A DNA stretch of 64,000 bases, taken from the NCBI GenBank assembly GCA_050613775.1, contig JBODTK010000158.1, positions 310,001-374,000 on the forward strand, read 5' to 3'. Both the position numbers and the translations under genes were made by a program. The DNA comes from Neocallimastix sp. 'constans' (lineage: Eukaryota). A model generated the notes under the pieces. The model had not been told where the DNA came from and ran no database searches. It saw only the letters and a list, made by a program, of their open reading frames with translations. Below are positions 1 through 64,000 of the stretch, piece by piece. Within the stretch, counting starts at the first letter, position 1, and each line of letters opens with the position of its first letter.

Positions 1-800
1 ATAATAGAAAGGAGTATAAGAATAAAAGAATTATAAAATGCTGTAATAACAGTGGAGTTAGTAAAATTTTTATAACTCCATAAAACCCCAGATAAACAGT
101 TTTGCCTAAAGGTTTAATCACACTATTAATAATAGATCAAGTACGATATAATACATGGCAAAATTTAGTAAATTTATGAGATTTCTTCATTATTTATGTA
201 ACCTATTTTTATAGCATTACCTCACATTCTAGATACACAACAAAATCCAAATAAATTATTTTGAAAAACAAATATTAACTAAAGTATCTCATATTATAAA
301 AAAAGAAATAGTAAAAAAGTCGAACTAAAATCCAAGAAAGGAATCTTATTAGGTATAGATTTAAACAAACAGTTATATAATTATGGTTATTTTCAGCAAG
401 AGAGTTAAATTTATTAGAGAAGCAATCTTTTATGAAGGCATTCCTGAAAACTAAAAAATAAATAATTATAATAACAACTTGAATAATACCAATTAGTCAA
501 AACAAATAAGTATCAAGAAAATTAACATTTACAGTGTTGATGATTACTATAATAATAATCATAATACTAACAATGAAAATAATCATAATGAAAATAATCA
601 TAATAATAATATGTCTAATTTTAAAAGTATTGAAAACGGTTAAGTAAACAAAAAACTAAAACGCATTTCTATTAAATATTGTTTTAATTGAAATAATTTA
701 AAAAATTATATATATATTATTTTAAAATATATAAACAAATTGACGAAATGCTTACAGATGAGCTAACTAAAAAACGTCGATGGATCCAAAATAGAAAGTT
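1..800 (+). pseudogene. Degenerate Ty1/copia pol remnant (integrase C-terminus and RNase H fragments)
   Basis: Broken frames give KGILLGID (~338-360), IREAIFYE (~413-437), KRISIKY (~660-680) and EMLTDELTK (~745-771). These resemble copia KGIFLGY, SRDVxFDE, KHIDIRY and MLADxLTK motifs. Many stops and frameshifts; ends approximate. Confidence 0.55.
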
Positions 801-1198
801 TATAAATCTCTATATACTTTATAAAGAATTACATTTTTTATATTTATAAATTTTTTTTATTCAAATATTATAAATTTATATCTCTTAAGCAAAAATTTTA
901 AATGGGAATATTAGCAATAAGCAAATTAATTTAGAGTTATTTATACTAATTAGTGTATAAGTAATATTCTAGCAATAAATTTATAATTATTAGCTATAGA
1001 TATGCATACTTGATTTATAATAAAAAGACACATTTAATAATATAAATATCATATATTTTAACATATTTAATCATTATAATTACCTTTTTATTATTCAATA
1101 ATAATAAATAAATTTTGTATATTTTAATCATATTTAATATAACAATATATTAATAAATTTTTACACTTAATTTTTATTTATTTGTAATATTTAACTAA

Positions 1199-1316
1199 CC
1201 CTTTCGTATATGGCTTATTTTTTAATAATTAAATAAATAATATTCAATTGTAAAAATCCCTTTCGTATATGGATTATTTTTTAATAATTAAATAAATAAT
1301 ATTCAATTGTAAAAAT
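1199..1316. repeat. 59-bp tandem duplication
   Basis: CCCTTTCGTATATGG.TTATTTTTTAATAATTAAATAAATAATATTCAATTGTAAAAAT occurs twice, head to tail. Confidence 0.85.
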
Positions 1317-2009
1317 AATTTTTTATAATTCTTTTTTAATAGAATCATTTTTCTTTATTATTAAATTATATATTTAAATATGTTTATTATATTTTTATTA
1401 TTTATTATTTATATATTTAATTATTTAATTATTTATATATTTATGACTGAATAGAATATTTTAAAAACGTATGGCTTTATTTTAAAATATTTATAAACCA
1501 TATTGCGAAATGCATGCATCACATACTTATTATTTAGGGTTAGAATAATGAATTTTAATAAATAAAGTGAAATGAGGATCCTGAATTTCTCAATGTGGCG
1601 TATAAAATATTTTAAATAAAAATTTCTATTTCCCTTCAATTATAATATAGATGATTATTGAAATTTTTTTGATATTCTTCAACTCAACCTTCGAAATTAA
1701 ATAAAATTTATATTTCTACTATTTAATTTAATTTATTTTATCTCTTATTCTATTTTATTTTATTCAATCTGTGCTTTATATATCTACTATTTAATTTAAT
1801 TTTATTTATTTATTTGCAAAATATATAATTAAATAATATAAAAAGATTGATAGACAAATAATGCAATGAATTATCATTAAATATTTTACGATTTTAATTT
1901 AAATATAAAAATTATGTATTAATTTTAATAAATATTTTAGCATAAAGTAATGATATTACTTGAAAAAAAAAATATATATACAAAAAATTATAAATAATAA
2001 TAATAATAT

Positions 2010-2058
<49 letters not shown>

Positions 2059-5000
2059 TATATTAAATTAATTGTTTTTATTCAGAATACATTATTTTTA
2101 AATATGTTTTGTCTTCTTCAAATTAAAGGAATCAATAAATATATAATATTTTTAAATGTTAATATGACAATAAAGATAATCATTGTTGTTACGAATTCGA
2201 ATTTATTTAAAATACTTTTTATCAATATTTAATAAAGAAGGTACTTTTATATACTTTTATATACTTTTATTATTTTTTGAATTGTTATTTAATATATTTA
2301 TATTTTTTTTTAATTAGTATTTTTTGAATTTTAATAAAATTATAGTATTTTTATTTTACTATCATTCTTATTTCATTTTTTATATAAAAATCAAATATAA
2401 ATATATATTTTAAACAAAATAAATAGCTATTGAATTATCAAAGCTATTAAATTCCTAATTTTATATTTGTAATATCTTCATACAATACTTTTCAATTTCT
2501 AAATTATTTATTTTAATTATATATGTTAAATAATATTTAATTATTTTTATATAGATTTTTAATATTTGTTAATAATTATTTTTATTATAAGTTCTAAACC
2601 AATTTAGTAAATTTTAAATAACTTATTTATATATTTATTAATTATTAAAATTAAATATTATTTATAGTACTAATAAATTTTATATTATAATTTCAATAAT
2701 TAAAAATATCATTTAATTGTATTAAAAATTTATTTTATTTCTTTTTATTTTTTTTATATATTATATTTATATATCAATTTTAATTATAATAAAAAAACAA
2801 AGAAGATACATTTCGAATATTTTAATATAAACAAAATATATATTTATCATATATTAATTAGTATTTATATTTTTTAATTTATTACATTAATTTTTATTTT
2901 TGTGGTGGTTATATTTATAAATATATTAAATAATTGCATATATTAAAATTATACTAACAGGTTAAAGAATATATAATATATATAATACTAAAATATTACC
3001 TTGTGTACTATTATAATATATTATTCCATTTTAATAAATTAGTAAATTATTTACTAATGTACATTATTAATTATTAATATGTATTGGTAAATATATATTT
3101 CATATATACTATATTGCTATAAAAATTCAAAAATTATAATTCTAAAAAAGTTTAATATATAATATTTATTATTAAATCTTAAGTTCTCATTAATTTAATA
3201 TTAAATCATTTTTGAGAAAAAAAAACGTTTTTAATTTAATTTAATTTTAATTTTAATAATTAATAAAAAAGCAATTAATAATTAAAAATAAAAATAAATA
3301 TAAATAATAATAATAAATATAAATATTAAAAAAATTATAAAATATATTATAAATGATAGTAAATATAAATATATAATGATAAAATAAATTTTATAATAAT
3401 AGCAATATTTTAATTAATCAAGAAATTAGAATTTACCATTATAATAATTATAAAATAATAAAAAACTAGGTAAATAGTAATAATATAAAATTAAAACATC
3501 CACAAGTAAAACATCAAAAAAAAAAAGATACTTAAAGATTATAATAAATATAGTTATATAATAATATTAAAAAAAATAATTAACAAAACTAATAAAAAAA
3601 TAATTATTTAATAAATAATAAATAATAATAATATTAATAATAATATATTTATCCTAATATATATATATTAATTTTATATATAATAAATAAATTTATCCAT
3701 TTACTTTTAATAATACTTTTAAAATTTTAATAAAATAAATAAAAATATTAAATTGATTTTTTTAATATTTATAATTATAATTTTTAATAATTAGTATTAA
3801 ATTTATTAATAAATCATTATTCGAAAATTAATGATAGTAATTTATTAATAATTAAGATTTAAATAAGATTTTAATAAACTAATCAAGATATAAAATATAT
3901 ATGCTAAATTACATAATTATTATTTATTTTATATATGCATATATATATATTTTTTTATCTTTTTGTAATTTAGAAATAATTATTTTTAATATTATATTTT
4001 CTTTGTTTAATAATTATGATGGAATCTATATAATTCAACTATACGAAATTTAATTTTTTTACATTTATTAATATAAATGAAAGTAATAATTAAATTTAAT
4101 ATTTTAATAATATATATTATAAAAAGAGGAAAATTCAATAATAAACATATTAATAAAATAATTATAAAATAACAATAACAATATATTATAAAATACAATT
4201 AAATTGATAGAGTAAGAATATAATTATTTCAGTAATTGTTTGATATTTGAAATATAATTAATTGATTAAATTATTTTCCTTTATCTATTATAAAGTAAAT
4301 ATTTGAAATATAATTAGTTAACTAATTTTTTTTCTCTCTTTTATCTGTTTTAATATAAAGATTAATATTGATTTCAATTCAGTAATTAATTTTTATTAAT
4401 TTTTCCTTTTATCTATTATAATATAAATATTGATTTCAGTTCAGAAATTAAATTTTTATTTTATTATATTATTTTAAAAAAAGGTAATATATTATTATTA
4501 TAGTATTATTTTATTCTATAACAATTTTTATTTTACTTTTTTAAAATGTGAATATAAAAAAATGATAAAAAAGTAAAATTATATTTAATTTCAAAAGTGA
4601 GATAACTAATTAATTATAATAAAATATTATTCTTATGAAATTTAAAACATAATATTAAACTATCAAATTCTAAACCTTTTTAAATATATACAAATATTTA
4701 TACTTAATACTTAATATATTTATATATATATATTAAAAATATATTACAAATACTTAAAAATGTTTTTTATATATTTTATTAATAAAATTTAACTTAAAAA
4801 AATTAATTATAATTATTTTTTTTGTTATAAAATATATATTATAGATATTTTTTAAAAAAAATATAAGAGATAAGTTTACTCATTAATATTCAACAAAGGA
4901 AATTTTTCTATTAAAAATAATTATATATATATATTTTATTTAATAAAAAAAGAAAAATCTATAAAGGATATATATATAAAATTTTACAGTTTAATTTAAT

Positions 5001-5278
5001 GTTAAAAAAATGAATAATATATTTTAGAAATTTAACGACTTTATTATATAGTCAAATAAGAAAAGTTTTAAGAATAAGTTATTTTTAATTCTACAAATAT
5101 ATTATTAAACTAAATTATTAAAATTATTTATTGAAGGTATAATTTAATTTAATTTTAAAAGTAAAATTTATAATATATATTTTATATAGTATATATAACT
5201 TATTTTTAAATTTAGAATTTATTATTTAACAAATAGAGTATAAATAATTAAAATATTCAATATTAAAAAAAAAAAAAC

Positions 5279-5310
<32 letters not shown>

Positions 5311-5461
5311 AATAATCAATATATATATTTAGATAAATTATTTATTTTAATTAGAAGTATTAAAATAAGAAATTGAAAATTTAGTAATAATAATAATAAT
5401 AAAAAAAATAATATAAAATAAAATAAAATATATATATCAATCAATAAATAAAATATTTAAC

Positions 5462-8400
5462 ATGAATATTGAATTACCAGTAGCAATAAACGTACGTACT
5501 AATACAGAATCTGTATATCAGCAATGCTTAAAATTAATTGAAAAGATTTATCCTTTAGATGGATTCCCTGAAATACTATTTCCAGATAATGACTATTCAA
5601 AAATATCAGATCCTGTAAAAATTATATGGGATATGTGTCGTTTAGGTTATCCCCTTTGTCTATTATATAATTTACTTAAACCTTCTACACCGTTAGAAGT
5701 TAAACAAGGTGATAATATGTCAAAAAATAATGCTTCAAAACGTAGTGTTTTTCTTTTTATTCAAGCATGTCGTACAGATTTAAATATTCCAGAGGATGAA
5801 CTTTTTAAAATTACTGATATTTTTAAAGAGGATACTAATTTGTTTGTTAAAGTAGTAAATGTATTAAATATACTTATAAAAGCAATAGAGGATAGAGGTT
5901 ATTATCCGCAAAATGTTAAGCCATTGCCATTTAATATTCCAAATTCGGATGAAATAGAATCTCCAAAAGATAATCGAGCGAAATTAGTAGCAGAATTATT
6001 AAACACAGAAAGAGCTTATGTACAGGATTTAGAAAGATTACATGTAATTATAAATATATATAAATATATATTTATATAAGTATTTTAAATTATATATTTA
6101 TATATAAAAATAAAATAATAAAATAACTTATATATTATATTAATTATTATATATATTATAATCAATATTATTAATAAATATATATATTATAATCAATATT
6201 ATTAATAAATATATATATATATTTTCTATTCTTTTTTCTATTCTTTTTTATTTTATTTTTATATTTTTATTGTTGTTGTTCTTATTCTTATTATCTAATA
6301 TATCTACATTTAATAAGAACTATCAATTAGAAGCCGAATCAAAAATATTAAGTAAAGAAGATTCAATAATTCTTTTTTCAAATTTAGGGGAACTATTAGA
6401 TTTTCAAAGAAAATTTTTAATTCATATGGAAGCTGCTCTTGCAGTCCCAACTCAGGAACAGCGTATTGGTAATCTTTTTTCTTCAATGGAAAGTGGTTTT
6501 GGAGTTTATCAAATTATTTGTGCTAATCAAGATAAAGCAGCAAAATTTGCATTAGAGAATTGTGATGCTTTAATGCCGTTAGCAAATGTAATGGAACCAA
6601 AATATGAGTTACCTTCTTATTTAATCAAACCAGTACAAAGAATTTGTAAATATCCATTATTATTAAATGAATTAATGAAATACGATACCAAAGCTGGACA
6701 TCCATATTGCCACGAATTACAACATGGTCTAGATGCAATTAAAAGAGTTACTGAGCTAACCAATGAAATAAAACGTCAAGAAGAAAATGAAGTTCTAACA
6801 GAAGAATTGAAGAATAATATTCAAGATTGGAAAGGTGTAAAAATGAATGAATTAGGTCTTTTATTATTACGAGGCAATTTTACTATATCTATAGGTGAAA
6901 ATGAACGTGAGTATGTATTATATTTATTTCAAAACATGCTTTTATGTTGTCAGGAAAAAAAGAAAAAAGGAAAGACAAAGGTTACATATAATTTAAAGGG
7001 TAGTATATATATATCCTCAATTACAAGAGTTAGTAAAGCTGCTAATACTGCAGCAATTGCTAGTGATACCTTATTTGCTTTGAAGATTTATTGGAGTGAT
7101 AAGGTAGTTAATCAATGTTTTATTCTTAAATGCATTAATGAAGAACAAATAGATCGCTGGGTTTCTCAATTTGAAAAATTAATTGAAATTGAAAAACGAA
7201 AGAAACAAAGTTCTTCAAGAAAAGAATATTATGATTATGATAATCATTTTGTTTCAAGAGTTAATCAAGTAGAAGGAATGTTTATAGATGAAGAATCTGA
7301 TAATAAATCTGTACATACTACATATAGTATGTATAATAAATCATCAACTAGAAATCAAAGTATACCACCACCTCCTAAAAATCTTAGTAGGTCTAAGTCA
7401 CAACCAAACATTTTTAATATTACTGGTAATGATTTTAGAATGAAAAATCAAGATGTTCCACCTGTACCCTCTTTCCCACATGATTTTTCTTATAATAAAA
7501 ATACAAATAATAATTATGGATCTTCTCCAATAAATATATCTAATCCTTCAACAGGTCCATATTCTTCAAGCTTTTCACCAACCGGTAGTAATAATAACTC
7601 TATGATGAATCGTATGAATTATAATAGAGAAAGTAGTACTCAAGGTATAGTTGCCCCTCAACGTACAATTAGTAGTAATGTTAAACATAATAAATCATTA
7701 AATAATCTAAATTTAAGACATTATCCTAAATATAACGAAGGTTAGTTTATTATTAAATCTATTTAATATATATATTTTTTATTTTTTTTTTTTTTTAAAA
7801 TTATATTTATATATATTCATTATTAAAAAATTTTAATTTATTTTATTTCATTTAAATATATTAATTCTAATTAATTAATATAATATTAAATTTTTATTTT
7901 TATTTTTATTTTTTTTTTTTTTTTTAATTTTATTTTATTTTATAATATATAATATATATATTTAATTTTATTTTAAATTTTATTTTAAATTTTATTTTAT
8001 TTTATTATATATATATTTTATTAAAGATGAATTCAATTCTAGACCAAAATCACCTTCGAGTCAATCATTTAGATCGAAATCACCCACCCCAAGTCTATCA
8101 TTTAAACCACAATCAACGCCACTTCCTCCTACTCCTCCTTCGAATACTGGTAGACCATCATTATATCATTCTAAATCAAGTACTAATATAAATGAAGATA
8201 ATTCTACAAATAATCCTCCAAAAATTCCAGAAAGAAAAGTTTCTTCAGCTCATCAAAATAAATCCAAACCATTAAAAATAAATATTGAAGATTATTCGAG
8301 TTCTAGTAGAAAATATGGTTCATCAAAAACTTCTGAAAGTTATACTGATGATATACCGTCTTTATCACCAAAGTCATCAAATTCAAATAATTTAAGTTCA

Positions 8401-10095
8401 TCAATTAATGATCATGAACCAATTTCACCAAGTTCATCTTATTTTTCTAGTAGAAACAGATACCCAAATGGAAATTCTTATTATAAATCAATACCATCTA
8501 ATAAAAGAAGCGATTATAATGGAGAAACTAATTCTTATAAGAGTATGAATGAGTTTAACAATGGAAATAATGGAAATAATAATAGTGATGAACCTAATAT
8601 GTATAATGGAAGAAGGAGTGAATATAGTAATGAAGGTGTTGAATATGAAAGAAATAGAACACGTGAAAGAAATAGAAATAGAGACCCAAGAGATTTAAGA
8701 GACCTGAGAGATCCTCAAAGAGATTCAAGAGATACAAGGGATACAAGAGATACAAGGGATACAAGAGATACAAGGGATACAAGAGATCCGAGAGACTTAA
8801 GAGACTCAAAAGACTCGAAAGATTCAAGAGATTCAAGGGATCAAAGAGATTCAAGAGATTCAAGAGATCCAAAAGATCCAAAAGATTCAAGAGACCCAAG
8901 AGACCCAAGAGATCCAAAAGATTCAAGAGACCCAAGAGACCCAAGAGATTCAAGAGATTCAAGAGACCCAAGAGATCCAAGAGATCCAAGAGATCCAAGA
9001 GATCCAAGAGATCCAAGAGATCCAAGAGATCCAAGAGATCCAAGAGATCCAAGAGACCCAAGAGACCCAAGAGACCCAAGAGACCCAAGAGACCCAAGAG
9101 ACCCAAGAGATCCAAGAGATCCAAGAGATCCAAGAGACCCAAGAGATCTAAGAGATCTAAGAGATCTAAGAGATCTAAGAGATCTAAGAGATCCAAGAGA
9201 TCCAAGAGACCCAAGAGACCTAAGTCCAAGAGATAAACCATTGAGAGAAAGAACAGGATATGATAGACCAGATTTAGAAGATTATGAGCGATATGGAAGA
9301 AGGCATGATTTTAGAGAAGAAGATGGTTACAATAGAGCTAATAATAGATCTAGATCACATCCAAGAAATCCAAATCCTTTATATAGAACTCCATCAAACT
9401 TTAATTCTCAATCTTTACCTCAAGATTCTGGTAATTTTGATAAAGATAGATCAAAACCATTAAACAATGAGAGAATGTTAAGAAATCAATCTTCGGTATC
9501 TAGTTTATCTTATGAAATGAAAAAGGATAACAGTTCTAGTTCCAATTCTTTAATAAATGGAAATTCTAATGTAAGTTATTCTAATTCACCAAGATTACGT
9601 CCTTCTCCTCCAAGTACTCCAAAATCTCGACCCTCTAATTCAAATCTTTCATCAAAATTGAATAATATGAATATTAAACGACCATCTACTCCATTAAGTT
9701 CTAATGTTACATCAAATAATTATAACAGTAATAATAATGAATATAATACTAATAATACCAATAATAGTGACAAATATCGTTCTAATTTTACCAAAATTAA
9801 GGTTAACTATAAGGATCAAGAATTTATAATACCTGCTCCAAGTAATGGTTTAACCTATCGTGATCTTCTTTCAAAGATTGAACGTAAGATTCGTCTAAAT
9901 GATAGGGGTATAAATGATAATAGACCTTTACGTATACGCTATAAGGATGAAGATGATGATTATGTTACTGTAGTTAATGATGCTGATATTAATTTGGCAT
10001 TTGAAATTTCAAATAAAATATGGAAGTCTAATAAGGAGTTAAATAATGATTCGATGTCTAGTATGTTTGTTAATCTCTTTGTTGATAGAAAATAA
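5462..10095 (+). CDS. CDC24: Cdc24/Scd1-type Cdc42 guanine nucleotide exchange factor (CH-DH-PH ... PB1), 3 exons, ~1357 aa
   Basis: Exons 5462-6043, 6318-7740 and 8027-10095 join in frame through GT..AG introns. CH domain ([21 protein letters not shown]), DH ([28 protein letters not shown]), PH ([10 protein letters not shown]), C-terminal PB1 ([14 protein letters not shown]). Confidence 0.93.
8680..9222 (+). repeat. Coding 9-bp minisatellite, ~60 units encoding (R/K-D-x)n with x = P/L/S/T
   Basis: AGAGATCCA/AGAGACCCA/AGAGATTCA/AGAGATCTA units in frame in CDC24 exon 3. Confidence 0.95.
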
Positions 10096-10692
10096 CGAAA
10101 AAAGATAAAAAAATGAATAAATATAATTATTATTATATTATGTTTATATATATAATCAATAAGTAAATGAATTTTAATTTATCCTATCAACATATCAACA
10201 TAATAATATATTTTAATTACTTAATTCAAATATTTATATATAATTAAAATATATTTAAAAGAATATATATATATATTCAACATTAATTAAACAAAATCAG
10301 TAATTACAACAACACCAAAAAAAAAAAAAAAAAAGGAAAAAGAAAAATATAAAATGAAATAATATATATATATGTAATATCGTTGTTAATCAAAATATTT
10401 ATTTTTTTTTTTTTTTTTTATTCTTTTTTGATTTTACATATATATATATATATATATTAATAATATTTTTTTTTTAATAATTGAATTTTTATATTACTAA
10501 ATTAGGTTGTGAAATGTGAAATTTAAAATTTAGATAGTTATAAAATATATAATTTTTTCTTTTTCTTTTTTGATAGTAGTAATACTAATAGTAATTCTAT
10601 AGTAGTACTAATAGCAATACTCACACAATAGTAATAATAATTAAATATATAAGATATATGACATAAAATAATAATAAGCAAACAAACAAAAC

Positions 10693-10736
<44 letters not shown>

Positions 10737-11127
10737 GTGAAAACTTAAACAAAACGAAGGAATATTATTAATTATTAGATTTAATTTCATTAAAAAAAGG
10801 AAAATTATTTATTTATTTTATAATATTATATATTTCATTTTCGCTTTTTATAATAATTAAATATTAATAATTAATAATAATAATATTATAAAAATAACAA
10901 TAATAATAACAACAACAACAATAATAATAATAATAATAATACAATAATTTAATATAATAAATGAAATTTTATAATATATATTTATTAATGACAAATTTTT
11001 TGAAATATATATACTTTTAATTTTTTTTTTTTTTTGTTTTTAAATAATATATAAATTTGGAATACAGGTTATAGGAAATAGAAATATATAAAAAATATGA
11101 TATTTTAATTATACGAATATTTTAATT

Positions 11128-11200
<73 letters not shown>

Positions 11201-11596
11201 TTATTTATATTTTATGATGGTAACAGTTATTTATTATTATATAGAATTTTTTATTTATTTTTATTTTTTTATTTTTTTATTATTTTTTTTAAATTATATT
11301 TTTATTTTTTATTATTTTTTTTTTAAATTATATTTAACTATTATTTTTATTATTTTTATTATTAATTATTATTTTATTTCATTTTAATTTTTTTTATTTG
11401 ATTATAAATTATAATGGTTAAATTGTAATAATAATAATAATAATAATATAAAAATAAAGATAAATAAAAAATAAAAAATAAAAACTATTTTATATTTAAA
11501 ATATTAATTATTAATTGAATATATATTAATCTTAAAATTAACATTAAAAATAATAATAGAAAAAAGAAATGTGAAAATATCTATTAAAAAAAAAAA

Positions 11597-13960
<2,364 letters not shown>

Positions 13961-15433
13961 AGTGTTTTAATAAATGTCTTTTATTATTAAAGAAACTTTT
14001 AAATTTAATAACACTTTTATTTTTTTTTCCTTTTTTGGTTTTAAATTTTAATTCATGTATTTGATTAAAACATGTATCAACTGTTTTTATATAATTATAA
14101 TTTATAATTTATATATATTTTATATATGATATTTTTTTTTCCTGATATAAATAATAATATATATAATGAATATAGTTAGAAATTTTAATAATTAAATTAT
14201 AATTAATTTATGATATAATTGTTTTATTATTATATATATCAATTGAAGGATTAATTTTTCGATAGAATTGATATTATTTCTATTTTATGTTATTATTTAA
14301 GGCTTTATTGTTGTTTTATTTTGAAAATATTTTTATATATTTTTTATTAAATGTATTATTGATTTCTAAATCTTTTAAATTTTATTGTAAATACATTTTA
14401 AATGCTCTATTTTGATTTATGAATATATATATATATATAAAATACTGAAATTTTAAATATGAATTTCAGTTTATATTCTTTATATAATTATAAATGAATA
14501 AAAGTAGATAGTAATATTTTATTCCAATAATGAAATTATTCAATGAAATGATTAAAAATATTTTTATTAATATTATTTTATAGTTTTGTTTATTAATATA
14601 TTTGTTATTATTTTCTTGCTTATTTGCTATTGGTTTTTATTTAATACATCGTATAAAATCATTTTTTATTAATGAATAAATTTTATAAAATAAATAAATA
14701 ATATATTATTACTAACTTTTATATATAAAAGTATAATTTTGCAATTCTATATTTTATTATTACTTTATATAAAAAAAAAAAAAAAAAAGATATATATTTT
14801 GTTTTGTTTTAGATAATAAAAATTATAAAAAGGTTTTTGAAATAAAGTTCCACAAATATTTTTATTTTATTATATTGTAACATATATTTTAATATAAATC
14901 TCAAATTAATAAAGTATATATATTTTTATATATGTAAATAGATTCATTAATTTATGAAAAAGTATTGTATGTAATAATTCTTTTACTATTATTAATAATT
15001 AAGTTCTTAATTCTTTTGCATATTTTTAATTTGATCATTATAATGAAATATTTCAATTTTGAAATAATTTTATAGCAATATGATATTTTTTAAAAATAAT
15101 TTCAAAATGAACTTTTAAGCAAATTAATATATATTTTTGATAAAATATTTTCTTTATATTATCATTATTAAATTAAATCATCAAATTATAATGTTTTAAT
15201 TGTTAAATATTTAAAACTTCTTTAATAATATAATTAATAAGGATGATTAAAATTAATACAATTATAATAAAAGTGAATAATTTATTTATTTATTTTTTTT
15301 TTCATAAAAATATTGTTATATATTTATTTTTGGTTTAAATAACTGCTTGCTATTTATGTAAACTACAATAATAATAATCAATTATATATCATTTGAATTA
15401 TATTGCATATATAATAAAATAATGAAAAGTAAA

Positions 15434-15640
15434 ATTTTTATTTTTTAATTTTTATTTTATTTTTTAATTTTTATTTTATTTTTTAATTTTTATTTTATTT
15501 TTTAATTTTTATTTTATTTTTTAATTTTTATTTTATTTTTTAATTTTTATTTTATTTTTTAATTTTTATTTTATTTTTTAATTTTTATTTCATTTTTTAA
15601 TTTTTATTTTAATTTTTATTTTTTAATTTTTATTTTTATT
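15434..15640. repeat. ~21-bp AT-only minisatellite
   Basis: Repeated TTTTATTTTATTTTTTAATTT units. Confidence 0.75.
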
Positions 15641-15644
15641 TTAT

Positions 15645-15686
<42 letters not shown>

Positions 15687-16015
15687 GGATTATATTTGCT
15701 GGTAATTGTTATTAAATTTGAGTGTATAATTAAGAGCTTTTTTATTTTTTTTCAAAAAAAAAAAATATTAAAATATGATGATATTTTATATTATAACATC
15801 TTAGATTTTTATGCTTTAAAAAAATATAAGGATTTGTTATCATTTTTATTTTTTAAAATATTAAAAAAAAATATTTAATATCATTATATGTATAAATAAT
15901 TAAAAAATTAATATATATAATAATATTATTATTTTTCTCTATATATTTATTAAATATTATCTATTATTAACAGATGAATAAAAATTTAAAATTAAAGAAA
16001 TTTGTATATATAAAT

Positions 16016-16176
16016 AAATTTCTGTAATTTATAAAAATAAATAAAAAAAAAAACTCGAAAATGAATAATAAATAAATATTTACATATCTTTAAAATAATT
16101 TCTGTAATTTATAAAAATAAATAAAAAAAAAAACTCGAAAATGAATAATAAATAAATATTTACATATCTTTAAAAT
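16016..16176. repeat. ~79-bp tandem duplication
   Basis: TTTCTGTAATTTTATAAAAATAAAT...CTCGAAAATGAAT...TACATATCTTTAAAATA occurs twice. Confidence 0.85.
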
Positions 16177-16341
16177 ATAAGTTCATCAAATATTATATAT
16201 TATATTTAATATAAAAATTAAATGAATAGAATAAATTTAATCTATAATATAGAAAGAAAATTTTTAAAAAAAAAATAAAATTATAATATATTCAAATTTC
16301 TGTGATGAAAAAAAAATATATATATAAATTAAAATGAAATT

Positions 16342-16580
<239 letters not shown>

Positions 16581-16827
16581 ATAATATAAAATTTTTAAAA
16601 TGAAAAATATAAAATTTAATGATATACATTTAAAATACATTTTACATTGTATACATACATGATAATATAAATTATATATTTTTGTATTTTTCATTATATG
16701 TAGTTTTATCCAATCATTTTCATTCTATATCATGATTGGTATTTTTAATTTTTCTATAATGAAACTGAATAACCGATGTAATACAGTTTTTCCTTCCTCT
16801 CTCTCAATAATTTGTGTAAACTGAATC

Positions 16828-17595
16828 ATGGTAAATTATGTTAAAAAATAATAGATGAATTGATGGATTGGGTTTAGAATGATATGAATGTTTAAATTGT
16901 TTAATAAACAGTATAATTTTTAATATTTTTTCTTATTTGTTTAATATGTAAATGTTATTGAAATGACACATATATGTTTTGAATAAACTATGTCTTTTTG
17001 GTAACAGATGGATGCAAATAATGTTTTGATATATTATAATATATATTATTATATAATTAATATATAATAATATATATTATGAATGTTGTATATTATGAAT
17101 ATAATGAAATTAAATATGTTATTGCAAAGATAAATATTAAAATTATTATTATTATTATATTGACTAGACCCAAAAAAGAAGAAATAACGGACGTAACAAG
17201 CACGGTCGCGGACATGTTAAATTTGTTCGTTGTGCCAACTGTGCCAGATGTGTTCCAAAGGATAAGGCCATCAAAAGATTCTTAATTAGAAATATGGTTG
17301 AATCCGCCGCTATTCGTGATATTAGTGAAAACTCCGTTTACGACAGTAAATATCAGTATAAATAAATAATTTGAATTGAAATTATTATTAATTTTTTTTT
17401 AAATATGTAATTTCAATATAATATAAAGATGTTGTTCTTCCAAAACTCTACATTAAGATGCACTACTGCATTTCTTGTGGTATTCACAGTCACATTGTCC
17501 GTGTCCGTTCCCGTGACGGTCGTCGTAACAGAGCTCCACCACAAAGATTCAGATTCAACAAGGACGGAAAGAAGGTCACTCCAAACAAGGCCTAA
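16828..17595 (+). CDS. RPS26: 40S ribosomal protein eS26, 3 exons, 115 aa
   Basis: Exons 16828-16830 (ATG only), 17168-17345 and 17429-17595. [39 protein letters not shown]...[25 protein letters not shown] is the eS26 zinc-binding signature. Confidence 0.97.
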
Positions 17596-18648
17596 ATTAA
17601 TTTAAGCCGAGTTCTTTTTTAAATTGTTGGAAAAATACAAAAATAAATTTAATAAAGAATTTCTTTTTTGAAAAGTAATTCCATGCAAATAATAATTATA
17701 AATTTATCAAATTAGAAATATCAGTGTTCACTATTTATAGAATAATAATGAGTATCTTTAATTTAAATTATAATAAAATTTATATTTTTGAGGACAGAAA
17801 AGGATAAAAGTGTAAGAGTAGTATTTTCTTTTAATATCAATGTTATTAAATGAGTCAGTTATATTTTTTTATAGAAGAAAATTCATTATTTGACCAAAGA
17901 AAAAGAAAAAAAATGAATATTGATTATATATGTACATATAATATTATTTAAATAATAAAAAAAATATATGTGGAATTTTATTTCGTGAAAGATGCAATAA
18001 TCGAATGATATTACTACTAGAAGAGAAAAAAATATGTAAATGAATTGATTTATTTAAGAATATAATTGAAATTGAATAAAATATCTGAGATAGTATTTTA
18101 AATAAATATGTTATAAAAAGTATTGTTAATTATTGTTACTGAATTATTATTAGATAATGTTAGTTCTGTATTAAATTATGTCATAATATGAATTTATTGT
18201 TAATGATAGTAATGAATTTATTATTTTTTTTTTTTTTTGTTATAAAAATTTATAAATATTTACATTTAAAAAGTATAAATATATATAAAAGGTTGTTATA
18301 AATTTTAATTTTAAATATTTAATTGTATTTATTAAATAATATATATATGAAAGGTAAAAATTTAATTGTCAAAATTAATGATTATGGAGAATTAATAGAA
18401 TCCAATCTTATATATATAATGTAATGAATTTGAACTTTAAATTCCTCCTCTATCGGCGAAGTGTGCGATTGCATAGGCAAGATGAATTAAAAAGTGGAAA
18501 AACTCGAATTATATAATCTCTATTTTACTTATCGAAGTATGGTGTATATTTAGATTCTTATTATTGTTGTGGTGGACTTTTTGCGGATGGTATTGTTTTA
18601 GTTGCTCCATCTAAACAAGCTCTTAAGAAAATTTTGAATAAAATTCAT

Positions 18649-21600
18649 TGGTTTCTGAGGGGATTCAGCAATTAGTATAATAATAAAATCTTAATTATTT
18701 TTCAATCTTATATGCAATTTCAATCTTTTTATATAAAACATAACTGTAGCTTTTTAAATCAATTATTCAATCAAAAGAATTTTTTACACTATACTACTAA
18801 CAATATTGTTTTTGTTTTTTTCTTATATTTTTTAAATTTTTTCTATATTTTTTCTATACTTTTTATATATATATATATACTTTTTTATCGTTATATATGT
18901 TATTTTATATTTCTATATTAATTTTTTACTTTAGGTTTTTTTAATTTTCATATCCTTTTACAATATTTTAACATATAAAAAAAAAAAAAATAAATTAAAT
19001 TTACTATTTTACATTATTTTATTGAATAAATAATTTTTCCACTAACATTGTTTTTTAAATATATCTTAGGAAATACAATTCATGTGAAACTATTAACTCT
19101 TATATTCAGTAAACTTAAATGTTAAATATTTTATATATAATTCTTTGGTATTCAATCCTTATAATCAATTCATTTTAAATAGAAATTAAGTCAGTTCTTT
19201 TCTTAACTAACTCTAAACATGGATGCTTCTAGTTCTGTTAACACTACTCCCTTCCATCGTGGTTTCTACTGCTTCGGAAATCATATGAATAAATATAGCC
19301 TTATTTTCATTCATGACCTTAATTCTTGGTCCCCTAGAAAACTAATGGCACAAGTTATTAGTAAGATCCCTTACTACAATGAAATTATTCCATATGTTAA
19401 AAAACTTTTTTCTCCAAGGTATGGCTCATACTTCATTATTAGGGTTAATAAATACAAAAATGATCTCATCTTTTTCTATGTTTTAAATTTCTTAAGAGAT
19501 GAAATTCCTGAAACAGCTAAAATTACCTGGTCCTTGTGTAATAAACTGAATCAAATGAACAAGTCGAGGAAATCTAAAAACATTGATGTTGAACTTAATC
19601 CTATGGCAAAAGATTTTTTCTCTAGCCATCTAAATTCAAATTCTTCTTTCTTTAATCTCTGTGTTAGTTGGAATATTAACGGTTGGAATACTGAAAAGCG
19701 AGATAGTATTTTGTATCTCAACTCTACTTTTAAACCTATATGTATCTGTCTACAAGAAACTGGAAAAAGTAAATATCTACCAAAAGATGTTTCATCACCT
19801 TTAATTCCATATTACAACTCAGTTTTCCTTAAAGCTAATCCTAAAACCCCTGGTATGAGAGGACTCTTTATTGGTGTTCATTCTTCGTGCTCTTTCTTCC
19901 AAGAACCGTTTTTATACAAATATATCATTTCAGTTAATATTACTTCTTTTTGGAATCAAAAATGTACTATTGGTAATATCTACTTCCCTCAAAGCAAATG
20001 GAAGGAAGCAAGACTAGTTGCTTTTGATGAACTCTCTCAATGGTTACGTTTTCACAATAGAAAAAATGTTCCGGCTGTCCTAGTTGGTGACTTTAACATG
20101 TCATTAAAGAAGATCAAAACATACATTTCAAATAATTTTCCTAATTGGTATATTGCTCCTTTATATGGTAATCAATTTACATATGCTAAAGGTACTAGAT
20201 CATCTTGCATTGATCATGTCATCTATAATGAGGCTTTGGCATCCCATATTAATAAAACCTCGGTTTGTACTTCGTTTTATGGTATTTCTGATCATAAACC
20301 TATTTTACTTTCTTGCAACAAAGTTCTCTCCGATGGTTTTATAAGGCCTACTAAAGTTTCTAAATGGTCAACTCATATTTGTAAAACAAAAAATTCAGAT
20401 ATTTTATCACATAATTATTTTTCAATCCTAGAAAATGACCTTGATTCTCATTACAATTCGCTTACGGCTGATGAAATGGTAGAAAAATTTATCAATACAG
20501 CAAATAATATCGGGAAAGATATTAAGGCTTTTATTCCAACAAATTTAAAGGGCTCTGCTTTTCATTGTCCTTATTACATTAAAAAACTATCTCATGAAAA
20601 ACATATTGCATTTCGGAATATTAAGCCTTACTTTAATTGTGAAAATGTTGATAATTACCTTGAACAATTTAATAAATATGAAAAACTTTGCAAATTAATC
20701 AAGAAAACTAAGAGTAAATTTCGTTCTGCTAGATTTAAGGCTAATATAGTAAAAATAGGTAATTATTTTTTGAATAAAGATTTCAAAAATGGTTGGAGAT
20801 GTTTAAAGAAAATGGCTAAACCATCATATTCATCTACCTCCCTTACTTGCATTAAATCTAAGTTTGGTCAAGATATTATCTCTCCTTCAAAGCAATTAGA
20901 TAGATGGGCTGAATATTATAAAGATCTTGCTTCGGATCCCTCAGGTCACAGCCTTAATCGTAATTACTGGAATCATGCTTTAAGGAATATTAGTCTTAGA
21001 TCCACTACCTGGAATATAAATGGTCCTATTACGATTGAAGATATTAAAAAAACTATTTCATCGATGAAAAATAACAAAGCACCCGGCCCCGATGGTATTC
21101 CGATTGAATTCTACAAAGCTCTTTTTTGTAACGAAGAATTACTAGAATCACATCCTGCTGCTGGAAAGTGTCTAAAATTGATATTTAATAAAATATGGAA
21201 TGGGTCATTTCCTAAAAAATGGAACTCAGCTTCTATTGTATCAATTCCTAAGAAGGGTGACCTATCAGATTGTAGTAATTATCGAGGTATTTCTCTCATT
21301 AACGTTGGACTAAAAATCATTTCAAAAATTATAACAGATAGAATATCTACTTACGCACTCTCACACAATTTCATTAGACCTGAACAATTTGGATTTCGCA
21401 ACCGCGAAGAATGCATTAGTTTATTCATTTCCGTTAGAGAAATTTGTCAAAGAAGAAAATTCCAAGGAAAATTCACATATTTAGCTTTTTTAGATCTTAA
21501 AAAAGCTTATGATTCAGTTCCTATTTTTAACATTCTTACTAAATTATATCACTATGGAGTACGCGGTAAATGTTTTGATTTTCTTTGTAATTTATATACT

Positions 21601-23564
21601 TCATCTAAAGCACGTGCTCGATTTGCTTCAATGTTATCAAATGAATTTCCTATTAAAAGAGGTGTTCGTCAAGGTTGTCCATTATCTCCAATCTTATTCA
21701 ATTTATTCATCAATGATATACTAAATGACTGTGAAAAGTATGGTGTTAATGTTGGAAGAAAAAAGTGTTGTGGTGGACTCTTTGCTGATGATGTTGTTCT
21801 CATTGCTCCAAGTGCAAAAAATTTAGAAAAATTATTAAAAAAGGTACATAAATGGGCTAATTTAAATGAAATGACTTTTGGTATTGAAAAGTGTGCAACT
21901 ATGGTTATAAAACCAATGAACTTCCAACCTCCTCCAAACTATAGTGATCCAACCTTCTATTTAGGAAAGAATGATATTCCTAAAGTTTCTAGTTATGTCT
22001 ATCTTGGTATTCCTTTTTCAGATGATCTCCTACTAGAACACATTATATCTCACATGCATTTTAAAGTTAGAAAATCCCTTCTTTCATTTACACGTTTCTT
22101 TTCAAATAAACTTATTCCTATTGTATACAAGAAAAAAGTTCTTCAATCCTTTGTTATTAGTAAAGTAATTTATTATTCTCCTTTACTTGGTTCAAACAAA
22201 TCTAGAACGGCTAGAATTCAAACATTAATTAATACTGGTCTATTTTGGTGTATCGGTTCCTTCTCTAAAAATGGTAAAACAAATACAGAAAACAATGACT
22301 ATATTAGACATAATTCAACAATGAGTACTTATGCTTTATCTCGAGATCTAAGCATCCCTCCTATTGCTGGTATCTGCGCAGCCTTACAGATTAAATCATT
22401 TGCAAAATGGAGTAAATCAAACTGTATCATAAAGGATCTTATTAAATCTATTCCCAAAATGCCTTATTATTCCTGGACTAAAGAATCTAGAACACTATAT
22501 AAAAAAATCAAAAAATATAAATGTGTAAAATATGACGATATTATAGAACGTTACTGGAAATCAGTTTCCAGATTTCAAGGTATTAAAGGTCAAAACTACG
22601 ATAGTAACAAGTTCTCAAACAATAAAGCTATAATAATGCTTAGCTTAAAATATCCCCAATTCAACTTAGGATTTTCGTGGATTATACGTTTACGCTGTGG
22701 TTATAAATACAATACTACTATTGCTATTAGAATGGGTAGAGTTTCAGAAGATTGTCCAAAGTCCTGCCCATGTTGTGGTGAAGGTAATCAATCTTTTGAA
22801 CATTGGATTTTTAAATGCGATGCTCTTGCATCTTTTAGATGGAATTCTTTAAATTTCATCGATGATCTCTATGTTTTATTCCTTAGGAAGATTAGAGCGT
22901 TTAATCCTCTTTCTTCCTATGACTCTATTTCTGATTTTGAAGATTATATCAATCATTATATATACTTGTTCCTTCTTGGTGGGACTTTAGTTTTAAATGA
23001 ACTACATTTCGATAGTGGGGAACAGAAACATTTAAATGAACTACTTTTCAAAGGTTCATCTGAGTCACCTGTTCCAAAAATTGTGGGCTTGGCGGAATTC
23101 TTAACAAATGCAATACCTATCATAAGTAGTTCGTTTGAGCTATTATTTGATAGGTATTGCAAAATATCAAACTTAACCAAGAGCGTCGACGTCGTACTGA
23201 TAAGGCATAATGAAAATACAGGATTATCATCTATTACTACGAAGGGTGATTCTCGCCCTAGTAGCTCAATAAATGATGAATCCGGGGAGAGTTTAGTGGA
23301 CACCACACTATCTATTTTAAGGATGTTACTTCTAAATTTTATTTCTTTTTTATTTGATAGGAAGGGTAAAATTCCCGCATAGTACAACTTGCCGAAATAC
23401 ATAGTATTTTCGAGCTTTTTTATTTTTTATTTTTTATTTTTAATTTTTTATTTTTAATTTCTAATGTACTTTTCACCTATATGTATTTTTTAAAATAAAA
23501 TTTAATAAAGTTTTTGGAAGTGTATTCTCTTCCCTGTCTAAAAAAAAAAAAAAAAAAAAAAAAA
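18649..23564 (+). mobile_element. Apparently full-length non-LTR retrotransposon (LINE) with 570-nt 5' UTR, one ORF and poly(A)
   Basis: 14-bp TSD TGAATAAAATTCAT at 18635-18648 and 23565-23578. AATAAA at ~23504, GTCT-(A)25 tail at 23540-23564. Confidence 0.93.
19219..23382 (+). CDS. LINE polyprotein: APE endonuclease, reverse transcriptase, CCHC zinc knuckle (1387 aa)
   Basis: APE motifs SWNING, CLQET, VGDFN, CIDHV, SDHKP. RT motifs KAPGPDG, YRGISL, QFGFR, LDLKKAYD, GVRQGCPLSP, FADD. C-terminal CPCC-x7-H-x4-C. Confidence 0.95.
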   Translation: MDASSSVNTTPFHRGFYCFGNHMNKYSLIFIHDLNSWSPRKLMAQVISKIPYYNEIIPYVKKLFSPRYGSYFIIRVNKYKNDLIFFYVLNFLRDEIPETAKITWSLCNKLNQMNKSRKSKNIDVELNPMAKDFFSSHLNSNSSFFNLCVSWNINGWNTEKRDSILYLNSTFKPICICLQETGKSKYLPKDVSSPLIPYYNSVFLKANPKTPGMRGLFIGVHSSCSFFQEPFLYKYIISVNITSFWNQKCTIGNIYFPQSKWKEARLVAFDELSQWLRFHNRKNVPAVLVGDFNMSLKKIKTYISNNFPNWYIAPLYGNQFTYAKGTRSSCIDHVIYNEALASHINKTSVCTSFYGISDHKPILLSCNKVLSDGFIRPTKVSKWSTHICKTKNSDILSHNYFSILENDLDSHYNSLTADEMVEKFINTANNIGKDIKAFIPTNLKGSAFHCPYYIKKLSHEKHIAFRNIKPYFNCENVDNYLEQFNKYEKLCKLIKKTKSKFRSARFKANIVKIGNYFLNKDFKNGWRCLKKMAKPSYSSTSLTCIKSKFGQDIISPSKQLDRWAEYYKDLASDPSGHSLNRNYWNHALRNISLRSTTWNINGPITIEDIKKTISSMKNNKAPGPDGIPIEFYKALFCNEELLESHPAAGKCLKLIFNKIWNGSFPKKWNSASIVSIPKKGDLSDCSNYRGISLINVGLKIISKIITDRISTYALSHNFIRPEQFGFRNREECISLFISVREICQRRKFQGKFTYLAFLDLKKAYDSVPIFNILTKLYHYGVRGKCFDFLCNLYTSSKARARFASMLSNEFPIKRGVRQGCPLSPILFNLFINDILNDCEKYGVNVGRKKCCGGLFADDVVLIAPSAKNLEKLLKKVHKWANLNEMTFGIEKCATMVIKPMNFQPPPNYSDPTFYLGKNDIPKVSSYVYLGIPFSDDLLLEHIISHMHFKVRKSLLSFTRFFSNKLIPIVYKKKVLQSFVISKVIYYSPLLGSNKSRTARIQTLINTGLFWCIGSFSKNGKTNTENNDYIRHNSTMSTYALSRDLSIPPIAGICAALQIKSFAKWSKSNCIIKDLIKSIPKMPYYSWTKESRTLYKKIKKYKCVKYDDIIERYWKSVSRFQGIKGQNYDSNKFSNNKAIIMLSLKYPQFNLGFSWIIRLRCGYKYNTTIAIRMGRVSEDCPKSCPCCGEGNQSFEHWIFKCDALASFRWNSLNFIDDLYVLFLRKIRAFNPLSSYDSISDFEDYINHYIYLFLLGGTLVLNELHFDSGEQKHLNELLFKGSSESPVPKIVGLAEFLTNAIPIISSSFELLFDRYCKISNLTKSVDVVLIRHNENTGLSSITTKGDSRPSSSINDESGESLVDTTLSILRMLLLNFISFLFDRKGKIPA

Positions 23565-25115
23565 TGAATAAAATTCATGAATGGGCTATTAAAAATGAAA
23601 TGACTTTTGGAATTAATAAGTGTGCTACTCTTGTTGTAAAACCAATTAACTTTGTTAAACCGATAAATTATGAAGATCCATCTTTCTTTATTGGTAGTAA
23701 AAAATTACCTAAAACTGACAACTATACCTATCTTGGTATTCCTTTTGATGAATCTTTATCACTGAAACCTATACAATCCAAATTAAACAGTAATTTAAAT
23801 GTCAAGTTAAATTTGTACTTTCGATTTCTTATTAATAAATCTGTTCATCTCCCATTGAAGAAATATGTTTTAATTTCGTTTATTCTTAGTCTTGTTATAT
23901 ATTATGCTCCTCTCTTTGGTTCAAATAAGAGCAGATGTTCTAAAGCTCAAAAAATTATTAATAGAGGACTTTATTGGAGTTACGGATTTAAATCTCGCAA
24001 TTCTTCTGTTAGTCTCTATAATATTACTCGTGAATTGAGAATACCTCCTCTTTCAGCTGTCTGTGCTATATCTCAATTACGTTGCTTTAGAAAATGGAAA
24101 AACTCATCATGTATTATTAATCATCTCACTAATAATATTCCTACTATGTCACATTATTCATGGACTAAAGAATCAAGGACTTTGGATAAGAAATTAAATG
24201 GTAAGAAAACAAGTGAAATAAAAAAGTTTTATTGGGAAAGAGATGTCTTCAAACCCTCAAAAGCTAAAAAAGCAATTATTTACAAGGAGAATGATTTTGG
24301 ATTTATTTCAGAAATCAGAAACTTAACATTTCAATATCCTAAGTATCAGTTGGGATTCTTTTGGATTTCTCGTATTAGGTGTGGTTTTAAATTCGACATT
24401 AGTATTTCCATTAAAAGAAAAATCGTCTCAGAAGATTGCCCTAAATGTTGCCCTTGTTGTGGTGTTAGTGTACCTAGCTTTTCTCACTGGATCTTTGCCT
24501 GTAAAGAATTGGAAAATTACAGAAATAAATCTTTACCTTTTCTAGATGATCTCTTTTTGAAGTTTGCATTGATAATTGAACAAAAATCCTTGGATGTTTC
24601 TTTAGATTCAGAAAAGGATTATGATAATAATATTTATTATTATATATTGAGTGCACTTCTTGGTGGGCGTTCAAAATATTCAAAAATTAAAGTTAATGAT
24701 AGGGAACAAAGACAATTAGTTGACAATATTTTTAAACAAAGTTCAACTTCGTCAACTGTTCCGTATTTTGTGGGGATTGCGGAGTTTCTAACAAACGTAA
24801 TACCATTAATTTGTCGATCTTTTAGTTTGATGATGAAATGGTATTACCAAGAGCGTCGACGTCGAAATGATAAGGCATGGATTTTCACCACCAGATACAG
24901 ATTCGATTGATAACACTAATTCTGAAATTATTACTCACAATAATGGACGTGGTGTTATTATCGAGGAATGGGAAAAGTTAAAGGCTATTGCTTCTAACGC
25001 ACTTTTATAATTTTATAATATATAATATTTTATTTCATGTATTTTATTTGTTATTTTTTCATTTAATTTCATGTATTTTTATTATTATTATAAATTAAAT
25101 AAAGTTTTCTCTAAG

Positions 25116-25155
<40 letters not shown>

Positions 25156-26038
25156 TATCGAGATATTACATTGTAGAAGTCATGCATGGGATAAAGAAAG
25201 TAAAATTTTAACAAATTAGATAAACTTCCATCAAAAAATGCAATTATAGACTTTTATTGGAATAGACATATGGCAAGAAAGTCGATCAAGACCAAAGCTT
25301 AAAAAAAAAAATGAATTTGAGAAAACTAGAGACTGTTTAAAGCAAAACTTTAAATATTCTGAATACTGAATATAGCATTAGTTTCTGGTGGGTACGAAGT
25401 ACCAGATGTGGATATAAATTCGATACTCGTGTATGATTGAAGAAGACTGTACAGAACGGCTTCCTGTTGTTATAGTAATCCTCGATTGGAACATTTTTTT
25501 TTTTTTTTTTTTTAAATGCTATCTTTTCCGTGAAATTCGAATGAAATATTTTATTAATATTGAAATTCTTTATGAAAAATTTTTTTTTGTAATTTCCAAA
25601 TATTGTCCAGTATCAAATAGTAATGTAAACACTATTGTCACAGATATAAATAATGTAGAATCAAGTACTGATTCTGATAGTAGTAATAAAGTGTATAATG
25701 TTAATAATAATAACAATAGTAATAATGTTGTTTATAATAGTAATCTAATGTTCCATAAATTATAGACTAGTGGATTACCTTTCCATCACAATACCAGCCC
25801 GTTAGTAGTTCTTTTGAATTAACTCTTTGATTGGTATAGTAAAAACCCTTCATAACCAAGAGAGTCAACATCGAACCGATATGGTAAATAAAAACCTCTA
25901 TTACTAGTCGTCCTAGTGCATCATATATAAATAGTAATAATCGTTCTTTAAATAACGAATCTACATAAATTGAATCTTCTGATAATATTTTTCTTGGTTC
26001 GAGGAAGAGAATTTAGTCTACACGATCTACTTTACAGA

Positions 26039-26236
26039 TGTTACTTCTTTGTTATATTTTTATTTAATATTTTTTTGGTATACTACTTTGTTATATTTTT
26101 ATTTAATATTTTTTTGGTATACTACTTTGTTATATTTTTATTTAATATTTTTTTAGTATACTACTTTGTTATATTTTTATTTAATATTTTTTTGGTATAC
26201 TACTTTGTTATATTTTTATTTAATATTTTTTTGGTA
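26039..26236. repeat. 39-bp tandem repeat, ~5 copies
   Basis: TACTACTTTGTTATATTTTTATTTAATATTTTTTTGGTA repeated directly, with no spacers. Confidence 0.9.
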
Positions 26237-26486
26237 GAAACGATCAATATGAATATCATAATACCATAATAAATTTTTTAAAATTTCTCTTATCTTTCAT
26301 TGTATTTACGTTAACTTTATTTTTTATTTAAATTTTATTTTTAATATTTTTTAATTTGATACATTTTTTATATTTTTTTTTAAACTTAATATATTTATGA
26401 CTCATTTTTACACTTAATTGTATACAATATGCTAATATTTTTTAATAATTAATCAATAAAGCAATGGAAACATATTATCTTCTTTG

Positions 26487-26539
<53 letters not shown>

Positions 26540-26822
26540 TTTTATTTTTTAATGTAATAATATATAAATAATAAATGTATTTATTATTTAATTAAATAAT
26601 CAATAAATAATAGTAACCTTTATAATTTTTATACATTTACTAATTATATAATTTTGGTTAATAATTTTAAATTAAATGATTATAAATTATATATTATTTA
26701 TTTAATCATTATTAAAATAATTCAAAAATGGACTTTTATAATAGAATTTAATATAATAAAATACAAAATAAAATATTTGTAATTAATAATACTATATATA
26801 ATATGACAAAATGAATTAATAA

Positions 26823-28600
26823 TTTTTTTTTTTTTTTTTTTTGACTTGAGATAAACTTTATTTAATAATATTTATTAAAAATATGTATGAAAATAAAATA
26901 CATAAAATTTTGTACATTAATATTAAGAAACTATGTTATGAGTTTCGAGGATGAAATGGCCTCTAACTCTTCCCATTCATCGATGATAACTCTATGTAGA
27001 TCATTCGAATCTGTATCAGAATTTCTTCTTTGTCTTATGGTTTCGACGTCGACGATCTTGACAATGGTAGATCTAATGGTGTAAAAATCACTAATCATGA
27101 TTGGCATAACATTAGTAAGGAATTCCGCAAGCCCTATGAAATATGAAATCGGGAAAGAAGGCTCTCTTGAAGGTGATTGAAAAATATTATTAATAAAATT
27201 CCTTATTTCCTCGAACCGATCTTTAAGAGATCATATATAATGCATGCATTTCCACCAAGAAGGAGACACAGTACCTAAAAATTAATATTATCATTAAAAT
27301 CTTCCTTTTTATCATCATGAATGCTCAGTGATTTCACATGAACAATCAAAGAAATATTAATAAAATTTTCATCAACAATTTGAATGAATTGTTACTTAAA
27401 TTCTTCAAATTTAGCTACGTTCTTTTTTCGTCTCTGAATAATGTGAAAATGTTGGTATATTTTTAACTAAATGAGAAATAATACTAAAATACTCTTTCCA
27501 CTTTTTTAAAGCATCGAATCATTATCTTAGCATAAAAACTAGCTTTAAGTGATATAAATTGTTCCCTAGACATATTATAAATAGTGGGCTTATTTTTAAA
27601 CCTAAAAACTTCAAAAGAAACCTCGATTAAAAGTCGTTTATATTTGTTCTGTATTCGTTTTATAAGATCAAAGTAAAGGTGCATAGTAAATAACTGAACT
27701 AAGGATAAAGGAACTAGAATACCAGTTTTAAAGTAGAAAAATACGTTCTTATTGGTTAAAAATCAAAAAAAAAAAAAAAAAAAAAAAAAAGAATAAACTG
27801 TATAATTTATTTTACTGTTCATCTTAGCAATAATAGGCTCTAAACCCAATGATTTATTGAAAGGTATTCCAAGATATATACAATGATTAGTGCTTTGCAG
27901 ATGGTCCATGTCAATGTTAAATGTTGGATTTTCATAATGTCTTGAAGGTAAAAAGTTCTTTAGTTTAACAAATGTATTGCATTTACTAATATCAAAGGTT
28001 ATTTCATTTTTGATACCTCAATCATGAGTTGTATTTAAAAGGTTTTTAAGAGAGGACTTTTTTAGAGGCCAAAAAAACGCAGTATCATCAACAAATAGGA
28101 CACTACAACACTTTTTCCTTTCAGTAACCATACTATATCTCTTGCATTTATCAAATATGTTATTAATAAATCTTTTAAATAAAAAAGTTGATAAGGGATA
28201 CTGCATTGGAAATTCTATTGAAAGTTTACCATTAAAGTTTTGAACAAACTTTCGAAAGAGGATATTAATTAGTAAATGAACTGAACGCACTAACCACGAA
28301 TAACAATATTATAAAGTTTTGTAAGCATATTTTAAATTATTAGCCCTCAACGCCACTTTATACAACAGGCTTCTTTTCAATGATCTCTTGAACCATCATC
28401 GAGGGAGTAACAATTATACTAATACTCTCACAGATCAAGTACTTTCTATACTAGCAATTATATAGTCTAGCCATGAGAGTATTTACCATACCAAGTATCA
28501 TTTATAAGTAAAAACATCTTGGGAGGATGAAAAATTGACTTGTATAAATTCATGAAATAATTGTGGGGTCGATCCAGAAACCTTAGGTTTATTATGAAGC
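26823..28600 (-). mobile_element. Degenerate LINE of the same group, minus strand, tail to tail with the nested cluster
   Basis: Poly-T at 26823-26842 follows (minus strand) AATAAAGTTTATCTCAAGTC. Decayed RT PLSTFLFKRFINNIFDKCKRY..KKCCSVLFVDD (28018-28290) and YLGIPF (~27860-27880). 5' end approximate. Confidence 0.8.
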
Positions 28601-29130
28601 AATAATAAATACATAGAGAGGATGAAAATATAGGAAAAAGAAAATGATACAGGAATGAAAAATGATACTATTTCTTAAAATTTTTTTTAAAATTAATTAA
28701 TAATCTTGATAAATAAAATCAATTACGAACAACTGCAATAATCAATTGTGCCAAAAAATCATTTGTTGTGTAATTTTTTGATTTTTACCTTAGAGAATGT
28801 GATATTTCCTAGAGGAGGAAAAATAAAAATAAAAATTAATATATACTTGCTAAGCATTAGAAGAGCATCAAATTTTTCATTCTCATGGCATTACCCTTTC
28901 TTAAGTATATAAAATACTTTATATTTAACATTTAAATACATAATTTTATTTATCAAGATTTAACAATAAAATAATAAAATAATAAAACTTTACTTTAAAT
29001 ATATATATATATATTTTTAAATTTCTAAATTTTATTTATAAATATAGATATATAATATTTAAAAATCGAATTATATTTGATTTGTTAAAGTTTGTTTAAA
29101 TTTTTGTTCTACTTTTTTAAAATTAATATG

Positions 29131-29163
<33 letters not shown>

Positions 29164-29481
29164 ATTTGTTTCGTTTACTTATTTATATATTTATTAACAT
29201 TTTTTCATTAAATTAAAAAAAATTTATTTGAAAATTTTGTAATAAATTAAAAATTAAAGAATTTTTTTATTTTTCTGATTTTCTTTTTTTTTTTTTTTTT
29301 AAAAAAAAATAAAATTCTAAAATCTAAATAGTTGTTTATATAACTATTTTATATCTTTAAATTAGTAAATATTTTATATTTCAATTACAATTATTTAAAT
29401 ATTTTATAATAAAATTATATTATTAATTTTATTATAATAATTCTTAATTAAAGAACCTGAATAAAAATATAATTAATTTAT

Positions 29482-30434
29482 TTATTCAGACTTGACAGCC
29501 TTTTGGAGTTCTTCACCCTTCTTCTTAATGTCCTTTTGGACTTCACCAGCCTTCTTCTTTAAATCTTTACCAGCATCCTTAATATCTCTTTCAATATCTT
29601 CCTTGAGTTCATTAAGTCTGTTCATGGTTGGTAATGGAATCCAAAGACCAAAGATACCAAGGTAATTGGTTTCATTTTCTAATAATATTATATAAATATT
29701 TAAAATATACTCAATATTTACATATTTCTAATACCATTTGATTTATGAAAAAAATATAGTACAATATTAATATTTAATGTATTTACCTGGAACATTAATG
29801 ATAGAGAAGAACTTGTAGTCCTATTAATTAATATAATTATAGATTAATTCATAATTTATTCTAAAATCTTTTTTATTTATAAAATTAAAACTTACTTCTC
29901 TCTTGTAAACAAGGGTGGAAATGTTAGAAACTAATTTTCTTTCAAACCAAGAAGAACCAACACTAATATTTATATAATTATACAATTAAATATAAGTATT
30001 ATTAATTAAAATTATTTGTTAAAAGCTAAAGAATACATAATATGTAGTTTAACAATTAGTTCTAAACTATTAAAATAACAATTCAATTTAAATTTTATAT
30101 GTTTCCAATAATTTTTTTTTTTTTTTACTTTATCCTACAAAGGCAAATTTATGTATTTAAATTAAATAAATCTTTATTCCACTAATTAATTAATTAATTA
30201 ATTAATAAATAATTTATTATATATAAACTTCTATTTTGCCTTTTATATTCATCTAATATATAATTTTCATTTAATAAACAAAAGAATATAAAATCAATAT
30301 TTATAGTATGAATTTATGTATTACTCCTTCATTTTAGTGTCAATGTATTTCTTGAAGCTTTCTTCATCTGGATTTAAAGCAAAAGCAGTAGCTAAAACAG
30401 CAATTAAACCTAAAACAGCGTTAGTCTTACCCAT
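29482..30434 (-). CDS. Small N-terminally anchored or secreted protein, DUF4359-like, with Lys/Glu-rich 11-mer C-terminal helix; 4 exons, 135 aa
   Basis: Not in the ORF track. Exons 30434-30325, 29962-29896, 29820-29787 and 29678-29482 total 408 nt in frame with GT..AG introns. MGKTNAVLGLIAVLATAFALNPDEESFKKYIDTKMKDVGSSWFERKLVSNISTLVYKREDYKFFSIINVPENETNYLGIFGLWIPLP...; codon usage as C/G-rich as RPS26. Family label is from motif memory only. Confidence 0.82.
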
Positions 30435-31729
30435 GTTGTTTAATATTTAATCTACAATAATTATTTATTATAAATATTTTAATTACATATACAAAATTAA
30501 AAAATAATAATTTTAATTAATGCAAAAATAAAATAATAATAATAAAAATAAACAAATAATTCATTTTTTATCTTTTAATATGTTTATATATATTTGTTTT
30601 TTAATTTTAATTATTATCTGTTATTATTGACACATATGGGTTTCAATTTTATCAAAATACATTTAATTGCAATTTTTATAATTGTTTAATTTATTTTATT
30701 TTAATATTTCAAAATGAATGATTTAAAAATTATGAACTTATTAACACTTACTATTTATTTTATTATATAATTTTATTAACAAATATTTTAAGTTTTAAAA
30801 GCTTTCACTTCAATACTTTATTTAAATTATTTTTTTTATTTATTTTTATTTAATGAAATAAAAAAAAAAAAAAGATTTCTTTTTAAGAAAAAAAAATTTT
30901 CTTTTATAATATGCTTTGTTTTAGAATATAATAAAACTAAAAATAAAAAAAAAAATTTTATATTACAAAAAGTTTTAAAATGTTATAAAAAAATTTTTTT
31001 ATTAATTTTATATAATCAATTATATTAGTATAATATAATAGTATTATATTTTATTATATACTTTATATATATTATTTTTTATCTACTTTTATTTACCTCT
31101 TATTCATTTTTTTTTTATATTTATATATATATATTTTTTTTTTAGTTCCAATTTAATAACAATATAATTAAAATATATTGAAATTCAATTTTTATATTGA
31201 TATAAATTTTTTGTATTATACATAAATAATAAAATAATTTATATTCAACCATCAAATAAATTTCGTTGCTTTTAAAAACTTTTTTTTATATATAAAATAA
31301 ATATATTTGTTTTATTATCTGCAATACAAATTTTATTTATAAATAATAATATATTGGAATTGATTTAATTTATATTATATATCCAATAAAATAATAGTAA
31401 TATTTAATGGAGTATGGATAAAATAGCTATATATTATAATATAAAACAATATATTACATACTAAAAACTTTATCAATTTTATTTAGGATAAATAAAAGTA
31501 AAATTGCTTATAATAAAGAAATTTAAAAAAAATTATTATATAATAAGTATTATTCAAATCTATATATTATTACTAAATATTAAATACCTCAGCCTTTTCA
31601 ATTACATTTAATTAATTCCATATAATATTAATTTATTCAAATATATAAAGTTTACATGATAATTAAAAGTTCATTCTTAGTATATTAAAAAAAAATAAAA
31701 ATTATAATAATAAATAATAGATAATATAA

Positions 31730-31975
31730 ATAATAAATAAATAAATAATAATAACAAATAAATAATACATAATAAATAATACATAATAAATAATAAATAA
31801 TAAATAATAAATAATAAATAATAAATAATAAATAATAAATAATAAATAATAAATAATAAATAATAAATAATAAATAATAAATAATAAATAATAAATAATA
31901 AATAATAAAAGTAATAAATAATAAATAATAAATAATAAAAGTAATAAATAATAAATAATAATAAATAATAAATAA
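31730..31975. repeat. (AATAAAT)n heptamer microsatellite
   Basis: Long AATAAAT array. Confidence 0.85.
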
Positions 31976-33759
31976 CTGAATAATAATTAACAATTAATTA
32001 TTATACAATTGTTAAATATAATAAAACACATATAAATAATAAATTATAATAGATAAAATATTAAAATGATGCAAAATTAAAAGAATTGCCCTTAATACTA
32101 TTATTATTCTATCACAACCTCTAATAATAATAATGTAAAAATTATAGATTTAGAAAAAAAATATAAAAAGTACTGCATATTTCCAATGTCAGTATTAAAG
32201 TTAATATCATTTTTTTTTTACAAGTTAAAAAGGTCTGAATAATGATAAGCTTAAACAAAGTATATTGAAGAAATAAAAGTTAATACTATAATGAATAATT
32301 TAATAAATATATATATTAAACTTTATATGAAAAGTAAATATTAAAACAATAATATTTACCATGATTAAATTCACCTAAAAGCAATAATAGTACTGATTGT
32401 AAATATGAATATCAAATATTTAAATATTTAAATCTTTTAATTTTTTTTTTTTTTTTTTTTTTTAATAATTAATAATTTATTGGTAATAATTAATAAATAA
32501 AAGCAATACTTCTTTATATATTTGTTTATACATGACATTATTATGTGAAATTTTTATCTTAATTAAAATTTTATGTAATTTTAATGAATTATATTTTATT
32601 TTTTAAATAATTAAATGTAAATGTAAATGAATTATTAGTTAATCGATAAGTAACTATGAACCAATATGAATATATATATATATATATTAAAAAAAGGTTT
32701 TTCTCATGGTTTAACCTTTAAATAAATATATATTGTTTTTATATATATCAGCATGTTTTTTTTTTTTTTTTTTCTAATATCATAAAGCACAAATTTAAAA
32801 ATTATTCTTCTGATAATAATAATAATAAAATAGAATATTATTATTAATTATTTTCATAATTATTATTCAAAATTTATTATAGATAAAATTTTAGAAATTA
32901 ATATTTAATAATATATTATAAAAAAGAAAAATAACATATATACTACTACTTAATATTCAATTCATAATCTATAGTAATATTATAAAGGATTAGAATAAAT
33001 AAATATTTTTTAATTTTTAATTATTTTTTATTAAAGAAAAAAATGTGGAGTTATTTCTTATTTATTATAATTAAATAAATATATATATAAGTATGTAAAT
33101 AAGCAAATTAAAATATATATGAATATATATAAAAAAAATGAATAAACATTTTAAATTTTTAATATTAATTTATTCATTTAGAAATTTGAATAATATAAAT
33201 ATCAGATATAACCTTTTCATTTATGTTTTATTTAAAAAAAAAAAAAGTTTATTATTTTTTATTTTTTTTTTATTTAATATACTATTAATACAACAATAAT
33301 AATAGTTTATTATAGCGATATAAATATTTTTAATATAAATTAAAATTGATATTATAAAATTATATTTTTTATTAAACATTTTTTTTATTATTATTATGCA
33401 AAACATACATATAGTTTTATGATATATTATAATAAGTTTCTAAAAATTAGAAATTTTTTTCTTAATTGATTTAGGTGAATAGCTTTTAAATAGGGCCATA
33501 TCTTTGCCACCGCAAGTTTCTATTATTATAAGAATTATAGTAATATTAAAAAAAATAAATTACTTTTTATTTTTGAATAATTAAAATAATTATTTATTTA
33601 TGTTGTAGTTATTTGATTGCCTGTTAAATGAATTTTACAAAATAATTTTCATTATTAACTATTATTATTACTATTACATCATATTTAATATTAATTTGTT
33701 TCAACGACTTAGGAAATTTTTAAAATAAAATATATCTTATAATATTTATAATATTTATT

Positions 33760-33797
<38 letters not shown>

Positions 33798-34411
33798 AAC
33801 AACTTTAAACATAATTATTACTGATGGAATATTTATAATACATGATAAAGACTATAGGATAATTTATAATAAAGAATTTAAATATTATCAATAAAAATGA
33901 GCCACAAAAAAATATCATAAAACATATTTTACATTTATTAAAATACATTTTTTTCTTTATCATTCATAATCTACATGAAATATATTTATTTAATTTTGTA
34001 TTAATTTTAAATAATATTTTAGATTAAAATTTAAAAAAATATTTATTTTAATTATACTGACATAATTATTTGAGTAATGAATTAAAATGCATAAAATTCT
34101 ATTTATATTTTTTTTTTTTTAAAAAGAATTTTTAAATTCAAAATTTTATATATTTGTTTTAAAAAGATGAATATTAAATAAAGAATGTGTTTATAATAAT
34201 ATATACTTTGTTTTTTATTTTTTATTTTATTTATTAATATTGTTAAAACTTAACCACCACATGAAAAATGATATATAAATAATATAAATTTAATAAATAT
34301 CTTTAAATAATCTTTATTTTAATACAACTATGTATCCATTAATATCATATATTGAAGCTCTTCAAAAATCTAAAAATTATTGAAAAATATTAAATTTATT
34401 TTACTATTTAA

Positions 34412-34459
<48 letters not shown>

Positions 34460-35179
34460 ATTTTTTTTTTATTTTCATCATTAAGCATGAAATGAAATAA
34501 AAATTACATTACCAAAATAAATAAAATTTTATTAAATGAATAAATAAGATTTTTAAATATTAAAATTTGACAAATTTATATTTTAATATTTAAAAATATT
34601 ATTTATTCATTAGTATGTTATTCTTTCAATTAAATAATAAAACTAAATAATTTCATTTTTTTTATACTATTTAATACTATTTAATATCATTTATTACTTG
34701 ATATTATTATTCATTGTCATTGCACTATTATTATTATTATTATTTATTACAATTATTATTTATTATTATTTTTTATTATTATTTATTATTATTATTATTA
34801 TTATTATTTTTTATTATTATTATTTATTATTATTATTATTTATTATTATTTATATTTATTATTATTATTTATTATAATTATTTATAATTATTTTTTATTA
34901 GTTATTACTATTATTACTATTTTACTACTACTACTACTACTACTACTACTATTATTATTATTATTATTATTATTTTCTTTTTTCTAAAAAAATATCTAAA
35001 AATGTATATATAGATATTTATTGATAAAAGTAATTTTTTTTTTTTTTAGATTAGGAATATAACTTTATTAATATTAATTAAAAAAAAATATATTAAATAA
35101 AATTACATCACAAAAAAAAAAAAAAAAAAAAAAAAAAAGATATATATGAGATTTTTTTTATATTTTTATTAAAAGACTA

Positions 35180-35305
35180 TGTTACTAGTTTCAAAGAGTG
35201 AAGGGCCTCTATCTTTTCTCATTCGTTGATGATAACGACTTTATGAATTACTATTATTATTCGAATCTGTATCAGAATTTCTTGTTTTCTTTATTCTTTC
35301 GATAA
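35180..35305 (-). mobile_element. Short 3' remnant of the LINE family seen at 26.9-27.05 kb
   Basis: TTCGAATCTGTATCAGAATTTCTT is identical to 27004-27027; GGCCTCTA..CATTC..GATGATAAC is also shared. Confidence 0.6.
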
Positions 35306-35536
35306 CAGTACGTCCAATGGTATATAAATTAAAATATTAATTATTCAGAAATAATAGATAACAAAAAGCATTAAATTTCAGTCTCTAAATTATTATATAA
35401 TAATGATTAGAGCATTTTTTTTTTTTTTTTCTTTTTTTTTTTTTATTTATTTATTTTTAAATAAATATAAACCACTAGAAAAAAGATTAAATCTATTAGA
35501 AATTAGAGAATTTTCTCTATTCAAAAAATAAGAAAA

Positions 35537-35591
<55 letters not shown>

Positions 35592-35696
35592 ATAATGATA
35601 TCAATAAAACATATTAAAAAAAAAACAAAAAAAAAAAATATTTTATTTTTATAATATTTATTTAATAATTATTGAATATATCAATTTGAATTAATT

Positions 35697-35739
<43 letters not shown>

Positions 35740-35984
35740 TTTTGTTTTTTATTTTATTTTGTATTCTATTGTTTTAAACAGAATATGTAATACTTTTTAA
35801 AACTAGAAAAATTATAATTAAATTATTAAATGAAATAATTTTTTTATATTAATATCATATATATATTAATCAAAAAAATTTTTAAAAAAAAATAATAAAT
35901 ATATTAAAATTAAGTAAAAATTTCACTTTAACAAAATGTATAATTATTTAATTATTATATATTTGTTAGTGAAATTTTAAATAA

Positions 35985-36021
<37 letters not shown>

Positions 36022-36222
36022 TATATATTTCTATTAAAATTATATAAAAACTTTCAGATATCTATAAATATATTTTTTTTTTTTTTTAATTTTTTTTTTT
36101 TATTTATTATTAATTATAATTCATTATAATTTATTACCTTATTATTTTTTAAACTTTGTTTTTTTTATGTTTATAATATATAATATTATTATGTTTTTAT
36201 AAGTATTTGATTTTGAAATATT

Positions 36223-37851
36223 CTAACTTGAATTTTGTTTTACTGTAGAATTACTTCTATTATTATTTTTACTAGGACTTTTAGTCATTCTACGTATTTG
36301 TTTAATTATATCTTCATCCTCTTGATTTAGATTAGGTTTTTCAAGCAAAACCCTAATAAAAAGTAAATATATATGTTTTAAAACAAATACTCCAATTATA
36401 ACAAAAGGATAAATACATTCAATGTAATAATCTTTTATATCTATAACTCGAATAATTAATACAATAAGCATTCCAATACTATCAAATACAAAAATATAAG
36501 ACATTACTTTAGCAAATAAATAGTATAATTCGTTATTCAATTCTATATACAAAAATCTGATTATATTTACATATAAAAATAAATGAAATAAAATCTCAAC
36601 AGACAGTATTACAATGCCAAATTTATTTGAGAAATCAATACGGCATTGATAAAAACTTTTTGAATTTTCTACAGGGACTTCTACTATCTTATATGAAGGG
36701 TGTATTTTTGCCAGTATAAAAAAGAAACCCTCAATAATATAATATTGACATATATATAAATTCTCATGGGTTTTAATCCATTTGAAATATCTATTACTTT
36801 TAGGATAATAAGTAATTAAAGAGAATATTGTAGGTGTATAAACTAAAGCGTATCCAGTTAATATCATTAATAAAAATGCATGACATTTAAATTCTGTGGG
36901 TTCGCCAAATTTTGCTAACATTGAGTAAATAGTAACAAATGAAGTAATAATATAATTAGTAGATGTACCAAAATTAAGCCATTGATAATATTTACTAAAT
37001 TTTGGAATAAATTTTACTACTAAAGAAAAAACAATCAAAACAAATATTACATTTATAACTATAAATATAATATAACTAAATTCATCTTTTAAATCCATGT
37101 AATAAATTTTTGTTATATCTTCTATAGATTGAAGTGCTTCCTTTGCACTTTTACTACCATATAAAAAATCATAAAAATAATTAATAAATTTAATTTCAAA
37201 TGTTTCATAATTTTTGATCGTTATAGGTCTTTCAATCAATTGAAGACTATTCAAAATATCACATTTTAAAATTGAACAAATTTCCTCATCCTTATATAAA
37301 TCTATTATTCCAGTATATTGATGAAATTTTTTTATAATTATTTCTTTTTGAAACTCTTTAGAAAAAATAAATTTAATAACTTCAATAGAACCTCTTTTAT
37401 GATCTTCATTTATATAGTTACTAATTCCAATATTATAACCACCAAGACATGATCCACTAATACCATCCATTCTTCCTGGTAATATTGATTTTTTATAAAT
37501 ATCAAAATCACTAGGAAGTACAGAATCCCAAAATACAGTAAATAATATATTTTTTCCTTCTCTCATAAGTGCAACCGTTTGATCTTCATTTAATTTAAAT
37601 ACTTCATCTTTTTATTTAATTAAATTTATTTTTAATTTTAATAATTATTATATAATTATAAAAAGATAAAAATAAAAAAAAAAAAAAAAAAAATAAAAAA
37701 AAAAAAAGGAAAAAAAAAAAAAGAAATAAAAAATTAGTATTAATATAATTTTAAATAAGAATTAAACTATATTTAAAATATTTTAAAATTAATTTAAATT
37801 ATTATTTTAAATATATATAAAAACTTTTAAATTATAATAATAATAAGAACA

Positions 37852-37885
<34 letters not shown>

Positions 37886-38585
37886 GATAATAATAATAAT
37901 AAAAAATGATAATAATAATAATAATAATAATAAATTATAGTAATAATAATATTTACTATATAAGTATTTTTATAAATAATATATTTTACCTGAAGAAATT
38001 TTATTTTTAATTTCTTTCATTTTATTTAAGGCATCAATTGCTAATTGACTTTCTAATTTAGGAAAAGATGATGTAACATTATCTCTATTAGAATATATAT
38101 ACTGATAAATTGAACACATACTACTTGTAATACTTTCAATACCTAAGTTTTAAATTTAAATTATTAAACAATTAATTATATTAATTAATAAAAAAAAAAA
38201 AGAAAAGAAAAAAGAATTTAAGAAAATACTATTATATATTATTGATATTTATTTAGTAACAAATTATATTAAATTTAAAAAAAAAAAAAAAAAAAAAATT
38301 ACTAGTAGGAAATAATCCATTATATCCATAGAAATTCATATTATTATTATTATTTCTCTCTTGTTTTACAATATTTTCTCCTACTTCTAGTAATTTATCC
38401 CATGTTGTGGGTATATCTTCGTTATATTTTTTTAAATAATTAGTATTTGAATATAAAACCATAAATTTTATAAATAAGGGCTATAAATTTAATTTTATTA
38501 ATAATTAATAATAATATAAAATTAGTAAAATCACGGTTTGCATAATGTTTTCTTTAATTTTTTGAAAATTTTAATATATATATAC

Positions 38586-38618
<33 letters not shown>

Positions 38619-39356
38619 AGTAAAAAAGCAATTTAAGTAGAATAAGTTAAATTTAATATATATATATTTAAATTTTTACATACTAAACCAACCCATTTAT
38701 CTTCATAAACACAAATTTTCCATATATCTTTTAAACTATAAGAATCTATATACTCTTCTGGTAGATGTTGCTTTAAATCTAGAAAATGAGAAGAAAGTTT
38801 TTTTAAATAGATAGGATCAAAAATATATATATCATATTTTGTTGATTTTCTTGAGAGCAAACTATCAATTGTTGAAGAATGATCATTTCTATTTCTTGTT
38901 GAATTTTTCTCTGAGAAAAATTCCATTTTTAAAGTAACATTCAGATTATTTCTGTGAGAATAATTATTAAAATCATTTTCTATTATTTGAAATAAATCAT
39001 TATATGAAAAATAGGAATATGACATCATTCGAACCGTAATGCCTTCAATAAATTCTATTATAGTTTTACGAAATCATATTTTTTAAACAAAAACAAAAAA
39101 AAATAAAATAAACAAAATATGTATATATATAATAAAACAAAATGAAGGAATTATAACCATTAATAAAAAATATTTTTTTTTTAATTAAAAGATTTTATAA
39201 TAAATATAAATATATATATATATATTTATATTTATTATAAACACATATATATATCATATTCAATTATTTAGTAGTTATTAATAATAAATTAATAATATAA
39301 AATTTACTAATATTTATTAGTAAGGCAAATAATATCAAATAATATAATTGATGCAT
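36223..39356 (-). CDS. Class C-like GPCR: signal peptide, bacterial-type sugar solute-binding domain, 7TM; 5 exons, ~711 aa
   Basis: Exons 39356-39308, 39054-38684, 38480-38303, 38142-37990 and 37607-36223 total 2136 nt in frame. SBP_bac-like motifs (KYDIYIFD, WVGLP, LYSNTNYLKKYNEDIPTTWDKL, LPG..SGSCLGGYNIGI) followed by about seven hydrophobic segments with the C...C pair. Confidence 0.88.
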
Positions 39357-39584
39357 TTTTTGTTAAGTATACATAGATGTATATGTACTATATATTTTAA
39401 GTAAAAATAGAAAGATTCATCCTAATTTTTTTCATATATATATATAATATATAATATATAATATATTTATTATATATAATATTATATATTATATATATAT
39501 AATAACTAATATCTTTGAGATTATACTAAATTTTATATATTAACAATTATTAACTATTTTTTATTAAGATTTAAAAATAAAAAT

Positions 39585-39616
<32 letters not shown>

Positions 39617-40815
39617 TAAGATACGGAAAAATAATTTAGAAAAAAAAAAAAAAAAAAAAAGATATCAAATAATAATAAAATAAAAGTAAACTTAAGGAAA
39701 TTATAAGTAAAGTTAAAAAAGGAAAAAAAAAAATAGAAAATTAAGTTTCATATTTATTATTATTTTATTAATTATAATAATATTTTATTGTTATTATTAT
39801 TTATTTATTATTATTATTATTTATTATTTATTATTATTATTATTATTTATTATTTATTATTATTATTATTATTTATTATTTATTATTTATTATTAATTAT
39901 TTATGATTTATGATTTATGATTTATGATTTATTATTAATAAACATTCTTTTATTATTTATTATTATAATAATGATTCCTTTTCTCCATTAATTATTTATA
40001 TTATTTCATTTATTTTTTTTTTATTTTAATATTTGGAAGCATGACGCTATCAGAAACAAAAGTAAAAGCAAAGTTGTTTTAGTTTCATTATATATGATAT
40101 TAAAGAAATTAATATCTGTTTCTTTCTCTGTAAAATATTTTTATCACTTCATCTGAATGTCATGTGATCTACATATTGATATGGGGGTCTTTTATGTGAA
40201 ATATATTTTTAATAGTATAATTAAATTTTATTAATATTAGTATCTTTTCCTAAAATTATAATTAATAATTTTCATTTCTAAATAAAATATGAAGAATGGT
40301 TATTAATTAGGGTTATTATTAGGATTATTTACATATAAAAATTATAATTAATAATATAAATATATTTAATTATATGAAAGAATATAATATATTATAAATA
40401 TTAATACATATATATATAATTTTAATTATAATTAAATATAATATTTCATTATATTATAATATATAAAATAATTATAAACTTTAAAATAAATAAGAATATT
40501 TAAATTATATATATAATAATATTCTTATATATATTTAGAAGAAATTGACTATTTAATATATTTAATATTATAATTAATAATATATCTATGATTAAGAAAT
40601 TATTTCAAATATTATTATTGACAAAAGAGATATAAATTTAATATTTAATAATTATTATTAAATATACAAATATGTTACTGCACATATTTGTTATATATTA
40701 ATATTATAATAAAAAGATAGAATAGGTAATAAACATTAAAATATAAATAAAATTAATAAAAAAATAATTAAACAATAAATAAGATTAATTTTAACAATAT
40801 AATAACTTCTTTTAA

Positions 40816-40930
40816 CTATTCAAGAGAATTTGGATGCATATCATCGGCAAGGAGTCCACCACAACAATGTTGAGAATCTAAATTTACACCATACTTATCA
40901 CAATTATCCAGTACATCATTAAAGTGACAA
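40816..40930 (-). pseudogene. Small LINE RT fragment
   Basis: FNDVLDNCDKYGVNLDSQHCCGGLLADD, most like the middle LINE at 18536. Confidence 0.75.
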
Positions 40931-41235
40931 AGAAATGGGTAATTATTTGAAAGTCCATTAAGGTATTTGCTATTACCGACCTCTTTCAAGCAAATATAGA
41001 TAGGTTTAAAAAATATCATTATTAAAGTATCTAATACCATCACGTTTTTCAGCATTCCATCCATTAATGTTCCAACTGACACAAAGATTGAAGAATTGAG
41101 TAGACGGTGAGTAAATGCTACTATAAAGAAAATCTTTTACCATTGATTTAGTTTCAAAAGAAGAAAATTTATTGTTGAATTTATTAACATAACTGAAAGT
41201 TCGAATTTCGTTGGTTATGATCTAATTAATTTTAC

Positions 41236-44219
41236 AGATAGTGTGGTGTCCACTAAACTCTCCCTGGATTCATCATTTATTGAACTACAAGGGCGATCAA
41301 CCTTCGTAGTAATAGATGATGATCCTGTATTATCATTATGCCTTATCAGTACGACGTCGACGCTCTTGGATAAGTTTGGTATTTTGCAATACCTATCAAA
41401 TAATAGCTCAAACGAACTACTTATGATAGGTATTGCACTTGTTAAGAATTCAGCAAAGCCCACAATTTTTGGAACAGGTGACTCAGATGAACTTTTGAAA
41501 AGTAGTTCATTTAAATGTCTCTGTTCCCCACTATCGAAATGTAGTTCATTTAAAACTAAAGTTCCACCAAGAAGGAACAAGTATATATAATGATTGATAT
41601 AATCTTCAAAATCAGAAATAGAGTCATAGGAAGAAAGAGGATTAAACGCTCTAATCTTCCTAAGGAATAAAACATAGAGATCATCGATGAAATTTAAAGA
41701 ATTCCATCTAAAAGATGCAAGAGCATCGCATTTAAAAATCCAATGTTCAAAAGATTGATTACCTTCACCACAACAGGGGCAAGACTTTGGACAATCTTCT
41801 GAAACTCTACCCATTCTAATAGCAATAGTAGTATTGTATTTATAACCACAGCGTAAACGTATAATCCACGAAAACCCTAAGTTGAATTGGGGATATTTTA
41901 AGCTAAGCATGATTATAGCTTTATTGTTTGAGAACTTGTTACTATGGTAGTTTTGACCTTTAATACCTTGAAATCTGGAAACTGACTTCCAGTAACGTTC
42001 TATAATATCGTCATATTTTACACATTTATATTTTTTGATTTTTTTATATATTGTTCTATATTCTTTAGTCCAGGAATAATAAGGCATTTTAGGAATAGAA
42101 TTAATAAGATCCTTTATAATACAGTTTGATTTACTCCATTTTGCAAATGATTTAATCTGTAAGGCTGCGCAGATACCAGCAATAGGAGGGATGCTTAGAT
42201 CACGAGATAAAGCATAAGTACTCATTGTTGAATTATGTCTAATACAGTCATTGTTTTCTGAATTTGTTTTACCATTTTTAGAGAAGGAACCGATACACCA
42301 AAATAGACCAGTATTAATTAATGTTTGAATTCTAGCCGTTCTAGATTTGTTTGAACCAAGTAAAGAAGAATATTTAAATTACTTTACTAATAACAAAGGA
42401 TTGAAGAACTTTTTTCTTGTATACAATAGGAATAAGTTTATTTGAAAAGAAACGTGTAAATGAAAGAAGGGATTTTCTAACTTTAAAATGCATGTGAGAT
42501 ATAATGTGTTCTAGTAAGAGATCATCTGAAAAAGGAATACCAAGATAAATATAACTAGAAACTTTAGGAATATCATTCTTTCCTAAATAGAAGGTTGGAT
42601 TACTATAGTTTGGAGGAGGTTGGAAGTTCATTGGTTTTATAACCATAGTTGCACACTTTTCAATACCAAAAGTCATTTCATTTAAATTTGCCCATTTATG
42701 TACCTTTTTTAATAATTTTTCTAAATTTTTTGCACTTGGAGCAATGAGAACAACATCATCAGCAAAGAGTCCACCACAACACTTTTTTCTTCCAACATTA
42801 ACACCATACTTTTCACAGTCATTTAGTATATCATTGATGAATAAATTGAATAAGATTGGAGATAATGGACAACCTTGACGAACACCTCTTTTAATAGGAA
42901 ATTCATTTGATAACATTGAAGCAAATCGAGCGCGTGCTTTAGATGAAGTATATAAATTACAAAGAAAATCAAAACATTTACCGCGTACTCCATAATGATA
43001 TAATTTAGTAAGAATGTTAAAAATAGGAACTGAATCATAAACTTTTTTAAGATCTAAAAAAGCTAAATATGTGAATTTTCCTTGAAATTTTCTTCTTTGA
43101 CAAATTTCTCTAACGGAAATGAATAAACTAATGCATTCTTCGCGGTTGCGAAATCCAAATTGTTCAGGTCTAATGAAATTGTGTGAGAGTGCGTAAGTAG
43201 ATATTCTATCTGTTATAATTTTTGAAATGATTTTTAATCCAACGTTAATGAGAGAAATACCTCGACAATTACTACAATCTGATAGGTCACCTTTCTTAGG
43301 AATTGATATAATAGAAGCTGAGTTCCATTTTTTAGGAAAGGACCCATTCCATATTTTATTAAATATCAATTTTAGACACTTTCCAGCAGCAGGATGTGAT
43401 TCTAGTAATTCTTCGTTGTAAAAAAGAGCTTTGTAGAATACCATGGGGGCCAGGTGCTTTGTTATTTTTCATCGATGAAATAGTTTTTTTAATATCTTCA
43501 ATCGTAATTGGACCATTTATATTCCAGGTAGAGGATCTAAGACTAATATTCCTTAAAGCATGATTCCAGTAATTACGATTAAGGCTGTGACCTGAGGGAT
43601 CAGAAGCTAGATCTTTATAATATTCAGACCATTTATCTAATTGCTTTGTAGGAGAGATAATATCTTGACCAAATTTAGATTTAATGCAAGTAAGGGAGGT
43701 AGATGAATATGATGGTTTAGCCATTTTCTTTAAACATCTCCAACCATTTTTGAAATCTTTATTCAAAAAATAATTACCTATTTTTACTATATTAGCCTTA
43801 AATCTAGCAGAACGAAATTTACTCTTAGTTTTCTTGATTAATTTGCAAATTTTTTCATATTTATTAAATTGTTCAAGGTAATTATCAACATTTTCACAAT
43901 TAAAGTAAGGCTTAATATTTCGAAATGCAATATGTTTTTCATGAGATAGTTTTTTAATGTAATAAGGACAATGAAAAGCAGAGCCTTTTAAATTTGTTGG
44001 AATAAAAGCCTTTTAAATTTGTTGGAATAAAAATCTTAATATCTTTCCCGATATTATTTGCTGTATTGATAAATTTTTCTACCATTTCATCAGCCGTAAG
44101 CGAATTGTAATGAGAATCGAGGTCATTTTCTAAGATTGAAAAATAATTATGTGATAAAATATCTGAATTTTTTGTTTTACAAATATGAGTTGACCGTTTA
44201 GAAACTTTAGTAGGCCTTA
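41236..44219 (-). mobile_element. Disrupted copy of the 18649-23564 LINE family; frameshifted, 3' end missing, cut at 44220 by an LTR element
   Basis: ORF pieces 43359-43766, 42374-43444 and 41215-42225 are near-identical to the 1387-aa protein. Frameshifts near 43445 and 42375, 22-bp duplication near 43985-44030. Homology stops just before TGTAACG at 44221. Confidence 0.93.
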
Positions 44220-44220
44220 A

Positions 44221-44864
44221 TGTAACGAAATCCTCAGTTAGTAAAATTAGAACCTTGGTTCAATGGTTAGTTACATTGACCATGACCAATACTTCATGGG
44301 TTTGACTCACACCTCAACCCATTTTGCATAAATAATTATTTTATTAATTATTTTATTAATTATTAATAATATCTTCTTGAATATTCTTTCTGTATAAAAT
44401 TATAGAAAGTTAAAGATTCTTTCGGTTTGTAATTTAACCGAAATGAATTTAGAAATTCTTATTATATAAATTATTTTATTCTTTTTTGATAAGATTCATT
44501 TTCATCAATTAAAATCTATATTCTAGAAACTTTACATTATTAATTAGTACAAACATATTTCTAAATATTTCTTTAAAATTATTTTTACATGTTAAAACTG
44601 TTTTTCCGTTAAAAGTATAAATAGTGCGAACTTCACGAATGAAAATATTTTTCTTCGTGCTTTTATTAATAATAATTAACGTATAAGTAATTCGAAATAT
44701 TACCTTGTTGATTAATATTAATAATTATTTTAAATTTTATAATTAATAAAAAATATTTCTAATAAAACGAATTATTTATACAGATAGTGTAAACCTATTG
44801 AGTTTTCTCCTTTCTGTGTTTCTATATCTCATCCCGCCTTTACAATAGAAGCACCTCCGTTACA
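44221..44864 (+). repeat. 5' LTR of element A (644 bp)
   Basis: Perfect 7-bp terminal inverted repeat TGTAACG...CGTTACA; TATAAAT at 44616; followed immediately by the self-priming site. Confidence 0.82.
44249..44325 (+). promoter_or_regulatory. Degenerate tRNA-like segment (Pol III A box and B box) inside the element A LTR
   Basis: TGGTTCAATGGTTAG (44256-44270) and GGTTTGACTC (44299-44308) at tRNA-like spacing (T8 to G53 equivalent 44 nt). ATTG/CAAT stem between them and a TTTT run at 44322. The B box has T at the normally invariant C and the cloverleaf is imperfect. Confidence 0.55.
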
Positions 44865-44874
44865 ATAAAAGCAC
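44864..44874 (+). promoter_or_regulatory. Tf1-type self-priming primer binding site
   Basis: AATAAAAGCAC is the exact reverse complement of GTGCTTTTATT (44657-44667), ~40 nt downstream of the LTR TATA box. No TGG-type tRNA PBS is present. Confidence 0.75.
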
Positions 44875-45335
44875 CAGCTAATCCAAGCCCTCAATACCTT
44901 TACGCTATCCCACAGACATTCTACCGTACTTTTAGGAATTCTACCTTCTCAATATCTTTTGGCAATCGTTGGGTTTCTACTTTTACTATTCTACTATTAA
45001 AGAACAAATACCTACTCTTCCGGTTCTCTCTATCTTAGTCTAATAATCTTTGAATAAATCTTCTTATCTACTATCTCTTTAATACCGGACTTCTATATCT
45101 TTTAATCTCGGATTCTATCTCCTCCCAGACGAATAATTACTGCCTATTGATTCCTATTCAAATTATCACCTTGTCTGTTTTGAGTTAACCTCACTATTAT
45201 ATAATTCAACCGGATAATCCTAATCCTATGGTTGTTGAAATTAATTCTTATAACAAAAATTCTTGTACTACCCGATCAAATAATTCAAATTAAATTTGTA
45301 CTACCCTATTAAGATAAAACTTGCATTACCTTAAC

Positions 45336-45372
<37 letters not shown>

Positions 45373-45373
45373 G

Positions 45374-45673
45374 GGGTGTGGGGCATTTCGCCAAGTTGCA
45401 TTTCGCCAAATTGAAAATTATTAAATAAATAAATAAATCAATAAATAAAATTAAATATTATTAATATCGCATAAAAACAATTTTAAAAAAATATTTTGAA
45501 TTAATATTTATTTATTTATTCATTTATTTATATCAATACTCTACTTGTCGAAATGCAACCTGGCGAATAGCAACTTGGGGAAATGCAACTTGGGGAAATG
45601 CAACATTTTAATACTACGCCACTTGGCGAAATGCAATCTGGCGAAATGCAATTTGGGGAAATGCAACTCTCCC
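45374..45673. mobile_element. 300-bp non-autonomous TIR element (Mutator-like MITE) in the element A leader
   Basis: 9-bp TSD AAATTTTAG at 45365-45373 and 45674-45682. Imperfect TIRs GGGTGTGGGGCATTTCGCCAA / GGGAGAGTTGCATTTCCCCAA. About nine 15-bp GCATTTCGCCAAGTT-type subterminal repeats, inverted between the ends. Confidence 0.82.
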
Positions 45674-46916
45674 AAATTTTAGATAATATTAAATTAATCT
45701 TGTAATACCTTAACCCTTCAAAATTAATTCTAATATTTACCCAACAAAATTAATTAATAATTAAATAATATTAAATTAATTTAGTAAGAAAATTTTTAAT
45801 TTTTAGATAAATATTTTAGATTAATTTAGTAAATAAATCAATTAGTTTTAGATAAATAAAAAAAAAAAAAAAAAAAAAAATAATAATAATAATAATAATA
45901 ATATTAATAATTATAATAATAATTTTTATTTTTAATTATTTTAATAAATTACTTGCTTGAAATAATAGCAAGAAAAACCTGTGCAATTTTATTTTTTATT
46001 TATTTATTTAAAAAGCGTTTATACGAGAGAATAGAGCTCATATACAGAGTTAGAAGAATTATCTTCTTTAGTGTTGCACTCGACGAATAGATTTGGTTCT
46101 AGACTAGGTAAAACTCTATAGGAGAGCACCGTAGCCTATTATAAAGGAAAACGGTTCTAGGTTTGCAACAACTCTGGCGAATAAGGAGCTTACGTCACCG
46201 AAGGCGTAAGATTAAAATTATATAGTATTTTAAAATTTTATTTCGTGCTTACTCGCGGCACTAGTTATAATAGTACTGACGGTTTTTTCTATAGTTGTGA
46301 GTCAATAGTACTATTCTATTTTATCAATCAATAATTTTATAATTAATATTATAATTTTATAATTAAGAAAACAAAGATTAAAATATAAATATAAGGTTTA
46401 TACGACTTCCAAAGCGACAGAAGTTGGTCTCTGTTTTCGTAACATTTTAGTGTTCAGATACTATTGATATAGGGGAAAATAATTTGTTTTATGGAAAATA
46501 ATTTGTTTTATTCTTTTCAGCTAACAATAAGTTAGATATAATAAAGAATCTAACAATATTACTTCCTTTTGTCTATAAGACATTAACAATCGATTTTATC
46601 TGCGTTATCACTAAAAGGCTAAAGGAACTTATCGTATAAAACTTTGATAGATTATATATTTAGTTGGTCCAATACTATATAATCTAGTTTATATTTCAGT
46701 AATTTTTGATAAATAATTATAAAATAAAAATATTTAATTATAAAATATTATAAAGTGTTATTAAAATTTTGTGTTCTTATCCATTAACCTTGGAAACCTA
46801 CCAATAAACAACTTTTGGATTATTGGAATCTCTACTACCACTTTGGGAACTTCTGGATTCTACCGCCTATTCTTTATCTTTGAAAATTTATTCTACTCTA
46901 CCTTATCTATTTCAAT

Positions 46917-48353
46917 ATGGACGACTATAATCAAGAAAATCCTACCTTTAAGGACGGTTTTGCTGGTGATCGTCGATTCTTTAAAGGATTTCTAGCTAAA
47001 ATGGAACTTATTTTTATGATTCAACCGGAAAGATTTGCAAACGATGAAGCTAAAGTAATCTATATCATTTCTCGTTTGTATGGAAACGCCATGAATTGGG
47101 CTGCTACTCTCATTGAAAACCAAGATCCTTGTCTCCTTAATTATAATCAATTCATTGCTAGACTAAAATCAATATTTGGAAGCCACGATTCTACCTTTTT
47201 TGCCAACCAGAAATTAAGAACAATCAAACAAAAACGAATTGGTGAAGTCAGAAATTATATTTTAGAATTTAATAAATACGCCGATGAATCTTCTTGGAAT
47301 GAAGAAGCCAAGATGGACGCCTTTCTTGCCGGTCTACACGACCATATTGCTACTAGAATTTTAGAAATGTTTCCTGGACCTCAAACCCTCTTTGCTATGC
47401 AAACAATTGCATCTAGAATCGATAATCATATCTCTACTCATAGACAATTTTCCAATCTTCAAGGTCAAAATTCAAATAATAGTAATAATAATAAAAATAA
47501 AAAGGGCAAAAAATCATTCTTTTTCCAAAAACAATTTAAATCCAAACCTCATGGACCTCTATCTCAAGAAGAAAAAGAAAGAAGAAGAAGAGAAAATCTT
47601 TGTCTATATTGTGAATCCTCTGAACATTCTCTCGACAATTGTCCACTTAAAAATAAATATAAAAATAAAAATAAACCTTCATCAAGTAGCACTTATATTT
47701 CTAATACCGAATCAAAACCTTTATCCAGACCTAGAGTTTCTGACTCAAATCTTCCTATTTACGAATTTTCTTTAAGTATTGATAATACAAATTCTACCGC
47801 TAAAATTCTACTCGATACTGGTTCTCAAATCAATTTAATGGATATCTACTATATTAAAGAAAATAATATCCCTTATTCAACCAAAACTAATTTCCCTAAG
47901 GTATCTGGCATCGGTGGAAAGCAAACTATTCTTGGTAAAACTCTTCCTATTTCCATCACTTATAATAATCATAAATGTAAGACGCAATTCTATGTGGTTA
48001 ACCTTCCTTCTTATTGTGCTATTTTAGGTTTCGAATGGATTTCTACTCACAATCCTGATATTGACTTCAAAAATAAAGTCTTAAGATTTAATTCCAATTA
48101 TTGTGTTGAAAATTGTTTAATCATCCCTAACTCCTTTACTTCTTATGTTTCTTTAAATACTACTAAACAAAATGACAAAAATGAAAATGAAGAAATCAAT
48201 AATAAAATAAGCAAATCATTACCAAAAAAATTACTTCCATTTATAGACACTTTCAGTGAAATATACACTAATGAATCACCCCCTTATTGTCCTTTTGATA
48301 GCGAGATTAAACCCAAACAAAATGAAAAACTTCATTATGATCCAATCCTCTAG
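46917..48353 (+). CDS. Element A Gag (capsid, CCHC knuckle) plus aspartic protease
   Basis: PEG10/sushi-like gag ([55 protein letters not shown]); protease LLDTGS and ILGFEW. Confidence 0.9.
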
Positions 48354-48361
48354 CTTCGAAG

Positions 48362-49339
48362 AAATATATTATAGAAAATGAAGACAAAAAATTTATTAGA
48401 AAATCTAAATCTCCAGCTGCTGCTTCTGTTTCATTTGTTCCCAAGAAAGACCTAAATGATCTCTTTCGTATTCATAAACCACCCTCCGATTTTTTTTCTG
48501 ATAAAGATTCTCAATTCACTTCAAAATTTTGGTCAGCTATTTGTAAATCTTTCAATATCACAACGAAACTTGCTTCTCCCTTCCATCACCAAACCAATGG
48601 TTTAACGGAGAGGGTGAACTCCGTTATTGAACAATACTTAAGATGTTATTCAAACTTTAAAGGTTCTGATTGGTATAATTTTTTATTCCTAGCAGAATTC
48701 AGTTATAATAATTCAATTCAAGAATCAATTAAGCACTCACCTTTTTATGCAAACTATGGATATAATCCAAGATATTCACCATCAATTCCAAACAGTACAG
48801 ATGTTCCTAGAGCTGATGAATTCACAAAAGACCTTTCAGAATTATTCAAAACACTTAATGGAAATTTACAACAAGCAAGAAAAAAGCAAGAAGAATTCGC
48901 AAACAAATATCGTATTGAAGCTCCAAATTTTAAACCTGGTGATAAAGTGTGGATTAATAGTTCACTTATAATTCATAATGGAAATAAAAAACTTAAACCT
49001 AGAAAACTTGGTCCATATAAAATCATTAAGAAAATTTCTCCCGTTTCATATAAGTTAGACTTACCAAAAGAAATCAGAATCCATCCTGTAATACATGTTT
49101 CTGAACTTGAACCATTTTATGAAGATCACTTTGGACGAAAGAAAGAACCACCACCACCGGTAGTTATTGACAATGAAGAAGAATACGAAGTTGAAAAAAT
49201 TCTTGATAAAAGAAAACATTATGGCAAAACCCAATATCTTATTAAATGGAAAGGCTATCCTTTATCTGAAGCATCTTGGGAACCCGAAGAAAATTTAAAT
49301 TGCCCTAAACTCTTAAAAGAATTTAACAAAAATAACTAA
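48362..49339 (+). pseudogene. Element A pol remnant: RT N-terminal stub fused in frame to integrase C-half and chromodomain
   Basis: [20 protein letters not shown] joins directly (~48451) to [35 protein letters not shown] motif; chromodomain [32 protein letters not shown]. Confidence 0.88.
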
Positions 49340-49669
49340 AATTAAAACTTGAAAATGAATCTTTACTTTATTAATATTAAACTTATATTAATTTATTAAT
49401 ATCAATATTACTAAATATTATTTTATATTATTAAATATTATTAATATTCATGTATTCTTATAATATTTTATATTCATGTAACTTTATTAATATCATGTAA
49501 TTTTATTCAAAAAAGTTCGTACTATAAAATGGTTAATTAATTATTTTTATTTTATTATATTTTATTTTATTTTAATTTAGTTTAGTTTAGTTTAGTTTGC
49601 TTAATTTTAGTATAGTTATGCCTAACTGTTAGATTCGTCTGGTATCTGAATCCTGGAGGCGGACCATGT

Positions 49670-51404
49670 TGTAAAATATTTGTAAAATATTTAATAATTT
49701 GAATACGTATTTAAATGTAATGTAATGTAAATTATTGTGGATAAAAATGTTTTCCAAATTTTTAATATAAATTTAAATGTATTCCAAATTATTAATTTAA
49801 ATAATTTTCTCAAAAATTTATGACTAAATTATTTGGAGAATTTACGTAACAATTACTCAGTTGAATCACGAAACTTCATAAATTAAAAAATAATTAGTCA
49901 TTAATTAGTTAAATTAAAATAATTAAAGGAATATTGCCTTTTCCGTTTGTTTACAAAAACTTGCCGTTTTGTTTACTTGTCTTTTAAATTATAGAAATTC
50001 TAAAAATAAAAATAGCAAGTTGTGGTTTAGTAAATTGGTTTTCACAACTTGGCAAAATTTAAATTAAATATATGGATAGAATATATTTAATCATATAATT
50101 AATGAATTAAACTCTAAATTTTCTTCATAGAAAATTTTAGAAAAATTAGATAGTTTTAAATAGGATTTATATTAAAATAATTCATAACATTTCATGTAAT
50201 TTATTATATAATGTAATTGATAATATAAAATAATATGTTTATGTAATTTATTAAAATTTATTTTGATTTAAAACTTTATTTTGAAAAAGTATAAAAAGAG
50301 TTAATTTTTCAACTATTGAACGATAGTTGGAAAATCGTATAGAATAGGAAAATCGTATAGAATAGGAAAATTTAAATTTTATTATTAGTTTCGTAACTAT
50401 TATTAGAATAGTTACTTTCTTATAAAACAATTATATTATAGTTTGTAAAACCTTAACTGCTAGTGGGAACTCCGGAAAGGACCCTGCGTTACCCAGTTAA
50501 GTGGTTGTTGAAAATTAGTTAATAAATAAAATAAATAAATAAAAGAAATTAAAAAAGAAAATAATTAATTAAATAATAGAGGTTTAAGATATAGTGTTAT
50601 TAGTGTAGTAAAGTTAGTTTAGAATAGCCACATGTTAAAATTAAGATATAAAATAGTTTTATGATTAATAACGTTACTAGGTTAATATGTTGAATTATAT
50701 ATTAATAATCCAACAATAATTAATTAATAATAATATAAAAATAATATAAGATAAATAGTTAAGTTATTTAAACACTTAATATCTAAGAATATTTTAAATA
50801 ATAATTTCTTTGAAGGATTTATGAAAATATTTATTTATTGAATTATTAGTATATAATTATTGTAAGTACAATAACCTTACAAAGAACATAAAAGATAGAT
50901 TTTTACATCTTTCTTTTATACTTTGTAAGTTACATAATAATAATATTTAATTATAAGATATTAATAATATAGTAATATGAATATTAATAAAATATTAAGA
51001 TAATAACAATATCGATATGTTTAAAATATTTAATATAACTAAATAAATTTAATTTATAATTATATAATTAATTTGAATAATTAAAAATAGTAGTTAATAT
51101 ATATGATGTAAACATATATATAAACATAATATAAATAAATACATGTGACGTCATATGTAGATAATTGAAATTATTAATATAAATCTTATTTACTAATATT
51201 CTCAGAATTATTAGGCCTAAGATAATTCCTTGAATATTAAATAAGAATTTATATTAATTATTAATTATTTAAATATATATATTATTTATAATTAAATAAA
51301 TAATATTTGTTAACTATTGAAATGTAAATAACTGAAATTGAGATTTCAATTCAGTTATAATTTCAACACCACAAACCTAGACTTGATAAGTACTTTATTT
51401 TACA
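49670..51404. mobile_element. Element Y: 1735-bp non-coding TG..CA insertion, probably a solo LTR of another family
   Basis: Perfect 9-bp terminal inverted repeat TGTAAAATA...TATTTTACA. 5-bp TSD CATGT at 49665-49669 and 51405-51409. Removing it restores PPT-CA-TGTAACGAAATCC. Confidence 0.82.
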
Positions 51405-52233
51405 CATGTAACGAAATCCTCAGTGGTATGGTTCATATAGTTTTAGGAATATAATAATAATTAACACAAATAATTAAATTACATTAAAAAAAATAATTTG
51501 TTTTAAAATCAATATTTATTTATTTAAATTTATAAAAGAAAAATAATAATATAATTATTTATTTAATAAAAGTAAGTTATTGATTATATTTTATTTCACT
51601 AAAATTACATGTATTTATATTTTTTTTATCAAATTAAAATTTGTAAAGCCTAACTATTTTTTTAATAAACTAATTACTAATTATTTTTATAAATAAAACA
51701 TTTAAATTGAAATTGAATTATTATTTTAGTTAATAATATTATTGTTATAAATAGTAGTTATATATTATTGAATTATTAATTATTTAATAATAGTTTAATA
51801 CTAATATATATAAAATAAAAATAAAGAGATTATACAGAATATTTTATTGTGGTTTAGTTAAATTTAGTAATTAAAAATAAATTTAAATTGATAACGAAAA
51901 TTTTAATAACTAATTAAATAAATTTGATTATTTTCAATATAACATAATACAAAAGAAATATAATATTAATATATTAAGTGGGTAAGGACAATATTCTTGG
52001 CTAAAGATTTTTAATACATTATAATGGAATCGGATCGATAATTCAAAAAGGAATTATAAGTTAATTAGTGATTTATTAACTTAAGATTTCTATTTAGTAA
52101 TATTTGAAGAATATTGGAAAGTTCCAATTATATAGAATAGAATAATCTATAAGATTAGAATAATTTATATTATTCTAGCACAATTAGTATTATTTGTTCA
52201 TTCTGTATTAAGATGCCCCCGCTAAGACTCAAG

Positions 52234-55200
52234 CTAGGTAGAAGCTGAGTTAAACTTGACAATATTTTTCAAATGAACATTACGATTCATTTGTATATTA
52301 GTAGCAGGATCAGCTAAAGTGACTGTATTGAATTGTTTCTTTACCACTTTCATAGGTCCAACAAAATAAGGTTCTAATTTAGTTCGATTAAAGTTTCTTA
52401 CTAGTACTAAATCACCTGGTTTTATTCTTTTAGCTTGATTCATACTGGTCTTTTCTTCTCTCCTAGTAGCCCAATACTTCGAAGCATTTTTGATATTAGA
52501 TGCGGCCTCCATTACCCATTGGTAGTGTGATACAAATTTTTCCAGTAGAATTTCGTCAGAAGACTTATTTATACCCTTAGTTGGTCTGGCAGCAATGTCA
52601 AAAGGTTGTTGGTCTTCCCTTCCATAAACTAATTCAAAACTTGAATGGTTGGTGATTGAGATTTTAGTAGTTCTTAAAGCCCAAAGTGCAGATGGTAAAA
52701 TTTCATCCCATTCTTTGTGTTGTTGTCCTAGTAATCGTAATAATTTTCCAATTTCTTTATTACGATTCTCAACTAAACCATTGCTTTCAGGATGATATGG
52801 AGTGATAAATTTAACATATACATCATATAAATCAAGGAAGATTTTTGTCATATCTGATGTAAATTGTGTTCCATTATCAGTAGTGATAATTTGAGGTACA
52901 CCGTGTCGAGCAAATACATTAATTAAAAATTTTATCACATCCTGAGAAGTAACATTTTCAGTGGGCTCTGCCTCAAACCATTTAGTAAAATAATCAACCA
53001 TAACGATTATATATTGATTATTATTTCTGGTTTTACTTAGAGGTCCTATAATGTCCAATCCTAAGTGTATAAATGGTCCTTCCACTTCAGTTGGTTTATC
53101 TTCCGTTGGTTCAGGGTATGGTTGAGATTTATTTAATTGACATTTTTCACATTTACCTATAATTCGCTTAATGTCATTAACCATATTGTTCCAATAGTAG
53201 CTCTTTTTCAAACGTTGGTATGTCTTGTAATAGCCTTCGTGTCCTATACTGTGTGCTTGAAAAATTAATTGAAGTTTTTCTTTTGTATCTGTAACTAATT
53301 TTCTATAATTATTGCCATCAACAAAGTAGTCCACACCATCAATTGTCGTAAATTTTTCTTCAATAAATTCCTTAATGATTCTTGAAAGCAGGTTTTCATC
53401 TTGTTCCTTGATAATTTGTGTTGTTAAGACAACTTTTTCTTTTTCATTTTTCATTCTTGATAAAGCATCTGCGACAACATTATTCTTTCCAGTTTCATAT
53501 CGTAAATCAATTCCTAACATACTGACAGTCAAACACCATCTAGTATGACGAGAATTTTGTGGTTCCTTCCTTTTAAGTAATCCGATTAATGGTCTATGAT
53601 CTGTATATACTATAGTTTGCTTAGGATTTCCCATAATATAAGATTTTAATTTATTAATACAGTAAATTAGAGCAGCACCTTCTAGATCCGTAATTCCATA
53701 ATTCTTTTCCGATTTAGATAAACTTCTACTAATATAATGAACCGGATGCTCCTTTCCAGTTTCATCATCCTTTTGTAAAAGCACACCGCCTATTCCATCA
53801 TAGGAAGCATCTGTTCTTATAATAAATTCTCTATCAAATCTAGGAAATCTTAATATTGGGGCATTGATTAATCTTTCCTTAAGAATTTTAAAACTTTCTT
53901 CTTGTTCCTTTTTCCATTCAAACTTAACACCTTTTCTTAATAGAGTGCAGAGAGGAGCAGTAACTTTTGCAAAGTCCTTAATAAAATTTCTATAATATCC
54001 AATGGCTCCTAAAAATGATCGAAGTTCATGAATGTTAGAGGGAGCCTTCCATTCTTTAATAGCTTCAACTTTGTTTTCCAATGGACTTAAACCTTCTGAG
54101 GATACTTTATGTCCAAGTACTTCTACTTCAGTTTGCATGAAAGAACACTTTTCGATATTGATTTTTAACTTATGTTCCCTGAATATTTCTAAGACTTGTT
54201 TAAGATGTTCTAGGTGTTCTTCTTCAGTTCTTGAGTAGATTAAAATATCATCGATAAAGTTATAGACGCATTTTCCTATTAAGGGAAATAGTATACGGTT
54301 CATTTCTCTTTGGAATGTAGCTGGAGCACCTGTTAAACCGAAGGGCATTACCTTGAATTGGTAGTTTCCGAACTTAGTTGTAAAGGTAGTGATTTCAACA
54401 CTATCATCCTCCATTAATATTTGATGATAACCGGAATAAAGATCTAATGTTGAGAAGATTTTTGCTCCATCTAAGCTATCAAAAATTTCCTCAATATTTG
54501 GTAAAGAATAAGAATCCTTCTTAGTTGCTTCATTTACTTTCCTATAGTCAATACACAGTCGCCATTTACCGTTCTTTTTAGGCACAAGTACTACTGGTGA
54601 TGACCATTCTGAACATGAAGGTTCAATTAATCGTTTATATATGAGTTTGGTTAATTCTTCTTTTAAGATATCTGTTTTTAATTTACTAAGTCGATAAAAT
54701 TTTTGTTTAATAGGTTTAATTCCTTCCTTAAGAATAATTTTGTGTGGTGATAAATCTGAAGGTGTTAATTCTTCAGAAGAAGTTGCAATTATATTAATAT
54801 ATTCTTCAAGTAATTTAGTAATAGCTTCTCTATAATTTGAATTAATTGTACTTTGAAAAACTGTGTCATATATATATTTTATGGGTGGTAATCCTTCAAT
54901 CGTTTTCAATTGTTGCTTAGCTTCTTGGTGATTCAATGCTTTGATTACACATAATAATTTTTCTTCGTCATCATATTCATTATTAATAGGTGCAATTTCT
55001 TCAATTAAACCTTGATCATTAAATCGACAAAGACTATATCTAATTGGATGTATAAATAACTGGTTATCAATTTGAGTTTTGAGGTTGATTAATATATCAT
55101 AGAATGGATCCTCCTTGTCTATAATTCTACACGTAACAAGTAGTTCTAGTTCATTAATTTTTACGGGAACTTTGATTAACACATCTTCTGAGTAATCATC

Positions 55201-56235
55201 ATTCATCGTTGCTAAACGTATTCGTCCTGCACTAACTCCTATAGGTTCATACTGATAAGGTAATTTATCTAAAAATTGCTTTGTGATAATACTTAAGTTA
55301 CTACATGAATCTATTAAAGCCTTACCACGAACTCCATCTACTATTACATCAACCATAGCAATATCATCTTCTTGTGGTTCATGATGTTTACTTTTATATG
55401 TATGATCTATATTGTTCGTTATTATTGTAGTAGCACACATATTATCCACTGCACCTGAAATTTTAGTATTATTCTTTTCTAATTTAAGTCCTTGTGATAC
55501 TTGAGACCGTATCTTTGGAGCAACGTCCAATAATTGTCCAAATGTAATATTGCAATTACTGGAGTTTAAATCTTTGATCACGTCATAACTATCACAATCA
55601 GTTTGCATTTGTATTCTTTTTGGAATTCTAGTTGGCATAATTTCAGTTGACTTTTCTGATGATTTTTCTTGAATTAATTTATTTAAAGTTTGTTTAGAAT
55701 TATTTCCTTCCTGAGAAGTTTCTTCATTAATAATATTAACAATACTATTTTTATTATTTTCCACAGAAGTACTAGTACTAGCTCTTTCCTTATCTCTTAG
55801 CTCTTTCTCAATCCTCTTTTCTTTCTCTATTCTGGGTTGAGCCATAATCGAAGGATGTAATTGAGTTGTTGGCTTTTTGACTGGTCGCGATGTTCCCCTT
55901 AATTGATTTTCTTTTTGTTTTCGTAAACCTGGAGTAACTATTGGCTTAGGATCATCTCTTAGACTACGGTGAACCCTCTTTCCTCTTTGGTCACTAGTCT
56001 CTTCATCTTTAGGATTTGCCTTTCTCTTTATAACGTTTACTAAGTAATCCAATTCTTTGGAACCATCCGACTCATCATCAAAATCTTCGTAATAATCCGT
56101 AGTAGTACCTTCTTGGAAATCAGCAATTTCTTCATAATCATCATCTTCTTTTAAGTCAACTGTTTTGGGACGATGGCAGACTGAAGCAATTTTTTTGACG
56201 ATGGGAGTGCTTCTACTCCCTTTTAGTGGTTTAAA
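52234..56235 (-). CDS. B1 Pol (protease, RT, RNase H, integrase), expressed by -1 frameshift from gag
   Basis: ALIDSCS protease; WRLCIDYR, LDLYSGYHQI, MPFGL, FIDD; TDAS and DALSR; HHCC and DDE integrase in Gypsy order. The frame is open from the slippery site at 56235 down to the stop at 52234. Confidence 0.94.
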   Translation of the reverse strand, partial: FKPLKGSRSTPIVKKIASVCHRPKTVDLKEDDDYEEIADFQEGTTTDYYEDFDDESDGSKELDYLVNVIKRKANPKDEETSDQRGKRVHRSLRDDPKPIVTPGLRKQKENQLRGTSRPVKKPTTQLHPSIMAQPRIEKEKRIEKELRDKERASTSTSVENNKNSIVNIINEETSQEGNNSKQTLNKLIQEKSSEKSTEIMPTRIPKRIQMQTDCDSYDVIKDLNSSNCNITFGQLLDVAPKIRSQVSQGLKLEKNNTKISGAVDNMCATTIITNNIDHTYKSKHHEPQEDDIAMVDVIVDGVRGKALIDSCSNLSIITKQFLDKLPYQYEPIGVSAGRIRLATMNDDYSEDVLIKVPVKINELELLVTCRIIDKEDPFYDILINLKTQIDNQLFIHPIRYSLCRFNDQGLIEEIAPINNEYDDEEKLLCVIKALNHQEAKQQLKTIEGLPPIKYIYDTVFQSTINSNYREAITKLLEEYINIIATSSEELTPSDLSPHKIILKEGIKPIKQKFYRLSKLKTDILKEELTKLIYKRLIEPSCSEWSSPVVLVPKKNGKWRLCIDYRKVNEATKKDSYSLPNIEEIFDSLDGAKIFSTLDLYSGYHQILMEDDSVEITTFTTKFGNYQFKVMPFGLTGAPATFQREMNRILFPLIGKCVYNFIDDILIYSRTEEEHLEHLKQVLEIFREHKLKINIEKCSFMQTEVEVLGHKVSSEGLSPLENKVEAIKEWKAPSNIHELRSFLGAIGYYRNFIKDFAKVTAPLCTLLRKGVKFEWKKEQEESFKILKERLINAPILRFPRFDREFIIRTDASYDGIGGVLLQKDDETGKEHPVHYISRSLSKSEKNYGITDLEGAALIYCINKLKSYIMGNPKQTIVYTDHRPLIGLLKRKEPQNSRHTRWCLTVSMLGIDLRYETGKNNVVADALSRMKNEKEKVVLTTQIIKEQDENLLSRIIKEFIEEKFTTIDGVDYFVDGNNYRKLVTDTKEKLQLIFQAHSIGHEGYYKTYQRLKKSYYWNNMVNDIKRIIGKCEKCQLNKSQPYPEPTEDKPTEVEGPFIHLGLDIIGPLSKTRNNNQYIIVMVDYFTKWFEAEPTENVTSQDVIKFLINVFARHGVPQIITTDNGTQFTSDMTKIFLDLYDVYVKFITPYHPESNGLVENRNKEIGKLLRLLGQQHKEWDEILPSALWALRTTKISITNHSSFELVYGREDQQPFDIAARPTKGINKSSDEILLEKFVSHYQWVMEAASNIKNASKYWATRREEKTSMNQAKRIKPGDLVLVRNFNRTKLEPYFVGPMKVVKKQFNTVTLADPATNIQMNRNVHLKNIVKFNSAST
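56183..56235 (-). promoter_or_regulatory. -1 programmed ribosomal frameshift signal of B1 (same signal in B2 at 63201-63253)
   Basis: In-frame U-UUA-AAC heptamer, 8-nt spacer, stem GGGAGU/ACUCCC whose loop GAAGC can pair with downstream GCUUC (H-type pseudoknot). Pol is in the -1 frame relative to gag. Confidence 0.85.
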
Positions 56236-57140
56236 TAATTTTCATAAAACTTCTTGCGGTTATTTTCCAATATAGAATTTAATTTAGGACAGTTTCGTTT
56301 GGTATGTCCTTCATTGCTACAAAACCAGCAAGTACTAATTTTCATTTCTTTCATCTTGTTAGTGAGATTTTCTATAGATACATTTTTGTGGGTTTTTGGT
56401 TTGTTAAAATCATTTGAAATGTTCTTATTAAGATTACTTTTAGAGTTAAGGAGATTGTAACGAGTCTTATCATAATATTCAGTACTATTTTTAATAGATA
56501 AACGATCAACTTTTTCAGCTATAGCGAATGCTTTAGTAATAGAAATATTGTCTTTAAGCATAACCTTTCTCCATGCGTCAGGATTATTGGTTAAGGAATC
56601 TGCATAATCTAAAACACTAATTTTTCTTCTTCTCTTTTTATCCAATTTATGGTACAAAGATCTATAACGGACATTAAAATCTTTAACTTTCTCGTTCTTC
56701 TTTATTTTCATGGAACGCAATTCTCGTAACAAGTTGGTTTGATCTTCTTTAAGTCCATAGAAAGTCTTCAGATGATTTATGATTTCATCAAGGCTTGGGT
56801 AGGTGGTAGTAGATTCACTTTCTTCATCATCTTCTCCTTCACTATCGCTATCGAAATCAGAATCTTCATCTTCAGTAAGGTCATTTCCATCTTCTAGTTC
56901 TTGGATAATTTCTCTTGGTTCTCCAGAAGCCGTTAATATACAAGCAGTAAAAATAGTTTCAGGATCCTTGATATGTTGGTATTTTATCCATGCCTTTAAC
57001 TCATTTGCCCAGGAGTTGATGTCAAGGTTTTGTTTAGTAAGCTTTTCAAAATCTTTTAATTCTTTCTTTAATTCTCTGAAGCTAAGCTTACTTTCTGGAG
57101 TACTCTCTGTTGGAGTACTGGAAGTACTGGATGTTCTCAT
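56223..57140 (-). CDS. B1 Gag with CCHC zinc knuckle (305 aa)
   Basis: Major-homology-like KKNEKVKDFNVRY; CWFCSNEGHTKRNC. Confidence 0.92.
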   Translation of the reverse strand: MRTSSTSSTPTESTPESKLSFRELKKELKDFEKLTKQNLDINSWANELKAWIKYQHIKDPETIFTACILTASGEPREIIQELEDGNDLTEDEDSDFDSDSEGEDDEESESTTTYPSLDEIINHLKTFYGLKEDQTNLLRELRSMKIKKNEKVKDFNVRYRSLYHKLDKKRRRKISVLDYADSLTNNPDAWRKVMLKDNISITKAFAIAEKVDRLSIKNSTEYYDKTRYNLLNSKSNLNKNISNDFNKPKTHKNVSIENLTNKMKEMKISTCWFCSNEGHTKRNCPKLNSILENNRKKFYENYLNH

Positions 57141-57620
57141 AAAATAAAATTTATTGTATCTATAGAATGCTAAACCTCGTAATGTATAAATTGTTATAAA
57201 AAAGTAAAAATAAAAAAAATTAAAAAAAATAAATCTTTTAACTAATAAAATTATTAATTATTTATTATTATTAATCACTTATTAAATTATAATAATCGTG
57301 CAATCTGATAGTACACACTGTCTGACGTGCAGCTTACCTCTTGAAAGGTGTCATGCCACGCGTGTGCCACGGTTACTATTTTCAATATAAAAAATAGCAG
57401 TCCAGAGCCTACTAGCCCAATTACTATGTAGGATAAACTTAACCCGGAAATCTATGCACGAATATTAATTTAATTTAATAATAATTAATATTTTTAACAA
57501 TTAATAATAATTAGTTAAAAATATAAAAATTGTTTTTTAAAAAAAAATTTTTTGTTTTATTAGAAAAATTATTTATTAATATTATAATTTTATCCCCAAT
57601 GTATTAATTTATTATTATAT

Positions 57621-57638
57621 TCCCCGATATCTCCACCA
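57621..57638 (-). promoter_or_regulatory. B1 primer binding site, 18 nt, tRNA-Ala-like
   Basis: TGGTGGAGATATCGGGGA complements a tRNA 3' end UCCCCGAUAUCUCCA-CCA. The ..CUCCA end is typical of eukaryotic tRNA-Ala. Confidence 0.75.
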
Positions 57639-59248
57639 ATTTTTCATGGTATGGTTCATATAGTTTTAGAAATATAATAATAATTAACACAAATAATTAA
57701 ATTACATTAAAAAAAATAATTTGTTTTAAAATCAATATTTATTTATTTAAATTTATAAAAGAAAAATAATAATATAATTATTTATTTAATAAAAGTAAGT
57801 TATTGATTATATTTTATTTCACTAAAATTACATGTATTTATATTTTTTTTATCAAATTAAAATTTGTAAAGCCTAACTATTTTTTTAATAAACTAATTAC
57901 TAATTATTTTTATAAATAAAACATTTAAATTGAAATTGAATTATTATTTTAGTTAATAATATTATTGTTATAAATAGTAGTTATATATTATTGAATTATT
58001 AATTATTTAATAATAGTTTAATACTAATATATATAAAATAAAAATAAAGAGATTATACAGAATATTTTATTGTGGTTCAGTTAAATTTAGTAATTAAAAA
58101 TAAATTTAAATTGATAACGAAAATTTTAATAACTAATTAAATAAATTTGATTATTTTCAATATAACATAATACAAAAGAAATATAATATTAATATATTAA
58201 GTGGGTAAGGACAATATTCTTGGCTAAAGATTTTTAATACATTATAATGGAATCGGATCGATAATTCAAAAAGGAATTATAAGTTAATTAGTGATTTATT
58301 AACTTAAGATTTCTATTTAGTAATATTTGAAGAATATTGGAAAGTTCCAATTATATAGAATAGAATAATCTATAAGATTAGAATAATTTATATTATTCTA
58401 GCACAATTAGTATTATTTGTTCATTCTGTATTATCAGTGGTATGGTTCATATAGTTTTAGGAATATAATAATAATTAACACAAATAATAAAATTACAATA
58501 AAATAAAATAATTTGTTTTAAAATCAATATTTATTTATTTAAATTTGTAAAAGAAAAATAATAATATAATTATTTATTTAATAAAAAGAAAGTTATTGAT
58601 TATATTTTATTTCACTAAAATTACATGTATTTATATTTTTTTATCAAATTAAAATTTGTAAAGCCTAACTATTTTTTTAATAAGCTAATTACTAATTATT
58701 TTTATAAATAAAACATTTAAATTGAAATTGAATTATTATTTTAGTTAATAATATTATTGTTATAAATAGTAGTTATATATTATTGAATTATTAATTATTT
58801 AATAATAGTTTAATACTAATATATATAAAATAAAAATAAAGAGATTATACAGAATATTTTATTGTGGTTTAGTTAAATTTAGTAATTAAAAATAAATTTA
58901 AATTGATAACGAAAATTTTAATAACTAATTAAATAGATTTGATTATTTTCAATATAACATAATACAAAAGAAATATAATATTAATATATTAAGTGGGCAA
59001 GGACAATATTCTTGGCTAAAGATTTTTAATACATTATAATGGAATCGGATCGATAATTCAAAAAGGAATTATAAGTTAATTAGTGATTTATTAACTTAAG
59101 ATTTCTATTTAGTAATATTTGAAGAATATTGGAAAGTTCCAATTATATAGAATAGAATAATCTATAAGGTTAGAATAATTTATATTATTCTAGCACAATT
59201 AGTATTATTTGTTCATTCTGTATTAAGATGCCCCCGCTAAGACTCAAG

Positions 59249-62200
59249 CTAGGTAGAAGCTGAGTTAAACTTGACAATATTTTTCAAATGAACATTACGA
59301 TTCATTTGTATATTAGTAGCAGGATCAGCTAAAGTGACTGTATTGAATTGTTTCTTTACCACTTTCATAGGTCCAACAAAGTAAGGTTCTAATTTAGTTC
59401 GATTAAAGTTTCTTACTAGTACTAAATCACCTGGTTTTATTCTTTTAGCTTGATTCATACTGGTCTTTTCTTCTCTCCTAGTAGCCCAATACTTCGAAGC
59501 ATTTTTGATATTAGATGCGGCCTCCATTACCCATTGGTAGTGTGATACAAATTTTTCCAGTAGAATTTCGTCAGAAGACTTATTTATACCCTTAGTTGGT
59601 CTGGCAGCAATGTCAAAAGGTTGTTGGTCCTCCCTTCCATAAACTAATTCAAAACTTGAATGGTTGGTGATTGAGTTTTTAGTAGTTCTTAAAGCCCAAA
59701 GTGCAGATGGTAAAATTTCATCCCATTCTTTGTGTTGTTGTTCTAGTAATCGTAATAATTTTCCAATTTCTTTATTACGATTCTCAACTAAACCATTGTT
59801 TTCAGGATGATATGGAGTGATAAATTTAACATATACATCATATAAATCAAAGAAGATTTTTGTCATATCTGATGTAAATTGTGTTCCATTATCAGTAGTG
59901 ATAATTTGAGGTACACCGTGTCGAGCAAATACATTAATTAAAAATTTTATCACATCCTGAGAAGTAACATTTTCAGTGGGCTCTGCCTCAACCCATTTAG
60001 TAAAATAATCAACCACAACGATTATATATTGATTATTATTTCTGGTTTTACTTAGAGGTCCTATAATGTCCAATCCTAAGTGTGTAAATGGTCCTTCCAC
60101 TTCAGTTGGTTTATCTTCCGTTGGTTCAGGGTATGGTTGAGATTTATTTAATTGACATTTTTCACATTTACCTATAATTCGCTTAATGTCATTAACCATA
60201 TTGTTCCAATAGTAGCTCTTTTTCAAACGTTGGTATGTCTTGTAATAGCCTTCGTGTCCTATACTGTGTGCTTGAAAAATTAATTGAAGTTTTTCTTTTG
60301 TATCTGTAACTAATTTTCTATAATTATTGCCATCAACAAAGTAGTCCACACCATCAATTGTCGTAAATTTTTCTTCAATAAATTCCTTAATGGTTCTTGA
60401 AAGCAGGTTTTCATCTTGTTCTTTGATAATTTGTGTTGTTAAGATAACTTTTTCTTTTTCATTTTTCATTCTTGATAAAGCGTCTGCAACAACATTATTC
60501 TTCCCAGCTTCATATCGTAAATCAATTCCTAACATACTGACAGTCAAACACCATCTAGTATGACGAGAATTTTGTGGTTCCTTCCTTTTAAGTAATCCGA
60601 TTAAGGGTCTATGGTCTGTATATACTATAGTTTGCTTAGGATTTCCCATAATATAAGATTTTAATTTATTAATACAGTAAATTAGAGCGGCACCTTCTAG
60701 ATCCGTAATTCCATAATTCTTTTCCGATTTAGATAAACTTCTACTAATATAATGAACCGGATGCTCCTTTCCAGTTTCATCATCCTTTTGTAAAAGCACA
60801 CCGCCTATTCCATCATAGGAAGCATCTGTTCTTATAATAAATTCTCTATCAAATCTAGGAAATCTTAATATTGGGGCATTGATTAATCTTTCCTTAAGAA
60901 TTTTAAAACTTTCTTCTTGTTCCTTTTTCCATTCAAACTTAATACCTTTTCTTAATAGAGTGCAGAGAGGAGCAGTAACTTTTGCAAAGTCCTTAATAAA
61001 ATTTCTATAATATCCAATGGCTCCTAAAAATGATCGAAGTTCATGAATGTTAGAGGGAGCCTTCCATTCTTTAATAGCTTCAACTTTGTTTTCCAATGGA
61101 CTTAAACCTTCTGAGGATACTTTATGTCCAAGTACTTCTACTTCAGTTTGCATGAAAGAACACTTTTCGATATTGATTTTTAACTTATGTTCCTTGAATA
61201 TTTCTAAGACTTGTTTAAGATGTTCTAGGTGTTCTTCTTCAGTTCTTGAGTAGATTAAAATATCATCGATAAAGTTATAGACACATTTTCCTATTAAGGG
61301 AAATAGTATACGGTTCATTTCTCTTTGGAATGTAGCTGGAGCACCTGTTAAACCGAAGGGCATTACCTTGAATTGGTAGTTTCCGAACTTAGTTGTAAAG
61401 GTAGTGATTTCAACACTATCATCATCCATTAATATTTGATGATAACCGGAATAAAGATCTAATGTTGAGAAGATTTTCGCTCCATCTAAGCTATCAAAAA
61501 TTTCCTCAATATTTGGTAAAGAATAAGAATCCTTCTTAGTTGCTTCATTTACTTTCCTATAGTCAATACACAGGCGCCATTTACCGTTCTTTTTAGGCAC
61601 AAGTACTACTGGTGATGACCATTCTGAACATGAAGGTTCAATTAATCGTTTATATATGAGTTTGGTTAATTCTTCTTTTAAGATATCTGTTTTTAATTTA
61701 CTAAGTCGATAAAATTTTTGTTTAATAGGTTTAACTCCTTCCTTAAGAATAATTTTGTGTGGTGATAAATCTGAAGGTGTTAATTCTTCAGAAGAAGTTG
61801 CAATTATATCAATATATTCTTCAAGTAATTTAGTAATAGCTTCTCTATAATTTGAATTAATTGTACTTTGAAAAACTGTGTCATATATATATTTTATGGG
61901 TGGTAATCCTTCAATCGTTTTCAATTGTTGCTTAGCTTCTTGGTGATTCAATGCTTTGATTACACATAATAATTTTTCTTCGTCATCATATTCATTATTA
62001 ATAGGTGCAATTTCTTCAATTAAACCTTGATCATTAAATCGACAAAGACTATATCTAATTGGATGTATAAATAACTGGTTATCAATTTGAGTTTTGAGGT
62101 TGATTAATATATCATAGAATGGATCCTCCTTGTCTATAATTCTACACGTAACAAGTAGTTCTAGTTCATTAATTTTTACGGGAACTTTGATTAACACATC

Positions 62201-63253
62201 TTCTGAGTAATCATCATTCATCGTTGCTAAACGTATTCGTCCTGCACTAACTCCTATAGGTTCATACTGATAAGGTAATTTATCTAAAAATTGCTTTGTG
62301 ATAATACTTAAGTTGCTACATGAATCTATTAAAGCCTTACCACGAATTCCATCTACTATTACATCAACCATAGCAATATCATCTTCTTGTGGTTCATGAT
62401 GTTTACTTTTATATGTATGATCTATATTGTTCGTTATTATTGTAGTAGCACACATATTATCCACTGCACCTGAAATTTTAGTATTATTCTTTTCTAATTT
62501 AAGTCCTTGTGATACTTGAGACCGTATCTTTGGAGCAACGTCCAATAATTGTCCAAATGTAATATTGCAATTACTGGAGTTTAAATCTTTGATCACGTCA
62601 TAACTATCACAATCAGTTTGCATTTGTATTCTTCTTGGAATTCTAGTTGGCATAATTTCAGTTGACTTTTCTGATGATTTTTCTTGAATTAATTTATTTA
62701 AAGTTTGTTTAGAATTATTTTCTTCCTGAGAAGTTTCTTCATTAATAACATTAACATTACTATTATTATTATTATTTTCCACAGAAGTACTAGTACTAGC
62801 TCTTTCCTTATCTCTTAGCTCTTTCTCAATTCTCATTTCTTTTTCTATTCTAGGTTGAACCATAATCGAAGGATGTAATTGAGTTGTTGGCTTTTTGACT
62901 GGTCGCGATGTTCCCCTTAATTGATTTTCTTTTTGTTTTCGTAAACCTGGAGTAACTATTGGCTTAGGATCATCTCTTAGACTACGGTGAACCCTCTTTT
63001 CTCTTTGGTCACTAGTCTCTTCATCTTTATGATTTGCCTTTCTCTTTATAACGTTTACTAAGTAATTCAATTCTTTGGAACCATCCGACTTATCATCAAA
63101 ATCTTCGTAATAATCCGTAGTAGTACCTTCTTGGAAATCAGCAGTTTCTTCATAATCATCATCTTCTTTTAAGTCAACTATTTTGGGACGATGGCAGACT
63201 GAAGCAATTTTTTTGACGATGGGAGTGCTTCTACTCCCTTTTAGTGGTTTAAA
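59249..63253 (-). CDS. B2 Pol (protease, RT, RNase H, integrase)
   Basis: 1273-aa ORF nearly identical to B1 Pol, with the same frameshift signal. Confidence 0.93.
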   Translation of the reverse strand, partial: FKPLKGSRSTPIVKKIASVCHRPKIVDLKEDDDYEETADFQEGTTTDYYEDFDDKSDGSKELNYLVNVIKRKANHKDEETSDQREKRVHRSLRDDPKPIVTPGLRKQKENQLRGTSRPVKKPTTQLHPSIMVQPRIEKEMRIEKELRDKERASTSTSVENNNNNSNVNVINEETSQEENNSKQTLNKLIQEKSSEKSTEIMPTRIPRRIQMQTDCDSYDVIKDLNSSNCNITFGQLLDVAPKIRSQVSQGLKLEKNNTKISGAVDNMCATTIITNNIDHTYKSKHHEPQEDDIAMVDVIVDGIRGKALIDSCSNLSIITKQFLDKLPYQYEPIGVSAGRIRLATMNDDYSEDVLIKVPVKINELELLVTCRIIDKEDPFYDILINLKTQIDNQLFIHPIRYSLCRFNDQGLIEEIAPINNEYDDEEKLLCVIKALNHQEAKQQLKTIEGLPPIKYIYDTVFQSTINSNYREAITKLLEEYIDIIATSSEELTPSDLSPHKIILKEGVKPIKQKFYRLSKLKTDILKEELTKLIYKRLIEPSCSEWSSPVVLVPKKNGKWRLCIDYRKVNEATKKDSYSLPNIEEIFDSLDGAKIFSTLDLYSGYHQILMDDDSVEITTFTTKFGNYQFKVMPFGLTGAPATFQREMNRILFPLIGKCVYNFIDDILIYSRTEEEHLEHLKQVLEIFKEHKLKINIEKCSFMQTEVEVLGHKVSSEGLSPLENKVEAIKEWKAPSNIHELRSFLGAIGYYRNFIKDFAKVTAPLCTLLRKGIKFEWKKEQEESFKILKERLINAPILRFPRFDREFIIRTDASYDGIGGVLLQKDDETGKEHPVHYISRSLSKSEKNYGITDLEGAALIYCINKLKSYIMGNPKQTIVYTDHRPLIGLLKRKEPQNSRHTRWCLTVSMLGIDLRYEAGKNNVVADALSRMKNEKEKVILTTQIIKEQDENLLSRTIKEFIEEKFTTIDGVDYFVDGNNYRKLVTDTKEKLQLIFQAHSIGHEGYYKTYQRLKKSYYWNNMVNDIKRIIGKCEKCQLNKSQPYPEPTEDKPTEVEGPFTHLGLDIIGPLSKTRNNNQYIIVVVDYFTKWVEAEPTENVTSQDVIKFLINVFARHGVPQIITTDNGTQFTSDMTKIFFDLYDVYVKFITPYHPENNGLVENRNKEIGKLLRLLEQQHKEWDEILPSALWALRTTKNSITNHSSFELVYGREDQQPFDIAARPTKGINKSSDEILLEKFVSHYQWVMEAASNIKNASKYWATRREEKTSMNQAKRIKPGDLVLVRNFNRTKLEPYFVGPMKVVKKQFNTVTLADPATNIQMNRNVHLKNIVKFNSAST

Positions 63254-64000
63254 TGATTTTCATAAAACTTCTTGCGGTTATTTTCCAATATAGAATTTAA
63301 TTTAGGACAGTTTCGTTTGGTATGTCCTTCATTGCTACAAAACCAGCAAGTACTAATTTTCATTTCTTTCATCTTGTTAGTGATATTTTCTATAGATACA
63401 TTTTTGTGGGTTTTTGGTTTGTTAAAATCATTTGAAATGTTCTTATTAAAATTACTTTTAGAGTTAAGGAGATTGTAATGAGTCTTATCATAATATTCAG
63501 TACTATTTTTAATAGATAAACGATCAACTTTTTCGGCTATAGCGAACGCTTTGGTAATAGAAATATTGTCTTTAAGCATAACCTTTCTCCATGCGTCAGG
63601 ATTATTGGTTAAGGAATCTGCATAATCTAAAACACTAATTTTTCTTCTTCTCTTTTTATCCAATTTATGGTACAAAGATCTATAACGGACATTAAAATCT
63701 TTAACTTTCTCGTTCTTCTTTATTTTCATGGAACGTAATTCTCGTAACAAATTGGTTTGATCTTCTTTAAGTCCATAGAAAGTCTTCAGATGATTTATGA
63801 TTTCATCAAGGCTTGGGTAGGTGCTAGTAGATTCACTTTCTTCATCATCTTCTCCTTCACTATCGCTATCGAAATCAGAATCTTCATCTTCAATAAGGTC
63901 ATTTCCATCTTCTAGTTCTTGGATAATTTCTCTTGGTTCTCCAGAAGCCGTTAATATACAAGCAGTAAAAATAGTTTCAGGATCCTTGATATGTTGGTAT
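63241..64000 (-). CDS. B2 Gag (5' end outside the window)
   Basis: Near-identical to B1 Gag including CWFCSNEGHTKRNC. Confidence 0.9.
   Translation of the reverse strand, partial: YQHIKDPETIFTACILTASGEPREIIQELEDGNDLIEDEDSDFDSDSEGEDDEESESTSTYPSLDEIINHLKTFYGLKEDQTNLLRELRSMKIKKNEKVKDFNVRYRSLYHKLDKKRRRKISVLDYADSLTNNPDAWRKVMLKDNISITKAFAIAEKVDRLSIKNSTEYYDKTHYNLLNSKSNFNKNISNDFNKPKTHKNVSIENITNKMKEMKISTCWFCSNEGHTKRNCPKLNSILENNRKKFYENHLNH

What the first reader, a model, noticed from the sequence alone, without database searches (positions are those of the whole stretch)
49655..64000. Candidate mobile landing pad: three LTR-element insertions in the first 17 bp of one LTR, just upstream of its tRNA-like Pol III promoter
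Seen: the 3' LTR of chromovirus A can be rebuilt as PPT-CA|TGT[Y]AACGAAATCC TCAG[B1]TCAG[B2]. In the intact 5' LTR (44221) the same TCAG lies 18 nt upstream of an A-box-like TGGTTCAATGG, with a B-box-like motif at tRNA spacing. Established: Pol III starts about 18-20 nt upstream of the A box, and chromodomain-less Gypsy elements (yeast Ty3, S. japonicus Tj1, Dictyostelium DGLT-A) integrate at or near Pol III start sites. Inference: family B is a Pol III-targeting retrotransposon, and element A spreads tRNA-mimic target sites that B parasitises. Caveats: the 5' LTR copy is unoccupied, its B box is mutated, and the 3' LTR copy of the tRNA-like segment is outside the window.
Basis: partly seen in the sequence, partly recalled or inferred. 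Interest (0 to 1): 0.88.

Follow-up and report, generated by a model that had tools for sequence, protein, structure and literature searches.

The report
Retrotransposon pile-up beside tRNA-like LTR promoter
In a likely anaerobic gut fungus, two separate copies of one retrotransposon sit at the same four bases inside the end repeat of another; the intact twin of that repeat carries a decayed, likely tRNA-derived stretch 15 bases further on, so the intruder likely homes on tRNA genes and took this stretch for one, though only this single locus could be examined.

Summary
The junctions are real. Chromovirus A's 3' LTR holds solo LTR Y at +3 (5-bp duplication; a fourth element, Z, is nested in it) and two independent copies of Gypsy family B head to tail at +14..+17, separated by a 4-bp duplication. 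In A's intact 5' LTR a 73-nt stretch starts 15 nt from where B would end. It is the best A-box/B-box pair in the window (18.1 bits, next 13.2; 0 of 167,270 control positions reach 17), aligns to real tRNAs better than 300 of 300 shuffles, and ends in TTTT. It is no tRNA: no Rfam or covariance-model hit, no cloverleaf, B box weaker than all 40 reference tRNAs. Fifteen nt matches DGLT-A and Ty3, and B's integrase has a DGLT-A-like short tail. Best reading (0.6): B targets Pol III genes and hit A's tRNA-derived U3 twice. Not shown: the right flank lies outside the window, no second B flank on that side was read, and other A-type 3' LTRs seen in public contigs are mostly empty. Both ingredients are known; their combination was not found in my searches. 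A family-wide landing pad stays a hypothesis (0.33).

The parts
41215..44220 (-). 3' part of a LINE interrupted by element A; its 5' part is expected beyond the window
   Evidence: 96.6% identical over 2998 nt to the intact copy whose ORF is 19207-23382
44221..44864 (+). 5' LTR of chromovirus A (TGT...TTACA, 644 bp)
   Evidence: right end supported by self-priming complementarity
44234..44237 (+). Empty target site TCAG (LTR +14..+17)
44249..44325 (+). Decayed tRNA-like stretch: A box 44256-44266, B box 44299-44308 (one mismatch at an invariant C), TTTT 44322-44325
   Evidence: for; searches show it is not a recognisable tRNA
44865..44874 (+). Self-priming type primer site of A, complementary to 44657-44666 in the LTR
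45374..45673 (.). MITE with 9-bp target duplication in A's leader
46884..48353 (+). A gag-protease ORF
   Evidence: Ty3_capsid, Retrotrans_gag
48341..49339 (+). A integrase C-terminal half with SH3 and chromodomain; RT and RNase H missing in this copy
   Evidence: P0136, 95% identical in gag-protease, is complete
49655..49669 (+). A polypurine tract and first 3 nt of the 3' LTR
49670..51404 (.). Y, solo-LTR-like element (994 bp without Z), 5-bp duplication CATGT
50633..51368 (.). Z, 736-bp solo LTR nested in Y, 5-bp duplication CCACA
51407..51423 (+). First 17 nt of A's 3' LTR, identical to 44221-44237
51424..58433 (-). B1, intact non-chromoviral Gypsy element: LTRs 57647-58433 (5') and 51424-52210 (3'), 787 bp, 2 differences; primer site 57621-57638; gag 56223-57257; pol 52234-56241
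58434..58437 (+). Target-site duplication between B1 and B2
58438..64000 (-). B2, second copy of family B (3' LTR 58438-59225), cut by the window end in gag
   Evidence: 98.7% identical to B1 over 5568 nt; 11 LTR and 59 internal differences

Best explanation
Family B is likely a Gypsy retrotransposon that integrates about 15 bp upstream of Pol III (tRNA-type) genes, and it inserted twice at one site in chromovirus A's 3' LTR, likely because that LTR carries a likely tRNA-derived A-box/B-box stretch. Steps: (1) A inserted into a LINE with two identical LTRs (nesting shown; identity of the LTRs beyond +17 inferred from the LTR replication mechanism). (2) A's U3 holds a 73-nt tRNA-like stretch (sequence similarity shown; origin from a tRNA or SINE head inferred). 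(3) TFIIIC/TFIIIB would assemble on the 3' LTR copy while its B box was still good (inferred, untested; the visible 5' copy has a damaged B box and is empty). (4) A B intasome would be tethered there, more likely through TFIIIC as proposed for DGLT-A than through a Ty3-type chromodomain, which B lacks (inferred). (5) Because the boxes lie downstream and survive each insertion, the site is regenerated and a second B copy lands in the same 4 bp (double insertion shown; cause inferred). Y and Z are best read as chromovirus-type nesting in a repeat cluster, Y possibly helped by open chromatin at the same spot.
For: Two independent B copies share one 4-bp duplication: B1's LTRs differ at 2 of 787 sites, B1 and B2 LTRs at 11, internal parts at 59; three letters shared by both B1 LTRs differ from B2 and from the majority of public contigs. 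The stretch is the top A+B site of the window (18.1 bits, next 13.2; spacing 43, real range 42-46; A box 13.3 bits, inside the real range 9.2-19.1); 0 of 167,270 positions in 20 related retroelement contigs reach 17 bits; best alignment to 40 real tRNAs scores 40 against 14.1 +/- 5.0 for shuffles, 0 of 300 as high; TTTT follows the tRNA-equivalent 3' end and the GC-richer island stops there. [quoted passage not shown] B's integrase ends 38 aa after the GPY/F-type motif, with no chromodomain; D. discoideum DGLT-A has 32 aa (PMC5006619).
Against: One locus only, and the motif is seen in the other LTR. No tRNA match by ARAGORN default, Rfam (3 scans), or my own covariance and sequence models at E <= 10. 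The fold is two long hairpins, not a cloverleaf, so the boxes could be by-products of inverted repeats. B box 4.8 bits, below all 40 reference tRNAs (lowest 9.0); total below all 40 (lowest 18.8). Control DNA reaches 16.4 bits by chance. The reference tRNAs are prokaryotic. A-type 3' LTR starts in public contigs are mostly empty. None of 14 contigs with B relatives holds a tRNA, though only L009 shows a flank, on the other side. tRNA targeting is described mainly from compact genomes (PMC5006619), and some chromodomain-less DGLT-As do not target tRNA genes.
Confidence: 0.6

Rival explanations
1. Sequence- or shape-driven hot spot without Pol III: B's integrase prefers this target sequence or the bendable, hairpin-rich start of the LTR, and the preference survives the first insertion, giving a double insertion like those of P elements.
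For: Tandems with a target duplication in the junction arise by double insertion at preferred sites (PMC5932611 passages). The stretch folds into two hairpins (z = -2.7). An unrelated element, Y, inserted 14 bp away.
Against: No palindrome centred on TCAG (1-3 matches over 6-12 bp arms). It leaves the tRNA likeness and the 15-nt spacing as coincidence (a site of this score occurs under once per 167,000 positions). In plants, LTRs are among the least-nested regions and the palindrome effect is small (PMC6911290 passages).
Confidence: 0.2
2. Ordinary heterochromatic nesting plus local re-insertion: high-copy elements pile up in a repeat cluster, and the second B copy was drawn to the end of the first rather than to anything in A.
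For: The cluster is deeply nested: LINE, A, MITE, Y, Z, B1, B2. Read depth points to many B, Y and Z copies (the tool warns it is no copy number). Some Gypsy families prefer their own kind (PMC6911290).
Against: Does not explain why the first B copy sits 15 nt before the window's only A+B box pair; exact reuse of 4 bp is improbable without a fixed tether.
Confidence: 0.12
3. The tandem is a duplication or an assembly product, or the DNA beyond the window is not A's LTR, so the inferred geometry does not apply.
For: The right end is unseen; no listed contig bridges the A/B1 junction; the B1/B2 junction was not examined in reads.
Against: B1's LTRs are closer to each other (0.25%) than B1 is to B2 (1.2-1.4%), which a later duplication would not give without gene conversion. 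Shared-LTR tandems from unequal exchange have no duplication between them. Both A LTRs carry C at +12 where contig consensus reads T.
Confidence: 0.08

Closest known systems
DGLT-A of dictyostelids (PMC5006619, PMC6101501)
   Same: Non-chromoviral Gypsy, tRNA-type primer site, very short integrase tail (32 aa against 38 here), 13-18 bp upstream of tRNA genes against 15 nt here.
   Different: DGLT-A has one ORF and hits real tRNA genes in compact genomes; B has gag and pol in overlapping frames, lives in an AT-rich repeat-laden fungus, and its one known target is inside another element. Kinship was not tested.
Ty3 (S. cerevisiae) and Tj1 (S. japonicus) (PMC5911963, PMC4600332, PMC8632968)
   Same: Gypsy elements integrating near Pol III start sites; Ty3 Gag-Pol is B's best solved relative (E 1.7e-104), as it would be for most Gypsy elements.
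   Different: Ty3 docks on TFIIIB through SH3 plus a vestigial chromodomain that B has no room for; Tj1 self-primes, makes 5-bp duplications and is transcribed in the target's direction, whereas B points away from the tRNA-like stretch and makes 4-bp duplications.
Helenus / Cassandra / Ajax (TRIMp3; PMC10886601)
   Same: LTRs carrying a small-RNA-derived Pol III promoter with conserved boxes and no proper tRNA fold; Helenus occurs in fungi.
   Different: These are short non-coding TRIMs; A belongs to a protein-coding chromovirus family with a complete relative (P0136) and a Pol II-type TATA and self-priming site. The passages I read report no targeting of those LTRs by other elements.
Tx1L in Tx1D (Xenopus; PMC1950540 passage) and double-insertion tandems (PMC5932611)
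   Same: One element inserting specifically into another; two copies separated by a target duplication.
   Different: Tx1L is a LINE whose endonuclease reads the target sequence; here the link would be a host transcription factor.

Membership tests
Pol III-targeting Gypsy elements (Ty3, Tj1, DGLT-A) - element B | Gypsy domain order PR-RT-RH-IN between LTRs | tested here: met
   (protease read from the sequence, no Pfam hit)
Pol III-targeting Gypsy elements - element B | Insertion 10-20 bp upstream of a tRNA-type +1 | tested here: inconclusive
   15 nt, but inferred from the twin LTR at one locus
Pol III-targeting Gypsy elements - element B | Most family copies flank Pol III genes | tested here: inconclusive
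   no genome held; one search gave one internal junction and one chance hit; one search listed no flank on the relevant side; 0 of 14 contigs of relatives hold a tRNA but they end at or before the LTRs
Pol III-targeting Gypsy elements - element B | Integrase or RNase H binds TFIIIB/TFIIIC | not tested
Ty3-type targeting | Vestigial chromodomain after the SH3 domain | tested here: not met
   B ends 38 aa after the GPY/F-type motif; 96 of 105 top relatives carry the motif, with tails of 25-66 aa from its start; none of the 105 lists PF00385
DGLT-A lineage | Phylogenetic grouping with DGLT-A RT-RH-IN | not tested
   no named DGLT-A sequence was returned
tRNA gene - stretch 44249-44321 | Cloverleaf and covariance-model score | tested here: not met
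Type 2 Pol III promoter - same stretch | A box and B box at tRNA spacing, T-run downstream | tested here: inconclusive
   A box and spacing in range, TTTT present, B box below all 40 references
Helenus / TRIMp3 - element A | Short non-coding element with tRNA-primed PBS | tested here: not met
   A encodes gag, protease, integrase, chromodomain and self-primes
Helenus / TRIMp3 - element A | tRNA-derived sequence in the LTR, conserved in the family | tested here: inconclusive
   present in this LTR; family seen only to about +33, short of the A box; no second copy found
Fungal chromovirus - element A | Chromodomain at the integrase end; TG...CA LTR; self-priming site | tested here: met
   Chromo E 7.3e-19

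The most novel reading that the evidence does not exclude
An autonomous chromovirus family carries a tRNA-derived Pol III promoter in every LTR and so seeds the genome with mobile target sites, which a tRNA-targeting Gypsy family uses repeatedly; one retrotransposon thereby sets where, and how far, another can expand, and tRNA targeting extends to a large repeat-rich early-diverging fungal genome.
Probability: 0.33. Interest if true: 0.75.

Novelty: new variant of a known kind. Interest (0 to 1): 0.52.

Why it matters
Pol III targeting is usually explained as a safe-harbour strategy of compact genomes, limited by the number of tRNA genes. If B targets Pol III sites and A's LTRs supply more of them, the target pool itself is mobile, which gives a concrete, countable case of one transposon family depending on another through a host factor. 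It would also point to a site-specific integrase in anaerobic gut fungi, a group short of genetic tools (own knowledge). If flanks show no such pattern, this is an ordinary nested cluster with a tandem insertion.

Tried and rejected
No whole genome is held. ARAGORN at a relaxed threshold gave 113 calls across the window, noise. Viral contigs: no B relative, no match to the A-box region. Metagenome scan with the B LTR end: 2 hits, one B internal junction (L001), one chance bacterial match (L002); L001's record is not searchable. B relatives as stray contigs in prokaryote MAGs: 14 loci, 12 close in composition and identity (49-64%), 2 distant; none shows a flank on the 5' LTR side. A relatives sought in 301, 31 and 57 genomes (one search repeated the 57): best 76% identical, ending before the LTR; more distant chromovirus contigs show no A+B site near LTR starts; DNA searches of 5 MAGs with A's LTR gave only low-complexity or weak hits. 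tRNA hits listed in those 5 MAGs (150 of 157 shown) are on other contigs than the retroelements. Weak C/D snoRNA matches on the minus strand of the stretch (E 3.5-4.4) taken as chance. Unequal-exchange tandem and later duplication rejected. Atlas and representative searches did not place B in a named clade. Earlier findings: none.
Full report
Setting. The window is 21.6% GC. The closest named relatives of B pol and A gag-pol carry the label Orpsp1_1 at 50-63% identity, and the runs that hold the DNA are an isolate and animal faeces metagenomes. I read this as an anaerobic gut fungus (Neocallimastigomycota; the reading of the label is recalled). No whole genome is held.

Anatomy. A LINE copy on the minus strand is cut at 44220 by element A. 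A is a chromovirus: Ty3-type capsid, integrase SH3 and chromodomain, a 644-bp LTR, and 10 nt after the LTR complementary to 44657-44666, the self-priming arrangement described for Tf1 and Tj1 (PMC4600332 passages). This copy lacks RT and RNase H; P0136, 95% identical in gag-protease, is complete. After the PPT the 3' LTR starts at 49667 and is broken after 3 nt by Y (5-bp duplication, 9-bp inverted ends). The LTR resumes to +17, then come B1, TCAG and B2. B is an intact non-chromoviral Gypsy on the minus strand with a CCHC gag, an overlapping pol, an 18-nt primer site of tRNA-Ala type (isotype from recalled identity rules) and 4-bp duplications; 4 bp is also what non-chromoviral Gypsy families make in S. 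rosetta, against 5 bp for chromoviruses (PMC6875170 passage).

B1 and B2 are separate events. B1's LTRs differ at 2 of 787 sites; B1 and B2 differ at 11 LTR sites and 59 internal sites. At 51921, 51983 and 52154 both B1 LTRs differ from B2 and from nearly all contig depth in four runs. Unequal exchange gives shared LTRs, whereas a duplication inside the junction marks double insertion (PMC5932611 passages). Exact reuse of four bases calls for a site-specific cause.

Is the stretch tRNA-like? As a gene, no: ARAGORN default, three Rfam scans, and a covariance and a sequence-only model built from 40 prokaryotic tRNAs found nothing there at E <= 10, and it folds into two hairpins. As a decayed promoter, yes beyond chance: a recalled consensus finds one A+B pair in the window; a weight matrix from the 40 tRNAs ranks it first (18.1 bits, next 13.2) at a real spacing, 1 of 3000 shuffles reaches it, and simulated sequence gave 0 and 4 positions per 300 kb for two compositions; none of 167,270 control positions reaches 17 bits, though one reaches 16.4; global alignment to real tRNAs beats 300 of 300 shuffles; TTTT follows directly. 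The B box is the weak part, below all 40 references. Helenus LTRs likewise keep boxes and lose the fold (PMC10886601, abstract, passages and section 3.5).

Geometry. Projected on the 5' LTR, B's end lies 15 nt before tRNA-equivalent +1 and the duplication ends 18 nt before the A box; Y lies 25 nt before +1. DGLT-A and Ty3 insert about 15 bp before +1 (PMC6101501 passages; tables in PMC5911963, and PMC5006619 section 6 part 1). From the control rate, a site this good within a given 20 nt is of order 1e-4 (my estimate; post hoc). B's integrase tail is short across the clade, like DGLT-A's and unlike Ty3's, whose vestigial chromodomain contacts Brf1 (PMC8632968 passages). DGLT-A RNase H and integrase N-terminus bind Tfc4, which is the model I borrow; nothing here tests it.

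Family level: mostly open. At A's PPT-LTR junction, 9, 6, 8 and 7 contigs in four runs run on without Y; in two runs the consensus continues through TCAG as the empty 5' LTR does (agreement 0.95 and 0.73), in two it is a mixture (0.69). So the reconstruction holds and the spacer is a family trait, but the view ends before the A box, and most visible sites are empty; contigs collapse copies, so this does not give an occupancy rate. Only 24 loose-end rows of 2647 were shown and none was at B's right end. Relatives of B exist widely in gut-fungal DNA but the contigs stop at the LTRs; the one flank seen (L009, 3' LTR side) is a 268-bp repeat starting like an LTR, with no tRNA. No second A LTR was found.

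Novelty. Pol III-targeting Gypsy elements, tRNA-derived LTRs, double insertion and element-into-element targeting (Tx1L, PMC1950540 passage) are each in print. I found no report of tRNA targeting in Neocallimastigomycota nor of a Pol III promoter in one LTR serving as target for another element; the library lacks most subscription papers and I opened no supplements, where Repbase-style family notes could bear on this. Verdict: observation confirmed; mechanism likely but resting on one locus with the key flank unseen; new variant of a known kind; interest 0.52.

Noticed in passing
window 57639-57646 and 52203-52210: B has 8 nt between its LTR end and the primer site and its LTR starts TA, not TG; relatives show spacers of 2 (L004), 5 (L012) and about 9 nt (L009), hinting at unusually long 3' processing in this clade.
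   Followed up: partly
window 45374-45673: MITE with internal short repeats and a 9-bp duplication (Mutator-like by that length, recalled) in A's leader, next to a poly-A run.
   Followed up: partly
window 45960-46330: GC-richer, strongly folding stretch in A's long leader (-80 kcal/mol, no shuffle control); no Rfam hit.
   Followed up: no
L009:5894-6251: A B relative's 3' LTR abuts a 268-bp tandem repeat that starts TGTAAAAG, like a chromovirus LTR; possibly another case of insertion at an LTR start, or an assembly path.
   Followed up: partly
L003-L014, L042-L044, L090, L096, L102, L105: Gut-fungal-type retroelement contigs sit inside bacterial and archaeal species-representative MAGs, evidently as binning contamination.
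   Followed up: no
window 56223-56241: B gag and pol overlap by 19 nt with a TTTAAAC heptamer on the coding strand, suggesting -1 frameshifting (pattern recalled), unlike Ty3's +1.
   Followed up: no
window 19207-24910: An intact LINE followed directly by a fragment of a second, related LINE family.
   Followed up: no
window 8594-9310: Long 9-bp tandem repeat inside an open frame (7966-10095).
   Followed up: no
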